Below the pieces are notes generated by a model. The model was not told the DNA's origin. It was given only the letters and a program-made list of their open reading frames with translations, and made no database searches. Of a stretch of DNA of 64,000 bases, positions 1-64,000 are shown one piece after another; positions within the stretch are counted from its first letter, which is position 1, and each line of letters opens with the position of its first letter. This stretch comes from Candidatus Collierbacteria bacterium RIFOXYD2_FULL_45_13 (GTDB taxonomy: Bacteria > Patescibacteriota > Microgenomatia > UBA1400 > MFAQ01). The DNA is taken from positions 91,489 through 155,488 of the forward strand of contig MFAS01000001.1 in assembly GCA_001774685.1 (NCBI GenBank). Reading direction: 5' to 3'. A program made the position numbers and the translations under genes.

Positions 1-2124
1 CTCTTGATAAGGCATCTGCGAATAAGCCGCATCGAAAGCCGGCAAGAAAGACATTCCCCCAATCAAGTTTCTGTGTTCCCAGACCCATTTGATTAGGTCA
101 ATTACCTCATCCGGGTGATAGGTTATGGTTACACTCGGGTTGTGTTCGGTCCAATTTATTTTATTTTTCAACCAATACTCACACTGCGCCGTTGCGGAAA
201 AGCTTTTTCTGGTTACCGCCCCGTCTGGAGACTTAACCGGAAAATGGATTACCCATGTATTTGCTGACTCCAAAGTTTGTCCGTTTTCCGGATCCATCGG
301 CACTCCTCCAGACTTTAGTACTTTAAATATCGAAGAATGAGTACTCACTCTTATGTTCCTCACGTAATACGGAGACCACCTTGCATGGATTCCTGATGAA
401 CAATTAAAGAGTTGCGAGGAGTTTCCTGATGGTTTGACACAAGTCACGGCTGCAGCTTGGTTGATCCCCAGTTTTTCTGCAACCTCCCTGTTAGTTTCTA
501 TGGCCACCTGTCGCAATCTATTTTGAACCGCGGAGTCTTGAGCTACCGGGCTGTCCATCTGACCGTTAATATCCACTCCCAAGAGCCTTTCCTCCTCACA
601 ATTATTCTTCCAAGCAGGTCTGAGCCCTGAAAAATTGGTCGCCATTGCCTGTATCGTCCCAATTATCGAGGCCACTTCAACTTTGTCTTTCAATGTCTCA
701 TAGGTGTCTTCTCTTCTGGCAATGGCAATCGAAAGATTACAAAACTCATAAGGCCTAAGGATTATTTCTCCACAAGGATTTGTACCAAATTCCGCCGGCG
801 CCCTCCTGGCAGGCCTCATATCAAGAGCTGATTGACGGTTAAAAATACCGGGTTCCCCTCGGCCGGATTTAACTATCTCCAACATTTGTTTGGTTACCTC
901 CAGCTGGGTCAAGCCGGACAACGGCCAAACGGCACTGTTGTTGGCGTTCCATCGCTGACTATTATCTCGTTCAAAGTCCCCGGATTTTGAGTCCCACATT
1001 TCCTTGTCATCAAAGTCAAAGAGAGATATCATCGCAGTTCGCCTCATTCCTCCGGAAACAGCCGCATTCCCCACCTCACACATAATATCGTGCGCATCAA
1101 TGGCTCTAAGGAAACTCCCCTGTCTTGTAAAAATCCTCTCTCTTACAAACTCCATCATTTTCCGCAAAGGTTCTGGGCCTGAAGACCTCCCTCCCTTGGT
1201 TCGCAGTATTGCGCCTGCTGGACGAAGTGCCGAATAATCAAACTTTATGTCCCCTCCATCAAACCAAGTATGCAGACCGGTTCTCAAGGCGTCTGCCCAC
1301 CCCTCGGTCGAATCTTCAATCAACATCTGTTTTGTTTCCAACCCATCCTGTCGCTTAACCCGGGGCAGGTTTTCTACGTATCGATTCTCTACCGAAAATC
1401 CAACCCCACAACCATTCATTGAAATTATTAGCGCCTCGACGAAAGAATCTATGCTATCCACCGGTTGGTAAGAACAATTGTAGATACTGATATTGTTTCT
1501 TCTCGCCGCCGGTCCGGCCATAGCCAGGAGCCTCATTGATGGAGTGGCTTTCATTTCCAGTATTGAATTCCTGATTCTCTTGTAAACTCCAGACTCCAGT
1601 TTTCCCCCGGATAACTCACGTAAGAAATCCACCGACCGATCAACTGTTTCCTTCCACGTCTCCCTCCTACCTAAATCGTAATTAAATCTTGAATATTTAT
1701 CAAAAAACTGGAACTTCTGAATCTGATTTTCAAAATAAACATCGCTTTCGGAAAACGCCTTGGCCACTTCTTTCGGAATCGGCCGCGAATCCCTCAACTT
1801 GGCATGTTCAACTCTATAAATAATATAGTTCTTGGCGGCCTCAAACTCGCCTGCCGCTTGCAACACCAGTTCGACTGTATCCTGAACCTGCTCCACTGTT
1901 GGTTTTGTGTATTTTGCTCCGATAATATTCACTACCCGCTGTGCTAGTTCACCCACTGGAGTCAATGGGTTCTTACCAAGATCCTCAAAGCATGAAGAAA
2001 TCGCCTTCTCAATTTTCTGTATTTCAAAAGGGACCACCCGTCCATCTCTCTTCACAATAGTCTTGGGAAACTCTATCTTGATCCTGTCGATCTTCTTTGT
2101 GGTATTTATTTTGCTTTTTCTCAT
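1..2124 (-). CDS. nrdJ: Ribonucleotide reductase, class II (adenosylcobalamin-dependent), N-terminal ATP-cone. Partial: the C-terminus runs off the window start
   Basis: My own minus-strand translation from ATG 2124: MRKSKINTTKKIDRIKIEFPKTIVKRDGRVVPFEIQKIEKAI (ATP-cone), then the RNR active-site motif TNPCGEI around 765-790. Only short plus-strand ORFs lie in 1..2130. It is absent from the ORF track because no stop codon falls inside the window. Sits directly downstream of nrdR. Confidence 0.72.
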   Translation of the reverse strand, partial: MRKSKINTTKKIDRIKIEFPKTIVKRDGRVVPFEIQKIEKAISSCFEDLGKNPLTPVGELAQRVVNIIGAKYTKPTVEQVQDTVELVLQAAGEFEAAKNYIIYRVEHAKLRDSRPIPKEVAKAFSESDVYFENQIQKFQFFDKYSRFNYDLGRRETWKETVDRSVDFLRELSGGKLESGVYKRIRNSILEMKATPSMRLLAMAGPAARRNNISIYNCSYQPVDSIDSFVEALIISMNGCGVGFSVENRYVENLPRVKRQDGLETKQMLIEDSTEGWADALRTGLHTWFDGGDIKFDYSALRPAGAILRTKGGRSSGPEPLRKMMEFVRERIFTRQGSFLRAIDAHDIMCEVGNAAVSGGMRRTAMISLFDFDDKEMWDSKSGDFERDNSQRWNANNSAVWPLSGLTQLEVTKQMLEIVKSGRGEPGIFNRQSALDMRPARRAPAEFGTNPCGEIILRPYEFCNLSIAIARREDTYETLKDKVEVASIIGTIQAMATNFSGLRPAWKNNCEEERLLGVDINGQMDSPVAQDSAVQNRLRQVAIETNREVAEKLGINQAAAVTCVKPSGNSSQLFNCSSGIHARWSPYYVRNIRVSTHSSIFKVLKSGGVPMDPENGQTLESANTWVIHFPVKSPDGAVTRKSFSATAQCEYWLKNKINWTEHNPSVTITYHPDEVIDLIKWVWEHRNLIGGMSFLPAFDAAYSQMPYQE

Positions 2125-2130
2125 TGGTTT

Positions 2131-2595
2131 TTAAACATGATTGGTAATTTTCGATGGAGCCGAAATAAACTGTTTGTATTCCTCAGCATTATTGAAATCC
2201 ATATACACACTGGCAAACCTCAAGTAAGCCAGTTCATCCAGCCGTTTTAGCCTATTCAAAACCATTTTTCCGATATCGCTGGACTTTATCTCCACCGCTT
2301 TTCTGTTCAACAGTCTGCACTCCACCTCATCAACCAAGTTTTCGATTTCTTCATCCGTAACCCTTCTTTTGTAACACGCCTTCCCTACACCCTTTAATAG
2401 TTTGTCGCGATCATACTGCTCAATCTTTCCACTTTTTTTAATCACCTTTAAGTCAATATTGACCACCTTCTCATGAGTCGTAAATCTCTTGTTGCATTTT
2501 TTACACTGCCTTCTCCTTCGCACCGCCTCTGATCCAGGGATTCCCCTGCTCTCCAGGACATTTGTATCATCGTTGTTGCAATATGGACATTTCAT
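2131..2595 (-). CDS. nrdR: Transcriptional repressor NrdR (zinc ribbon + ATP-cone)
   Basis: MKCPYCNNDDTNVLESR... zinc ribbon, then an ATP-cone. The track start at 2607 (MCVFMKCPYC) is probably 4 codons too long, because NrdR canonically starts MKCP-C. Four-nt gap to the nrdJ start. Confidence 0.85.
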   Translation of the reverse strand: MKCPYCNNDDTNVLESRGIPGSEAVRRRRQCKKCNKRFTTHEKVVNIDLKVIKKSGKIEQYDRDKLLKGVGKACYKRRVTDEEIENLVDEVECRLLNRKAVEIKSSDIGKMVLNRLKRLDELAYLRFASVYMDFNNAEEYKQFISAPSKITNHV

Positions 2596-2777
2596 AAATA
2601 CACACATTTAGTGTTGTCTTAAATCATCATCCACTACCCCTAGTATGTCAACTCGTTCGCAAGATATCAGACTATTACACCAAGGCCGATTTCCGCAAAA
2701 TCTACTTCAAATAGACTCTCTCGTGATACAATTCCTCTATATTCTAGGTTTCGCACTCTAAACCGAAGGAGGCTCCT

Positions 2778-3398
2778 ATGCCCACAGATCCCGACATCGA
2801 AGAATGGCGACGAAAATATGTCGCCGAGAGAGACATCCTTGACCGAGCCATCCGATCCAAACAAGCAGCTGCACTTGAAAGTGCTCAGGCCGCCCTCAGT
2901 CACTATCTCCAACATACGGATCTGGATATGATTATCAGGACGGTTATTTACGATCTGCATCAGAAGTTTTCGGCCACCAAATTTTCTAAGAAGCAAATCC
3001 CTCTTGATGGAGAAATCGTCGAAGGTTTCACCCCCGTTTTCATTCTTGATCATCAAGGATTACCCGGGAGTCGAAAGCGTTTTGAGATTCCAGGGATGAG
3101 ATATCGCTTTTATATGGAACACAGAGAGTTAGTTATCACCGTCACTTTCTGTAAGAATGAGGCAGGTGCCATCTTTCCATACGTCCACCTCACCCACCGG
3201 GACGATAGAACACACCTCATAAACTGGGAAGCCAACCAGAATAACCCCGACAATCAACAACTCAATTTCTGGCTGATTGACCAGATCACCGGACTGATTT
3301 CCGGACAATATCCCCTGAATACGGCCAAAAACTGTGGAGTACCATTAGGCCAACATGCCTCGGTAACCCGGAGTTTTTATCCGGACGAAGACAGTTAG
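2778..3398 (+). CDS. Hypothetical protein (206 aa)
   Basis: Strong SD GGAGG 6-12 nt upstream of the ATG and followed by a rho-independent terminator. Preferred over the overlapping minus-strand ORF 2667..3056. Confidence 0.6.
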   Translation: MPTDPDIEEWRRKYVAERDILDRAIRSKQAAALESAQAALSHYLQHTDLDMIIRTVIYDLHQKFSATKFSKKQIPLDGEIVEGFTPVFILDHQGLPGSRKRFEIPGMRYRFYMEHRELVITVTFCKNEAGAIFPYVHLTHRDDRTHLINWEANQNNPDNQQLNFWLIDQITGLISGQYPLNTAKNCGVPLGQHASVTRSFYPDEDS

Positions 3399-3412
3399 AC
3401 GCCCTGCAAACT

Positions 3413-3436
3413 CTCCCTCACGGGGGAGTTTTTTTG
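3413..3436 (+). terminator. Rho-independent terminator (CTCCC-tcac-GGGAG + T7)
   Basis: GC stem-loop followed by TTTTTTT immediately after the 2778..3398 stop. Confidence 0.6.
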
Positions 3437-3444
3437 GGAAATAT

Positions 3445-4050
3445 CTATCCCAGTACGGCCAAGTTCATACCTACCCTAGCCAAAATTGATCCCGTCACAT
3501 TTCCTGTCTCTACCCTTATCCATGCATTAATTACTCCACTGGCACCGGTAAATAATATCACTCCCAGCATCTCTTGCATCCCTAGTCGATATACAAATAA
3601 TAAGATAGGAACTTTAATTATCGCGACCATCAACCCGATTATCAGCAAATTGACGGCTTTACCTTCCTGAATTTTTTCTAAATATCCGGCTGCAAAACCA
3701 CTAAAAACCAATTCCTCGGTCACCGCCGTTGCCAACACCATGCCTATCAAATTAATATCAAACTTTATTCCAGACAAGTCCAACCGCCTGATCAAAACAA
3801 AGTAGACGATTCCCATCATAACTCCCAGCAAAGAGGAGAACCCTGGTCCGCTTCCAAACATTTTAATCTTATTTGTACCCATTGATAATTGCCACCAAAA
3901 AAGTGGAACTAACCAGATTACCGGTTTAAACCAAAGCTCCTCTATCACCTCAGGGAGCCGCACGAAATATCGGAAAACACCCCAACAGATTAATAAGTAA
4001 ATATAGTAATACCAAAGCCGCTTCACAACTAAATAGTACCACACGGGCAT
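3445..4050 (-). CDS. CPBP-family (CAAX protease-like) polytopic membrane protein, motifs partly degenerate
   Basis: Multi-TM protein with an EELVFSGF (EExxxR-like) motif. The His motifs are not clearly conserved. Confidence 0.4.
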   Translation of the reverse strand: MPVWYYLVVKRLWYYYIYLLICWGVFRYFVRLPEVIEELWFKPVIWLVPLFWWQLSMGTNKIKMFGSGPGFSSLLGVMMGIVYFVLIRRLDLSGIKFDINLIGMVLATAVTEELVFSGFAAGYLEKIQEGKAVNLLIIGLMVAIIKVPILLFVYRLGMQEMLGVILFTGASGVINAWIRVETGNVTGSILARVGMNLAVLG

Positions 4051-4082
4051 GCCTCGCTAAAGGCGGGTATAATGGAACCATC

Positions 4083-6461
4083 ATGCCTGTAAGTCGAAAA
4101 GAAATTCTACGATCGATAGAAAAAAGTTACCATAAGATTATTGGATATCGCCACTTATCCATTCTACAAATATTTTTAATTATTTCCGGTCTTTTTTTAA
4201 TCACTCTTTTTTTCCTTCTGAAAGATGTTCCCAGTCCGGCCAAGCTGGTCAAGACCCCAGCCCCAGCAAGTACCAAAATTTTAGACCGAAACGGAAAGCT
4301 GCTTTATGAGGTTTACTCCGAGTACCGTCGAACACCAATTGCCTCAAAAGATATTCCCGAGTCTGTCAAAAAGGCTACCATTGCTATCGAAGATAAAAAC
4401 TTTTATCATCACCACGGCATTGACGTTACCGGAATTGTTCGGGCAGCTTTTAACGCCGTTACAAAAGGAAAGCGGCTTGCGGGAGGTTCTACCATTACAC
4501 AGCAACTTGTCAAAAACTCCTTACTCTCCGATACCCAGCGCACTCTAACCAGAAAAATCAGAGAGGCCATCCTGTCCCTCGCCACCGAATTCTATTACAC
4601 CAAAGATCAAATCCTCGAACTATACCTGAACTATACTCCATATGGGGGAACCACTTACGGAATTGAATCAGCCGCCCAAACATACTTTGGAAAATCCGCG
4701 AAAGATCTCAATTTGGCCCAATCCGCCCTACTGGCGGGACTACCCCAATCTCCCACTCGTTATTCTCCATTTGGTGCCAACCCGGAGTTAGCTATCAACC
4801 GTCAAGCAGAGGTCCTTCGCCGCATGCAAGAAGATGGATATATCACCAAGGAGCAAGCAGCCGCCGCCAAAAACGAAAAACTGGTTTTTGCCAAAAAAAA
4901 TATTTCTATTAACGCGCCGCATTTCTCACTTATGGTCAGAGACAGCCTCGTCCAAAAATACGGCGAGGACAAAGTCAATCTCGGCGGATTGAGAGTGACC
5001 ACCACTCTTGATTTAGACTTGCAAAATTATGTTCAAGCTTCTTTATCCGCCGAAATGGGTAAAATCGCCAAGTTAAAGATTAGTAATGGAGCAGCTATAG
5101 TCACTCATCCAAACACCGGTGAGATATTGGCCTTAGTCGGATCAAAAGATTATTATGACGATTCTATCGACGGTCAAGTAAACGTTGTCACCTCCTTGCG
5201 CCAACCAGGATCGTCAATTAAACCACTTAACTATGCCACCGGGCTATTAAATGGTTGGCCCGCCAGCACAACCTACCTGGATATTCCCACCTGTTTTAAT
5301 GTCATCGGTCAAAAACAATATTGTCCCAAGAACTATGACAATACTTTTAGAGGACCTGTTTCCATGAGACAGTCCCTGGCTAACTCTCTAAACATTCCGG
5401 CTGTAAAAATGTTGGCCTTAAACGGCGTAGACTCTTTTATCGCCACCGCCTCCGCCATGGGCATCTCCTCTTGGACAGATCAAAGCCGTTTCGGACTCTC
5501 ACTCACCCTTGGGGGCGGGGAGGTGACCATGTTTGACATGGCCAAAGCCTTCAGCACCTTTGCCAATCAAGGCGTCACCGTTCCTTTAGTTTCGGTTCTC
5601 AAGGTGGAAACGTTTGACGGGCAAACTCTGGAGGAATTCCAACCAGAAAAAACAGCCAACCTGGTTTCCGTCATGCCTCTCAAATGGCCGGATTTCTGGC
5701 AATCCCAAAAACTCCCTTCTCAGAACACCACGTCATCGGATCCAAAAGTAACCTTGCCCATTGAGGTTACTTTCATTATTTCAGATATATTAGCTGACAA
5801 CGGAGCAAGATCGGCCGCTTTTGGGTCCAGCAGCAAACTAGTTATTCCGGGGCACACAGTCTCTGTTAAGACGGGCACCACCAACGACTTAAAGGACAAC
5901 TGGACAATTGGTTATACCCATGACTACTTAGCCGCCACATGGGTAGGTAACAATGACAATTCCTCCATGAGCTACGTGGCTTCTGGTGTTACAGGAGCTT
6001 CACCTATCTGGAACACCATCATGAAAAAGGTTTTACAGAACGTCAAAGACAAGCCACTCTCCAAACCAGAGGGGATTATAAACTACCAGGTGTGTAATCT
6101 CACCGGATTCCTAGCCCAACAAGAAAACCAGTGCGAATCCCATTCCGAATATTTTATCAACGGCGTCTTACCTCTCGGACAAAGTAATTACCCCACCAAA
6201 AAACAAGTCTGGGTCAGACGCTCTGATAAATACCCGATATTACCTGGTGATGAAACTATTGATCGAGACTTAGAAGAACACACCGTAGTTTCGGACCCAT
6301 TTACTCAGGATTTTTGTTTGGATTGTACCTACCCGGTAGACGATAAAGGACATATCCAGTGGCCACCAACTGTCATTGATTACTCAAAGTTCCAGTATCG
6401 AACCATTACTCCGTACAATTACATGCCGGCTCTATCACCAACAAATGCTCCGCAAAATTAG
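4083..6461 (+). CDS. Class A penicillin-binding protein (PBP1A family; glycosyltransferase GT51 + transpeptidase)
   Basis: N-terminal TM. GT51 motifs EDKNFYHHHGID, GGSTITQQLVKN, RKIREA. Transpeptidase motifs SSIKP (SxxK), SLN (SxN) and KTGTT. Confidence 0.9.
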   Translation: MPVSRKEILRSIEKSYHKIIGYRHLSILQIFLIISGLFLITLFFLLKDVPSPAKLVKTPAPASTKILDRNGKLLYEVYSEYRRTPIASKDIPESVKKATIAIEDKNFYHHHGIDVTGIVRAAFNAVTKGKRLAGGSTITQQLVKNSLLSDTQRTLTRKIREAILSLATEFYYTKDQILELYLNYTPYGGTTYGIESAAQTYFGKSAKDLNLAQSALLAGLPQSPTRYSPFGANPELAINRQAEVLRRMQEDGYITKEQAAAAKNEKLVFAKKNISINAPHFSLMVRDSLVQKYGEDKVNLGGLRVTTTLDLDLQNYVQASLSAEMGKIAKLKISNGAAIVTHPNTGEILALVGSKDYYDDSIDGQVNVVTSLRQPGSSIKPLNYATGLLNGWPASTTYLDIPTCFNVIGQKQYCPKNYDNTFRGPVSMRQSLANSLNIPAVKMLALNGVDSFIATASAMGISSWTDQSRFGLSLTLGGGEVTMFDMAKAFSTFANQGVTVPLVSVLKVETFDGQTLEEFQPEKTANLVSVMPLKWPDFWQSQKLPSQNTTSSDPKVTLPIEVTFIISDILADNGARSAAFGSSSKLVIPGHTVSVKTGTTNDLKDNWTIGYTHDYLAATWVGNNDNSSMSYVASGVTGASPIWNTIMKKVLQNVKDKPLSKPEGIINYQVCNLTGFLAQQENQCESHSEYFINGVLPLGQSNYPTKKQVWVRRSDKYPILPGDETIDRDLEEHTVVSDPFTQDFCLDCTYPVDDKGHIQWPPTVIDYSKFQYRTITPYNYMPALSPTNAPQN

Positions 6462-7662
6462 CTGGTTCTTTCTTATCCTTGGACTGCTTCTTGGTAGCGT
6501 CACCACTTATGCCGTGTGGCGAAACACCCTGCCCCTTGTTAGCCCGATTGCCCTAATCGAAGTTATTACCGGCAATGCTCCTTCATCAAAGTCCAAAAAG
6601 ATTGTTTATGGCTTTTTTCCATATTGGAACCTAAAATACGTGAACGAGCTCAATATTAGCCAGCTTACTCATTTTGCCTATTTTGCCGTCGACCTTAACC
6701 CAGATGGAACCATAAACAAAATAAACTCCAAAAAGGAACAAGAGCCTGGCTGGAACAAGCTAAACTCCAGCTCTTACAACAAACTTCATTATCAAACCAA
6801 ACTGCTGGGGCAAAAAAGTGCCCTCACGGTGACTGCCATGGATCAGGAACTAATCGACTCCCTCACAAACAACCAGCTTACATCCAAAACCGCAGTCAAG
6901 TCTATTATCGAGGTTTATCAGGAAAAAAAATTCGATGACATCAATGTCGATTTTGAATATATCGGAACACCTCTCCAGTCCACCAGAGACGGATTCTCTT
7001 TCTTTGTCCGGCACCTCAAGGAATCTTGTCTCACCGTCAATGCAAAATGTCAGGTCGATGTCGACATCTTTGCCGACTCGGCCGAAAAGTATCGTTTGTG
7101 GGATCTCGCGTCACTGAACCAAACTGTCGACCATTTCATTGTCATGGCCTATGACTACTATCGCAAGAATTCAACTCAGTCTGGCCCGGTAGCCCCGATA
7201 ACCGGGAAATGTAATTCAACCACCGCCCACGGCTATCCTTGTTTAGAGCAAGATATAGTTACCCATCTCTCCCAGATCACCAAGATATTACCTTCAGAGA
7301 AAATACTTCTCGGTATTCCTTTTTACGGCTATGAGTGGCAAACCGCAGGAACGGAATATCTCTCCAACACCTATGCAAAAACCGGATCAATGGCGAGTTA
7401 TCAAAGGATCCAGTCGCTATTTTCCGACCCCACAGTCTCCTCTTTGTCCGCGCAATGGTCAAGCGTTTCACTTAGTCCGTATATAACCTACACAAAAAAC
7501 GACAAAACTTTCCAGATTCAGTTTGAAAACGCTCAATCACTTGAACAGAAGATCAAATTGATAAAATCGGCCAATCTTGGAGGCATCGCTATTTGGGCAC
7601 TCGGTTATGAAACGCCTTTCAACGATCTGTGGCAGCCGATAAAAGATCTCTCCGCTCCCTAG
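6445..7662 (+). CDS. Glycoside hydrolase family 18 domain protein (chitinase/peptidoglycan hydrolase-like), N-terminal membrane anchor
   Basis: GH18 catalytic motif FDDINVDFEY (DxxDxDxE). Start moved to the internal ATG 6445 (MLRKISWFFLILGLLLG anchor) to avoid an 86-nt overlap with the PBP. Confidence 0.7.
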   Translation: MLRKISWFFLILGLLLGSVTTYAVWRNTLPLVSPIALIEVITGNAPSSKSKKIVYGFFPYWNLKYVNELNISQLTHFAYFAVDLNPDGTINKINSKKEQEPGWNKLNSSSYNKLHYQTKLLGQKSALTVTAMDQELIDSLTNNQLTSKTAVKSIIEVYQEKKFDDINVDFEYIGTPLQSTRDGFSFFVRHLKESCLTVNAKCQVDVDIFADSAEKYRLWDLASLNQTVDHFIVMAYDYYRKNSTQSGPVAPITGKCNSTTAHGYPCLEQDIVTHLSQITKILPSEKILLGIPFYGYEWQTAGTEYLSNTYAKTGSMASYQRIQSLFSDPTVSSLSAQWSSVSLSPYITYTKNDKTFQIQFENAQSLEQKIKLIKSANLGGIAIWALGYETPFNDLWQPIKDLSAP

Positions 7663-7734
7663 TCTTTTTGATTTCCCGGATCTATAATTAAAATAGTTCG
7701 CGTTGCACCCTTTCCCAAAAAAAACTGTTGATCC

Positions 7735-10020
7735 ATGGTCAAAAAGAAAGCAGCTCCAAAAAACAACTTTCTCACCTTCTTTGGTCGTCCTGTCTTCAAT
7801 TTTCTCCTTACTTCACTTTCTATCATTGGCCTTGCTCTCATTCTACTCGATCAACTAATCTCCAAAACGGTTATTGCTCTGAAATCTGTTTGGAAAGGCC
7901 TTTGTCTCAAGGACGCATTATTTTCCAAATTTCACCTTGATTTTTTGCACCGACCCAGAATCAACATTCGTAAAAGTCTGTTTCTTGTGTCATTACTTTG
8001 TCTATCTTTTCTCGTTTATTTCGACATATTCCGAACTCTTCCAAACCCCAAAACCCTCTCACAGTTCCCCTCAAAATTAACGACCCAGATACTCGATAGA
8101 AATGGTATCGTGCTGTATAAAATTTACAAAGATGAAAACAGAACCCTCATCAGTCTAAGTACTCTTCCCAAACATGTCACAGAGGCTTTTCTTTCAGCCG
8201 AAGATAAAGACTTTTACACCCACAAGGGGTTCTCCCTTCCGGGACTTCTTCGTGCCTTATATAGAAACACCTTCGATGATAGGCTGGAGGGTGGATCAAC
8301 TATTACTCAACAGTTAATAAAAAACACCATCCTTACTCCGGAAAAAACCCTTGTCCGGAAGATCAAAGAAATCATTTTGGCCGTCAAAGCCGAACGTCTT
8401 TTTTCAAAAGACAAAATCTTCGAAATGTACCTCAACCAAGTCGGCTTTGGGGGGCCGGCATATGGGATCCAAGAGGCAGCCCGCCAGTACTTCGATACTG
8501 ATGCTAAAGATCTCGATCTTGCTCAGGCAGCATATCTAGCCGGACTTACCAGAGCACCCAGCAAATACTCTCCCTATGGGGATCAACCAAGTTTGGCACT
8601 CTCCAGACAGCAATGGGTTCTCAGGCAAATGGCCAAAGACGGCTTTATATCCACCGCGGAACTCTCTGAAGCACTAAACAAAAAACTGGATTTTCAATCT
8701 GCCAAAATTGAAATCAAGGCACCCCATTTTGTCATGCTGGTGAAGAGTCTTCTTGTTGACCAGCTTGGCGAAAACGAGGTAACCCAAGGGGGTCTAAAGG
8801 TTTACACTACACTCGATTCAAAACTCCAAACTCAAGTACAAAACATCGTAACCTCAGAAATTGAAAAGCTAAAATCTCTAAATGTTGGGAACGGCTCGGC
8901 TTTGGTAACCAATCCCAAAACCGGTGAAGTACTGGCCATGGTCGGCTCTATTGATTACTTTAATCTTAAGCAGAATGGTCAGGTCAATCTCACTATGGCC
9001 TTAAGACAACCGGGAAGTTCCATTAAGCCACTAAATTATGCATTGTTTTTTGAGAATGGTAACGGACCAGGAACCATAGTAGATGATAAACCAATCACGG
9101 TCCACCTTTCCGGTCAGGATTCATGGACGCCCAAGAACTATGATGGAAAATTCCACGGCACGATTACCTTAAGACAAGCGCTAGCCAGTTCATACAATAT
9201 TCCCTCAGTCCTTCTCCTTGCACAAAATGGGCCTGCTAACTTTGCCCGTTTTGCCCAAAGTCTCGGAATTACCTCCTGGAACGACGCCTCACGTTATGGC
9301 CTGTCCATGGCTCTCGGAAGTTTGGAGGTACGAATGGTAGATATGGCCACCGCTTATTCTGCGTTTGCGAACCAAGGCATCAGAACTCCATTGAACACTA
9401 TCATAAAAGTCGAAAGGTCAAATGGAAAGATCCTTCGTCTTTCCGGCTGCCCATCATACAACAAAAGTGTGGCAGAAAGTCCGACGGCAAATGCTGAAGA
9501 TCATAGCTGTAACCCCAAAAAGTCCATCTCTTCCGTTACAGCCTATTTGATTTCTGATATATTAAGTGACGATATTGCCAGGAGCCCCGCGTTTGGTACG
9601 AATTCAGTTCTTAATATCAAATCAGCCAAAGTCGCCGTCAAAACTGGTACCAGTAATAATTTGAAGGATAATTGGGCCATTGGCTACTCTCAAAATTTTC
9701 TTGTCGCCACCTGGGTCGGCAACAACGATAGTACTCCCATGTCCCAAATTGCATCCGGTATCACCGGAGCCTCTCCTATCTGGGCCAAAATTTTTTATCA
9801 GATACTAGCCACCAACCAGGAACCCAGGAATCTTATCCAGCCGGAAGACCTCATCAAGGTTCCAATATGCCTTCTTACCGGCACTCTCACTTGTACTGGT
9901 TGCCCAACCAGAATCGATTACTTCATCAAGGGTACAGAGCCAAAGCTTGCCTGCGATCCGGCTGACATCGATCGTCGTCTTCACCCATCACCATCACTCA
10001 TCAATGCTCCCCGGATTTGA
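7735..10020 (+). CDS. Class A penicillin-binding protein (second PBP1A-family paralog)
   Basis: EDKDFYTHKGFS, GGSTITQQLIKN, SSIKP, KTGTSNN. N-terminal TM. Confidence 0.9.
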   Translation: MVKKKAAPKNNFLTFFGRPVFNFLLTSLSIIGLALILLDQLISKTVIALKSVWKGLCLKDALFSKFHLDFLHRPRINIRKSLFLVSLLCLSFLVYFDIFRTLPNPKTLSQFPSKLTTQILDRNGIVLYKIYKDENRTLISLSTLPKHVTEAFLSAEDKDFYTHKGFSLPGLLRALYRNTFDDRLEGGSTITQQLIKNTILTPEKTLVRKIKEIILAVKAERLFSKDKIFEMYLNQVGFGGPAYGIQEAARQYFDTDAKDLDLAQAAYLAGLTRAPSKYSPYGDQPSLALSRQQWVLRQMAKDGFISTAELSEALNKKLDFQSAKIEIKAPHFVMLVKSLLVDQLGENEVTQGGLKVYTTLDSKLQTQVQNIVTSEIEKLKSLNVGNGSALVTNPKTGEVLAMVGSIDYFNLKQNGQVNLTMALRQPGSSIKPLNYALFFENGNGPGTIVDDKPITVHLSGQDSWTPKNYDGKFHGTITLRQALASSYNIPSVLLLAQNGPANFARFAQSLGITSWNDASRYGLSMALGSLEVRMVDMATAYSAFANQGIRTPLNTIIKVERSNGKILRLSGCPSYNKSVAESPTANAEDHSCNPKKSISSVTAYLISDILSDDIARSPAFGTNSVLNIKSAKVAVKTGTSNNLKDNWAIGYSQNFLVATWVGNNDSTPMSQIASGITGASPIWAKIFYQILATNQEPRNLIQPEDLIKVPICLLTGTLTCTGCPTRIDYFIKGTEPKLACDPADIDRRLHPSPSLINAPRI

Positions 10021-10049
10021 CGACAAGTAGATACCTTATCTTGAGTTCT

Positions 10050-10334
10050 CTACAATTTATACTCTACGTAATTCTTCCATTCCGGTTTAGGCATTTCAAT
10101 TTTTGGAACTCCGGATTTGAACTCAGGCAGTCCAAATCTAAAATCTTTCATTCTTGGCCACATCCAAAAAAAGAACGTCATTCCCAAGACAAACAATAAC
10201 GTCCAAAACACTATCTTTCTATCCGCAGACCTCTCTTCCTTGGTTTTTTTTCGTTTTGCGCGTTTGCCAGGATGATCTCCCGTGTTGTCATCCTCATCAG
10301 AGGGAACCTCCAGTAGTCTTTCTTCGTCATTCAT
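10050..10334 (-). CDS. Small membrane protein with acidic/basic N-terminal tail, hypothetical
   Basis: Single TM. Colinear with and 1 nt downstream of the dehydrogenase gene. Confidence 0.45.
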   Translation of the reverse strand: MNDEERLLEVPSDEDDNTGDHPGKRAKRKKTKEERSADRKIVFWTLLFVLGMTFFFWMWPRMKDFRFGLPEFKSGVPKIEMPKPEWKNYVEYKL

Positions 10335-10335
10335 A

Positions 10336-11340
10336 TTAATCAGTTTTTTGCTGCCAAACGTCCGGGTTCACAAGACAGGATGGCTGTCTTTTTTCAATCG
10401 CATCGGTTATATTCTCCACAACAATTTTTGCCATTGCCATACGCGCTTCGATTGTTGCCGAAGCGGTATGCGGCGTCAGAATGGTGTTGGGAAGGGCTCG
10501 TAACTCCTCAGGAACGTGCGCTTCATCCTCAAAAACATCCAAGCCGGCTCCGGCAATCCATTTTTCCCTGAGCGCCTTAATTAATACCTTTTGATCTACA
10601 ATTGGTCCCCTGGACGTATTGATCAACAACGCGGTCGGCTTCATTAGTTTTAGCTCCCGCTCGCCCACCATGTGTTGAGTTTCCTTGGTCAAAGGAATAG
10701 ACAAACTTACAACATCAGACTTTTCCAAAAGCTGATCCAAAGAATGGTAGGTTACATCGTACTCTTCTTCGAACTCCTCGTCCCTATGGCGATTAAAGTA
10801 TATTATTTTCATCCCTAAAGCACTACACATTCTGGCTGTCCAACGTCCAATCCTCCCTAGACCCACAACACCCATAACTTTATCTTTAATTCCGGTTCCC
10901 AGCAACAGATCCGGTTCCCAACCTTTATACTTCCCGGACCTTATTAACCTGTCTCCTTCTACGATTCTTCTAAACAACGATATCGTCAGAGCAAGGATCT
11001 CTTCGGCCACTGACTCCGTCAAAACTCCGGGTGTATTTGTTACACAAACTCCTCTTTTGGTTGCCGATGGTACGTCAATATTGTCAAACCCTACTGCATA
11101 ATTACTTATCACTCTTAGCTGATCTCCTGCTGCCTCCATCACCTCTTCGTCTATCTTTTCGGTTAACAGGGAAATTATTCCGGTACTTCCCCTAACTCCT
11201 TTTAACAAATCCTCTCGGCCTATATCCCTCCCCGGCCAGACAACTACTTCATACCTATCTTTTAACCTTTCAACAAACTTTCCAAGAAAAACATGAGTCA
11301 CAAATATTTTGGGCTTTTCCATACCTTCATTTAACCACAA
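10336..11340 (-). CDS. D-isomer-specific 2-hydroxyacid dehydrogenase (glyoxylate/hydroxypyruvate reductase-like)
   Basis: NAD-binding GLGRIGRWTARM (GxGxxG). Family-typical RGP, SRGP and HTAS-like segments. Confidence 0.8.
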   Translation of the reverse strand: MWLNEGMEKPKIFVTHVFLGKFVERLKDRYEVVVWPGRDIGREDLLKGVRGSTGIISLLTEKIDEEVMEAAGDQLRVISNYAVGFDNIDVPSATKRGVCVTNTPGVLTESVAEEILALTISLFRRIVEGDRLIRSGKYKGWEPDLLLGTGIKDKVMGVVGLGRIGRWTARMCSALGMKIIYFNRHRDEEFEEEYDVTYHSLDQLLEKSDVVSLSIPLTKETQHMVGERELKLMKPTALLINTSRGPIVDQKVLIKALREKWIAGAGLDVFEDEAHVPEELRALPNTILTPHTASATIEARMAMAKIVVENITDAIEKRQPSCLVNPDVWQQKTD

Positions 11341-11382
11341 TCCAGGTTGTCACTGCTTAGACAGGTAGGACAATTATGGGTT

Positions 11383-12366
11383 TCATATTATTTCCTCCAC
11401 CATTTTCAACTTCTTCGCCATCCATTTCTCCATCTCATTCTTATAAAGCAATCCATCTTTCGCTCCAAGCTTCATTACCTGGCTTCCACCACTGGCCAGT
11501 CCCATCTTCAAATACTCTTCAGGATTACTGTTCTGAAGTATACCCGCCACCACACCACACACAAAGGCATCACCGGCGCCTGTATCGTCTACCGAGTCGA
11601 CCGCAAAAGCATCCATCTTTAGCCAAGTGTGATTGGTTATTACGCTTGCCCCGCGCTTTCCGTCTGTTACCGCCACTACTCTGCACCCAAAATCAGCCAT
11701 TTTTCGCATTATTTCTTTTTCATTATCATAACTAACCCCGGTTAAAATGCTCGCCTCCATACGATTGACGTTAAAAAAGTCAAGTTTGGGGATTAACTTC
11801 ATCAATCTCTCTTTCTGATCTAACTCTTTTCTGCCTGGGTTAAATCCTACTTTCACTGCATTGTTAAAAGCAAACAATATTATGTCTTCAAGAAATTGCA
11901 TTTCTCCCCCCAATGATGATATTTGTATCCAATCGGCTTTTTTAATTTCCTCCCAGTCGATTTCCCTTGAACTTATCAAACCACTTTCTCCACGATAGGT
12001 GACTATCGATCTACCACCATCGGCAGATACCAACACCACAGATAGACCAGTTTTCCCTTCTCCCTTTTGTACCATTGATAAATCAAGCCCCTCTTTCTTT
12101 AGTTGATTTATCATTACCTCCCCCAAATCATCCTTTCCGATTCTTGAGATCATTTTTACCGCTTCACCCAACCGATGAAGTCCCACTGCTACGTTGGTAC
12201 CCCCACCGCCACTCGCCACCATACTCTCTTCGGCCTCAAGCTTTCCACCCACCACCTCGCACATTGCCAAACCTCCCGGCACTTCATGTCCCTTTACTGT
12301 TTTCAGTGCTTTCGACTTAAGTAATACGTCCACCACCGCCGCCCCCACCACAATCACTTTATTCAT
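11383..12366 (-). CDS. PfkB-family carbohydrate kinase (ribokinase-like)
   Basis: C-terminal DTGAGDAF anion-hole motif. N-terminal GG dipeptide region. Confidence 0.8.
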   Translation of the reverse strand: MNKVIVVGAAVVDVLLKSKALKTVKGHEVPGGLAMCEVVGGKLEAEESMVASGGGGTNVAVGLHRLGEAVKMISRIGKDDLGEVMINQLKKEGLDLSMVQKGEGKTGLSVVLVSADGGRSIVTYRGESGLISSREIDWEEIKKADWIQISSLGGEMQFLEDIILFAFNNAVKVGFNPGRKELDQKERLMKLIPKLDFFNVNRMEASILTGVSYDNEKEIMRKMADFGCRVVAVTDGKRGASVITNHTWLKMDAFAVDSVDDTGAGDAFVCGVVAGILQNSNPEEYLKMGLASGGSQVMKLGAKDGLLYKNEMEKWMAKKLKMVEEII

Positions 12367-12564
12367 AAATTAATTCTAACTTATTCACATACCATCATCA
12401 CAGTCCATGTTCCTTTGGGAAATTATCCGGAGTCGCGAAAGCATGGCTCCCGCTAAGAGCGGGATTTGGCGACGAGGCCAAAACAACCGCGATCTGCAGG
12501 GTGAGCGGATTGTGGTTTCCATAAAGGAATGTGGACGAAGATGATATGGGTATAATATAGAGGC

Positions 12565-13005
12565 ATGAAACCTTGGCACTTACTACGCCCAAAAACCGGT
12601 AAAGAAATCCCATTCTTAATACTTGTTACTTTCCTTGCTACTTTTGCCGCCTCCCGTCTCTTTACCGCATTGTTTCCAAATACACTTATCGTTGTCAGGG
12701 GCACACATGTTCATCATTTTGCCTACGGATTTATTCTCCTTGCTCTTATTGGCTTTTTCTCCATTGTCCAGCCAAGATCGGACAGAACTCGTCTCAAACT
12801 CGCCCCACTTTATGGTTTTGCTCTTGGAGTCGCTTTCGACGAATTCGCCATGTGGATCCAGCTCGACGATATCTACAAAGACCGCTCCACCTACGATGCT
12901 ATCCTCATCATCACTCTTATTCTTCTAAACATCGTCTATTTTGAAGACTTCTGGAAAAAGTGGGGTTATCGTCTCGACCGCCTCTTCAAACGCCTCTTCA
13001 GCTGA
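12565..13005 (+). CDS. Hypothetical integral membrane protein
   Basis: Four or more hydrophobic helices. TATAAT box 8 nt upstream of the ATG. Confidence 0.55.
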   Translation: MKPWHLLRPKTGKEIPFLILVTFLATFAASRLFTALFPNTLIVVRGTHVHHFAYGFILLALIGFFSIVQPRSDRTRLKLAPLYGFALGVAFDEFAMWIQLDDIYKDRSTYDAILIITLILLNIVYFEDFWKKWGYRLDRLFKRLFS

Positions 13006-13675
13006 TACCGTACTCCCCTTTGCGCAAGATTGATTGTGCTTTCTCCCAATCAATCTTAAAAACCAAATCTTTATCTTCGTTATCAACTTCGTACAAAATT
13101 TCACCAACTAGCACGAAACCAGCCTCTTCCATCACCTTAATTGATGCGAGATTTTCTCGATCAACAAAAGAAAAAATTTGCCGCGTTGGTCGACTCTCGT
13201 CTCCATTCCCAATCATATTGTTCACTTGAAAGCACACCTGCAACAGACCGCTTGCCACCTGCCTTCCCTTTGCTTCAGGATTTCGTGCATAACTCACCTC
13301 TAATACCAAGTTGTCTGGAGCTAAAAATCCTTCTTTTTCCATTCTTATCCTTAATTCTTCTGGCATTTCATATGTGTTCACAAAACCCTGAACCTCTCCA
13401 ACCTCATCGCTCGTAACATATTCACGAGATCCAACTATCGCAAACAAACAATCATCCCCTTCATTTTTCCCTTTTTGGCCTGCCCATTCTCTTACATCAT
13501 CAATATCCATATTTTCAACTCCCTCAACCCATTTTCTAACTTTCTCATCTTGGACTATTTTTAACAGTCGTCTTATATCTTCCTCATTATCATGATTAAA
13601 AAACCTAATTGAAGTTTTTTGTCCGCGGATACGAAACCGTTCTGTGTCATTGTTTTCTTCAGTAAAATTATCCAT
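12998..13675 (-). CDS. GNAT-family N-acetyltransferase (probable)
   Basis: Motif-A-like KGRQVASGLL and a C-terminal GFVLVGE beta-strand region. Confidence 0.45.
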   Translation of the reverse strand: MDNFTEENNDTERFRIRGQKTSIRFFNHDNEEDIRRLLKIVQDEKVRKWVEGVENMDIDDVREWAGQKGKNEGDDCLFAIVGSREYVTSDEVGEVQGFVNTYEMPEELRIRMEKEGFLAPDNLVLEVSYARNPEAKGRQVASGLLQVCFQVNNMIGNGDESRPTRQIFSFVDRENLASIKVMEEAGFVLVGEILYEVDNEDKDLVFKIDWEKAQSILRKGEYGIS

Positions 13676-13680
13676 CGCGG

Positions 13681-14475
13681 TTACTTAAACACTATCTCCG
13701 ATAACTTTTTGGAAATATCGTTTGGGTATTTATCTTGCCAGACATTTCTACCAATCGCAATTCCTTTAGCTCCAGCTTTCATTGCTCCTTCAATTTCCAG
13801 GTCAAGATTCTCCCAATCTACTTTCTTTCCCCCCTGTGCCAGCACTCCCGTTTTTCCTGCCGCTCGTACTACCCATTCAAAACTTTCGACATCTCCGGTG
13901 TAAGGCACTTTTACAAAGTCCGCATTTAGCTCCATTCCAATTCTGGCACCATAAGCCACCACATCCCGGTCAGCTTCCCTTCCGGCCACCTTTCTACCCC
14001 TTGGATACATCCAGGCGATCACTATCATCCCCCTGGCATGGGCCTCATCTTCTATCTTGGAAAACTCGACTAACATCTGCTCCTCGTGTTCGCTCCCCAC
14101 ATATATAGTGTATCCAACACCAACAGCCCCCAGCTCGGCCGCCTTTTCTACGGTACAGAGCTGAAGTGACAGCGGTTCTTCACCCTGAAACGAAGTTTTC
14201 CCATTAAGTTTTACGATCAAAGGCGGCACATTGACCTGTCCTGAGCTTGCCGAAGGATAGTATTTTGCCGCCACACCTTCCTGAAATACAATCCCCGTAA
14301 AATATCCGTTCTTGGCAATCTCCATGATGTAGGCTGGGTCTACAGTTTTCTCATTAAAATCGACCGGACCATGTTCGAAACCTTGATCATAGGCCAAAAG
14401 CATTACTTTTCCGTTTCTTTCAATCCTTGTAGTATCTACCATATTCCCATTATTCCATAAAAGCCTTCTCACCAC
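13681..14475 (-). CDS. fbaB: Class I fructose-bisphosphate aldolase, DhnA/FbaB (archaeal) type
   Basis: LAYDQGFEHGP matches the FbaB LDQGFEHGP signature. Schiff-base Lys region FVKVPYTGD. Confidence 0.8.
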   Translation of the reverse strand: MVRRLLWNNGNMVDTTRIERNGKVMLLAYDQGFEHGPVDFNEKTVDPAYIMEIAKNGYFTGIVFQEGVAAKYYPSASSGQVNVPPLIVKLNGKTSFQGEEPLSLQLCTVEKAAELGAVGVGYTIYVGSEHEEQMLVEFSKIEDEAHARGMIVIAWMYPRGRKVAGREADRDVVAYGARIGMELNADFVKVPYTGDVESFEWVVRAAGKTGVLAQGGKKVDWENLDLEIEGAMKAGAKGIAIGRNVWQDKYPNDISKKLSEIVFK

Positions 14476-15088
14476 TCAAGTCGTCTTTAATTTCTTGACG
14501 TGGGGGCATCTCCAAATCAAACTCCTGGAGATATTGCATTACCTGTTCCGGCGTGGTTGCTATTTTGTAGACTCTTAAGGCGCCAGGCCGATCACCAATT
14601 CTCATATTCTTTACCAGCGCTTCGACAATAGGATACCAAAACCCACCGTATAAGATTAACGGTTTGTGATGACCAAAATAAAGGTAAGCGAGACCCCAAG
14701 CCATCCCAAACTCTGATAAAGTTCCCGTTCCTCCGTTGAAAACCACATAGGCGTCCCCCAGTTCCAGCAATTTCATTGTCCTGTCCACGTAGTTATTCAT
14801 AATTATCTCCTTATCCGCCTTATTCTGTGGATCTTTACCCTCAAAGTTCTCTATGAACTTGGGGTAGAAAGTCGCCACCGAAGCCACACCACCACCTTCA
14901 TGAGCCCCCTCTGTGGCCGCCCGCATTACACCCGGACCACCTCCGTTTACTACTTCCAAACCACCTTCAGCGATCATCCTCGTTACTTCTACCGTTTCTC
15001 TGTACAAAGGATCTCCTGGTGGGCAGTCGGCAAAACCAAAAATTGTCACAGCCCTTAAATTTTTGAACGTCATACACCCACTATACAA
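14450..15088 (-). CDS. LOG-family protein (cytokinin riboside 5'-monophosphate phosphoribohydrolase-like, TIGR00730)
   Basis: VTIFGFAD..., GGGPGVM, FNGGTGTLSEF (GGxGTxxE). Confidence 0.75.
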   Translation of the reverse strand: MYSGCMTFKNLRAVTIFGFADCPPGDPLYRETVEVTRMIAEGGLEVVNGGGPGVMRAATEGAHEGGGVASVATFYPKFIENFEGKDPQNKADKEIIMNNYVDRTMKLLELGDAYVVFNGGTGTLSEFGMAWGLAYLYFGHHKPLILYGGFWYPIVEALVKNMRIGDRPGALRVYKIATTPEQVMQYLQEFDLEMPPRQEIKDDLSGEKAFME

Positions 15089-15096
15089 GAAAATTC

Positions 15097-15780
15097 CTAA
15101 ACCGCACCCAGATTTTCAAGCCTCCTGAGTTCCTCTTCTATATTCTCGGCATTAAAAAGATCGGATCCCACCGCAAACTCCATGCCCAGAAAACTTTTAT
15201 TGAACTCATCTTCCGCAATTTCCTGAGACCACTCGGCCGCCAAGCATCTTTTGATATTTTCCACGGTCAGACCACCGTCAACCACGATATTAATAAACTC
15301 ACTCATCTCTCTGACTTTCTTTATTTTAGCTAGAACCCGTTCGTCAAATTTTTGTACCCCCTGCGTCCCCGCCTTCACACTCATTAGTAGTACTCCATCA
15401 AGATTGTTAATCATCTCCTCCAGACCATCAAGTGGGGTATCAATATCAAAAGCCAGTCCGGCCTTCATCCCCGCCGCCTCTGTATCGGCCACAAACCTGG
15501 CTCTATCTTCCATTTTCTCTACATGACCATATAGTGACGTCATCCCCGCCGCCGCACATCTATCAACCCACTCCTCGGGTTTGTCCACCATCAATTGTCC
15601 TTCAAAGTCCACAATAGTATCAATGTTTAATAGTATTTCCGGAGTGACTGTTTCCGTCGGAGCAAACTTACCATCAATAATATCCATTTGTACTCTTTTT
15701 GTTATTCCCCAGACCCTTTTAAGCTTTTCTTCAAACGCCGTAATGTCTTTTTCCAGTATAGCTGGCACAATTGTCACCAT
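15097..15780 (-). CDS. rpe: Ribulose-phosphate 3-epimerase
   Basis: VPAIL, MDIIDGKFAP (DxMDGxFVPN-like), VDGGL. Confidence 0.75.
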   Translation of the reverse strand: MVTIVPAILEKDITAFEEKLKRVWGITKRVQMDIIDGKFAPTETVTPEILLNIDTIVDFEGQLMVDKPEEWVDRCAAAGMTSLYGHVEKMEDRARFVADTEAAGMKAGLAFDIDTPLDGLEEMINNLDGVLLMSVKAGTQGVQKFDERVLAKIKKVREMSEFINIVVDGGLTVENIKRCLAAEWSQEIAEDEFNKSFLGMEFAVGSDLFNAENIEEELRRLENLGAV

Positions 15781-16217
15781 TATATTAAGTTATCTAATTT
15801 CATAATTCTCCTTCTATATTTATCTTCACGAGACGCTTCTTCGGTTAGAAAGGTTTTTATCATCCTCCTTGCTGAAGGCTCATCAACATAATCGGAGGGT
15901 ACGGACAATGCATTTATATCATCATCTGTCCGCCCTTTCTTTACAGCCTCCTCCCCAAAGGCGAGCCCGCACCTTACCCCCGCAAATCGGTTAGCCGCAA
16001 TCACCATACCAAATCCATTCCGGCAGAACAATATCACTCTGTCACCCGAAGAGGTTACCGCTTTCACCGCCTGCTGTGCGAAATACACATAGTCATCCTC
16101 AGCCACCGAATTATCGGCCCCAACATCCTCCACCGTATATCCCTCAGTGGCTAGCCATTTCTTAATTAACTCTTTCATCTCAAACCCCCCATGATCCGCA
16201 CCCAATATTACTTTCAT
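15780..16217 (-). CDS. rpiB: Ribose-5-phosphate isomerase B (RpiB/LacAB family)
   Basis: MKVILGADHGGFEMK..., CRNGFGM, SVPSDY. Overlaps the rpe start by 1 nt. Confidence 0.85.
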   Translation of the reverse strand: MKVILGADHGGFEMKELIKKWLATEGYTVEDVGADNSVAEDDYVYFAQQAVKAVTSSGDRVILFCRNGFGMVIAANRFAGVRCGLAFGEEAVKKGRTDDDINALSVPSDYVDEPSARRMIKTFLTEEASREDKYRRRIMKLDNLI

Positions 16218-16344
16218 ACTTTAATATACCAAACGAAATGATTAATATTTTAGTTCCGAAGTACCTGCCCGTTTAGGAAAAGATTGCGCAAGGCGAAAAA
16301 GCCCGGTTTTTTATGTATTCATAAAAATTTTTCGCTGCAAGTCA

Positions 16345-16381
16345 GGACGGATTTCGCACCGGCGAAATAGCGTCCGTTTTT
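16345..16381 (+). terminator. Orphan plus-oriented intrinsic-terminator-like hairpin
   Basis: GGACGGATTTCGC-accg-GCGAAATaGCGTCC followed by TTTTT. Sits in a 200-bp intergenic region whose flanking genes are both on the minus strand. Confidence 0.4.
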
Positions 16382-16417
16382 CCGTACGGATAGGTACGAT
16401 AGGAACCTAGAAAAATA

Positions 16418-16723
16418 TTAATCAAGACCCAACTCCGCCCTTAACTCTTCCGACATGGCGTCCTTACTCCAAGGCGGATCCCAAACCAGGTCGATAGTTA
16501 CATTCTTAACTTCAGGGACATCCTTCATCGCCTCCCTCACCATCTTGTCTATCACAGGAGCCAGTGGGCATCCCGGGCTAGTCAAAGTCATCTCCACTTC
16601 TGCTTCACCGTCCTCATATCGTATATCGTAAATTAACCCCAATTCCACAATACTTACGCCCAATTCCGGATCAATCACTTTTTTCAAAGCTTCCCGTATT
16701 TTGTCTTCAATCATTTCCATCAC
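16418..16723 (-). CDS. DUF59/MIP18-family Fe-S cluster assembly protein (SufT-like)
   Basis: VIDPELGVSIVELGLIY, TSPGCPLAPVI. Confidence 0.8.
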   Translation of the reverse strand: MMEMIEDKIREALKKVIDPELGVSIVELGLIYDIRYEDGEAEVEMTLTSPGCPLAPVIDKMVREAMKDVPEVKNVTIDLVWDPPWSKDAMSEELRAELGLD

Positions 16724-16911
16724 CTTATTTTAAACTGTGCTTCGATCAAAACAAAGACCCCCCAAATCGCCAGTGTCAGACCCACCAACATCCACTGTGT
16801 ACTAGCCAACCACAAATCTGAACCCAAAGCACCAAAAAATGCCATCCCTACTGACACCACAGAAGCATAGATAAGCACCTTTCCCACCATCAATTTATCC
16901 TTATTCCGCAA
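16720..16911 (-). CDS. Small two-TM membrane protein, hypothetical
   Basis: 4-nt overlap with the downstream DUF59 gene (translational coupling). Confidence 0.4.
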   Translation of the reverse strand: MRNKDKLMVGKVLIYASVVSVGMAFFGALGSDLWLASTQWMLVGLTLAIWGVFVLIEAQFKIR

Positions 16912-16986
16912 TTCTATACACCTCCTCTCATAATATATATTACAAAATATTTCTGTTATTCTCAGTATAACAAATGTAACTGCTTT

Positions 16987-18585
16987 CTATTTTCTCTTCT
17001 TTTTAAACAAATCAATATATTTATCTAGATTATCTTTTGTCATTGTTTTTAAGCTATCTCCTATCCAAACCGACCCTCGGAATTTTTTTATGAAGTCAAA
17101 CTGCTCACCAACCTGGGTACCAGTTAATCCGGACCCCCGTCTTCCCACAAAACAATCTGCATCATTAATCCACACTTTCCCGTTCAAAAACAATCTGGCA
17201 CTACTATTTCTCATACTCTCCCTGAACATGTAGTTGTTAATCATTTTTCCTACTACCGGAAATTTTGAAACATAGGGATTTATTGTATCGATACCGACCC
17301 TCGCCGAATCTACGATCCCCACCAGCGGCGAAAGTTGCGTAATTGCCGACATTAGGTGAGTCTTTTTCCCCGCTGCGTTTCTAATAGTCTCATAGCCCAT
17401 TCTTAGAGCTTGTGCTCTCGTCACAGGAAGAAAATAATTGCCGGAAAAACAGACTGGATAAGTAAAGTCTATTTTTAGCATCTCAAATCCCCAATCTAAC
17501 ATTTGTTTCACCACTTTTTTGATATAACTCCGGACTTCTGGGTGGGTCGGATCCAGGACTTTTAGCAAAAGTTGTGGTAAAAAATCCAAGGGAGAACTTT
17601 GCCGGCCGGATAGTTCTCTTCCGGAATCATCACGCAAAAACCATTCCGGATGCTCCAGGTACACTCTGCTTTTAGAACTCGCCACATAAGGCGCAAACCA
17701 TAACCCCGCTTTAAGCCCGGCCTTCCGCACTTCTTTTACTACCGACTTCATCCCTAAAGGAAAACTCTCATTAATTTCCAACCAATCTCCCCAAACACAG
17801 TATCCGGCATCAATCTCCACATATTTTATGTTGGATTTTTTGGGAAATATAGAAAGTGCCTTTAACTGGTCAAGGAGATAATCTTCGCTCACAACATTGC
17901 CCTGATAATAATATGCGCAGCAAAGCCCCACCGGAGGGTTCTTTATACTTTTGGTTTTAGAATGCTTTTTTATCAAATCGGAATATATTTCCAGTGATTG
18001 CCTGGTCCTTTGTTCCCAAACAAAGGCAATCATTTCCGAAAGTATTTTCTCCCCCGGCTTTAAGGTCAGCCCATCGAGCTGGCAGGTTACCCGAACCCTT
18101 ACCCCTTGCCTGTTCTGATTAAGGTAAATCTGCGAAAATTGATCGCGGGATGTTACGGCTCCGATCACAATTCTCCCTTTGGGAAATATCAATTGTGTAA
18201 ACCACTCATTTACCATCGATCCTACCGGATAACCATAACTTTCTAAGAACGAGTTTGGGTTTTGATCCCTCCTGAGAAAAAATTTCTTTGGCCTTGTTTT
18301 AACAATTTTATTTCTGTATCCTGAGAAACTCGATTGGCCCCACCCATTTTCCAACACCATTTCAGTCCTTACGGGCAACAAAAACTCGGCAACCACAATC
18401 GAGTTCACTCTGATTTCTTTCTTCGCTTGATTGCTTATCTCCACCCGAAGAACCAATACCTCCGGTTTTTCTTCGACAATCTTCCTTACCAAGCCGATTC
18501 CCTCTTCGTTGTCAGGCGCTACAAACTTATTTTCTTCATTAACTTTGACATAACATCCAAAAGAAGAGTTAGAAATATTTCTCAT
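16987..18585 (-). CDS. Glycoside hydrolase, alpha-galactosidase-like (GH36/GH27 clan)
   Basis: KYVEIDAGY..WGDW, GLKAGLWFAPY, FEMLKIDF (KxD nucleophile region). Confidence 0.5.
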   Translation of the reverse strand: MRNISNSSFGCYVKVNEENKFVAPDNEEGIGLVRKIVEEKPEVLVLRVEISNQAKKEIRVNSIVVAEFLLPVRTEMVLENGWGQSSFSGYRNKIVKTRPKKFFLRRDQNPNSFLESYGYPVGSMVNEWFTQLIFPKGRIVIGAVTSRDQFSQIYLNQNRQGVRVRVTCQLDGLTLKPGEKILSEMIAFVWEQRTRQSLEIYSDLIKKHSKTKSIKNPPVGLCCAYYYQGNVVSEDYLLDQLKALSIFPKKSNIKYVEIDAGYCVWGDWLEINESFPLGMKSVVKEVRKAGLKAGLWFAPYVASSKSRVYLEHPEWFLRDDSGRELSGRQSSPLDFLPQLLLKVLDPTHPEVRSYIKKVVKQMLDWGFEMLKIDFTYPVCFSGNYFLPVTRAQALRMGYETIRNAAGKKTHLMSAITQLSPLVGIVDSARVGIDTINPYVSKFPVVGKMINNYMFRESMRNSSARLFLNGKVWINDADCFVGRRGSGLTGTQVGEQFDFIKKFRGSVWIGDSLKTMTKDNLDKYIDLFKKKRK

Positions 18586-19276
18586 AAAAAATGTGTTCCT
18601 CCCGCACCCCTTTTTCTTTCAGGTTCTTTTCCATCTCCGTGATCATATTCGGCGCACCGCATAGATATACCAAAGTCTTTGTCCAATCCTGCTCAAGCCG
18701 ATTAACGACGGTATCGACATGTCCGGCAAACCCAGGCCAACCCTCCGTCGGCTTTGAGATGACAATGTCGTGTTTAAAATTGTCAAAATCTCGGTTTATA
18801 TTATCCAGCTCTTTCAGCCAGTATAGTTCTTCGGGGTGACGCATTCCCCAAACCAGTCTCACCTCATTGGTAAAATGTTTCCGGTACAAAAGATCCTCTA
18901 TCATCGGTTTGAAAGGGGCTATCCCTGTTCCGGTAGCCAAAAAAAGTATGTGTCTTGCTTCGAACAACAATAGTGGATCGATCGTAAACCTGCCCAAGAA
19001 AGCCAAAACCTCGACACTGTCTCCTACCTTTAACCCAAGTATATATTTTGATCCCACGCCCATCGGTGTCACATCTACCAACAAGTCAATCACATTTTCG
19101 TCTGGCAAACTAGCTATTGAATAAGACCTTCTTGTTCCATCCGCAGCCACCTTCAGACTGGCATACTGGCCGGGTATATACTCCACCTTTTTATCAAAAC
19201 CAATCCTCACAAGATAGTTATTTCCCGCCAAGTTTTCCATATACTCCACTCTTCCCAATAATTTTTCAGGCAACAT
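18569..19276 (-). CDS. FNR-like FAD/NAD(P)-binding oxidoreductase (ferredoxin-NADP reductase family)
   Basis: RSYSIAS (RxYS FAD motif), LATGTGIAPF (NAD(P) motif). Confidence 0.7.
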   Translation of the reverse strand: MLPEKLLGRVEYMENLAGNNYLVRIGFDKKVEYIPGQYASLKVAADGTRRSYSIASLPDENVIDLLVDVTPMGVGSKYILGLKVGDSVEVLAFLGRFTIDPLLLFEARHILFLATGTGIAPFKPMIEDLLYRKHFTNEVRLVWGMRHPEELYWLKELDNINRDFDNFKHDIVISKPTEGWPGFAGHVDTVVNRLEQDWTKTLVYLCGAPNMITEMEKNLKEKGVREEHIFYEKYF

Positions 19277-19288
19277 AAGGCTATTTTA

Positions 19289-20044
19289 CTATCTACTAAC
19301 GATTAAATAACCGACAATTATCAAGGCAGTCCCCAACAGTAATCTCATCCACTTGGTATTCTTATGCTCCCACTCCTTCATGTCCACCACCTGTTTCCCT
19401 TCTGCCATAGCCGACAATATCAATATTAGTGGCATCACGAAGATCAAATTGTAATACAGGAACCATCCCAGTATTTGCACCATCGGCAAACCCGATCTGG
19501 CGAGTACAGCCGTGGTTCCAATATAAAGAGGCAACATGCAAGGTGTGGAAAAAACCGTTGTCAGAAACCCGATCAAGGCAGCCATTCCGACCCCCGTCTT
19601 TACCATTAGTTTGTTTATCTTTTCAAAACCCAACCTAGGCATTCGTAAATGAATGGGTAAATCCTGCCAAAAGACATCCTTCAGCTGAATTAGTCCCGCC
19701 AAAGCCAATGCTCCTCCGATCACATACTTGAAGACTCCGGCAAGCCATGATCTTTGGAAATAAAAGGCCGCGCTATAAAAGACGAGTCCCAAGAGCAGAT
19801 AAGTTACAAACGTACTCAGTATATAGGTAAAACCAATTTTATAGATCCATTTCTTATCTTTACTTCTCCCCCCAAACACCAACAGGTATCCCAAGAAGGT
19901 GATCATCATCCCTATGCCACAAGGGTTGATCCCGTTCGTCAAAGCAGTTATGGTGAGTATCGGCAGACTGATTTGCATTTTATTTAGTTTCGAGGAGTTG
20001 TTTAACCTTATCAACCACAAATGGTGCTCCCACCTGTTCTCCAT
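19289..20044 (-). CDS. ccdA: Cytochrome c biogenesis / thiol-disulfide transporter CcdA (DsbD family)
   Basis: Polytopic. Membrane-embedded Cys residues in GINPCGIGMM and FSTPCMLPLY. Confidence 0.75.
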   Translation of the reverse strand: MENRWEHHLWLIRLNNSSKLNKMQISLPILTITALTNGINPCGIGMMITFLGYLLVFGGRSKDKKWIYKIGFTYILSTFVTYLLLGLVFYSAAFYFQRSWLAGVFKYVIGGALALAGLIQLKDVFWQDLPIHLRMPRLGFEKINKLMVKTGVGMAALIGFLTTVFSTPCMLPLYIGTTAVLARSGLPMVQILGWFLYYNLIFVMPLILILSAMAEGKQVVDMKEWEHKNTKWMRLLLGTALIIVGYLIVSR

Positions 20045-20624
20045 TTACAAAAAAGGTCGGTGTGCCGGAAAGTTGTAGTGAGGCGGCCAAATCGGCGTCA
20101 ACTTGCACATTCTGAGCCACTTCATTAGAAGTCAATTTCTCTATAAATATATTTTCGTCCAACCCCAAACTCCTCGCATAATCCGCAAAACTATTTTCGG
20201 GTTTATTTACCACCGACCATTCCTCCTGTTTCTCATACAAAACCGCCACCATATCAAATCCCTTACCCATAATTCTTGCCGCTTCGGCCGCCTTAGCGGA
20301 AATCAAAGCATAACGATGTAATGAGGCTGGTAAAGGGAAAAGTCTTGTTACAACCTTCACCCCTGGCATATTAAACAGTTCTTTCGTTTGTATATCCGCC
20401 GCCTTACAAGAAGGACACTGCATATCCGAAAAGTTGACTACCGTTACCTTCGTTTCGCCGTTTTCTTTTACAAATCTTGCCCCATCAAGTAGTACTTTTT
20501 CATCTACCTTAAGTGAGTTTCCCGGTCCGGCCATTTTAGACAAACCCCAAATGACAATTATCAGTAGCACTGCACAGCCAAGTGTCACTTTTAGTATCAG
20601 TTTCCAGTCATTCATGGGTTTCAA
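19980..20624 (-). CDS. DsbA-family thiol:disulfide oxidoreductase (thioredoxin fold), membrane-anchored
   Basis: N-terminal TM. CxxC motif MQCPSCKAAD. Confidence 0.75.
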   Translation of the reverse strand: MKPMNDWKLILKVTLGCAVLLIIVIWGLSKMAGPGNSLKVDEKVLLDGARFVKENGETKVTVVNFSDMQCPSCKAADIQTKELFNMPGVKVVTRLFPLPASLHRYALISAKAAEAARIMGKGFDMVAVLYEKQEEWSVVNKPENSFADYARSLGLDENIFIEKLTSNEVAQNVQVDADLAASLQLSGTPTFFVNGEQVGAPFVVDKVKQLLETK

Positions 20625-21015
20625 ATATCTTTAGTAATCCTCGAAAGGCGAGTGTAGCACACTTCATTCTCCCGGCATTTACTTCTCCTCCAAGCATTTC
20701 AACTATTCCGTTTTCTCCAAAATCCTCAAGTTCTTTTTTACTCATTCCTACAATTTTTTCCGACAGCATACTGGCCGCCGCTGTCGAAATGGCACACCCC
20801 ACCCCTCTCCATTTCATCTCTTTTATCACTTCATCTTCATTGCGAACGGAGCGTGGCAATCCAGGTTCCTTCCTTGTCCCAATTTTCACCTGAATTTGTA
20901 TCATATCTCCACACGACGCATTCGACTCATCCATATTAATATCCGCATCATCCAATGAACCAAAGTTCCTTGGATTTTTATAGTGATCAATAATAATATC
21001 TTTGTAATCAGACAT
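20608..21015 (-). CDS. sufU: SUF system Fe-S cluster scaffold SufU (NifU/IscU-like)
   Basis: SCGDMIQIQ, GVGCAIS, RMKCATLA (three conserved Cys). Confidence 0.85.
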   Translation of the reverse strand: MSDYKDIIIDHYKNPRNFGSLDDADINMDESNASCGDMIQIQVKIGTRKEPGLPRSVRNEDEVIKEMKWRGVGCAISTAAASMLSEKIVGMSKKELEDFGENGIVEMLGGEVNAGRMKCATLAFRGLLKIFETHE

Positions 21016-21021
21016 AGTTCT

Positions 21022-22332
21022 TTAGGCAAATACCTTTGGTATTTCTCTTATTTTACTCACTAGATAATCAATTTCCTTCTTGGTGTTGTACACATAGAAT
21101 GTCGCTCTGACCATTGCCGGTACCCCAAAGCTCATTACCAGTGGAGCCGCGCAATGCTGGCCGGATCGCACAGCAATCCCAAAACTATCGAGTACTTGTG
21201 CCGCATCATGAGGATGAACCCCAATCACATTGAAAGCCAGTGCTCCACCTCTTTCTTCAATATCTCTAGGGCCATAGAGCTTTACCAAACCCTCTTCTTC
21301 CAGCTTAGACATTCTCTCGAGTGCATATTTAATTAGTTCTTTTTCGTGTTCGCGCACATTGTCCATTCCCAGATTTTCCAGATAATCTACCGCCGCTCCC
21401 AACCCAATTATCCCGGCAATGTCCGGCGTTCCCGCCTCAAACCTGCTGGGAATATCTGCCCACGTCGCTCCGGTTATTTTTACCTCCCCTATCATGTCTC
21501 CCCCGTATAAAAAGGGTCTCATTTTTGAAAGAATTTCTTTCCTTCCCCACAATACCCCTGTCCCGGTTGGCCCCAGCATTTTATGTCCGGAAAAAGCGAT
21601 AAAATCCGCTCCCAACGTCTTCACATCTACCTTCATATGAGGCACCATCTGTGAGGCATCCACCACCACCGTTGCATTTTGGGCCTTTCTTTTTATCGCT
21701 GTCAGCATTCCGGCAAGGTCAGGGATCGTTCCCAGCACATTAGAGACTCCGGTAACGGAAAAAAGTTTCACTTTCCCATCCGCTATCAGACTCTCCAAAC
21801 TTCCCAGTCTCACTCTCAATCCATTCTCAATAAAAACCTCACTTTGAGTTTTAGAGTTTTTGATTTTTTGATTTTTGACTATCAGCTTTCCCTCTCCATC
21901 GACATCAATAATTCTCAGCTCCGCTCCCGTCTCTCGGCAAAGTTCCTGCCAAGGTACCAGGTTTGAGTGATGTTCCAGTTTACTGATAAGTACTGCATCT
22001 TCTTTTTTTATATTATCCCTGCCCCACGAATACATGATCAGATTCAAACTCTCGCTGGCATTTCTGGTAAAAATGATTTCTTCGGGTCTGGCTCCAATAA
22101 AATTTGCCACTTTCTCCCTCGCTTCGTCTACCAACCCAGTTGATTCCACCGACAGTTCGTAAACCCCTCTATGAATATTCGCATTTGTATTCCGATAAAA
22201 GTCGTCCATCGCCTTGATAACGCTCTCCGGCTTTTGGCTCGTCGCCCCGCTATCTAGAAACACCAAGTCATGTCCATGAATTTTTCTCTTTAATATCGGG
22301 AAATCATTTCTGACTTTTTCTACATCAAACAT
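21022..22332 (-). CDS. sufS: Cysteine desulfurase SufS (class V aminotransferase)
   Basis: SGHKMLGPTGTGVLWG (PLP-Lys), RSGQHCAAP (catalytic Cys). Confidence 0.9.
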   Translation of the reverse strand: MFDVEKVRNDFPILKRKIHGHDLVFLDSGATSQKPESVIKAMDDFYRNTNANIHRGVYELSVESTGLVDEAREKVANFIGARPEEIIFTRNASESLNLIMYSWGRDNIKKEDAVLISKLEHHSNLVPWQELCRETGAELRIIDVDGEGKLIVKNQKIKNSKTQSEVFIENGLRVRLGSLESLIADGKVKLFSVTGVSNVLGTIPDLAGMLTAIKRKAQNATVVVDASQMVPHMKVDVKTLGADFIAFSGHKMLGPTGTGVLWGRKEILSKMRPFLYGGDMIGEVKITGATWADIPSRFEAGTPDIAGIIGLGAAVDYLENLGMDNVREHEKELIKYALERMSKLEEEGLVKLYGPRDIEERGGALAFNVIGVHPHDAAQVLDSFGIAVRSGQHCAAPLVMSFGVPAMVRATFYVYNTKKEIDYLVSKIREIPKVFA

Positions 22333-22349
22333 AGGTATATTGTAATGCG

Positions 22350-22970
22350 TTACTGTGTCACCGTGTCACTTTTGTTAATAGCATTGTCCTCCTTCACCTC
22401 TCCCTCGTGATACTGTGTCACCGTGTCACTTTTGTTAATAATGTTTTTATCTTCCATTTTCACACCATCTCCCCCGTGATACGGTGACACGGTGGCGCTT
22501 TTGTTTACTATGTCTTTTAAGTAGTTTTCAGAATCTTGTTTTTCTTGGAATTTTGGATCGGCCACCCTCTGTCCACCATAACTTTTTGTTTTATATCCTG
22601 CAATAAATTTCGCAATCAGCCTGGATTCATAATCAGCCAAATCCTGAACTTTCTTAAAGTCTCCTTCAGATATTAATTCCTGATCGTAAGCTACGTATAG
22701 TTGGGCTCGCACCTCACCGGCCGAACCTCTGGCAATATACAAAAAATACAAGAATTCGTCTTTTGTTCCTCTTTCAAACCCCTCAGAAATATTGCTAAGC
22801 ACTGAAACCGCGGCTCTTCGTATCTGGTCTTGTAAACTTCTATCCTTCCATTCGCTAGAAACTCTATATACCTCTTTCGTTAACTCTCTTGCTTTCTGCC
22901 AGATAAACAAATCTTCGAACTTTGATATTTTTCTGTTTTCGTTTATCATTTTATTTGTTGTATTTTTCAC
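22350..22970 (-). CDS. Four-helix-bundle protein (TIGR02436, 23S rRNA intervening-sequence protein family) with a repetitive C-terminal tail ending KSDTVTQ
   Basis: N-terminal ~120 aa: FIWQKARELTKEVYRVS...SNISEGFERGTKDEFLYFLYIARGSAGEVRAQL. C-terminal NKS[AD]TV..YH.G repeats encoded by a ~60-bp DNA repeat that contains GTGTCACCGTGTCAC. Confidence 0.65.
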   Translation of the reverse strand: MKNTTNKMINENRKISKFEDLFIWQKARELTKEVYRVSSEWKDRSLQDQIRRAAVSVLSNISEGFERGTKDEFLYFLYIARGSAGEVRAQLYVAYDQELISEGDFKKVQDLADYESRLIAKFIAGYKTKSYGGQRVADPKFQEKQDSENYLKDIVNKSATVSPYHGGDGVKMEDKNIINKSDTVTQYHEGEVKEDNAINKSDTVTQ

Positions 22971-22990
22971 TCACGCACATTCATCCCCAT

Positions 22991-23052
22991 GTCACGGTGT
23001 CACTGTGTCACTGTGTCACTGTGTCACTGTGTCACTGTGTCACTGTGTCACT
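22991..23052. repeat. Tandem 8-bp microsatellite (GTGTCACT) x ~7.5
   Basis: tgtcacggtgtcactgtgtcactgtgtcact... seen directly. Overlaps the last 7 codons of the SGNH gene and fills the gap to the next gene. Confidence 0.9.
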
Positions 23053-23757
23053 TAAAAAATATTTTCTCAAACCTGCAAGCTTCATTGTTCCAAATTCACC
23101 ATAGTCTAAAAGGTCAACTCCAAACACCTCCATGGCCAACTTCTCCGCGATTATCTGATTCCCAATCAAATTACAGTGCAAGAAATCAATGTCCCCAGGC
23201 TTCATTGTCCATTCTTTATTTTCCCAAAGATGTTTATAATCAAAAATCTTGCTTAGATCATATTTTTCATATTCCTCAAAAACATCCACGAATTTAACCT
23301 CCAACTCATCTGCAACTTTCTTGTAGATATCTCTTATTTGTTCTAACTTTGGGTTCAGGTCATTTTTTATCGTTTTGTACGTCGACCACAAAACCACGTT
23401 TGACCCAATAGACTTTATTTTCAAAACTAACTCCCTAAGCATTCCTTCCACATCCCCCACCAGCTCAAGATGATTAAAACCCAAAGAAATAACGACAGTA
23501 TCTGGGTTAAATCTTCCTACAAGAAACTCAAAATTTTCCATAAAAAAGGGAATTGTTCCTCCATCCATACCTGAGTTGATCATTTTTGTTTTCCAGCCGT
23601 TTTCTGTCGTTTGCCTCAAACTAAAGTCCAACCAATCAAACCAGTTTGGGTGACACCATTCTTGGCTTGTTGTGCTATCACCCACACAAACAATTGTTTT
23701 GAAGCCTGTGTTATTTTTTGGATTTGCTTGTAATTCCATTATCTTATTATCTTTCAT
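23032..23757 (-). CDS. SGNH/GDSL-family hydrolase; C-terminus ...FLSDTVTQ
   Basis: VCVGDSTT (GDS block I), DFLHCN (DxxH block V). Its ATG overlaps the upstream TGA (ATGA). Confidence 0.7.
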   Translation of the reverse strand: MKDNKIMELQANPKNNTGFKTIVCVGDSTTSQEWCHPNWFDWLDFSLRQTTENGWKTKMINSGMDGGTIPFFMENFEFLVGRFNPDTVVISLGFNHLELVGDVEGMLRELVLKIKSIGSNVVLWSTYKTIKNDLNPKLEQIRDIYKKVADELEVKFVDVFEEYEKYDLSKIFDYKHLWENKEWTMKPGDIDFLHCNLIGNQIIAEKLAMEVFGVDLLDYGEFGTMKLAGLRKYFLSDTVTQ

Positions 23758-24245
23758 TCTTGTGTCACCGTGTCACTTTTTTCTAATTCGAGTTTCCTTT
23801 TCAGTTCCTCCACATGTTCTTTACTCCAATGGTCTATGTCCTGAAGCAAAAACTTTCTGGCCGTCAAACCATATCCCTTCCATATTGGTTTATCCCACAA
23901 ATTTTCCGGCAGTGTATTGTAGATTTCCGTCAGTCTATTCCCCGCCCTCACTAATTCACCATATACTTCCTCCCAGGTATTATTTTTTCTTGCCTCTATC
24001 CCTTTTCTGTTAAACTCCTCCGTACTGGGTTCCCAATAAGGTTCAACTCCCTTTTTTAATTTTTCCAAACAATCAATATCGTGGACCATCCAGTTCGACA
24101 AATGAGCTGTCACGTCTTTCAGTGACCACTTGTCGAAAATGATTTTCGTTCTGCTTTCCTCAGGAAAATCTCCAACCAACCGGGTAATTTCTTCTTTAAC
24201 TTTCTCAAATTCCCCCAATAGTTTTTTTATTTCCGGCTCTGCCAT
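23754..24245 (-). CDS. ClbS/DfsB (DUF1706)-like four-helix-bundle protein; C-terminus ...KSDTVTQE
   Basis: DKWSLKDVTAHLSNWMVHD resembles the DUF1706 WS.KD..AHL..W signature. Confidence 0.5.
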   Translation of the reverse strand: MAEPEIKKLLGEFEKVKEEITRLVGDFPEESRTKIIFDKWSLKDVTAHLSNWMVHDIDCLEKLKKGVEPYWEPSTEEFNRKGIEARKNNTWEEVYGELVRAGNRLTEIYNTLPENLWDKPIWKGYGLTARKFLLQDIDHWSKEHVEELKRKLELEKSDTVTQE

Positions 24246-24261
24246 ATTCGTATTTTATCTT

Positions 24262-24741
24262 TTATTCTTCGGTTACCTCTTTCAGGAACCCTTCAACTAT
24301 TATTTTCTTGGCGTCCGGTTCGTCTATGCCTCGGCTTGATAGATAAAAGAGCTGATCCTCATCTATTTTACCGACAGTCGCAGCGTGGGATGCCCTCACG
24401 TCATTATTTTCTATTTCCAGTTTTGGTTCGGCCACCGCACTGCTTTGCTTATCCAACAACAACAATCTCATCTCTAAGAAGCTGTCCGTCTTTCTGGCGT
24501 CCTTTCCAATCTTCACCATCCCGTCTACGGTGACACGTGCGCCATTAGCCGCCACCCCTTTAATCACTACTCTCCCAAATGTATTTGGCACTCTATGGTC
24601 TGCCACCACTCTGACTTTATAGTCTCCCGGTTCCGTGGCAGATATAACCCCCAGAACTTCTTTTTCTTCAAACGAAGTCAAAAAGGGGACTACCAAATCA
24701 ATCTCTCCGGGTTTGTCCAATTTAAATCTCTGTGTGATCAT
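24262..24741 (-). CDS. sufD: Fe-S cluster assembly protein SufD, short form (SufBD C-terminal domain only)
   Basis: RASHAATVGKIDEDQLFYLSSRGIDE (the conserved SufBD C-terminal motif). Confidence 0.7.
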   Translation of the reverse strand: MITQRFKLDKPGEIDLVVPFLTSFEEKEVLGVISATEPGDYKVRVVADHRVPNTFGRVVIKGVAANGARVTVDGMVKIGKDARKTDSFLEMRLLLLDKQSSAVAEPKLEIENNDVRASHAATVGKIDEDQLFYLSSRGIDEPDAKKIIVEGFLKEVTEE

Positions 24742-24803
24742 ATTTTATTTATTTTTTGTTTTTGTCTTGAGTTCTAGAGTTCTTGATTTCTTGAGTTTTT
24801 TCT

Positions 24804-26216
24804 TTACCCCACCGATCCCTCCATTTCTAGTCCTACAAGTCTATTCATCTCCACTGCATACTCCAAGGGAATTTCTTTCACCACCGGCTCCATAAATCCA
24901 TTAACGATCATTGTGCTTGCTTCTTCTGCACCGATCCCCCTACTCATTAGATATAGCAACTGTTCTTCTCCAATCCGGCTGACAGTCGCCTCGTGCTCCA
25001 ACACCACGTCATTTTCCTGAATTTTATTCACCGGATAGGTGTCGGAACGGCTTTTTTCGTCAAGTATTAGCGCGTCACAAACCACCTTAGATCGTGCTCC
25101 CCAAGCGCCAGGCACCATATGTACCATCCCTCTATACGTAGCCCGCCCGCCATTTTTGCTGATCGATTTGCTTATAATTTGCGACGTTGTCTCGGGTGCC
25201 AGATGAATCATCTTCGCACCGGTGTCCTGATGCTGTCCTTCACCGGCCCAGGCAATCGAGAGCACTTCACCATGGGCTTTTCTTCCGGCCAAGATACAAG
25301 AAGGATACTTCATGGTCAGGTGTGAACCAAGGTTCCCATCCACCCAACGCATCTCAGCATTCTCCATCACTCTCGCTCTTTTAGTCACTAGGTTATAAAC
25401 ATTCTTAAACCAGTTCTGTACTGTAGAGTACTGGACCTTCGCGTTTTTCTTCACATATATCTCAACTACTGCGGCATGAAGTGAAGCAGACGAAAATGAC
25501 GGGGCAGAACAACCTTCAATATAGTGCATCTTACTGCCTTCCTCGGCGATGATCAGAGTTCTCTCAAACTGTCCGGCTCTTTCGGTATTGATTCTGAAAT
25601 ATGCCTGCAAGGGGAGCCCTACATCTACATTTTTAGGCACATATACAAAGGATCCTCCGCTCCACACCGCCGTATTTAATGCCGCCAGTTTGTTGTCACC
25701 CATGGGAATTACTTTTCCAAAGTGTTCTTTCACAATCTCCGGATACTCCCTAAGACCTTCGTCCATCGAGAGGAAGATCACTCCTTTTTCGGACAAGGCT
25801 TTCTTGAGGGACCCATAAACGACTTCAGAATCATACTGGCTTTTCACCCCCGCCAACAGTTCCCGCTCGGCTTCCGGCACGCCAATTTTCTCAAACGTAT
25901 TCTTAATAGCCTCCGGTACGTCCGCCCAAGTCTTCGCCTCCTGATTCTTTGGTTTTATATAGTAGCGGATATCATCAAAATCAATAGGGGAGAGATCGCC
26001 ACCCCATGTCGGCATTTTCATCTCCAGATATTTCTTATACGCTTTCAGCCGGATCTCCAGCATCCATTCAGGTTCATTTTTCAAAGAGGAAATCTTCCGC
26101 ACCAGACCCTCGGTCAACCCCTTTTCCGCCGTAAATGAATACTCTACATCATCGGTATGCCCTAACGGATAAAGTTTATCCTCCGGAAGTGTCTGGTTAT
26201 CGGTCTTTTTACTCAT
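24804..26216 (-). CDS. sufB: Fe-S cluster assembly protein SufB
   Basis: 470 aa. ...[22 protein letters not shown]..., SufB-typical. 8-nt overlap with sufC. Confidence 0.9.
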
Positions 26217-26943
26217 ATGACTTATAGCCTTGTGCTTCTAACTTATCCACAATTTCCTTTCCTCCCCTGTCCACCACCTCTCCGTTTTTCATTACCACCA
26301 CTCTATCCGGTACTAAATATTTAAGCAGTCGCTGATAATGGGTAATTACCAGAACACTCATTCCGGCTTTCACCATTTCAACCACGTTTTTGGCGATGAG
26401 TGCCAGGGCGTCGATATCCAGACCTGAGTCCACTTCATCCAAGATCAAGAGTTTCGGTTTCAATATTCTCATCTGCAGTATTTCCAACTTCTTTTTTTCT
26501 CCACCACTAAAGCCTTCATTAATACTTCTGGTCAGCAAATGCTCATCTATATGTAGTCTCTCCCCTTCTTCCGCAATTTGTTTTTTTAGATCGAGCGCAC
26601 TCACGGTCAGCCCCCTGCCTCGGAGTGAAGCCCAGAGCATCTCTCTTACGGTTACGCCGGAAATCGCCACCGGGTACTGGAACGACATCATTATCCCTAG
26701 CCTTGCCCGAGCGTCAGGTTTCAGCTCAAGCAGGCATATTCCTTCAAAACTTAGTTCCTCCGCCTCAGCCTCGTATTTGGTGTTCCCAATTAAGGTATTG
26801 GCTAAGCTGGATTTCCCCGATCCGTTGGGGCCCATCAGAGCTACCACCTCACCCTTTTTAACCTCTAGGTCGACCCCTTTTAGAATCTCTTTGCCTTCTA
26901 TTTTCACCTTCAAATTCCTTATTTTAAGCATCTTGTTCGTCAA
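26209..26943 (-). CDS. sufC: Fe-S cluster assembly ATPase SufC (ABC ATPase)
   Basis: Walker [10 protein letters not shown], signature FSGGEKK, Walker B LLILDE. Confidence 0.9.
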
Positions 26944-26952
26944 CGTTAATTA

Positions 26953-27339
26953 TTATCTTATTAAATCCTCCAGCGTATATTCCGCCAGCATATCCTCAAT
27001 CCGGAATGTAAGCCTGTCCATAAAACTTTGCTGGCCGCAGCTTCCATCTACAGGGCAGCTCTCACAAGCTACCGGGGCCACCTCACCCTCTATAGCCTCT
27101 AGAGCTTCTTTTACCAGTATCTCTTTTGGTTCGTAATTCAGGCTAAACCCTCCCCCCCTTCCCTCTTTCGAGTTTAAGATCCCCGCTTCGACCAGGGAAA
27201 CGGCAATTTTGGCCATAAAAGCCCTAGGCAAGCCTAACTCACTCAAATATTTAAGTGAAACCCGGCCTCCCCGGCCACGCTTGGCCAGCACAGACAAGAG
27301 CGCCATTCCGTAATCAGCCTTTTTTGTGAGTGTAAACAT
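26953..27339 (-). CDS. Rrf2-family transcriptional regulator (IscR/SufR-like) with a Cys cluster
   Basis: HTH SLKYLSELGLPRAFMAKIAVSL. Cys ligands CESCPVDGSC. Directly upstream of sufCBD. Confidence 0.8.
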   Translation of the reverse strand: MFTLTKKADYGMALLSVLAKRGRGGRVSLKYLSELGLPRAFMAKIAVSLVEAGILNSKEGRGGGFSLNYEPKEILVKEALEAIEGEVAPVACESCPVDGSCGQQSFMDRLTFRIEDMLAEYTLEDLIR

Positions 27340-27386
27340 ATACTTGGACTATTATACTCCAAGTATCTTTAACTCGTCAAGTTGTC

Positions 27387-28019
27387 TCATAACTGTATTT
27401 TCTCGACCAGCTTACACTTTCCCGGATCCAACGTCCTGCTGGAATTCAAGTAGATATCAATATCTTTTGCCTCAAATTCCCCAAATTGATAATTACGCAT
27501 ATTCCACAATGTCTCAAAGAACTTTTCTCCTGGAATCTCCTTAAACCGGATGAAGTTCAGCCAGGCTAATCGCTCGTAAATGGAGAGATATTTTGTATAG
27601 TCATCCCCTTTAATCCTCAGATCCCCCCTGATTTCGTTCCTCAATTTTCCTAAATTGAACTCCGGTTCCGCCACTATTGATACTCCCAACTCATTACATG
27701 CCAGATACCCTATCTTAAAAACAAGTCTCTTACCGGAAGCTTTGTTTTTTACCACCTCAGCTATTTCTCTTGGATCCGTTGCCTTATCTATTCTTCCTAA
27801 AATAGTCATGTGCAATCTCTCAAACGGATATACATATAAACTGTTCTCTGATTCTTCAAACTCATGTACCAGTTTTTTATACTCTCTTTTCCAATCCGGC
27901 AGATTGAGCACAATATTGATGGTGTAATTCTCATCCAAATAATCATCCAAAAGATTAATGGAATCTCGGTTCAATGCTCTGATTTGATCATCGATCTGTT
28001 CTTTTTCTTCAACCAGCAT
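27387..28019 (-). CDS. Hypothetical protein (possible 2H-phosphoesterase-like, a single HxT motif)
   Basis: LHMTILG only. No second HxT motif seen. Confidence 0.35.
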   Translation of the reverse strand: MLVEEKEQIDDQIRALNRDSINLLDDYLDENYTINIVLNLPDWKREYKKLVHEFEESENSLYVYPFERLHMTILGRIDKATDPREIAEVVKNKASGKRLVFKIGYLACNELGVSIVAEPEFNLGKLRNEIRGDLRIKGDDYTKYLSIYERLAWLNFIRFKEIPGEKFFETLWNMRNYQFGEFEAKDIDIYLNSSRTLDPGKCKLVEKIQL

Positions 28020-28039
28020 AGTTCAAATATATACTACCC

Positions 28040-28711
28040 CTAAAACAACCCCATCTGAGTTTCCATCGGCACCACGGCCTCGACTTCAACGGGATAAGAA
28101 AAATCTACAATTATTTCTCTTGGTTCATTCCATCGATCTTTGAACTTTAGCTTTTTATTTTTCAAACCAAAGTCATAGACACCTTTGGTCACCTCCACGT
28201 CCATCTCGCAATATTTTTTCAAATTTGCGAGGCTTTCAGGATCTCCTTTTGTCCACCACATCACCGCTTCGGCCCCTCCGGCAATTTTTCCTTGGCCAAG
28301 GGTTTCTTTTGCCACACTGTCCAGCTTTACCCTGTGTCCGAAAGATCTTCTAATTTCATCAAGCACATCGAAATGTTTCAGTTTAGTAAAATCTCCTTTT
28401 TTGTAAATCCCATTCATGGCCGGATTGTCAAACCCAAAAGAGTTGTATCCTATGATCCTGTCAGCCTCTTCAAACCAGTCCCACATCTCATCAAAAAACA
28501 AGCCACCTCCATCCAACTTAGGCGCCGCGTCAGGCGTCCAAAAACTTTTCATTTCCCCAGAAATTTCCCTTAAATTATTATCTAGTTCCCTCCTATACGC
28601 AGATACCACCGAGATCCCCAAATCTTCTGGGTTCTTCAGATCTGTGTCATTAAAGAAACTTTTCGTCTCGATATCGTAGATCACTTCCACTAGATTACCC
28701 TTTGGTTTCAT
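28040..28711 (-). CDS. DEDDy-type 3'-5' exonuclease (DnaQ-like superfamily)
   Basis: Exo I YDIET, Exo II IGYNSFGFD, Exo III YCEMD. Confidence 0.6.
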   Translation of the reverse strand: MKPKGNLVEVIYDIETKSFFNDTDLKNPEDLGISVVSAYRRELDNNLREISGEMKSFWTPDAAPKLDGGGLFFDEMWDWFEEADRIIGYNSFGFDNPAMNGIYKKGDFTKLKHFDVLDEIRRSFGHRVKLDSVAKETLGQGKIAGGAEAVMWWTKGDPESLANLKKYCEMDVEVTKGVYDFGLKNKKLKFKDRWNEPREIIVDFSYPVEVEAVVPMETQMGLF

Positions 28712-28758
28712 AGGTAAGATATTTAACCACTAAAAACACAAATATGAAATGTAAAATA

Positions 28759-29268
28759 CTAAATCTTTTTCTTCCCCTCCCAAAATAACATTTGATTCTT
28801 TAAAAACTTACCAAAAAAGAAAATGACTAACCCTGCTCCAATTATCGGCAAGTAATACTCCCAAACTCCAGCAGCCGGCAACTCTGTAGGTGTAGAGGTC
28901 GGCGTGGCTGTCGGAGTTGCAGCCGGAGTGGCATTAAAATTCAAATTAAATGTAATCGATTGGAGACCGGAAGAAATGACAATCGTGCTGATGCCCGGGT
29001 CCAACACTCCAGGCGTGAAACTCCAGTTTCCACTTGGACTGGCTGCCAAAGTCGCGTCTGTTGAGGTCTTAATCTTTATGTTTACTATAGAGGATGGTGA
29101 GGCTGTTCCTTCCATCACCGGAATTGCTCCGGTGTAGCTGATATTGGCATAATCAACTCCGACGGTAGACAGTACCCCAACCCTCGTCAAACTCAGATCT
29201 TGAGCAAACACCACGCCAATCGAAAAAAATAATACTATTCCCCAAAAAGCATAAAGTATTTTTTTCAT
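28759..29268 (-). CDS. Secreted or cell-surface protein with a Thr/Pro-rich linker and a C-terminal sorting-signal-like anchor
   Basis: Signal peptide MKKILYAFWGIVLFFSIGVVFA. ...ATPTATPTSTPTELPAAG + hydrophobic segment + KFLKNQ (LPxTG-like LPAAG). Confidence 0.5.
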   Translation of the reverse strand: MKKILYAFWGIVLFFSIGVVFAQDLSLTRVGVLSTVGVDYANISYTGAIPVMEGTASPSSIVNIKIKTSTDATLAASPSGNWSFTPGVLDPGISTIVISSGLQSITFNLNFNATPAATPTATPTSTPTELPAAGVWEYYLPIIGAGLVIFFFGKFLKNQMLFWEGKKKI

Positions 29269-30614
29269 TGGACGCTTAAATCTATTTCTTGATTTACCAC
29301 AGGTAATACTACTTTAACACCTTGCAATTCCATGTGAATTTTTTCACTAAGCACCAGTCGTGGAAGTTCTTCTCCATGAACCAATGCGGCCTCTTCTAAA
29401 CCCTCAATCTTTTTCAGCCACGAAATTACTTGTCCTTGATCGGCATGAGCACTCATTGTTTTTATCTCCAATATCTCGGCTTTAATGTTTATCCAGTTTC
29501 CCCAGATATTCACGCTACTCTTTCCATCCAAAATCTCTCTGCCCAGAGTTCCCTCCGCTTGATAACCAACAATCACCAGCTGAGTGTTGGGGTCTCCCAA
29601 GTAGTTAATTGCGTGATGGATAATTCTCCCTCCACTCATCATTCCGCTACCGGCCACTATCACCTTTACTCCCTCATAATTTTTTACCTGCTTACTCTTT
29701 TCAATCGTATCGCATACTACCAACCCTGGAAAATCAAAGGGGTCGTCGGTTTTCACTTGATCTTTAAGCCTCTTACTGAATAGAACTGGAAAATCTTTAA
29801 AAATCATTGTCGCTTTGATAGCCATCGGGCTATCCAGAAAAACCGGCGTCTTGTTGTCCATCTTTCCTTCTTTTTTGAGTTGGTCGAATATATACAAAAG
29901 CTCTTGTGCTCTTTCAATCGAAAACGAAGGAATTAATACTGTTCCACGACTCATCTCGGCTTTTTTAATTATTTTTACCAGATCTCCAACTTCTTCTCTT
30001 GGTCCATGCGTTTCGTCACCATAGGTCGATTCCACCACCGCCACATGTGCTTTATGAACAAAATGGGTTGGTGAAAGCAGGGGTTCCGGTGTATTGCCCA
30101 GATCGCCACTAAAAACCACCCGCTTATTTGTCTTGCGTTCCTCCGCTATTACACTCGCCGATCCCAATATATGGCCGGCATCTACAAAGGTAATGCTGAA
30201 GTCTCCAACATCAAATGGCTTGTCATATTCTACGAGCGATACTTGCTTAAGTATTACTTCCACGTCCTCGTCTGTATACAGTACCGACTTCGCCTCGGCT
30301 TCTTTTGCAATCTTAGCGGCGTCGTGAAGTACTAGTTCGGCCAGTGCTTTGGTAGCCTCCGTCATAAATATCGGACCATTGAAGCCATAGTGCACCAATA
30401 GAGGCAATCTCCCACAATGATCAAGGTGGGCATGGGTCAGCAAGACTGCCGACAATTTATTAAAGTCAATATTTGGCTTAACATTGTTCAAGCCCACCTC
30501 CTCCGGCTTACCCTGGAACATCCCAAAATCCACCATTATCCCAGTATTGTCTCCTGTCAGGAAAAAATTAGATCCTGTGACCGTCTTGGCAGCCCCCAAA
30601 AATTTCAACTTCAT
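29265..30614 (-). CDS. MBL-fold beta-CASP ribonuclease (RNase J / CPSF-like)
   Basis: MKLKFLGAAKTVTGS, HAHLDHCG, beta-CASP region. Confidence 0.7.
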   Translation of the reverse strand: MKLKFLGAAKTVTGSNFFLTGDNTGIMVDFGMFQGKPEEVGLNNVKPNIDFNKLSAVLLTHAHLDHCGRLPLLVHYGFNGPIFMTEATKALAELVLHDAAKIAKEAEAKSVLYTDEDVEVILKQVSLVEYDKPFDVGDFSITFVDAGHILGSASVIAEERKTNKRVVFSGDLGNTPEPLLSPTHFVHKAHVAVVESTYGDETHGPREEVGDLVKIIKKAEMSRGTVLIPSFSIERAQELLYIFDQLKKEGKMDNKTPVFLDSPMAIKATMIFKDFPVLFSKRLKDQVKTDDPFDFPGLVVCDTIEKSKQVKNYEGVKVIVAGSGMMSGGRIIHHAINYLGDPNTQLVIVGYQAEGTLGREILDGKSSVNIWGNWINIKAEILEIKTMSAHADQGQVISWLKKIEGLEEAALVHGEELPRLVLSEKIHMELQGVKVVLPVVNQEIDLSVQ

Positions 30615-30658
30615 ATTTTCAGTTTAACAGAACCTCATTTTGCTTGTAGAATGAGTAC

Positions 30659-31414
30659 ATGGACTGCCCGCACTGTCACCATCCACTATCCGCCATCGAA
30701 ATAGAAACTTCTGACGGTCACGGCCACTCCATTGAGGAATGCCTTAATTGTGGTGGACATTTTATTGAATCTTATCTAGCCAACTTTCTTACTCTTGAAA
30801 CCACGCGTAACGTCGACTCTATCATCCCTAAAAGTCGGGCAATCCCCGACACAAACCCCGTCTGTCCAAAATGCGGTCAGCCCATGTCGGGCATCAAGGA
30901 TGATTCCGTTCCTCAAACTGTCACTGTTTTTTCTTGCCCAAACAATCATGGGGATTTTTTCCCCAAGAATCAGCTCTATCTTTTCAAACAAGCTCAGCAA
31001 TCAAAGATATATTTTCACAAACTTTGGGGGATACCTCTAAAATCGGCCTTTGCGGTTCTCATACCCATACTGGTCATCTTTTCCCTTGCCACGCTATTAC
31101 CATCCATCTTGGAACAAGCCACCACTACCCAAGAAACTCGCATCAAAGCCTCTGAGATCCTCACGCCTCCACTTATTACCCCCATCTCCTCTACTCAAGT
31201 CCTCATTTCCTTCTCTACCCAGAAACCAGCCAAAACCTCGGTTCGTTTCACAGAAGGTCTCACCAAAACCTTGATCGTTTCGACGGTGCCTCAAACCAGC
31301 CACCTCCTCAGCATCGAAGATCTCTCTCCAGGCACCTTATTCAAATACATTATCATTATCGACACTGATGGAAAACCGGTCAGCACTTCCGAATACACTT
31401 TCTCCACTCCATAA
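30659..31414 (+). CDS. Zinc-ribbon membrane protein with a C-terminal FN3-like beta domain, hypothetical
   Basis: CPHCHH..C.NCGGH and CPKCGQ ribbons, one TM. Confidence 0.5.
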   Translation: MDCPHCHHPLSAIEIETSDGHGHSIEECLNCGGHFIESYLANFLTLETTRNVDSIIPKSRAIPDTNPVCPKCGQPMSGIKDDSVPQTVTVFSCPNNHGDFFPKNQLYLFKQAQQSKIYFHKLWGIPLKSAFAVLIPILVIFSLATLLPSILEQATTTQETRIKASEILTPPLITPISSTQVLISFSTQKPAKTSVRFTEGLTKTLIVSTVPQTSHLLSIEDLSPGTLFKYIIIIDTDGKPVSTSEYTFSTP

Positions 31415-32168
31415 GAAGCGCATCCAAAAACGAGTCCTTACTCCCTACGAAATAAACCACTTAAGGAAATATGGACTTCCCCAGATAGATTTAAGTACCA
31501 TCGGAGAAAAGCCGGTGGAATACATCACCGGTCACGCCGAGTTCTATGGTCTGGATTTTTTGGTAAATTCCTCCGTTTTGATTCCTCGTCTTGAATCCGA
31601 GATGATCGTCCGGCTAGCCGTTAATTATATTCAAAAGGAAGAGCTTGCTCATCCTTCAATTGCCGATATCGGCACCGGCTCCGGCTGCCTTGGCCTTTCG
31701 GTTGCCGCCAGTCTTGTCAAACAAAATACGCCCTACACCATCTATCTCTCGGACACTTCGGTCCCGGCACTCAACTTGGCCAGAGAAAACGCCGGACGCA
31801 TCTTAAGTTCACCGGTCAACCTTTTTTTTCAAGAGTCCCATCTCATGGACGATTATCCTCGGATAAAGTTCGATATTATCCTGGCGAATCTTCCCTACAT
31901 TCCTTCCAAAAATATCACCAAGCTCCCAAGGTCGGTAAGAGATTTTGAGCCACTATCGGCCCTAAACGGAGGTCCAGATGGCACCACGGTCATCAATCGG
32001 CTGTTATCCCAAATTCCTCAATATATATCCGACAGAGGTATCGCCATCATCGAAATCGATGATACTCACGATCTAAATAGTTTTTCCCTCCCCGAAAAAC
32101 TTCAAGCTTCACTCACAAGGGATCTATTTGATGTCCCTCGCTTTCTGATAGTCAGCCTAAAAGTATAA
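31368..32168 (+). CDS. prmC: Release-factor glutamine N5-methyltransferase PrmC/HemK (the true start may be downstream of 31368)
   Basis: DIGTGSGCLGLS (SAM motif I), ILANLPYIP (NPPY-type). 47-nt overlap with the upstream ORF. Confidence 0.75.
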   Translation: MENRSALPNTLSPLHKKRIQKRVLTPYEINHLRKYGLPQIDLSTIGEKPVEYITGHAEFYGLDFLVNSSVLIPRLESEMIVRLAVNYIQKEELAHPSIADIGTGSGCLGLSVAASLVKQNTPYTIYLSDTSVPALNLARENAGRILSSPVNLFFQESHLMDDYPRIKFDIILANLPYIPSKNITKLPRSVRDFEPLSALNGGPDGTTVINRLLSQIPQYISDRGIAIIEIDDTHDLNSFSLPEKLQASLTRDLFDVPRFLIVSLKV

Positions 32169-32187
32169 TATTTGTTACAATTACTAC

Positions 32188-32844
32188 ATGAACAAGTCCT
32201 TGGTGATTAGTCTCACGGTAATTGTTCTTTCCTTTTTCATGATCCGAGTCACCGACCAGACCAATCATTATGAAGTCCAGTCCGGTTACGATCCTTCGTT
32301 GTCCGGTGCCATTTTTGACAATACACCTGTCAACCCCCCTCCATACATTGCCGACATTCCAATTCCCCCAAAGGTTTTAGGGGACTCCACCGCCGAAAAG
32401 ATTATCTATGTAGACCTAACCAACCAAAGGTTATACGCCTACGAAGGGAATAATTTGGTTTACAACTTTTTAGTTTCTACCGGTAAGTGGGGACGAACTC
32501 CAATCGGAACCTTCCAAATTGCCAATAAATTCCGCTTCATAAAAATGAGTGGTGGATCAGCTGCACTTCACACTTACTACTATCTCCCCAACGTTCCTTA
32601 CACCATGTTTTTTGGAAACAGCCAGATTCCAGCCTCTAGAGGGTTCTCCCTTCACGGCACCTACTGGCATAACAATTTTGGACACCCCATGTCCCACGGC
32701 TGTGTGAACATGAAGATTTCAGAGGCCGGCATAATATACAACTGGGCAGATCCCAAACTCCCAGAAGGTAAGAATTCCGGGGTCGCCACCAAAGACAACC
32801 CGGGCACTCAGGTTGTAATCTACGGTACTACACCCAAATCCTGA
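32188..32844 (+). CDS. L,D-transpeptidase (YkuD domain)
   Basis: HGTYWHNNFGHPMSHGCVNM (His/Cys catalytic motif). N-terminal TM. Confidence 0.8.
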   Translation: MNKSLVISLTVIVLSFFMIRVTDQTNHYEVQSGYDPSLSGAIFDNTPVNPPPYIADIPIPPKVLGDSTAEKIIYVDLTNQRLYAYEGNNLVYNFLVSTGKWGRTPIGTFQIANKFRFIKMSGGSAALHTYYYLPNVPYTMFFGNSQIPASRGFSLHGTYWHNNFGHPMSHGCVNMKISEAGIIYNWADPKLPEGKNSGVATKDNPGTQVVIYGTTPKS

Positions 32845-32903
32845 AGGAATAAGGTTATCTGGCTTGCTAATATAAAAATATAGTTGTTATAATACAAGCC
32901 TAT

Positions 32904-33554
32904 ATGACCAAAGCCAAATTCTCTCAGATTAAGAAGTTTTTCTCTCATTTCCCAACCAAGAAATTTGCCAAAGGAGCTACCATCTTTAAACCAGGAGATA
33001 AAATTGAGGAGATATATTTTAGCAAATCTGGTTTTGGCCGAGCTTACACTAAAACCAATTTTGGCGAAAACACTCTTAACGTGTTCAAACCAATGTTCTT
33101 AATTTCAGTAATCCACCATTTCACCGCGGCACGCAACGACTTCTACTTTCAAGCACTGACACCCGTCGAGGTTTATGTTATTCCCAAATCAGAGTTTCAA
33201 AAATATCTGGCAGATAACCCAGAAAAGTTTCATCTAATAATGGATTATTTTTTTAGTTCCCTCCTTTTGTTTTTTTCTAATCAAGGAAAAATCATTAACG
33301 GTAGTGCCATTAACAAAGTCGCCTCCGTTCTTCTCCAGTTATCTCATGACTACGGAGACATCAAAGACGCTCAGCTGGTGGTCGGCTTCCCTGCCACCCA
33401 TCGAATCGTTGCCAACCTAGTTGGTCTAACCAGAGAAACTACAAGTGTCCAAATGAGCAGACTCCAAAAGCTAGGCGTCATTTCCACCAAACGCAGTCAT
33501 TTCACTGTCAAGAATCTGGAAAAACTCCGCAGTCTGGCCGAACTGGGCGAATAA
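32904..33554 (+). CDS. Crp/Fnr-family transcriptional regulator
   Basis: cNMP-binding-like N-terminus. HTH VANLVGLTRETTSVQMSRLQKLGVI. Confidence 0.75.
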   Translation: MTKAKFSQIKKFFSHFPTKKFAKGATIFKPGDKIEEIYFSKSGFGRAYTKTNFGENTLNVFKPMFLISVIHHFTAARNDFYFQALTPVEVYVIPKSEFQKYLADNPEKFHLIMDYFFSSLLLFFSNQGKIINGSAINKVASVLLQLSHDYGDIKDAQLVVGFPATHRIVANLVGLTRETTSVQMSRLQKLGVISTKRSHFTVKNLEKLRSLAELGE

Positions 33555-33565
33555 ATCCAATCAAA

Positions 33566-34954
33566 TCACAGTTGCCATATCGTCAGGAGACCGAAAGAGG
33601 TTAAAAAAACTATTGTCGCCACAATCACTCCTTTTCTCCATCCTGATGGTCTAAGTTTCTGATGAAGTGAAGTTGTATTCATCCACAAAATCAGTATTGA
33701 ATAAATTACCATCGTCCAGGCATTAAGGACTGCACTAATTAGAACTAGCTGAAGTGGCTCTTTAAACCCCAACGCCATGACCAAAAGCATCAAACCAATC
33801 TGAAGCCACAACAAAGTATAAAAATACCTGGGTAATTTTTTTGATTCGAATTTTTCAAAGTTTAGAATTGCCCAATTTTCAGCCAATATCTTTCCGGTGG
33901 TCCCCAAAACGGACAACTGTGTCGCAAAAAGCATTAACCCCAAGACAACCAGAAATAGATTACCCATTACTTGATGAGTCAGCTGGCCGATTATTCCGGC
34001 TTCGGCAATTACAAAGTCCACCCCTTTCAGGCTTCCTGTCTTATGATAAATAGTTTCATACGCCAAAAGAGATAGCGACACCATCGTGATCACTCCGGTC
34101 ACCCAAAAGATTAAGCCCTGTTCCCAATTTGTTAGTCTCCACCATTTAGAGAACAACTTTAGGCTGTGGTCATTTACTTCAAAATCTTTTCCCGTTAATC
34201 TTATTTCTTCTTTGTTTCCTGTCAACAGACTTGTAATTCTTCCCGAACCATGACCCATACCATACCCTTTTTCCTTGATATTTTGCGATTGGCCAAGATT
34301 CAGGTTTCCTCCAGCTCCGGAAAATACGATAGCGCCCAAAAACGCTGACGCCTGTAGCCCCACTGGAATGAACCAGTAAGCATCTCCTTTCCCCACCAGT
34401 CCTAATGCCAAATCTGATAGTCCATTCCTTGATGCCAACCACCATGAAATACCCAAAATAAAAGGTACCCCAAAGACAAGGAGTGTCTTTTCCAATTTTT
34501 CCTGTGTACCATACAACACCGGACCCAAGCTCAAAATCGCTCCAATTACGAGCAAAGCTACTACACCAACTGGTTCCGATTTGCCCCAACCCAGACCGGC
34601 AGTTAACAATCTTGATCCGGCCAAAGTTATTCCTGGCCACATCCAGGGTACTACCGTTGACAGGATAAACCACACCGGAATCACCTTCCCCAGTTTTCGC
34701 GTCAAGCCCACAAACACACTTTCCCCAGTAACTAATGTATACCGGCTGATTTCCATGTTAATAAACCACTGCATAGTGATGCCGGCTACAGCCCCCCATA
34801 TTATTCCCAGTCCATAATTGGCCGTTAAATAGGGCCACAAGATTAGTTCCCCAATTCCCAGACCTAAACCCAAGAGAATAAAGCTGGGCCCCGCCATCCT
34901 CCAAAAAGAGGGTGGTTCAACCAAAACCGATCTTATCAGTGGAGTTATTTTCAT
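33566..34954 (-). CDS. Divergent Nramp-like polytopic membrane transporter (probable)
   Basis: About 11-12 TM. GPSFILLGLGLG...LLW...RYTLVTGES follows the MntH N-terminal pattern but lacks the DPGN motif. Confidence 0.35.
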   Translation of the reverse strand: MKITPLIRSVLVEPPSFWRMAGPSFILLGLGLGIGELILWPYLTANYGLGIIWGAVAGITMQWFINMEISRYTLVTGESVFVGLTRKLGKVIPVWFILSTVVPWMWPGITLAGSRLLTAGLGWGKSEPVGVVALLVIGAILSLGPVLYGTQEKLEKTLLVFGVPFILGISWWLASRNGLSDLALGLVGKGDAYWFIPVGLQASAFLGAIVFSGAGGNLNLGQSQNIKEKGYGMGHGSGRITSLLTGNKEEIRLTGKDFEVNDHSLKLFSKWWRLTNWEQGLIFWVTGVITMVSLSLLAYETIYHKTGSLKGVDFVIAEAGIIGQLTHQVMGNLFLVVLGLMLFATQLSVLGTTGKILAENWAILNFEKFESKKLPRYFYTLLWLQIGLMLLVMALGFKEPLQLVLISAVLNAWTMVIYSILILWMNTTSLHQKLRPSGWRKGVIVATIVFLTSFGLLTIWQL

Positions 34955-34961
34955 TTATTTA

Positions 34962-35765
34962 ATGTTACACTACGCACCTCGTATAATAGTATTAGTGACA
35001 TTTTTCCAGGCCATTATTCTTGCCATTGTTGAAGGGCTCACCGAGTTCTTGCCCATTTCCAGCACTGGGCATCTCATTCTTATTCAAAGATATCTTTCTA
35101 TCACAAGTTCAGAGTTCTCCAAAACATTTGATATTGTCATTCAATTATCTGCAATCCTAGCCGTAGTGTGGATTTATCGAAAAACTCTTTTTTCACAGTT
35201 TGGGATATGGAAGCAAAGTATGGTTGCATTCATCCCTACAGGTATTATCGGTTTTCTCTTTTACAAATTAATTCGCAATGTATTATTAGAAGAACCAATC
35301 ATCATCGTTTACTCTCTGTTTATCGGTGGTGTAATTCTTCTGGTAGTAGACAAACTAACAAAGATCAATCGGGGACAGGGGCGGATATTGAATCTACCGC
35401 CCAACAAACTTATATTCATTGGGATTTTGCAATCAATTTCCGTAATACCCGGTGTTTCCCGTTCAGCCACCGCCATCATTGGCGGTCTCAGCACAGGACT
35501 TTCTAGATCACAAGCCGTTGAGTTTTCTTTCTTTCTTGCCATTCCCACCATGTTTGCGGCCGCCGGATTTGATCTTCTAAAGTCCGGAATGTCCTTTTCC
35601 GCTCAAGAGTATTCGGTGTTGCTGGTTGGGTGTTTTTTTTCATTCATTTCGGCTCTGATCGCTGTCAGATTCTTTATTGATTATGTCCAAAAAAATAACT
35701 TCACCTCTTTTGCCATTTACCGTATCGTTCTGGCTTTAGTCGTGTTACTCACCATGAAAGCTTAA
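34962..35765 (+). CDS. uppP: Undecaprenyl-diphosphatase UppP (BacA)
   Basis: AIILAIVEGLTEFLPISSTGHLIL, PGVSRSATAI. Confidence 0.9.
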   Translation: MLHYAPRIIVLVTFFQAIILAIVEGLTEFLPISSTGHLILIQRYLSITSSEFSKTFDIVIQLSAILAVVWIYRKTLFSQFGIWKQSMVAFIPTGIIGFLFYKLIRNVLLEEPIIIVYSLFIGGVILLVVDKLTKINRGQGRILNLPPNKLIFIGILQSISVIPGVSRSATAIIGGLSTGLSRSQAVEFSFFLAIPTMFAAAGFDLLKSGMSFSAQEYSVLLVGCFFSFISALIAVRFFIDYVQKNNFTSFAIYRIVLALVVLLTMKA

Positions 35766-35791
35766 ACCCCTTCTTTTTTTTATCAAAAAAA

Positions 35792-35811
35792 TAGGGCCCT
35801 GACCGGCCCTA
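35792..35811. terminator. Bidirectional intrinsic terminator between convergent genes
   Basis: TAGGGCC-ctgacc-GGCCCTA stem, flanked by an A7 run upstream and a U-rich stretch downstream. Confidence 0.55.
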
Positions 35812-35826
35812 TCTTCTTGCAGCTCA

Positions 35827-36048
35827 TTATCTTTTCAACAGCCTCTTCTTGGTGGCGACAACTTTTTTTTTGGCTTTAGCCACTTCCGCCTTTCCCTTTT
35901 TTATAGCTACACCAACCGTCTTTTGCACCTTTTCTCGATTCTCTTTCTTGGACATAAACACCGCTGCAGCGCCGGCAGCAACACCTATCACCGCGGCTCC
36001 GACAGCACCCAACATACCGATTTTATTTTTTTTGGCAGGCCTTCTCAT
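35827..36048 (-). CDS. Small Lys-rich single-TM protein, hypothetical
   Basis: AVGAAVIGVAAGAAAVF hydrophobic core flanked by K-rich tails. Preferred over the plus-strand ORF 35849..36154. Confidence 0.4.
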   Translation of the reverse strand: MRRPAKKNKIGMLGAVGAAVIGVAAGAAAVFMSKKENREKVQKTVGVAIKKGKAEVAKAKKKVVATKKRLLKR

Positions 36049-36157
36049 TTTTTTTCAGATTATTAATAGTTTCATTCTACACAATCTCAAGTCAGCTCGC
36101 AAATGTCAAACCAAAAATCCCCATTCCAATAATTATTTTAATATAATGGAATAACAA

Positions 36158-36721
36158 ATGAATAATAAAGTATTCAAAGCTATCCGTAACGTTACTCTTA
36201 TTATCTTTACCCTTGGTCTTCCAATCGCTTTGCTTGTATATTTTCGGAGAGACTTTAAGACCTTGGAACAAATGATTCCAACCACCGGATTAGCCGGTCC
36301 GCTTTTCTCCATCATATTAATGGGCATTCTGTCTGCGACGCCGATACCGACAGACCCCATTGTCATCCTAAATGGAGCCATTTTTGGACCTATTGTCGGA
36401 GTGTTGGTTTCCTGGATGGGCAACAACCTCGCTGCAGCCATCGAATATTTCATCGGCAAAGGCATTGGCCACATTGCTGATTTTGACAAACAAAAAAAGA
36501 CCATGCCTTTTGGTCTCAACAAATTTCCGGCCGACTCCATTGCCTTCCTCTTCTTGGGCCGCTTTGTTCCCCAAGTAGGTGGAAAGGTTGTCTCCATTAC
36601 CGCAGGTGTCTACCACGTTCCCTACTGGCGCTACCTTTGGACAGCTGTCCTCAGTAATCTCTTTGGTTCTGTCGTTCTCGCTCTGGGAGGATACTCCATC
36701 CTCCATAATTTTCTCAAGTAA
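36158..36721 (+). CDS. TVP38/TMEM64 (DedA-related) family membrane protein
   Basis: Conserved core GxxxPxDPIVILNGAIFGP... Confidence 0.65.
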   Translation: MNNKVFKAIRNVTLIIFTLGLPIALLVYFRRDFKTLEQMIPTTGLAGPLFSIILMGILSATPIPTDPIVILNGAIFGPIVGVLVSWMGNNLAAAIEYFIGKGIGHIADFDKQKKTMPFGLNKFPADSIAFLFLGRFVPQVGGKVVSITAGVYHVPYWRYLWTAVLSNLFGSVVLALGGYSILHNFLK

Positions 36722-36725
36722 CTAA

Positions 36726-37346
36726 TTATAAGTACTTCGTAAACCATAACGTTGTCAAATCAGACACCTTCTCCATAGCACCATCCTCTTCAAACAGATG
36801 CGTTGCCCCTGCAACGATTTCCATCTTTTTTATACATCCCAGTTTTTGGTAAGCCAGTCGGTTATAGCCTATCACCTGCTTGTCTTCTCCACCAACAATC
36901 AAAAGCGTTGGAGACTCGATTAAATCCAAAATATCAACAGCTAAGTCCGGTCTCCCCCCTTGCGACACCACTGCCTTGATTTTTGTGCCCCAGTATGCCG
37001 CCGCCGAAAGAGCCGTCGCGGATCCTGTACTGGTTCCAAAGTAACCGAAAAGGCACCCCTTTAGTCTTTCTTCCTCCGTGCACCATTTGGTTACTGCGAT
37101 CAGTCTTTCTGTGAGCAACTCTATATTAAATCTATTTTCTTCACTCTCATCCTCTTTTTCTGATAACAAATCAAAAAGTAAGGTACCCATTCCAAGTTTC
37201 TGTAGCTCTTTGGCTACATAATTATTTCTCAGCGAGTATCTTCCACCCCCACTACCATGAGTAAAGATCACGAAGCTCTTATTTTGAATCGGTAGGTTCA
37301 GCACTCCCTTGAGGTCAATGTTCTGGACTGGGATTTCAATTTCCAT
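36726..37346 (-). CDS. Alpha/beta hydrolase (dienelactone hydrolase-like)
   Basis: FTHGSGGG oxyanion region, GTSTGSA nucleophile elbow. Confidence 0.6.
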   Translation of the reverse strand: MEIEIPVQNIDLKGVLNLPIQNKSFVIFTHGSGGGRYSLRNNYVAKELQKLGMGTLLFDLLSEKEDESEENRFNIELLTERLIAVTKWCTEEERLKGCLFGYFGTSTGSATALSAAAYWGTKIKAVVSQGGRPDLAVDILDLIESPTLLIVGGEDKQVIGYNRLAYQKLGCIKKMEIVAGATHLFEEDGAMEKVSDLTTLWFTKYL

Positions 37347-37440
37347 CTACTTAAAATATAACAAATCATACATCCCAAACTCAATAGCTTGAAAGTTTGA
37401 CCCAACTGATACTTGACAAGGAGAATTTAGGTGGTAACAT

Positions 37441-37457
37441 AAGTGTACTGAGTACAC
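37441..37457. promoter_or_regulatory. Perfect 17-bp palindrome AGTGTACT-G-AGTACACT (candidate operator) downstream of a TTGACA -35 box
   Basis: Seen directly. TTGACA at 37412-37417. The palindrome lies where +1/an operator would sit, about 65 nt upstream of the PP2C start. Confidence 0.4.
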
Positions 37458-37523
37458 TAAGTAGCCTATATTGTTTAGGGCTTGGAGCTCTGTTCATTGA
37501 CAACTTAACTAGAAGGAGCACTC

Positions 37524-38261
37524 ATGCAGCCTCAGTTTACCCTCAAAACGGGAAAGGTAATTGGACGTAGCCATATTCTTGCCGGGAAAAATTGCCAAGA
37601 TTCGCTTAAGACAGCTATCACGGTAGTGGGTGTCCACCAATACCTTGTTGGTTGGATCAGTGATGGTTGCTCCGAAGGAGCACACAGCGAAATTGGTTCA
37701 AATCTAGCAACCGAATTTCTTCTGAACCGCACCCTAGATTATCTTGCCGATGATATTCCCCTAGAAATCATTCACCTCTTTCTTTTTGAAGACCTGCTCT
37801 CTTTTCTAAAATCAAACTTATTGAGCCAATCCCTAAAAACTCCTCAGAAACAGGCTCTTTACATCAAAGATTTTCTTCTCTTTACCCTTGTGGGATTTAT
37901 CATTGGCCCAAAAAACAGCACTGTAATGGCCTATGGAGACGGCTTGGTAATCATCAACGATGAAGTTTACAAAAGAGATTATCATGACGAATCCCCTTAT
38001 CCGGGATATCTGCTGATCGATCAGAAGTATCTTGACCCAAATCGGCGACCCATCGGCCAGGAATTCGATATTTACATGGTAAAAACCGCGAATATCAAGA
38101 AACTGGCGATCGGTAGCGATGCCTGGCTTCAAGAGTTTGACTTAGTTTCTCATGTCTGGGGACATAAACACCCCAACCAAGTTCAAAGAAACATGAACAT
38201 CTGGTCAGACGAAAAAAAATTGGCAGACGATGCCTCAATCATCGTTGTCGAAGCAGGCTAG
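37524..38261 (+). CDS. PP2C_2-type (PF13672-like) Ser/Thr protein phosphatase
   Basis: N-terminal GKVIGRSHILAGKNCQDS (G.SH...G..CQD signature of the vWA/kinase-associated PP2C clade). MAYGDG metal-binding Asp region. SD AAGGAG 8 nt upstream. Confidence 0.65.
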   Translation: MQPQFTLKTGKVIGRSHILAGKNCQDSLKTAITVVGVHQYLVGWISDGCSEGAHSEIGSNLATEFLLNRTLDYLADDIPLEIIHLFLFEDLLSFLKSNLLSQSLKTPQKQALYIKDFLLFTLVGFIIGPKNSTVMAYGDGLVIINDEVYKRDYHDESPYPGYLLIDQKYLDPNRRPIGQEFDIYMVKTANIKKLAIGSDAWLQEFDLVSHVWGHKHPNQVQRNMNIWSDEKKLADDASIIVVEAG

Positions 38262-38276
38262 TAGAAAGGAGGTATC

Positions 38277-40142
38277 ATGTCCATCACTGTTTTCACTCAA
38301 ACTGGTGCGCGAGTCGACCTTGATCCAAACGATGCGGTCGGTTCAGGAGGTGAAGGAACCGTGTTTCCTGATCCTACTAACCCCAATGATTTGATCAAGA
38401 TCTATGAGCATCCAGACAAAGGTCACGAAAAAAAACTAAAGGCGTTTATTGCCAAAGGTTTTTCCCTTCCCAAGTTTGTTGCTGCGCCAAAATCCCTAAA
38501 CTTTAATCGCTCTGGCGATGTCATCGGATACACCATGCCCTTCATCAAGCGGGCCAAGGCCTTTCGCGATTTAAGCAACAAGAACTTCCGCATCCGTCAG
38601 AAGATCAACAACAAGAAAGTCGTTGCTCTTCACTTAAACGACGCCAAAGTTCTCGATGCCATACATCAGCAAAAAATTGTCATCGGAGATAGAAACGATC
38701 AAAACGTTCTCTTCTCCGGAACCAATAGCTACTACATCGATTTCGACTCGGTTCAGTTCGATAACTGGCCCTGCCCGGTAGCGACCGAAAACTACCTAGA
38801 TCCGGCCCTCTACGGTCTGGATCTAACCCTCAAACCAGTGTTTCTTCCTCTTCACGACTGGTACTCCTATGCAACCATGCTGTTTAGAAGTTTGTTGCTT
38901 GTTCATCCTTACGGGGGAACTCATCCCAGAATAAGTGATTTACCAGACCGAGCATTGAAGAGAATCACCGTTTTTGATAAAGGAGTCATCTATCCGGCCG
39001 TTGGACTTCCACCTGACTTGGTTAGCGATGATCTGATGCACGTGTTTAGCAAGTACTTCAAAGATGGTTGGCGTGGTATGTTCCCACAAACGGAACTAGC
39101 CAAATTCCAGTCGGTTCTCATCGAATGCCCTTCATGCAACACCGCCTTCCCGTCAAATAAGCGGGCGTGCCCTGTTTGTAAAGAACAAAATCAGATCGTC
39201 ACTTCGGTTTCGATACCTGGTTCGCTTACTGTCAAACAATTAACAGGGATTAAAGGTCAGATACTTTACCAGCGCCTAGAGGGTGAGAATCTCATCCTGA
39301 TCACTTTGGAAAACAATCAGGCGGTTATGCACATTGTCAGCCAAAGCAATCTCTGGACCATCTCTCTCTTCCCTTACCAAACCGGGATGAGGTTCGAAGC
39401 CAGCACCAAACTACTGGCAGTCAATATTTCGGGTAGTGAACAAATCGACCTTTTCGAAATCAACTACAACGAAATTACCCAAATCGAAAGCTGTGTATCC
39501 GATACATATGCGATTACCCAAAACGCGGTATTTAGAGTCAATGGTACCCATCTCTTCCGTCTTGTCGGATCTCAACTGGTTGACACGGAAGTACTCAAGG
39601 GGACACTCCTAAACCGACCTGTTCGTCAAACCATCGAGCACCAATCATGGTTCAGTGTCAGTCCGGACACTTTTCCCGCCGTTGTCGGCTTCTACCGCGT
39701 AATGCGTCAGCAATTTTTCTGGATGCACCGCGAGGGGTTCTCGGCCGATCTTCCTCTCCCCGGCCTGGAACTGGGTGAAAGTCTTCTGGACATCACCGTC
39801 AAGTTTTCTACCAGTTCTTTTCTGATAGTCAGAAAGACCAAACTCAAAGGAGGCGAATACGTTCATTTTGACGCATTTGATAAAAAGGGCGTCAATCTGT
39901 ATTCGTCAAAAGTAGAAGTGGGGAAATTGCCTTCCGACAGAATTCACGGTCAGGCTTATGCTGGGGGAAAATTAATTTTTCCAACCGACACCGGAGCCAT
40001 TCGCTATGATCCGGCTAACGGCTCTCAAACTCAGTTTCAGGCAACCAGTAAAGTAGTAAACTCCGGCCAATCGTTATTCACCTATGCTGCCGGACTTCTG
40101 GTCGTTGACCCACGACACATTAGTTACATCACTCTCAACTAA
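38277..40142 (+). CDS. Eukaryotic-like Ser/Thr protein kinase domain + zinc ribbon + ~330-aa C-terminal beta-rich domain
   Basis: Gly-loop VGSGGEGTVF, Lys in LIKIY, catalytic loop IGDRNDQNV (D..xxN spacing as in HRDLKPEN), DFD for DFG in YIDFDS, ribbon CPSCN...CPVCK. SD AAAGGAGG. Confidence 0.7.
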   Translation: MSITVFTQTGARVDLDPNDAVGSGGEGTVFPDPTNPNDLIKIYEHPDKGHEKKLKAFIAKGFSLPKFVAAPKSLNFNRSGDVIGYTMPFIKRAKAFRDLSNKNFRIRQKINNKKVVALHLNDAKVLDAIHQQKIVIGDRNDQNVLFSGTNSYYIDFDSVQFDNWPCPVATENYLDPALYGLDLTLKPVFLPLHDWYSYATMLFRSLLLVHPYGGTHPRISDLPDRALKRITVFDKGVIYPAVGLPPDLVSDDLMHVFSKYFKDGWRGMFPQTELAKFQSVLIECPSCNTAFPSNKRACPVCKEQNQIVTSVSIPGSLTVKQLTGIKGQILYQRLEGENLILITLENNQAVMHIVSQSNLWTISLFPYQTGMRFEASTKLLAVNISGSEQIDLFEINYNEITQIESCVSDTYAITQNAVFRVNGTHLFRLVGSQLVDTEVLKGTLLNRPVRQTIEHQSWFSVSPDTFPAVVGFYRVMRQQFFWMHREGFSADLPLPGLELGESLLDITVKFSTSSFLIVRKTKLKGGEYVHFDAFDKKGVNLYSSKVEVGKLPSDRIHGQAYAGGKLIFPTDTGAIRYDPANGSQTQFQATSKVVNSGQSLFTYAAGLLVVDPRHISYITLN

Positions 40143-40157
40143 ACAAGGAGAATCCTC

Positions 40158-41087
40158 ATGACCCCTACCCTTTACTCACCTTCCGATGTTGCCAAGCTTT
40201 ACACACCTCGCAGTCAATTCGTCACCGACGGTATGAAGAATCGCACCAAACTCACCGCCTTCGAAGATAAGCGCAAGGTTGCGCTGTTGACCGTCGACGG
40301 ACAATGGGACTTTGTCAGTACAACTGGTGAACTTCCGGTTCCCGGAGCCACCGAAGATATGCAACGTCTCATAAACTTCATTTACCGTAACGTCGACCAG
40401 ATCACCAGCAACTACATGTCCATGGATGACCACCCGCCTTTTGCTATCTTTTTCCCCACCTGGTGGCGAAATCGGAACGGGGAAGCCCCGGGCAACAAAG
40501 ATTATGTTGCTATCAGCTACGCCGACATCAAAAGTGGAGCCTGGAAACCGATCATTGACCCTCTCTGGTCCACAGATTACGTCAAGAAGCTCGAAACTCA
40601 AGCCAAGAAACCGCTGATGATTTGGCCTTTCCATTGTCTCCAGGGTACACCAGGACAATCTTTGGTCGCTGCACTATCAGAAGCCATCATGTACCACTCT
40701 GCCGCACGAGGTAGTCAACCGACCAGAATCTCCAAAGGTACCAATCCTCGCACCGAACACTATGGCATCTTCAAAGCCGAAATCGAAGACCCGAAAGACG
40801 TCAGCACCCAGCTCAACACAGCTGTACTCGACGCTATTGCCAAGCACGATCTCATCTACGTCGCTGGGGAAGCCAAGAGTCATTGTGTACTCGAAACGAT
40901 GTCTCAACTTGTCGGATATTTCGGCAGGACTCAGCCTGAAACCATCAAAAAGATCCGCTTCCTCATGGACTGTACCAGCTCCGTAAAACATCCAAGCATC
41001 GATTTCGAAGCTATTGCCAATACCGAGCTCGACAAGATGGTCCAAAAAGGCGTCGTTCTCGTAAACAGCACCGACCCCATCCGCTAG
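40158..41087 (+). CDS. Isochorismatase-family cysteine hydrolase (nicotinamidase-like fold)
   Basis: VALLTVDGQWDF (catalytic Asp), LIYVAGEAKSHCVLETM (catalytic Cys). SD AAGGAG. Confidence 0.65.
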   Translation: MTPTLYSPSDVAKLYTPRSQFVTDGMKNRTKLTAFEDKRKVALLTVDGQWDFVSTTGELPVPGATEDMQRLINFIYRNVDQITSNYMSMDDHPPFAIFFPTWWRNRNGEAPGNKDYVAISYADIKSGAWKPIIDPLWSTDYVKKLETQAKKPLMIWPFHCLQGTPGQSLVAALSEAIMYHSAARGSQPTRISKGTNPRTEHYGIFKAEIEDPKDVSTQLNTAVLDAIAKHDLIYVAGEAKSHCVLETMSQLVGYFGRTQPETIKKIRFLMDCTSSVKHPSIDFEAIANTELDKMVQKGVVLVNSTDPIR

Positions 41088-41110
41088 ATCGTAAACAAAA
41101 AGGAGATCTT

Positions 41111-41827
41111 ATGACTTCAAAAAGCGTCATTACTGTAGCCAACCTCAACAATACGAGCGCCCTCGCTCAAGTTCAGCACGCAGGTGCCAGCGACCTGAAC
41201 GGCGATCAAGTCACCTTGATTCTGCGCATCCTCGATCGCACTGGATCCCTTCTCCGCTACAAGTCGGAAATGATCCAAGCCGCTCAGCTCAATGTTGATG
41301 CCCTGCGCGAATCCAAAGCTGGCGACGAGATGCTCATGTCCACCTGGACCTTCAACGCTACAGACGGCTTCACTGTAGTCGATGGCTTCGTCAAGCTCGA
41401 AGACGTTACCCCGCTTGACGACCAAAACTACGACATGCAGCCTGAAGACATGACCAACCTGTATGACACTGTCTTCACCGCTCTTACCGACCCTCTTGCC
41501 GGCATCATCGCCTACGCGGACAGCCTGCGGAAAAGTGGTATCCGCGTCAAAGTCACTGTCTTGGTCCTCACCGACGGCGAAGACAACCGCAGTCGGATTG
41601 ATCCCAGCAAAATCAAGGCTCTAACGAGCGCCAATGAAGGTTGTTACTTCTGTCTCATGGCCTTCGGCACCGGCTTTGCTCAGGAAGCGGCCCGCGACAT
41701 GGGCTTCCCCAACGTCCGCGAATACAACGCCACCAAAGGCGAACTTCGCAAGATGATGGGTGAGTTCTCCAAGTCCCAGGTTCGCGCCTCACAAAGCACC
41801 GTCGCTCCCAACGCTTTCTTTAATTAG
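41111..41827 (+). CDS. von Willebrand factor A (vWA) domain protein with a MIDAS-like motif
   Basis: LILRILDRTGSL (DxTxS MIDAS variant), VLVLTDGEDN. SD AAAGGAG. Confidence 0.65.
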   Translation: MTSKSVITVANLNNTSALAQVQHAGASDLNGDQVTLILRILDRTGSLLRYKSEMIQAAQLNVDALRESKAGDEMLMSTWTFNATDGFTVVDGFVKLEDVTPLDDQNYDMQPEDMTNLYDTVFTALTDPLAGIIAYADSLRKSGIRVKVTVLVLTDGEDNRSRIDPSKIKALTSANEGCYFCLMAFGTGFAQEAARDMGFPNVREYNATKGELRKMMGEFSKSQVRASQSTVAPNAFFN

Positions 41828-41839
41828 TCGGTTTTCTTC

Positions 41840-41866
41840 GCCCTCCCCATCCGGGAGGGCTTTTTT
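41840..41866 (+). terminator. Strong rho-independent terminator
   Basis: GCCCTCCC-catcc-GGGAGGGC + TTTTTT immediately after the vWA stop. Confidence 0.8.
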
Positions 41867-41910
41867 ATCACCCAATTTGACAGAACCAATATCCATAATT
41901 AAGATTAGTT

Positions 41911-42483
41911 ATGAATAAACTCGGTTATCTTCTTAAACTAGCCGCCAGTGCATCTCTTTTCCTAATCATCGTCAGTCCCTCATTTGCCGCCAAGCCAGAC
42001 AACGCTGGAAACGGCTACACTAAATCTGGCAAACCAGTCGCCGTTGTTTCCACAGTTCGAGCCAAAGCCTGTCAAGCCAAGGAATCGGCCGTCAAAACAC
42101 GGATGACGCAGATGACGAAACTCGTCACCACCATGGAAACTACCTTCGACAAAATCGCCGAAAGAGTCCGGGGGTACTATACCGACAAAGTGCTTCCTTC
42201 CGGCAAGTCTCTCCCTAACTACAGTGCCCTGACAAGCAACATTACCTCCAATAAAGCTCTGGTCCAAACAGCCCTTGACAAAGCTCAAGCTGACACCTTA
42301 GCTTTCAGCTGTGACTCCGAAAATCCTAGAACTCTATTGCTCCAGTTCAATACCAACATGAAACTGGTCAAAGGTGCTCTCAAAACATACAGGACGGCCA
42401 TTAATAAGCTTATTGTCGCGATCAGGACCATCCCCGCCATTTCTCCAACCCCTTCTCCCACCAATAATGTCACCATTGATTAA
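41911..42483 (+). CDS. Secreted hypothetical protein (signal peptide)
   Basis: MNKLGYLLKLAASASLFLIIVSPSFAA signal peptide. Confidence 0.55.
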   Translation: MNKLGYLLKLAASASLFLIIVSPSFAAKPDNAGNGYTKSGKPVAVVSTVRAKACQAKESAVKTRMTQMTKLVTTMETTFDKIAERVRGYYTDKVLPSGKSLPNYSALTSNITSNKALVQTALDKAQADTLAFSCDSENPRTLLLQFNTNMKLVKGALKTYRTAINKLIVAIRTIPAISPTPSPTNNVTID

Positions 42484-42732
42484 ATGACCAACACCAAACA
42501 ACCCATGACCTACGCCACCAAAATAATCATTCTCGCGACTCTCGCTATCATCGTTGGATATTTAATATCCTCTGAAAAATCGAGACCGGCCGTTTTTCAA
42601 ACCAACCCACAGACTGAGAACATTCAAGACGAGAGTGGGCTTAACCAAGCACAGGATGAACTGGATACAATTAATGTCGATAGCCTAGACAGTGGAATCA
42701 ATCAACTGAACTCGGAAGCCTACACTTTCTAG
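42484..42732 (+). CDS. Small single-TM protein, hypothetical
   Basis: Abuts the previous stop codon. TM IIILATLAIIVGYLI. Confidence 0.45.
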   Translation: MTNTKQPMTYATKIIILATLAIIVGYLISSEKSRPAVFQTNPQTENIQDESGLNQAQDELDTINVDSLDSGINQLNSEAYTF

Positions 42733-43118
42733 CCCTCGTTCCGTTTCTTTCTCAAATTACCAATCTCTTCGTTGAAGAGCACTGTCCACTTGTGCCCGCT
42801 CTGCCTCATGCTATCCAGTTGCCTTTGTTTCCTCAAACCCGTCGCGTTTATTACTCTTTTCTTTTGAACTCCCCGGCCTTTTTGAATATATCTTTTTTTC
42901 AATTCATCTCTCTTCTCCATAGTCACCTCGACCAATTTACCTCCCGTGTTGGCTTTTGGATTAACTACGTAAAAGTCTATCTTCGAGTCTCCAATCGGTA
43001 TCTGATAGTAAACCTCACAACCCACTTCCAGACAGGCTAAAGCAAAATCCTTTTCGCCTTGGTTCCTTAGCTTTTCTGCTAAACCCCAAGTCAGCCTTTC
43101 CCCCATTTCTAATCTCAT
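42729..43118 (-). CDS. Hypothetical protein (possible PD-(D/E)xK-like core, speculative)
   Basis: IGDSKIDFYVV...LVEVTMEK pattern only. Confidence 0.35.
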   Translation of the reverse strand: MRLEMGERLTWGLAEKLRNQGEKDFALACLEVGCEVYYQIPIGDSKIDFYVVNPKANTGGKLVEVTMEKRDELKKRYIQKGRGVQKKRVINATGLRKQRQLDSMRQSGHKWTVLFNEEIGNLRKKRNEG

Positions 43119-43140
43119 AATTCCAGGATTATACTCTTCG

Positions 43141-43732
43141 TTATAATTCTCTCACCTGCATGAACTTTCTTGAACCGACTACGAACCAATAGGCTGAGCT
43201 TCCGGAGCCATCCGGTCTGGTCGTATACGTTACCAGTAGGTCACCGCCTGCCCATCCCGACACATGATCAATCACATCCATGTTTTTGGACAATTTCCAA
43301 TACTCACCCACTTCCAAATACTTCTTTCCATCACTAAACAGACTTCCATCCGTCTTGAAAACGTAATAGTCTTTCCCGTTCAGATCGTTCTTTTGTATAA
43401 TAAAGATGTTTGTTGTCTGCAGACCAACTATTAAACGGTATTGCAAACGCTTGACCCGAATCTGCCACAACGTCAAAAAGCAACAGGCTGCTATTTTGCT
43501 GACTGTCCAAGATTTTGAAGGCATAACTGACCCTCTCTCCTGTGACATTTCTTTCACCTACGAGTTTAAGGCTTCCATCACTATTTGTTGCTTCTTCCAA
43601 CCGAGTGGGAGAAGTTTCTGTTGCTTCGACAGCCACCGAAAGATTTGGCTTCTGACTTCTTTTGACCGAAGATATATAGAAAACCATCAACGCCACTACC
43701 AGCGCTAACCCCACCATCTTCTTTAATACCAT
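43141..43732 (-). pseudogene. Frameshifted secreted-protein gene (two overlapping frames 43334..43732 and 43141..43557)
   Basis: The N-terminal part (signal peptide MVLKKMVGLALVVALMV...) is in one frame and a protein-like C-terminal part (...DYYVFKTDGSLFSDGKKYLEVGEYWK...) is in the -1 frame. The switch is near 43400-43425 in an A/T-rich run. Confidence 0.4.
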
Positions 43733-43863
43733 GTATAAAGATTAGCACAATGTGTGCTTTTTGTAACTTCTCGTACATAATAAGCGCACAATTTTGACAA
43801 ACAAAGTGCAATTCTACCAAAGTTCAAGCCAGTCTTGTTTCCGTCGGCCATAAGGACAAAACC

Positions 43864-43903
43864 ATGCCTAAAAAATTTTGCTCGTGGGACGATTTCGAAC
43901 TAT
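43864..43903 (+). repeat. Direct repeat copy 1 (AAATGCCTA...GCTCGTGGGACGATTTCGAACTATT)
   Basis: Matches copy 2 at 44391..44446, with 1 indel in the 21-bp core TGGGACGATT(T)TCGAACTATT. Overlaps the nucleotidyltransferase stop codon. Confidence 0.8.
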
Positions 43904-44376
43904 TTTAGATCTCTAAGTTTCTGAACAATATTCAAATCACTATTACCTCGTTTTTCGATCCTGTACCCATCAGTAGAACTGAAAGTATATGCTTTTATAA
44001 AACATTCAGGCTTAAGGGTATTAACATCGATTCCGTCAACAATAATTTTGACAACATCACTTTTTGGATCGCAAATATTATCTTCGATCAAAACACTCTT
44101 TTCTGCAAAAGCCACTTTAATCCCTTCTGGATTTACAAATTCATGTTCTTTTTCATCGGAGATCTCAAAACCATTACTTGACATCAATTCTTTCAAAAAA
44201 GACCATTTTTCTCCTGTAAACTCATCATCAACCAACAAATCAATATCGTCAAAATCTCTAAACTTCCCTAAGTAGACAGATACTCCCAATGAACCGTATA
44301 GAATAGAGTCGACATTGTTTACTCTGAGGAAACCATCAACTTTCTTGTAATCACCAAGTTTTACAGACATAGGCAA
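43900..44376 (-). CDS. Minimal nucleotidyltransferase-fold protein (Pol-beta-like NTase; ANT/MNT-like)
   Basis: YGSLGVSVYLGKFRDFDDIDLLV (G[SG]...D.D NTase motif). Confidence 0.6.
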   Translation of the reverse strand: MPMSVKLGDYKKVDGFLRVNNVDSILYGSLGVSVYLGKFRDFDDIDLLVDDEFTGEKWSFLKELMSSNGFEISDEKEHEFVNPEGIKVAFAEKSVLIEDNICDPKSDVVKIIVDGIDVNTLKPECFIKAYTFSSTDGYRIEKRGNSDLNIVQKLRDLK

Positions 44377-44390
44377 ATTTTACCAGAGTT

Positions 44391-44446
44391 CGAAAAAATG
44401 CCTATTTCAAATCAAAGCTCGCCAGATGGGACGATTTTCGAACTAT
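44391..44446 (+). repeat. Direct repeat copy 2 (AAAAAATGCCTATTT...GCTCGCCAGATGGGACGATTTTCGAACTATT)
   Basis: See copy 1. Lies 15-70 nt upstream of the nucleotidyltransferase start. Confidence 0.8.
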
Positions 44447-44477
44447 TATCTCTCAGGCGATCTAGTTACAAACAATC

Positions 44478-44759
44478 TCAACGCTTTTTCTCAGACTTCT
44501 TACTCTTTAAATAGAGCCACAATGGAGCAATAACTAGCCCGAACAAACTAAGTAAGGATAACAACCCATTATCTTCTAACGCAAAGAAATACTGTATGAC
44601 CTTTAGAAAGAAGAATGCTACTTGTATCAACACAAAACCAAACACGACAAATTTGGCAGACAAACCCCAGCTTATCTTTCCTTCCGCATAATACTGATAT
44701 AAAACCACGGGCAAAGTGGCTCCAACAATCAATAGTATTAACCAAATCATGTTATTCAT
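44478..44759 (-). CDS. Small three-TM membrane protein, hypothetical
   Basis: Hydrophobic helices. Colinear run of minus-strand genes. Confidence 0.45.
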   Translation of the reverse strand: MNNMIWLILLIVGATLPVVLYQYYAEGKISWGLSAKFVVFGFVLIQVAFFFLKVIQYFFALEDNGLLSLLSLFGLVIAPLWLYLKSKKSEKKR

Positions 44760-44774
44760 AGACTTATTTAATTA

Positions 44775-45254
44775 TTAGTTGTCTACCACTAATGTCCCTG
44801 ACCACTTATCATGCCACCCTATTGGACGATGTTTTCCATCTTCACCCTTGCTTGAAAAAAATGAGAATGGTTCAAATGGTATGAATCTAACCAAAGAACG
44901 AATAAATATTTTTCTAAATTCAGGAGAGTTCCCTTCAGCATCTACAGCTCTCGTATTTGTTAAGAGCTTACCTGGGGTTTTACCAGTCAAAGATTCAAAT
45001 AGTAGATAGTATAAGAAGAAAGCTAGATATCCCAACACCTGCTCTGAGCCGTCAACGAAATCTGCTAAGCCAAGTATTGCTAGTACAAAACCAATACAAA
45101 AGGCAAAAACCATTGCTCCCCCCATATCGATTAAATAATTAAGTAAGCGTTTGTTACTTGTTGCCGGCACAAACTCTTTTGGAGTCTCAAATCCGCAATA
45201 ACGACAATAAGAGGCATTGTTAGAAATTGATCTCCCACAGCTTTTGCAGTTCAT
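44775..45254 (-). CDS. Zinc-ribbon + RDD-family membrane protein
   Basis: N-terminal CKSCG...CRYCG ribbon. RDD-like GKTPGKLLTNTRAVD loop. Confidence 0.55.
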   Translation of the reverse strand: MNCKSCGRSISNNASYCRYCGFETPKEFVPATSNKRLLNYLIDMGGAMVFAFCIGFVLAILGLADFVDGSEQVLGYLAFFLYYLLFESLTGKTPGKLLTNTRAVDAEGNSPEFRKIFIRSLVRFIPFEPFSFFSSKGEDGKHRPIGWHDKWSGTLVVDN

Positions 45255-45281
45255 GTTTTATTTATTATTAATTTATTTAAC

Positions 45282-46016
45282 TTACCTAGTAAGCTCGAAT
45301 GAACTTATAAAATTATCAAAAGATTTCTCAAAGTTTGCATATTCACTTGAGACAATCAAAACCAAGTAAAACTTAACCTTGGGTAGATCATCTCTGACAA
45401 ATCCCATTCCCTTGACATAATAATCTTTCTCAAAAAAACCATTAAACTCTATAGCATCATAACCCTTAAATGAAGTGAGAATAGAATCGTTTATGCTATA
45501 ACCTGACTCTCCTACCATTCCATTGATTGAACCTTCTAAACCTGTCTTGTTGTCAAAATTTTCTGGAGCAATATCATAGTCCCAAGACTGAACCATATAA
45601 ACATTCTGATCATCTGGAGTCGAATAATAATATTGAGTACCACTATAAGTTACTCCATTAATAGAATCTGTTGGAATTCGTTGTGTGGTTGGATATTCTG
45701 GGAAACTGATTTTAAATCCGTGTTCTGCAGAGACAAATTTATCTGACTGATTTGACAAGTTTTGAGTTGTGGGTGTGTCTGCTCCCTCTTCTGGAACATT
45801 TCCTAATACATATAGACCGAATATGATTAAGAAAAGAACTAGTAATCCTAATAAAATATTTTTTAACAATGAAGGTTTTTTGTTTGGTACATACACCACA
45901 TCGCTTATCGAACGACCAATTCGACCTTTACTGGTCTTAGACTGTAATTTTTGACCACATTTTTCACAATATCTACTTCCGAAAGGGTTATTGCGACCAC
46001 AATATTTACACTTCAT
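45282..46016 (-). CDS. Zinc-ribbon single-TM protein with an extracytoplasmic domain, hypothetical
   Basis: CKYCG...CEKCG ribbon, TM LLGLLVLFLIIFGLYVL. Confidence 0.5.
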   Translation of the reverse strand: MKCKYCGRNNPFGSRYCEKCGQKLQSKTSKGRIGRSISDVVYVPNKKPSLLKNILLGLLVLFLIIFGLYVLGNVPEEGADTPTTQNLSNQSDKFVSAEHGFKISFPEYPTTQRIPTDSINGVTYSGTQYYYSTPDDQNVYMVQSWDYDIAPENFDNKTGLEGSINGMVGESGYSINDSILTSFKGYDAIEFNGFFEKDYYVKGMGFVRDDLPKVKFYLVLIVSSEYANFEKSFDNFISSFELTR

Positions 46017-46022
46017 AACTTT

Positions 46023-46799
46023 TTATTTATTAATAAAATTCTTGTTCCAAAAATAGGTCATCGCCTTGATTCTATTAGTAGTCAATGGATGATTTGATAA
46101 GAGCTCTCCCAGCTTCAATCCAAATCCTCCAGCTACATTAAGTTGCTGGATATACCCATCAACATTTAGTTTTTTGTATAGCTCAGCTCCAATTGAAAGT
46201 TTTATCAACGATGAAACAGCAGAATCGATATTTCTCGTAAGCACTAGTCCGCATCTGTCAGAAGTATATTCCGTTTGTCTTTCATAAAACCCCATTACAA
46301 GATTTGAAAAAGGATTATTCATTCCTAGAGGACTCGTTAAGGAAGTTATTTTTGTGTGTCCGGCTTTAAAATGACCTAACTCATGAGCAACGACAAATCT
46401 CAGTTCTTTTGTTGACAACTGTTCTACCAGAGCAGATGTCAGAACAACAGTACAAGTGGAAATACCTAATGTCCACGCATTAAGACTTGGATCCTGTTTG
46501 ATATAAATATTTGCTTTCCTAACGCCCAGCATTTTTGAATACTCAAGCAGAATCTCGAATATCTCAGGAAATTGATTACTATGCACTCTTACAGAATCTC
46601 CAAGATAGTAGAATTGTTGTAATTGAATAAACACTATTCCAATCACTATCATAAAAAGAACAAAGTATACACTTATCAGCGATAATGCCCAGCCCAAGAG
46701 AATTAACAGTGAGAAACTAATAAATAAAGAGATAAATTCCCCACTATTTCGAAACATCCAACTTTCAACATTCTTATCTACATTTTCATATTGATTCAC
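46023..46799 (-). CDS. M48-family zinc metalloprotease (HtpX-like)
   Basis: HExxH in VVAHELGHFKAGH. Two N-terminal TMs. Confidence 0.75.
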   Translation of the reverse strand: MNQYENVDKNVESWMFRNSGEFISLFISFSLLILLGWALSLISVYFVLFMIVIGIVFIQLQQFYYLGDSVRVHSNQFPEIFEILLEYSKMLGVRKANIYIKQDPSLNAWTLGISTCTVVLTSALVEQLSTKELRFVVAHELGHFKAGHTKITSLTSPLGMNNPFSNLVMGFYERQTEYTSDRCGLVLTRNIDSAVSSLIKLSIGAELYKKLNVDGYIQQLNVAGGFGLKLGELLSNHPLTTNRIKAMTYFWNKNFINK

Positions 46800-46938
46800 C
46801 TTAGCTCAATTATAAACCAAATAAATTACCAACAATCCATCAATGAATTTACTGATATAAAGGTCTCGAACTAGTCGTCTGACAAGTGATGTCATCGAGG
46901 AAGGCCCCTGTCAACACGATTAGACTATACTAAATTAC

Positions 46939-47220
46939 ATGAAGGGTATTATCAGCTTTGCTGTACTCATATTTGTTATATTTTGGATTTGGAATCACGT
47001 TATTTCACCCCCTAAATTCACTGGATTCTACTATCCGAATGCCGGTGAACTAAGTGTCTACAAACAAAGTCCCGAATTAGATTCCTTAGAAGAATGTCGA
47101 GAATGGGTTGAGGATATTAGTGGAGGACGAACAGATCAAAATTTTGATTATGAATGTGGAAAAAACTGTAGGCTGAGTGAGGCTGGTGGTATTTATATTT
47201 GTAATGAAACCTTAGAATAA
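46939..47220 (+). CDS. Small secreted Cys-containing protein, hypothetical
   Basis: N-terminal TM/signal peptide, 4 Cys. Confidence 0.4.
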   Translation: MKGIISFAVLIFVIFWIWNHVISPPKFTGFYYPNAGELSVYKQSPELDSLEECREWVEDISGGRTDQNFDYECGKNCRLSEAGGIYICNETLE

Positions 47221-47362
47221 TTCCTAAACTTCTTAACTCAACCCACATTGCTCACAAAAGGACGATCTTCGAAGTCAAAGCCAAAAGATTGGCGAGTAAA
47301 TTGCCAAAAACAGTTTAAAATACACAAAATACTATTTTGTGGTTAAATACTACTCATAAACT

Positions 47363-47596
47363 ATGATTTCAGTTACTTTCGGCGGTAAAGCAAAAAGATT
47401 AATGTATGAGGCGTTGAATAAGTCGGTTGATGGAGAGGGTTATCTCGTAGAAACTCTTAATCCGAAGCAAAGAGTCTTAACTAAAGATGGTGAGTTTATA
47501 AAACCAAATGAGGTTGGAATTGTTAGACCTGGCTCTCAAATATTTATTAAAAAAGATATTGTCTCATTAATTAAATTCGCTTCGGACTTAATTTAA
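47363..47596 (+). CDS. Hypothetical protein (77 aa)
   Basis: Stop codon abuts the start of the next gene (47597). Confidence 0.4.
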   Translation: MISVTFGGKAKRLMYEALNKSVDGEGYLVETLNPKQRVLTKDGEFIKPNEVGIVRPGSQIFIKKDIVSLIKFASDLI

Positions 47597-48481
47597 ATGG
47601 GTTTTTTAAAAGAACTTGGAGAGTTTTTGATAAAGATTTCAGAGGGCAAGCTTCAGTTCAAGGCAGATGTTCACTTCTTAGAAAATGTTAAAGATATTAA
47701 AGTAGGTGAATCCAACACGACTTATGTTGACAACAGAACTCTAATTATTGGTGACGATGCGTTGTCTAACCCTGAAGCGGTAAAAAAACTTACGCAAATA
47801 TTCCAATCTGCGATAGATCCAAAAAATAAACAAGCGTATTTTTCGGTAAATAATGGGCAGGAAAGGTTGTTGGAAGTGAAAGAGGCCGATATTTGTTCTT
47901 CAAACATAGACTTCTTTAGGGGTAAAATCTCCGACACAGATTTTATTATTCTACAAACGGCATCTGTAGTTAAAAACATGTATATCAAGGGAAACCAGCC
48001 CGAAGCAAATAGAATAAAACATGAGACTGTAGAAAGGTATGGCAAAAGAGCAAACAATATCATTAACTTATACGCTGAAAGTTACTTCGATACCACACTA
48101 AAGCCACTATATGAGATACTTTACGAAACGGGAGATGCTGACTCTGTAGATATCTTCGACAAAATGTATAGAATAATTGTTTCTGAGGAAGTTTTTACTT
48201 TATTTGTCTCAACGACACAGACAGAAGAACAGGTTTACGATAAGCTTAAGGAAAAAATAGAGGTCAACAGGTCTTACGGTGCTTACAAGATAAATATTCA
48301 TGGAATAAACAAGTCAAATGTTGACAAGATTAATAATGTTGTGGTTAAACTTATTGAAGAAAAAGTGGTTGATGGAATGCCAAATATCATTCAAAAAGGA
48401 CATGCCATCATGGCGCAAATTAAACTTAGTAAAAGAGAAGGAGATGTTGATCCATCAGATGATGTAGTTTCTATAATTTGA
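47597..48481 (+). CDS. Hypothetical protein (294 aa)
   Basis: Long ORF. No recognisable motifs. Confidence 0.5.
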   Translation: MGFLKELGEFLIKISEGKLQFKADVHFLENVKDIKVGESNTTYVDNRTLIIGDDALSNPEAVKKLTQIFQSAIDPKNKQAYFSVNNGQERLLEVKEADICSSNIDFFRGKISDTDFIILQTASVVKNMYIKGNQPEANRIKHETVERYGKRANNIINLYAESYFDTTLKPLYEILYETGDADSVDIFDKMYRIIVSEEVFTLFVSTTQTEEQVYDKLKEKIEVNRSYGAYKINIHGINKSNVDKINNVVVKLIEEKVVDGMPNIIQKGHAIMAQIKLSKREGDVDPSDDVVSII

Positions 48482-48538
48482 TTAGAATTTAGACACAAGC
48501 TGTGACATTTGCCATACCAGACTATTCCTTACATACAT

Positions 48539-49189
48539 TTAATTACAAAACCATGATCTCTCACATCTGGTAGTGCAGGTGCCAGTAAAGCTATTGCAGT
48601 TCTCCTTACAGCACATTGGTGCCTCCATGGGCTTAACTGTTGGGATTTGAATTGGCTGTTGGATTCGAACATTTGTAACGGGAGCTGGTTTGTTGCTTTG
48701 TGCGTACTCCTGCTGTTTCAGCTTGCACTCATCTTTATCCAAAGTTATGTTTACATTACCCACCCCGCAACATGTCGAATTAACACAAGCGCTTTGTTTC
48801 ATTCTCTTCGTACCCCCACCACATTTTTCATGCAAAGGGCAATCTATCAGAGGGTCTGATTGATCTATCTTGGTATTGGTTTTGCTAAGGTCAGCACTTG
48901 GGATTGAGTACAAGACAAAAAAGAACAAAACAAAGACACCGCCAGACACTCCTAGCATTTTCCAGTCTTTATTTCTAAGGACAGAGACAAAAAACAGTAA
49001 AAATCCAATTACCCCAACGAGTATGCCTAATAAGAGTAGGAGCATGTTGAAACCACTTCCGTTTAAAAAGTTTCCACTTACCGAAAGAATTGAGATATAA
49101 AAGATAGCAATTCCTGACAACCAAAGATAAAAATATTGTCTACTGTGGTTGACAGCGTGACTATTCCTTGTCGACTTACCTTTTTTCAT
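48539..49189 (-). CDS. Membrane protein with a Cys-rich C-terminal domain, hypothetical
   Basis: Two or more TMs, more than 12 Cys in the C-terminal 90 aa. Confidence 0.45.
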   Translation of the reverse strand: MKKGKSTRNSHAVNHSRQYFYLWLSGIAIFYISILSVSGNFLNGSGFNMLLLLLGILVGVIGFLLFFVSVLRNKDWKMLGVSGGVFVLFFFVLYSIPSADLSKTNTKIDQSDPLIDCPLHEKCGGGTKRMKQSACVNSTCCGVGNVNITLDKDECKLKQQEYAQSNKPAPVTNVRIQQPIQIPTVKPMEAPMCCKENCNSFTGTCTTRCERSWFCN

Positions 49190-49196
49190 CTTACAT

Positions 49197-49400
49197 TCAG
49201 TTTACACCTGTCATTTTAATGAGATCAGTCATTTTATACCTTCTATCACCTCTTATACCAAACCTGATGGCCTTCAAAATCCCTTTCTTATCCCAAAGCC
49301 TCAAGGTATTTGGGTGAACTCTCAATATTTTGCATGCCTCAGATAGGGTCACAATTTCATTTAATTTCTTTTTCATAGCCATAATTTTTACCAAGTACAA
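49197..49400 (-). CDS. Excisionase/MerR-like helix-turn-helix DNA-binding protein (HTH_17-like)
   Basis: IVTLSEACKILRVHPNTLRLWDKKGILKAIRFGIRGDRRY. Confidence 0.6.
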   Translation of the reverse strand: MYLVKIMAMKKKLNEIVTLSEACKILRVHPNTLRLWDKKGILKAIRFGIRGDRRYKMTDLIKMTGVN

Positions 49401-50107
49401 TACTTTCCAGTCAACTCGTTAAACCTGCCTCTTTGAGACGAGATGGTCTGCATTCGATAATAATCGATTGGGTCTGAAGTTTTAATTCCATACTGTAAAA
49501 GCCTTTCGGATCTGTTTTGATCATTATCTCTTCTCCAATCTTGACATTCTTTTATCTCAGCATCTGCTCCTCTACGATGACATTTCGAATCCATCTCTAG
49601 AAATGCAACTTCCTCTTCATATTTCTTAAGATCTGAATACACCTTTGTTAACTGTTCACCTGTACATATGGCGGGAACAATTTCCCCCTTTATTTCTCGT
49701 GGAACAGCTATTTGCTGGGTTGGACTAGTAATAGAAAACTTTGGAACAGGAAATTTTTGGAACTTAGAAAGAAAATACTTATCATATTCACGAATCATAT
49801 CTGGCGAGTTCATAATTCTATCAATACTCGCCTTTTCAGTTAATCCAAAAAAATTTCTCAGGACATCTTCAGTAATTGAAGTCGTTGGGTGAAGAATTTT
49901 TGTCGGTGTCACTGATGGTTTTCTGGTTGGATAGTTTGTCGGTTTATTTACAACTGGTGAATCAGGCGCAACCAATGTTACGGTTGGCATTACAATCTCT
50001 GTCGATTCCGTAGCTACTGGTGTGTATTTCTCTATTTGTTTGGGTTGATGACTAAATAAGCTTGAAATAGACACAAACATTGCAACAAAAAAGTTTCTCA
50101 TAACCAT
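49388..50107 (-). CDS. Secreted hypothetical protein
   Basis: Signal peptide MVMRNFFVAMFVSISSLFS. 13-nt overlap with the HTH gene. Confidence 0.5.
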   Translation of the reverse strand: MVMRNFFVAMFVSISSLFSHQPKQIEKYTPVATESTEIVMPTVTLVAPDSPVVNKPTNYPTRKPSVTPTKILHPTTSITEDVLRNFFGLTEKASIDRIMNSPDMIREYDKYFLSKFQKFPVPKFSITSPTQQIAVPREIKGEIVPAICTGEQLTKVYSDLKKYEEEVAFLEMDSKCHRRGADAEIKECQDWRRDNDQNRSERLLQYGIKTSDPIDYYRMQTISSQRGRFNELTGKYCTW

Positions 50108-50152
50108 ATCTTACTTGATATTACCTCACAATAAAATACAATATACCTCATC

Positions 50153-50956
50153 ATGAATATAAAGATTATTGAACCAACTTTTATGGCAAGAGAGATCAGA
50201 AAAGTTACTTCATACGAAAAGATTTTTTTAAACATACTTGAAGATGATGCTTACTTTGAGACTAAAGTATTATCTGCAAGAAAAATGCTTGGTATACCTG
50301 AAAACGGATTTGATATTCAGATAAATGTTCTATCCAAAGATTTCCTTAGTGATGTCCTAATGTCTGAAAGAGGGAAGCCACTTATGGAACTGTTAAAACA
50401 CACTGGTCTAAGTCGGCAAAAACACGAGAGACTACTTAGAAAACTGACCCAAGAAATTTGCAACGAGTATCAAATGCACCTTGGTCGATGGGAATTCCCA
50501 ATATCGCTACTAATCATATACAACAAGTTAATTATGTATACAGGAACAAATTTACCTAAAGTTAATCTTGTAAGTGGTTCTGAGGTGTCAGGAAAAACTC
50601 CTTATAGATATCAAATACCTGACAGTTTTGTCTATTTGGAAATAGAAGATATTCTCACAAAAACAGAGTTAATAAGAAGCGTAAAAAAACTTTGGCCCAA
50701 AATAAACAAAATGTTAAAAAAATACAGAAGTCCAATCACATCTGTTCCAAGAATAAAGATTCAAGATCCTACGCTTGAAATCTATAGATTTATATTCCAA
50801 CAAAGACAAAATGAAGACGCTACTTTTACTCAAATTGCTGACAAAATATCCGACAAGTACAACAAACAGTTTTCCGATAACCAAGCCAACATTTATTTCA
50901 CAAGATATCTTGAAACCATAAATAGCCTCAGAAAATCTACCACATCTCAGACATAA
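50153..50956 (+). CDS. Hypothetical protein (267 aa)
   Basis: Long ORF in an AT-rich block. Confidence 0.5.
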   Translation: MNIKIIEPTFMAREIRKVTSYEKIFLNILEDDAYFETKVLSARKMLGIPENGFDIQINVLSKDFLSDVLMSERGKPLMELLKHTGLSRQKHERLLRKLTQEICNEYQMHLGRWEFPISLLIIYNKLIMYTGTNLPKVNLVSGSEVSGKTPYRYQIPDSFVYLEIEDILTKTELIRSVKKLWPKINKMLKKYRSPITSVPRIKIQDPTLEIYRFIFQQRQNEDATFTQIADKISDKYNKQFSDNQANIYFTRYLETINSLRKSTTSQT

Positions 50957-51411
50957 CAACTGTTATGTTTATCTTTTGATGTATTAAGTTCATCCATAAA
51001 AAGTTAGATTTGCTTGTTATTAAAACAGGCAAATATGAATATAAACAATTTCTTTGTTTCAGCAGATCTTCCCTTAGTCACCACCATCTCCCTTTATTAC
51101 CCAATAGACGCCCTCGACAGATCTAGCCCTCCAAGAGTTCAATTTCTTTTTAAGAGGGATGGCGATCTCGATAAGCTGGTTGAGGCTTTCTGGAAAGACG
51201 AACTCAGAGTCAGTCCTCAAATCTTTTTCAACCAACTGAAAATTATTAAGTCTAGGATTCACAACAACTAGTATGTTGAGTCCAGCGTTGATCTCCGAAC
51301 TCCAACAGATTCTTATCTCCGACTTTGGAATCAATGCTGATTTAAAAGAAACTACCAATATCGGCAATTCTCTGGCTAAGTATTTCGAAATATTAATAAA
51401 CATAAACAAAA

Positions 51412-51612
51412 ATGAAAAACCTCAAGTCCCAACCAAAAAACGCAATTATTAAACTCCACAGAGTGCTGGAACAGGCTATCAAAGCCAAGTGCTACGACTG
51501 CCAGTGTGGGCAAAAGAAACTAGACTGCGAAATCATAGCCTGTCCACTTTACTTACTAAGACCATGGGCAAACAAGAAGTATAGGAAAAATAAACAAATT
51601 TCCCAAGGCTAA
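51412..51612 (+). CDS. Small Cys-rich (zinc-binding-like) protein, hypothetical
   Basis: CYDCQCG...C..IACP. Confidence 0.4.
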   Translation: MKNLKSQPKNAIIKLHRVLEQAIKAKCYDCQCGQKKLDCEIIACPLYLLRPWANKKYRKNKQISQG

Positions 51613-51643
51613 ATAATAAATAATTTGATTCCTAGTAATAAAT

Positions 51644-51997
51644 ATGAATATAGACATACAAGACATCAAAGTAAAAATCAAAATCCTCAAAGGAGCCGGG
51701 AAAACACTTGCTCAAGCCTCCATAACACTGTTTGACTGCTGGACGGAACATGGATGGCGAATAATGACCTCTGAACACCTCGATCCCATCCTTCAAGAAT
51801 ATATATGGATTCAATCCCCTTGTTTTAAAGCTGGCTTCTCTTGGAAAGAAATGGTCTTTATCGAACCCAAAGAACAATATGAAAAAGTTTACGAAAAAAT
51901 CTACGACGCATATAGAATCGCCAAATACAAGGAACCACAGGAAGATGAAGCAGAAAAAATATTCACCGACTCAAAAACGAATGAACCACCTTTCTAG
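51644..51997 (+). CDS. Hypothetical protein (117 aa)
   Basis: ORF with an acidic C-terminus. Confidence 0.45.
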   Translation: MNIDIQDIKVKIKILKGAGKTLAQASITLFDCWTEHGWRIMTSEHLDPILQEYIWIQSPCFKAGFSWKEMVFIEPKEQYEKVYEKIYDAYRIAKYKEPQEDEAEKIFTDSKTNEPPF

Positions 51998-52002
51998 ACA
52001 CA

Positions 52003-52085
52003 TAGTAACTAATAGAGTTACTTATATAGTTACTCTATATAGTAACTATATTGTTTCTCTAAATAGAGTATCTATAAAAGTTACT
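52003..52085. promoter_or_regulatory. Iteron-like cluster: 5 copies of AGTAAC/GTTACT in alternating orientation (candidate operator, origin or recombination site)
   Basis: catAGTAACtaatagaGTTACTtatataGTTACTctatatAGTAACtat ... aaaaGTTACTgt seen directly. Lies 45-125 nt upstream of the 52130 gene. Confidence 0.55.
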
Positions 52086-52129
52086 GTACCCGAAAGTATT
52101 AGAATCTCTAATTATTTCGGATAAACAAA

Positions 52130-52744
52130 ATGGGTAGATATTCGTATTCAAGCAAGTCAGAAGCCGACTCACTAAAAAGCGTCAGTGTCTATTGGCTAAA
52201 TAAATATAAATATCTAGAACCTGGCTATACAAAATCGGGTGGAATTGTATGGACTAGGTCAAATGGATCGAAAAACGACATCAGAATTTGTGTTTCCATC
52301 CCCGATCTTTATGTTCAATTCAAATATATTCAAACAGATCGTGAAACCGGAGAGAAAAAAGACTTTGACTACAAGATTCCACTCATCACGTCAGTATGCC
52401 ACTTTGGTGGAATAAGATATTGGTTCAAATGCAGTATGTATAAAAGCGGAAAGTTCTGTGGTCGGAGAGTAGCTACTGTTTACAAAGATGGAGACTACTT
52501 TGCTTGTAGGCATTGTTACGATCTCACATATTCGAGCAAAAAAGAAAATTATAAGGGTTTCTTTGGAATGTTGACAAAATTAATCTATGAAGAAAAAAGA
52601 ATGGAAGCAATTAGAGACTCTCTCAAGAGAAAGACCTACGCTGGCAGACCAACCAAAAAAGTTCGAAGGTTCCTCCGACTCGCTAGTCATCATCCGGAAA
52701 AGGTTCATGAGCTAATCGACCAAAATATATATCGAGCTCGTTGA
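52130..52744 (+). CDS. Zinc-finger protein, hypothetical (Cys4: CHFGG..C / C..CRHC)
   Basis: Basic C-terminus. Preceded by the iteron cluster and followed by the serine recombinase. Confidence 0.5.
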   Translation: MGRYSYSSKSEADSLKSVSVYWLNKYKYLEPGYTKSGGIVWTRSNGSKNDIRICVSIPDLYVQFKYIQTDRETGEKKDFDYKIPLITSVCHFGGIRYWFKCSMYKSGKFCGRRVATVYKDGDYFACRHCYDLTYSSKKENYKGFFGMLTKLIYEEKRMEAIRDSLKRKTYAGRPTKKVRRFLRLASHHPEKVHELIDQNIYRAR

Positions 52745-52793
52745 TTTAACAATACTTGATAATAGATACCAAATAAACTAAACTAAAATAAAT

Positions 52794-54017
52794 ATGAAAA
52801 GTGTTGTTCTGTGTAGAGTTTCCAGCAAAGAGCAAGAAGAAACCGGATATTCTTTGGGGGCACAGGAAAAGTTCCTGAACTCTTATAGAGAGAAACAAGG
52901 ATACCAACTCACAAAGCTCTTCTCTATCTCCGAATCAGCCAGTGGTAAAAAACAAAGAGAGCTTTTTGATCAAATGATTTCATTCGTCAAGAAGAACGAA
53001 ATAAAGGTCATAATCTGCGAGAAAGTCGATCGTCTCACCAGGAATTTTAAAGACATGGTCATGATCGATGAGTGGTTGGAAGAAGATGAAAGCAGGCAAG
53101 TCCACCTAGTCAAAGACTCTCTAATAATTCATAAAAACTCTCGATCTCAAGAAAAACTCAATTGGGGTATTCGAATCCTGTTCGCCAAAAATTATGTCGA
53201 CAACCTATCGGAAGAAGTCAAAAAAGGGCAAAAAGAAAAGATTTCTCAAGGCTGGCTACCAACAAAACCACCGTATGGATATAAAACCATTGGAGAGAGC
53301 GGACACAAAGAACACATCATTGATGACCGAATTGCTCCGCACATAAAAAGAATGTTTGACCTGTACTCTACCGGGATCTATTCCATCAAACGAATAGTCG
53401 AGGTTATATATCAAGAGGGACTAAGATCACATAAAGGAAATAAACTCACAAAGAGTCGAGTTGGTGAACTCCTATCCGATCCGTTTTATATCGGGAAAAA
53501 TGTATGGAATGGTTCTGAATATATCGGAAAACAAGAACATCTGATTTCAGAAGAAACATTTGCGAAGGTACAACAAGTTTTAAAAGGAAAAACAAACCCA
53601 AAATACAGCAAGCACGATTTCCTTTTCAAGGGTCTGATTAAATGTCAGGAGTGTCATGGTACTATCACATGGGAAACTCAAAAAGGAATCATCTATGGCC
53701 ACTGTAATCACTATCGAAACTGTTCTCAAAAAACCTGGTCAAAAGAAAAGGATACAGAAGAAACGGTTCTTAAGGGTCTGGAAAGTTTGAAACTGTATAG
53801 TCCTAAGCTCACAGAATGGATAAGAAAAGCGTTAAAAGAAAGTCACCAGTCAGAGATTGAATACCACGAATCAACGCAAACAGAACTAAAACAAAAATAC
53901 GACCAAGTACAGAATAGATTAGACCGACTCTTCGATGAAAAGATTGATGGAAATATCGAGGATGCGTTCTATAAAAGAAGTTCACTCAGTATTCCGAGGA
54001 AAAAGAAGCCATCCTAA
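52794..54017 (+). CDS. Large serine recombinase / integrase (resolvase catalytic domain + recombinase domain + zinc ribbon)
   Basis: Catalytic-Ser region VLCRVSSKEQEETGYSLGAQ, VDRLTRN, ribbon CQECHG..C..C, coiled-coil tail. Confidence 0.85.
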   Translation: MKSVVLCRVSSKEQEETGYSLGAQEKFLNSYREKQGYQLTKLFSISESASGKKQRELFDQMISFVKKNEIKVIICEKVDRLTRNFKDMVMIDEWLEEDESRQVHLVKDSLIIHKNSRSQEKLNWGIRILFAKNYVDNLSEEVKKGQKEKISQGWLPTKPPYGYKTIGESGHKEHIIDDRIAPHIKRMFDLYSTGIYSIKRIVEVIYQEGLRSHKGNKLTKSRVGELLSDPFYIGKNVWNGSEYIGKQEHLISEETFAKVQQVLKGKTNPKYSKHDFLFKGLIKCQECHGTITWETQKGIIYGHCNHYRNCSQKTWSKEKDTEETVLKGLESLKLYSPKLTEWIRKALKESHQSEIEYHESTQTELKQKYDQVQNRLDRLFDEKIDGNIEDAFYKRSSLSIPRKKKPS

Positions 54018-54352
54018 GTAGCATTAGACGACATTCAGAGTCCTCCACGAACTATCTTCAGAAATGTCTAGCTGTCTATGATATTTCACAAAATGCCACC
54101 GGGTCATACTCAAACGGAACTGTAGAACAAAAACACGAGTTAATAAATCTAGTCTTTAAGTCCCTGACTCTAAATAATGGGGTGCTTGGATACTCCTACA
54201 ATGATCATTTTGACCTGCTACACAAAGCTGTTCAAGCCACCAATAGTTCGAAAGTCGAAAAAACAGTCTCAGAAGACTCTATTATTTTCGAACTAGGTAA
54301 AAAGACGGATAAATCGAACATTAAAGGCCGGATATTACCCACCCGACCTGTT

Positions 54353-54650
54353 TGGCTCCCCCGCGTGGACTCGAACCACGGACATCCTCCTTACAAGTGC
54401 CCTCAACTTTCGAAGAGGCTTGGACTATCTCATCACCGCTGAGCGGTGTCAGGCGTATAGTCTCTGAACCTTCCGATCAACAAACACAGGGGTTTACCCT
54501 GAGCCTGCCGAAGGGCTTGGCTGCGGATTACCATGGCCTTTCGGTCAACAGGCTTCCCGACAGTTAACCCGATTTTCCACCCAAAATTGCTTTCAGGCGC
54601 TGCAAGTTATGTATTACAGGGAGGCGCTCTACCAACTGAGCTACAGGGGA
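54353..54650 (-). tRNA. tRNA-Asn(GUU) interrupted by a group I intron. Exon 1 is 54616..54650, exon 2 is 54353..54393 with CCA encoded
   Basis: Spliced sequence UCCCCUGUAGCUCAGUUGGUAGAGCGCCUCCCUGU|UAAGGAGGAUGUCCGUGGUUCGAGUCCACGCGGGGGAGCCA. Nearly identical in architecture to E. coli tRNA-Asn (anticodon loop CUGUUAA, variable loop AUGUC, T-loop UUCGAGU, discriminator G). 5' exon ends in U and the intron ends in G. Confidence 0.7.
54394..54615 (-). other. Group I intron (222 nt) inserted between anticodon positions 35 and 36
   Basis: Core elements on the RNA strand: Q AAUCCGCAGC (54520-54529), R GUUCAGAGACUA (54458-54469), S GAGAUAGUCC (54422-54431). A candidate internal guide GCAG pairs with the exon end CUGU. 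The ORF-track ORFs 54182..54442 and 54352..54567 overlap it and are spurious. Confidence 0.65.
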
Positions 54651-54680
54651 ATATAAACGAACCTAGTTATTTTACCAACC

Positions 54681-54992
54681 TCACGCCTTTCCCGCAAGGC
54701 TAATATAGCCAGAATGGACCTCTCTGTGGCAATTTGCACACAACAAAACACATTTTAGGACTTCTTCTTTTGTTTTCTCCCACGATCTAGTCAAGCCTCT
54801 ATCTGACAAACCAAACTCTTTGGTCGACCCCTCTATGTGATGGAAATCGAGCGCTTTTATCGCTCTACAATACCCACAAACCACACATTTTCCACCCAAT
54901 AAGTCCACAGCCATTTGTCTTAATTTCTTTCTACGTTTTTTGACAGATCTAATATTACTTTCCCTTACATCAGCATATTTTCTGGTCTCCAT
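54681..54992 (-). CDS. Free-standing HNH endonuclease
   Basis: CVVCGY...DFHHIEG...CANCH (HNH beta-beta-alpha-metal motif). 31 nt upstream of the intron-containing tRNA. Confidence 0.75.
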   Translation of the reverse strand: METRKYADVRESNIRSVKKRRKKLRQMAVDLLGGKCVVCGYCRAIKALDFHHIEGSTKEFGLSDRGLTRSWEKTKEEVLKCVLLCANCHREVHSGYISLAGKA

Positions 54993-55062
54993 CCATATTC
55001 AATTTACCATAAAAAAACCGAAGCTTCAGAGCCAAATTTGGAAACTTAACTATATCCGAATA

Positions 55063-55389
55063 TCAAACCAACTTCCCTAAAACGACGTTCAACAAAGCGA
55101 GCACTACTGCCGCTATAAGTGCCGCTCCGAACCCGTCCACCTTAAACCCGGTTACAAAATTACTCATCAACATTATTAAAAAGGCGTTTATGACAAAGGT
55201 AAATAGCCCCAAGGTCAGGATGTTTACGGGCAAGGTTAACAGAATCAAGATTGGTCTCAAAACAATAGACAGTACCCCCCACACAATAGCCACCACCGCC
55301 AGAGCTTGAAAGTTGGCAATACGCACCCCAGGAACAATATAAGCAGTCACATAAAAAGCCAATGCGTTGACGATTAAGTTAATTAACAT
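55063..55389 (-). CDS. Phage-holin-4_2 family (PF04020-like) four-TM membrane protein
   Basis: MLINLIVNALAFYVTAYIVPGV...VDGFGAALIAAVVLALLN. Confidence 0.55.
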   Translation of the reverse strand: MLINLIVNALAFYVTAYIVPGVRIANFQALAVVAIVWGVLSIVLRPILILLTLPVNILTLGLFTFVINAFLIMLMSNFVTGFKVDGFGAALIAAVVLALLNVVLGKLV

Positions 55390-55454
55390 ACATCATCATA
55401 TTCACATTTCTTACCTCTTGTCAAATTAGTTACTTCAGTCATAATGGTCTCGGT

Positions 55455-56063
55455 ATGACCGAAAATCTAAAGGGTATTTCAGGGTCCATGTTCGCGGGAA
55501 AGACAGAGCTACTTCTCAAAGAAATATCCAGAACCGAAATGGCTGGATACAAAGTCCACGTTTTCAAACCATCAATTGATACTCGTTGGGGTCTTTACGA
55601 AATCCATTCTCATTCCGGCGGGAGTCATGCGGCTACACCCATAAACCATCCTTATGAAATAATTGAACAACTTGAAACCGATGCTGATTTAGTCGCCATC
55701 GATGAAATTCAGTTTTTCGAACCGGAAATTATTGATGTCGTAAGGTTTCTACTGGATCAGGATATCCGCGTCATATTCGCCGGACTCGCTCTAGATTTTC
55801 GAGGAGAATCATTTGGGTCCATGCCGGACCTTCTTGCACTTTGTGACGAAATAGAAAGACCCTCAGCTATCTGCCAATACCCAATACCGGAAAAGAAAAC
55901 TGGTAAATGCGGTGCAGGAGCCACGCGCACACAGCGCATCGTAAACGGCCAACCGGCTAATTATAATGACCCTATTGTTTTGATCGGAGCCTCACAAGAA
56001 TATGAGGCTCGTTGTCCAAATCACCACGAAGTTCCCGGGAAACCTAAACCAAAAATTAAATAG
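55455..56063 (+). CDS. tdk: Thymidine kinase
   Basis: P-loop GSMFAGKTELL, Zn ribbon C..C ... C..H at the C-terminus. Confidence 0.85.
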   Translation: MTENLKGISGSMFAGKTELLLKEISRTEMAGYKVHVFKPSIDTRWGLYEIHSHSGGSHAATPINHPYEIIEQLETDADLVAIDEIQFFEPEIIDVVRFLLDQDIRVIFAGLALDFRGESFGSMPDLLALCDEIERPSAICQYPIPEKKTGKCGAGATRTQRIVNGQPANYNDPIVLIGASQEYEARCPNHHEVPGKPKPKIK

Positions 56064-57167
56064 TTACTCCAAATAATCCTGTAATTTCCGTCTTCGAGAA
56101 GGATGGCGAAGTTTCCTTAGTGCCTTACTCTCTATCTGTCTAATTCTTTCTCGGGTCACTCCAAAAACTTTTCCCACTTCTTCCAGGGTCAGCGGTTTAC
56201 TTCCATCCAACCCAAATCTCATGCGGAGCACTTTACTTTCTCGTTCGGTTAACGAACCCAAAGCTTCTTCAAGATTTTCATGCATTAGTTGTCTGGAAGT
56301 AGCTTCGTATGGGGTCGCCTGTCTTTCATCTGGGATAAAGTCTCCGAGAAGCGAGTCTTCGTCGTCACCGATTGGGGTTTCGAGCGAGGTCGTCTTTTGG
56401 GCAATTTTCAAAATCTCTCTGACTTTCTCGGGAGTGGTCTCCAGCTCTTCAGCCACTTCTTCGTCGGTAGGTTCACGACCCAGATCCTGCATTAATTTTC
56501 TTTGTGTCCGGATTAGTTTGTTTATTGTCTCCACCATGTGTACCGGAATGCGGATGGTTCTGGCTTGGTCTGCTATCGCCCTGGTAATGGCCTGACGGAT
56601 CCACCAGGTTGCATAAGTTGAGAACTTGAATCCCTTGGTCCAGTCATACTTTTCTACCGCCCTGATCAAGCCTTTGTTTCCTTCTTGTATTAGGTCCAAA
56701 AAGCTCATGCCTCTCCCCATATACTTCTTGGCAATTGAAACCACTAACCTCAAATTGGACTTTGTTAGCATGTCTTTAGCCCTCTTATCTCCTCTTTCCA
56801 CTTTCTGAGCCAGAGCAATCTCTTCATCACGTTTCAGAAGTGGGATTCTTCCGATTTCCTTGAGGTACATGCGCACAGGATCGTTGACTTCTGTCTCTTC
56901 TAGCTTCGACAGAGATTCCAGCTCCTTCTCTAGGTCACTTGAGGCGGCGGCAATCTCCGCATCTTGTCCGGCCAAAACACTCTCAAACACGTCAATATCT
57001 GCCTTAAAAAGCAGCTCATAAAGATAATCAAGATCGTTTACTTGGGTCTCCGGTTGGGGAAAATACTCCAATATGTCATCCTGGGTCACAAACCCCTGCT
57101 CCTTCCCCAAGGCCAAAATGTCTCGAATTTTCAACTGAATGGATGAATCGCTCTTTTTATCGGCCAT
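56064..57167 (-). CDS. rpoD: RNA polymerase sigma-70 factor RpoD
   Basis: Region 2 [31 protein letters not shown], region 4 [29 protein letters not shown]. Confidence 0.9.
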
Positions 57168-57204
57168 AATATTCTCTCCTATTTTAACACAGTGGATCTC
57201 AAAA

Positions 57205-58971
57205 TTACCCCAAAAGGACCATTATCTTGTTCTCTTCCCTATCCAAAGTGCTCAGCTCCCCCGAAAGGGCTTCTTCCGTTTGTTCATCTCCTGCTTCCTT
57301 GGCCTTTTTCATCTCCACAATTAACCTCTTACGACTTTCACGAATGGTTTCCCTTATGAGCTGCACCGCTAGTTCCAAGACATCCTTTTCCTCAGTTTCG
57401 CCCTCTCCTTCGGCCATATAGGCATCCTCGATAAAGCTCTTAAGCTCTGAAGGTGCTAGCTCAGCTATTTTAGCCGGACCCACCTCTTCACTCGCCAGTA
57501 CCCAAAGCAAAGCTTTTCCGGCCGCCCCAGACAATTTTGTGTTCTTCAACCATTGCTCAACTTTCTTCTTTGCCGCCGGACAAATGAGCAGTCCACCTAC
57601 CAATCTTCGAGCCAATTTGTCCATTTTATTTTCCATTAAGGACACCTCCTCGGTGGCCTTACTTGGGTATTTTTCAGCCCAGTTTTTCCCGGACTTAATC
57701 CTCTCCATTTCCGCCTTGACCACCGAAGCTTCTACCCCCAGCTTTTCTGCCAGCTTCTTCGTCCAAACCTCCCTCATCACGGAATTTTCAATTTTTACAA
57801 AAAATGGCATCACCTCTTCTGTTATCTTTTTGATACCTGACATTGTTTTGATATCGTTTTTTTCTAAAGATCTTGTCATTACAAACTCATAAACATCTAC
57901 AGCCCCTTCCACCATCTCTCTCCATTTGTTCGGGTAATTCCTCGCAATTTCATCAGGATCTTTACCGCCATCTATCTGTACTACTTTAATCTCCAACCCC
58001 CTTTTCTCCGCCAGCTCTGCCGATCTTTTTATAGCCGCGATTCCCGCCTCATCAGCGTCCAAGGAAAGATAAATTGTAGAAGTTAGCCTTGCTAATAACT
58101 CTATCTGTTCATCGGTTAGTGCCGTACCCCCTACAGCCACCGTTTCGGTAACCCCCGCCCCAAAGGAACTAATCATATCCATTTGACCTTCAACCAATAC
58201 TGCTCTTTTTATCTCTCTAATGGCTTGTCGTGCTTGATAAAAACCATAAAGAATCCGGCCTTTATGATAAATCTCGGTTTCCGGTGAGTTCAAGTATTTT
58301 GGTTCACCTTCTTTTGCCAGATCGGGTAAGATTCTCCCTGTAAAGCCCACCACCTTACCCCCCGAATCCTGAAGCGGAAACATTACTCGTCCTCTAAATT
58401 TATCGAAAAACCCGCCCCCACTTCTCCTGCTGATTAATCCCGCCTTTTCCAACACTACCTCTGAGTACCCCTTTTTCTTTGTAAGGTATTCCATCAGATT
58501 ATCCCATCCCTGCAGGGAGAAACCCAGATTAAAAGTCTCGATTAATTTATCGTTGATTTTTCTCTCATTCAAATACTTTCTGGCTTCTACTCCGGCTTTG
58601 CTCTCAGTCAGTAGCCAATGATAATATCTAGCCGTCAGCTCCATCACCTCCAGTAGTTTTTGCTTGTCACTTCCAAATTCGGATTTTCTCGTCACCAATT
58701 TTACTCCTACTTTTTCAGCCAATCTCTCCAGCGCCTCTCGAAAATCAACTCCCTCTATCTCCATCAAAAACTTAATCACGTCTCCACCGGCACCGCAACC
58801 AAAGCATTTATAGAGACCCATCTCCTCGTTGACCATGAAAGATGGAGTCTTTTCGCTATGAAAAGGACAGAGGCCTTTATGATGCCTCCCCATCTTTTTT
58901 AATGCCACATACTGCCCAATGAGTCCTACAATATCCGTCTTTCTCTTAACTTCTTCAACTTGATCTTCCAT
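57205..58971 (-). CDS. dnaG: DNA primase DnaG
   Basis: Zn ribbon [11 protein letters not shown]...[28 protein letters not shown]. Confidence 0.9.
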
Positions 58972-59026
58972 CTTTGGGTTTTATTAGTATCAATCCACTT
59001 TAGATTGTACCAAAAACCCTTTTCAT

Positions 59027-59404
59027 TTAGGCAGGCATATATTTCTTAACAATCGTCGGGATGTCTTTTATGTCGATGTTAGCCTTGACAATATAATCCT
59101 TGGCTCCCAAACGCATCCCCTCGTCAATACTGGTCTCCTGTTCGAAGTTTGTCAGGATCACGACCGAAATGTTCTTAGTGTCTGGATTCCCTCTAATTAT
59201 TTTCAAAACCTCAAACCCGCTCTTTATGGGTAGCAACAAGTCCAGGAGGATTAGGTCTGGTTTTTCCTTTAGGATCATTTTTTCGGCCTCCTCTCCGTCG
59301 GTGGCTACTGAGATATCGTACCCTTCATCTTCCAGAGAAAGAGTCAGGGCGTTTACTAACACCGCATCATCCTCGACGATCATCACTTTCTTTTTGTTAT
59401 CCAT
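59027..59404 (-). CDS. Stand-alone response-regulator receiver (CheY-like) domain protein
   Basis: KKVMIVEDD (phospho-acceptor region), ...LILLDLLLP..., conserved K in KANIDIKD. Start set at the internal ATG 59404 (MDNKKKVMIVEDD), which gives an 8-nt overlap with the histidine kinase stop. Confidence 0.75.
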   Translation of the reverse strand: MDNKKKVMIVEDDAVLVNALTLSLEDEGYDISVATDGEEAEKMILKEKPDLILLDLLLPIKSGFEVLKIIRGNPDTKNISVVILTNFEQETSIDEGMRLGAKDYIVKANIDIKDIPTIVKKYMPA

Positions 59405-61964
59405 TCTTATTTTGTTTAATTGGTAATTTAACAAAAAACGTTGTTCCTGTGCCCTCTTTCGACTCAAACCAGATATTTCCACCATGGCTAGTGATAATGT
59501 TCTTGCTCATATACAGACCCAGGCCGGTTCCCGGAACTTTCTTGGCTACGTTGTCCGCTCTAAAGAATCTTTCAAACACCCTGGGTTTCTGAGACTCTGG
59601 AATACCTAAACCCTCGTCCTTAATCATCACTTGGTATCCGTCATTCATCTTTTCAGCCCATACCGTCACTCGGGACCCATCCGGTGAGTATCGGGCAGCA
59701 TTGCTCAATATATTGCCAAACACTTGTATCATTTGGGTTGCATCCACCTCCACCACAAACCCTTCCGGAATCAAGTCAATTCCTTCAAGACGAATGTTGT
59801 GGTCAACATACATTCGCGCCTGAATTTGGCTAGCTCCCTTGATAATTTCTTTCAACGAACGGTTTTCCAGCTGTTTTTCGACAAAACCACTCTCGTTCAT
59901 TTTCCCCACCGCCAAAAGGTCGTCAACCAAATCAATCAGCTTTTGATTACTCTCCTCAATGCTATCGATATATTCCTTTGCCTTCTTGTCAGAAGATTTA
60001 ACGGCGCACTCTCGAAGAAGTCCCACATACCATTTTATTCCTGTCAGCGGCGAACGTAACTGATGGCTGGCAAGCGAAACAAAATCCAACCTCATTTTTT
60101 CTAATTCGCGCTGCTTGGTCACATCACGCAGCACCCACACTGTTCCGACCAATTTATGTTTCTCATCCATTATCGGCGAAGCGACTCCATCAATCGAAAT
60201 CCTAACTCCACCTTTTCTGTTTAATATTAATGTCTCAATCGATCTTGCTTGTTTTTTCTTATTAAATACCGTTTCCAACAGATCTTCAGGTTTTTTACCG
60301 GAAGATTCATAAGACAAGTCCATCACCTCCTCGATGTTTTTTCCGGTCATCTCTTTTCTTCCAAGTCCGAACAGCTTTTCCATTGCATTATTTGCCATGA
60401 CAATGGTCTTTTTTGTGTCTGTTACAAAAACGGCATCCCCGATATCACTTAAAATATTCTCCAGTTTTTGTTTTTGGGTGAGAGTGTCAAAGCTCAACTT
60501 ATCCAATTTTTCCTGATATCTCTTCCTCTCGGTAATATCTTGAATCGTTCCCACCATCCTGATTGGCTTACCTTTGAAGTCAAAGTCCAGCTTGCCAATC
60601 CCATGAACCCACGCCATTTTTCCATTTGTTCTATTTACTATTCTGTATTCCTTATCAAATGCTTTATTCTTATCCAGCACCTCCTTCAGAAAATAGTCCC
60701 GCATCAATCCTCTGTCATCCGGATGGACGATCTCCAGCCATCCCTCGGTGTTCGTCTTGTAGTGGTTGTCAATACCAAATAGCTCATTCAGTACTTCCGA
60801 ACCTTCCCAATCATCATTTTTAATATCCATCACATAATATCCCAGCCTAGCCACCCTCTGAACCTTTCGCAGCAGACGTACCAACGTCTCCAACCTCCCA
60901 AACGACTTAGATGTCCACAAATACAACAATCCGGCGGTAACCGATACAAAAATCCAGCCTTTTATGGTTGAAATCTCCATAAACAGTTTCCTGTCGGCGA
61001 CTAAAAGATCAACTAGCCTGTCGGAAAAAAGTATCCAGACCCCACCCAACAGTAGATACCAAAGAGCCGGTTTTGCGGACTCGGCCGCTCCACCCCATCT
61101 GACATTTAATGTGTAATACTCTCCCCATCTTACCCATAATGCATTTACCACCACCAGTACTATGATCATGAGGAAAATCATTGTCATATTAAACATTCTC
61201 ACTGAATTCAAAACCGATGACTCCCAACCCGGTACCGGAACGGCACCCAATTCCCAATATTCGTTGTCAAACCGAATTGTAGAGATTACCGGATTGTTCT
61301 TAAACATATCTTTGTCTCCCCAAAAAACAATCCCATTTTTGTCCCTCAAAGACAGCCTCAATCCATCGATCCCTTTCTCTAAACCTGATGACCTTATAAT
61401 GTCTGGAACGTCTACCACTACTGAAACCAACCCCCACAGTTGATTATTTCTAAAAATTGCTTTTCTCGCTGCTATGCCCAAACCCCCTTGAAGCAGCGTA
61501 AATGGTTCAGTCACTACAGTTTCTTTTGACTCAATCATTCGGGCAATCTCCGACTTTACGCTTGGTCTCTGATCTGCCAGTAGGTTATAGCCCAAAGCCC
61601 CTTCATTTCCTTTTATCGGATATATTAAAGAAAGAATTCCTCCCCGCGCTATTCCAACATTTCGGACACCTTCATTGTCGTTATAGAGACCTGGGGCAAA
61701 TATCGGAAAATCGTCAATGACGCTCTTCTCATCCCTGCTTGTTACAAATTTTTCCAATCCTCGAACCAAACCCAAACGACGGGTAAGAATCATTTCGACA
61801 CCATTTTTGTATATCCCTAGAGTGGCCTCTACCTTATTCCTACTGTCCGTCACCAACCACTTCTCATACCTTTCTGATACGTAAACTCCACTCAACACAA
61901 ACAACATTATCAATACAGATAACATTGTATTCTTAGCCGAAAACCACTTTCTTACCAAGTTCAT
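59397..61964 (-). CDS. Sensor histidine kinase (periplasmic sensor domain, TM, PAS/PAC repeats, HisKA, HATPase_c)
   Basis: H-box SLASHQLRSPLTGI, N/G boxes NILSNAARYS, GTGLGLYMSKNI, GTGTTFFVKLP. Confidence 0.85.
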   Translation of the reverse strand: MNLVRKWFSAKNTMLSVLIMLFVLSGVYVSERYEKWLVTDSRNKVEATLGIYKNGVEMILTRRLGLVRGLEKFVTSRDEKSVIDDFPIFAPGLYNDNEGVRNVGIARGGILSLIYPIKGNEGALGYNLLADQRPSVKSEIARMIESKETVVTEPFTLLQGGLGIAARKAIFRNNQLWGLVSVVVDVPDIIRSSGLEKGIDGLRLSLRDKNGIVFWGDKDMFKNNPVISTIRFDNEYWELGAVPVPGWESSVLNSVRMFNMTMIFLMIIVLVVVNALWVRWGEYYTLNVRWGGAAESAKPALWYLLLGGVWILFSDRLVDLLVADRKLFMEISTIKGWIFVSVTAGLLYLWTSKSFGRLETLVRLLRKVQRVARLGYYVMDIKNDDWEGSEVLNELFGIDNHYKTNTEGWLEIVHPDDRGLMRDYFLKEVLDKNKAFDKEYRIVNRTNGKMAWVHGIGKLDFDFKGKPIRMVGTIQDITERKRYQEKLDKLSFDTLTQKQKLENILSDIGDAVFVTDTKKTIVMANNAMEKLFGLGRKEMTGKNIEEVMDLSYESSGKKPEDLLETVFNKKKQARSIETLILNRKGGVRISIDGVASPIMDEKHKLVGTVWVLRDVTKQRELEKMRLDFVSLASHQLRSPLTGIKWYVGLLRECAVKSSDKKAKEYIDSIEESNQKLIDLVDDLLAVGKMNESGFVEKQLENRSLKEIIKGASQIQARMYVDHNIRLEGIDLIPEGFVVEVDATQMIQVFGNILSNAARYSPDGSRVTVWAEKMNDGYQVMIKDEGLGIPESQKPRVFERFFRADNVAKKVPGTGLGLYMSKNIITSHGGNIWFESKEGTGTTFFVKLPIKQNKNG

Positions 61965-62043
61965 TCATCTTCATCTTATCGATATACCTTTTCGGCGTCA
62001 ATGGTTATGTGAGATAAATTACTTTTACGGGCTTGTTCTTCTT

Positions 62044-62130
62044 TGGCGGAGGCGGTGGGATTCGAACCCACGGGGCCTTGTTAGGCCGCGGGTTAGCAAC
62101 CCGCTCGAATAACCACTATCGGACGCCTCC
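62044..62130 (-). tRNA. tRNA-Ser(GCU), class II (long variable arm), CCA encoded
   Basis: GGAGGCG-UC-CGA-UAGUGGUUAU-UCG-A-GCGGG-UUGCUAA-CCCGC-(16-nt variable arm)-GUGGG-UUCGAAU-CCCAC-CGCCUCC-G-CCA. Confidence 0.85.
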
Positions 62131-62275
62131 AAGTGAGCAACGGGAAAAACATCGTTTTCCTTAGTTGCGAGCGCGGAGATGCCGGATAACTACCGTTATC
62201 GGACGCCTCCAGCAAACCCTATTTTAACAGCTATTCCCGGTTTCCTAGCCTCACGAATGATAAAATAGACTTCTC

Positions 62276-62357
62276 GGAGAGCGGGCAGGACGGTAATGCG
62301 TCAGTCTTGAAAACTGATGAGCGCAAGCTCTAACAGGTTCGACCCCTGTGCTCTCCG
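62276..62357 (+). tRNA. tRNA-Ser(UGA), class II
   Basis: Acceptor GGAGAGC/GCUCUCC. Anticodon arm UCAGU-CUUGAAA-ACUGA. T-arm ACAGG-UUCGACC-CCUGU. Discriminator G. Confidence 0.8.
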
Positions 62358-62362
62358 CTCTT

Positions 62363-62447
62363 GGAGGGGTCACATAGTGGTCTAGTGTAGAGGTTTACTA
62401 AACCTCCGTGTCGCAAGGCACCATGGGTTCGAATCCCATCCCCTCCG
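62363..62447 (+). tRNA. Class II Ser-type tRNA with an apparent ACU anticodon (atypical)
   Basis: Acceptor GGAGGGG/CCCCUCC. Anticodon arm GAGGU-UUACUAA-ACCUC. 16-nt variable arm. T-arm AUGGG-UUCGAAU-CCCAU. A paralog of the GCU tRNA, with A rather than G at position 34. Confidence 0.6.
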
Positions 62448-62465
62448 CCTGTGTTAATATGAAAT

Positions 62466-62966
62466 GTGGCTGAAATAGAGAATAAAGACTTAAGTGAAAA
62501 GATACTGTTGGAGTTTGAGGCGTATGACCGACCACATAAAGTTTGGAGTAAAGAATTTTATAGTTCAGTGATAGTAATTGCCTTTTTGGTATCGATTATT
62601 TTCTATTTTATAGAGGGATTCATGCCTGTACTCGTCATTTGGGCGCTTGTGTTTATGTTGTGGGCGATGGCCAAGACAGAACCTCGATTGATAAAAACCG
62701 AGCTGACTTCTTGGGGTCTGAAATCTCAAGAGAAGACATACCGCTTTGAAGAAATGGCATCTTTTTGGTTTGAAACCAAGTGGGGAACCAGACTCATGAG
62801 AATAAACTTGGCGGTCGTGCCCTGGCATCTGGTAGTCGTTCTCGACCCCAATAAGGAAGATGATCTAAAAAAACATATGCTGGAAAGGGTAATATTCCAA
62901 GAGCCCGCAGTGACTTGGGTGGATAGAGCTTTGAAATGGGTAGGAGAAAAGATGCCCTTAGAATGA
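62466..62966 (+). CDS. Hypothetical membrane protein (166 aa) embedded in the tRNA cluster
   Basis: Two TM helices (VIVIAFLVSIIFYFI, VLVIWALVFMLWAMA). Confidence 0.5.
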   Translation: MAEIENKDLSEKILLEFEAYDRPHKVWSKEFYSSVIVIAFLVSIIFYFIEGFMPVLVIWALVFMLWAMAKTEPRLIKTELTSWGLKSQEKTYRFEEMASFWFETKWGTRLMRINLAVVPWHLVVVLDPNKEDDLKKHMLERVIFQEPAVTWVDRALKWVGEKMPLE

Positions 62967-63011
62967 GGGAAAATGCCCCGTAGATGGTAAAATAAGAGCT
63001 TGTTCGCATAT

Positions 63012-63085
63012 GCGTTCGTAGCTCAGTTGGATAGAGCACCAGATTGCGGATCTGGGGGTCGGAGGTTCGAGTCCTCCCGAGCGCA
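63012..63085 (+). tRNA. tRNA-Arg(GCG) as read (an unusual isoacceptor; most bacteria use ACG)
   Basis: GCGUUCG-UA-GCUC-AGUUGGAUA-GAGC-A-CCAGA-UUGCGGA-UCUGG-GGGUC-GGAGG-UUCGAGU-CCUCC-CGAGCGC-A. Confidence 0.7.
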
Positions 63086-63091
63086 CTTATG

Positions 63092-63176
63092 GGAGGATGG
63101 GCAGGACGGTAATGCGTTGGTTTCGAAAACCAATGAGCGTAAGCTCTAACAGGTTCGACCCCTGTATCCTCCGCCA
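63092..63176 (+). tRNA. tRNA-Ser(CGA), class II, CCA encoded
   Basis: Acceptor GGAGGAU/AUCCUCC. Anticodon arm UUGGU-UUCGAAA-ACCAA. Same backbone as the Ser(UGA) copy. Confidence 0.8.
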
Positions 63177-63178
63177 AC

Positions 63179-63508
63179 ATGAAACAAATAAAGGACAAGC
63201 CAACACTAAGAGATCTCCAAAACTATATAAGAGATGTGGGGGTGGAGAGAGGTTTCGAGGATACGACAATCCCGGAACTGTTTATGTATTTGTCGGAAGA
63301 AGTTGGGGAGCTGGCAAAGGCGGCCAGACAATTAACAAAAATGCATACAGATTCCAATTCGGACAAAATGGAGATTGATCGCGAATTGGCGGACGTATTT
63401 AGTTATGTTGTGGATATTGCCAATCTCCTCGGAGTTGACATGGAAGAGGCATTTAAGGAAAAAGAAGAGATTAATAACAAAAGAGTTTGGAATAAAAAGG
63501 GTGCGTGA
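63179..63508 (+). CDS. MazG-like nucleoside triphosphate pyrophosphohydrolase (all-alpha NTP-PPase)
   Basis: EEVGELAKA (EExxE metal motif), ELADVFSYVVDIANLLGVD. Confidence 0.7.
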   Translation: MKQIKDKPTLRDLQNYIRDVGVERGFEDTTIPELFMYLSEEVGELAKAARQLTKMHTDSNSDKMEIDRELADVFSYVVDIANLLGVDMEEAFKEKEEINNKRVWNKKGA

Positions 63509-63523
63509 GATAATACGAAGTAT

Positions 63524-63600
63524 GTACCCGTAGCTCAACTGGATAGAGTACTTCCCTCCGAAGGAAGTGGTTGTGCGTTCGAATCGCACCGGGTACACCA
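63524..63600 (+). tRNA. tRNA-Arg(CCG), CCA encoded
   Basis: GUACCCG-UA-GCUC-AACUGGAUA-GAGU-A-CUUCC-CUCCGAA-GGAAG-UGGUU-GUGCG-UUCGAAU-CGCAC-CGGGUAC-A-CCA. Confidence 0.85.
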
Positions 63601-63657
63601 GTAAAAAAACTCAAAAACTTGAGAACTCAAAAAGAAAGACTTGAGGTAGAATAGGGC

Positions 63658-64000
63658 ATGATTGAACTGGACAGAGATCCAATCTTTGGTGAAGTTAAGG
63701 AAAAGCTGAACATGTTGGGGATTGAAGGGGTCTTGTTCGATTTGGATGATACCCTCATTTATACGAGCGAAATATTTATCAGGTTTATGAAAATGTATGC
63801 GGTTGAAGTCGCTGGAAAGATAGGAGTTAAGGAGGCCGAACTGATAGACGCATTGCAAGAAATCAATGACGAAGAGTACAAGTCCATGGGGGTGAACCCT
63901 AAAAGGTGGGCGGCGGTGGTAGAAAAACTAGCAAAACACTTTGGTCATGGAGAAAAGGAGATTCTAGACAATCTAGATATTTTGATGAACATATACATGG
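63658..64000 (+). CDS. HAD-superfamily hydrolase. Partial: the C-terminus is beyond the window end
   Basis: MIELDRDPIFGEVKEKLNMLGIEGVLFDLDDTLIYT (HAD motif I DxDxT). Absent from the ORF track because no stop codon falls inside the window. Confidence 0.6.
   Translation, partial: MIELDRDPIFGEVKEKLNMLGIEGVLFDLDDTLIYTSEIFIRFMKMYAVEVAGKIGVKEAELIDALQEINDEEYKSMGVNPKRWAAVVEKLAKHFGHGEKEILDNLDILMNIYM

Follow-up and report, generated by a model that had tools for sequence, protein, structure and literature searches.

A conserved tRNA-Ser(ACU) gene in a Candidatus Collierbacteria tRNA cluster, probably an auxiliary reader of AGU

[quoted passage not shown] ANN anticodons in split codon boxes, the Ser-Arg box included, are listed in reviews as universally missing, and A and G are described as mutually exclusive at position 34 within the tRNAs of one amino acid (PMC8007984). 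[quoted passage not shown] Near the right end of the window, by which we mean the whole stretch of 64,000 nt that was analysed, a gene for a tRNA-Ser(ACU) stands beside one for tRNA-Ser(GCU), and the coexistence of the two breaks the exclusion rule for position 34. The original prediction regarded A34 outside tRNA-Arg(ACG) as highly unusual in bacteria, a judgement that the reviews bear out (PMC8007984).

The gene (tRNA positions 1–73) occupies 62363..62447 on the forward strand and is supported by ARAGORN, Rfam, folding and covariation. The ARAGORN call (62363..62449, +) extends past the Rfam end at 62447, and the CCA is incompletely encoded. The anticodon ACT (A34, C35, U36) lies at 62397..62399 (+), with A34 at 62397, inside the loop TTACTAA at 62395..62401. 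As RNA this loop is UUACUAA, against UUGCUAA in tRNA-Ser(GCU); both loops were read in the sequence just as first described. The Rfam tRNA model scores the gene at 51.7 bits (E 3e-8, gathering score 29), equal to tRNA-Ser(GCU) and above the ∼45 bits of tRNA-Ser(UGA) and tRNA-Ser(CGA). The predicted fold is a cloverleaf that includes a long extra arm (5 bp, GCAA loop), at −36.5 kcal/mol and with z = −4.0 against shuffles. The canonical tertiary nucleotides are in place (T8, A14, the GG of G18G19 and the T-loop GGTTCGAATCC), and the T-stem is G-C rich. Thus, the assignment as a Ser-type class II tRNA with an ACU anticodon holds, and the covariance-model check that had been proposed for it gave no pseudogene signature: neither a broken structure, nor a low score, nor a lack of conservation was found. 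It had also been considered that relatives might carry G34, as the tRNA-Ser(GCU) isoacceptor does, and here the window and 19 of 19 syntenic orthologs have A34. All the sequence criteria that were applied place the gene in the tRNA-Ser family.

Six tRNA genes were called by ARAGORN at the right end of the window. The canonical AGY decoder, tRNA-Ser(GCU), lies on the reverse strand at 62047..62130 (ARAGORN 62044..62130), ∼230 nt from tRNA-Ser(ACU). The others are on the forward strand and were called by both ARAGORN and Rfam: tRNA-Ser(UGA) (62276..62358), tRNA-Ser(ACU) itself, tRNA-Arg(GCG) (63012..63085; ARAGORN 63012..63086), tRNA-Ser(CGA) (63092..63173; ARAGORN 63092..63176) and tRNA-Arg(CCG) (63524..63597; ARAGORN 63524..63600). 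The gap of 4 nt between the end of the UGA gene at 62358 and tRNA-Ser(ACU) agrees with the placement directly 3′ of tRNA-Ser(UGA) that had been given. The two genes are probably co-transcribed, and their adjacency is kept in most related loci. Between tRNA-Ser(ACU) and tRNA-Arg(GCG) sits an ORF for a conserved 166-aa membrane protein of unassigned function (62466..62966, +; 113 homologs), which has a 100% identical counterpart in Candidatus Collierbacteria bacterium RIFOXYB2_FULL_46_14 (CPR, Microgenomates). A histidine kinase, this membrane protein and a MazG-like protein make up the conserved neighbourhood of the gene; other genes of the window, DnaG, RpoD, SufB and PBP1A, are ordinary bacterial ones.

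The original prediction saw in tRNA-Arg(GCG) a choice just as unusual. In CPR, Thermotogae and Spirochaetes, however, this tRNA has been reported as the norm (PMC8629427, PMC8007984), and it was present in 30 of the 32 sequences scanned here (the window and 31 related loci); its occurrence in CPR is already known rather than new. Also within the cluster is a 20-nt copy of the 5′ end of tRNA-Ser(GCU) (62192..62211, −; direct repeat, 90%), a remnant and not a gene, which lies 80 nt upstream of tRNA-Ser(GCU) on the strand of that gene. It is carried by an insert of ∼80 nt that is absent from relatives, and is likely to be a recombination or duplication scar.

To place the gene among its relatives, the 166-aa ORF was used as a synteny anchor; its homologs were aligned to give 31 loci from GTDB species representatives, and ARAGORN was run on each. 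An intact tRNA-Ser(ACU) was found in 19 of the 31, in the same Ser/Arg tRNA cluster and usually right after tRNA-Ser(UGA), and tRNA-Ser(GCU) also lay within the fetched stretch in 18 of these 19. The loop YTACTAA does not vary among the 20 copies found by synteny (the window and the 19 loci): position 32 is U, or C in L031, and U33-A34-C35-U36-A37-A38 is invariant. When the 16 distinct ortholog sequences were aligned and scored against the cloverleaf, standard pairs filled 97.9% of stem cells. Compensatory changes on both sides were seen in 12 of the 24 pairs, a count reached by none of 500 shuffles and compared with 1–4 in slid controls. All orthologs have the extra arm, which itself shows compensatory changes. 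The serine identity elements G1-C72, G2-C71, A3-U70 and G73 are invariant in all 16, and pair 11-24 is C-G in 12 of the 13 sequences scored. The intact structure, the covariation and the invariant anticodon together indicate selection on both structure and anticodon, and on the strength of these alignments we conclude that the window gene is kept by selection.

A covariance model made from the same alignment was used to find remnants. In L003 (3908..3976) the 5′ half alone is left, including the ACU loop, and in L007 (3880..3957) the 3′ two-thirds alone, beside an insertion of ∼550 nt. Both loci belong to Collierbacteria species nested among ACU-bearing ones, and the remnants indicate that some lineages can do without tRNA-Ser(ACU), as one would expect of an auxiliary isoacceptor.

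The proposed paralogy with tRNA-Ser(GCU) was borne out by an inverted repeat that relates the 3′ 61 nt of both genes at 77% identity; over their full length they are ∼74% identical. More generally, ACU genes of the window's type are nearest to GCU genes (74–76%), and compare at ∼50–65% with UGA, CGA and GGA genes. L024, an outgroup locus that lacks an ACU gene, has a GCU gene in the slot directly 3′ of tRNA-Ser(UGA), and the D-arm and anticodon-arm sequence of that gene is common to the window-type ACU genes. The simplest history suggested by these comparisons would be that tRNA-Ser(GCU) was duplicated and that the copy in the ancestral slot then changed from G34 to A. At least three ACU sequence types were seen: a second type occurs in L008, L013 and L030 (and as the L007 remnant) and another in L031. 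These non-window types are 61–69% identical to anything else, a level which makes independent origins or replacements likely.

Codon reassignment or ambiguity had been put forward as one meaning of an ACU anticodon on a serine tRNA. We examined the code by aligning orthologous ORFs across the window and the 31 GTDB loci. Where one sequence has AGA or AGG, the others mostly have Lys or CGN-encoded Arg, with Ser outside the six commonest residues; AGU and AGC occupy columns of G, N, S, T and A. When RpoD was aligned with Bacillus subtilis SigA, Arg stood opposite 7 of 11 AGA and 3 of 5 AGG codons of the conserved region. As read from these alignments the AGN code is standard: AGA/AGG mean Arg and AGU/AGC mean Ser. 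A reassignment of AGA/AGG to Ser is rejected on this evidence, and the suggestion of an altered code was not upheld. Arg is encoded most often by AGA, at 18 per 1000.

ACU-bearing genomes do not favour AGU: their AGU/(AGU+AGC) is 0.62, compared with a mean of 0.65 for the other two-codon Y boxes. The AGU fraction is similar in ACU-less relatives, so that no codon-usage benefit is visible in this comparison. A separate peculiarity concerns the GCU partner. In L011–L014, L016, L017 and L030, the tRNA-Ser(GCU) beside tRNA-Ser(ACU) has C33 in place of the near-universal U33 (loop UCGCUAA), and the same was seen in 12 metagenome loci (for example L032, L038 and L087). C33 is present in 19 of 68 GCU genes of ACU-bearing loci and in 0 of 9 from ACU-less loci; it may reflect relaxed constraint on the GCU tRNA or a division of labour between GCU and ACU.

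The distribution of tRNA-Ser(ACU) is wider than the window, and takes in the Collierbacteria clade, at least one Yanofskybacteria contig and viral contigs. A metagenome scan, in which the pattern GGAGNNGT, the loop YTACTAA and the T-loop were all required, gave at least 120 matches. All 120 of the matches listed were called as tRNA-Ser(ACU), and among them were 98 distinct sequences and 27 clusters, the largest of which (47 sequences) is the window's type. Genes of that type lie in Ser/Arg clusters of CPR style, some of them beside homologs of the 166-aa ORF with identities down to 28–30%. Another ACU type was found in L033, which IF-2 assigns to Candidatus Yanofskybacteria (Parcubacteria) and in which tRNA-Arg(UCU) adjoins tRNA-Ser(ACU), in keeping with a standard code.

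Other metagenome matches lie in phage-like tRNA arrays, such as a recurrent marine Asn(GUU)-Ser(ACU)-Gly(UCC)-Thr(UGU) array. In IMG/VR, 30 viral contigs match the ACU pattern, compared with at least 120 matches for its G34 (GCU) version. The phage arrays with tRNA-Ser(ACU) are otherwise dominated by U34 tRNAs (UGU, UCC, UGG, UUG, UAG), which read A- and G-ending codons, and this fits a role for tRNA-Ser(ACU) in supplying a reader of AGU. A BLAST search of GenBank phages with the ACU tRNA of the marine phage type returned GCU relatives alone, at ≤84% identity, and no cultured phage carrier. Two further calls in such contigs are recorded here. ARAGORN reported tRNA-Gly(ACC), which is also listed as universally missing, in L061 (∼4144) and L110 (∼5753), both of them phage-like arrays bearing tRNA-Ser(ACU), and tRNA-Ile(UAU) was called in L080, L139 and L155.

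What, then, might this tRNA do? The reading that we favour, and regard as reasonably probable from the sequences and by analogy with other ACU tRNAs, is that of a serine-charged tRNA whose A34 is not deaminated, which reads AGU by Watson–Crick pairing and supplements a wobbling tRNA-Ser(GCU). Duplication of tRNA-Ser(GCU) and the G34-to-A34 change would have given a functional tRNA-Ser(ACU), then retained by selection in Collierbacteria and many other CPR. SerRS, which pays no heed to the anticodon, would charge it; A34 would most likely escape deamination and match AGU in full; and tRNA-Ser(GCU) would stay as the reader of AGC, and of AGU by G-U wobble. The tRNA would on this proposal be an auxiliary AGU specialist and not a sign of recoding. 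We infer, in the same vein, that the gene is expressed and that its product is serylated, keeps an unmodified A34 and decodes AGU only.

Such a tRNA may be tolerated because CPR reportedly lack the tRNA-Arg(ACG)/inosine system and because its UACU loop is without the G36 of the TadA motif; with neither in place, we propose, AGA (Arg) would not be misread. CPR appear to have no tRNA-Arg(ACG) and to use GCG, UCG and CCG anticodons (PMC8629427), and the presence of tadA correlates with that of tRNA-Arg(ACG) (PMC8007984). In E. coli, an orthogonal tRNA with the ACU anticodon gave 9.4% at AGU and 0.36% at AGG, with AGC and AGA below detection (PMC11066159), and in cell-free translation a tRNA-Pyl(ACU) read AGU better than its GCU variant (PMC6158751). 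These experiments with artificial ACU tRNAs support the mechanism proposed for tRNA-Ser(ACU) and make it plausible. According to a passage in PMC11066159, unmodified A34 can weakly read non-U codons elsewhere, as in the tRNA-Thr of Mycoplasma.

It is conceivable, though in our view unlikely, that A34 carries some other and possibly novel modification which tunes decoding. Wobble bases are very often modified, and the modification enzymes of CPR are poorly charted. Against this, the histidine kinase, membrane protein and MazG-like protein of the conserved neighbourhood include no candidate enzyme, and plain A34 already explains the reading of AGU (PMC11066159, PMC6158751).

We think it quite unlikely that A34 is converted to inosine by a TadA-like enzyme. 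An ICU anticodon would read AGU, AGC and, weakly, AGA, and so would replace or duplicate tRNA-Ser(GCU) at the price of some Ser/Arg ambiguity at AGA. Conversion to I34 is the usual fate of A34 in bacteria and eukaryotes (PMC8007984). CPR, on the other hand, are reported to be without tRNA-Arg(ACG) (PMC8629427). The loop UACUAA of tRNA-Ser(ACU) differs from the TadA target UACGAA at position 36 alone. The mRNA and tRNA targets of TadA share a UACG motif with G36; tRNA-Ser(ACU) has U36 in place of the G36 of U33-A34-C35-G36. In the codon box of a TadA-dependent I34 tRNA such as tRNA-Arg(ACG) the U-, C- and A-ending codons are synonymous, and here AGA is Arg and AGU/AGC are Ser. As AGA would be read by ICU and is so frequent and so clearly an Arg codon, such a change would be costly and inosine at position 34 is improbable. 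The odd C33, seen in 19 of the 68 GCU genes nearby, might be a sign that constraint on GCU is relaxed. The GCU gene is kept beside the ACU gene in most loci long enough to judge. In E. coli, which contains TadA, the ACU tRNA did not read AGC (PMC11066159), which implies no inosine on it and lends indirect support to a need for G36. A phmmer search with E. coli TadA as query, run on ORFs in all six frames of 1.3 Mb of genome fragments, gave 0 matches, which for such fragments says nothing either way about tadA. Some phage-like or unclassified ACU contigs do also carry tRNA-Arg(ACG), and their hosts therefore probably have TadA.

A use off the ribosome, as a serine donor in cell-wall or natural-product synthesis, or an existence as a selfish or phage-derived element, seems very unlikely to us. 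Similar genes do lie in phage tRNA arrays, the tRNA leaves no signature in codon usage, and the presence of two ACU types at one locus in close relatives (that of the window and that of L008, L013, L030 and the L007 remnant) suggests replacement. The anticodon loop, however, is invariant while the rest of the tRNA diverges, as would be expected if decoding matters, since SerRS ignores the anticodon. Known non-proteinogenic tRNAs have lost the G18G19 or T-loop consensus and have weakened EF-Tu contacts; these losses are not seen here, where G18G19, the T-loop and the G-C rich T-stem are canonical. The chromosomal position is moreover syntenic across species. That the gene is a duplicate drifting neutrally or in decay, or an artefact of assembly or sequencing, has a negligible probability: although the gene is lost or truncated in L003 and L007, the suggestions of a sequencing error, a recent point variant or a decaying paralog are refuted for the window copy, which is intact in structure and score, by 19 intact syntenic loci among 31 species, at least 120 metagenome contigs, compensatory stems and an invariant anticodon.

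The favoured reading, an AGU reader with unmodified A34, can be set against known systems. Bacterial tRNA-Ser(GCU) has the same class II body, serine identity elements, U36-A37-A38 and cluster, at ∼74–77% identity, and differs in that its G34 reads both AGC and AGU. tRNA-Arg(ACG) likewise has a genomically encoded A34 in a loop of the form U33-A34-C35-N36-A37-A38. It serves a four-codon box, however, with G36 and deamination to an I34 that reads U, C and A synonymously, whereas tRNA-Ser(ACU) has U36, belongs to a split box in which AGA/AGG are Arg, and occurs in a host group reportedly without tRNA-Arg(ACG).

In the tRNA-Thr(AGU) of Mycoplasma and the tRNA-Arg(ACG) of yeast mitochondria, A34 is probably left as adenosine, also in small genomes, according to a passage in PMC11066159; there these tRNAs serve family boxes in minimal tRNA sets and read several codons. 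tRNA-Ser(ACU), in contrast, is an extra isoacceptor in a split box with a G34 partner, so it is not the sole or main decoder of a family box that superwobble implies. [quoted passage not shown]

The engineered orthogonal ACU tRNAs share the anticodon, and are AGU-specific and more efficient than GCU (PMC11066159, PMC6158751). They are artificial, one of the papers terming ACU ‘non-native’, and tRNA-Ser(ACU) is the natural version. A predicted human gene, tRNA-Ser-ACT-1-1 (GtRNAdb), also pairs a serine tRNA with the ACT anticodon; it is a single gene outside the high-confidence set (PMC6779403), with no conservation evidence. It was the sole mention of Ser-ACT in our literature search, which turned up no account of a tRNA-Ser(ACU) occurring naturally in bacteria or phages.

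We consider it an evenly balanced proposition that an A34 tRNA is in routine use for the split Ser/Arg box among CPR (Microgenomates and Parcubacteria) and in a variety of phages; in a stronger version of this reading, GCU (in some lineages with C33) and ACU would have split AGC and AGU between them. If it is true, the avoidance of A34 in split boxes would be a consequence of A34 deaminases, ribosomal decoding itself not forbidding A34, and tRNA-Ser(ACU) would offer a natural system for an unmodified (or newly modified) wobble adenosine. As a conserved, covarying and widespread counter-example to the rule that split-box ANN anticodons are universally missing, the gene is a natural test case for decoding by wobble adenosine, for the freeing of A34 anticodons by loss of the inosine system, and for why phages carry such tRNAs. 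It also bears on annotation, because Ser(ACT) calls are apt to be written off by pipelines and readers alike as mistakes or pseudogenes.

Several observations on the loci and the window stand apart from tRNA-Ser(ACU). L001, L004, L005, L013, L015, L019–L024 and L026–L031 carry the GTDB/ENA labels ‘uncultured Pseudomonadales’, ‘Gammaproteobacteria’ or ‘Spirochaetia’; on contigs that are clearly CPR-like, these labels are placeholder or wrong taxonomy. Within the window, a tRNA-Asn(GUU) at 54353..54650 (−) has its anticodon loop interrupted by a group I intron of ∼220 nt. It was called by ARAGORN with introns allowed and is missed by a default tRNA scan, and Rfam Intron_gpI scores 72.8 bits at 54401..54705. 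tRNA-Asn is not known as one of the tRNA genes that classically host group I introns in bacteria (Leu-UAA, fMet, Arg-CCU and Ile-CAU). An HNH-like ORF (54681..54992, −) lies just upstream.

Beside this tRNA-Asn ends a low-GC island (∼44000..54100; 35–40% compared with ∼44%) of mostly small ORFs, its last gene being a large serine recombinase (52794..54017, +). The island is probably an integrated mobile element or prophage. Finally, the GC skew of the window (1..64000) is strongly negative throughout (−0.06 to −0.34), whatever the gene orientation, and this uniformity indicates a marked strand compositional bias.
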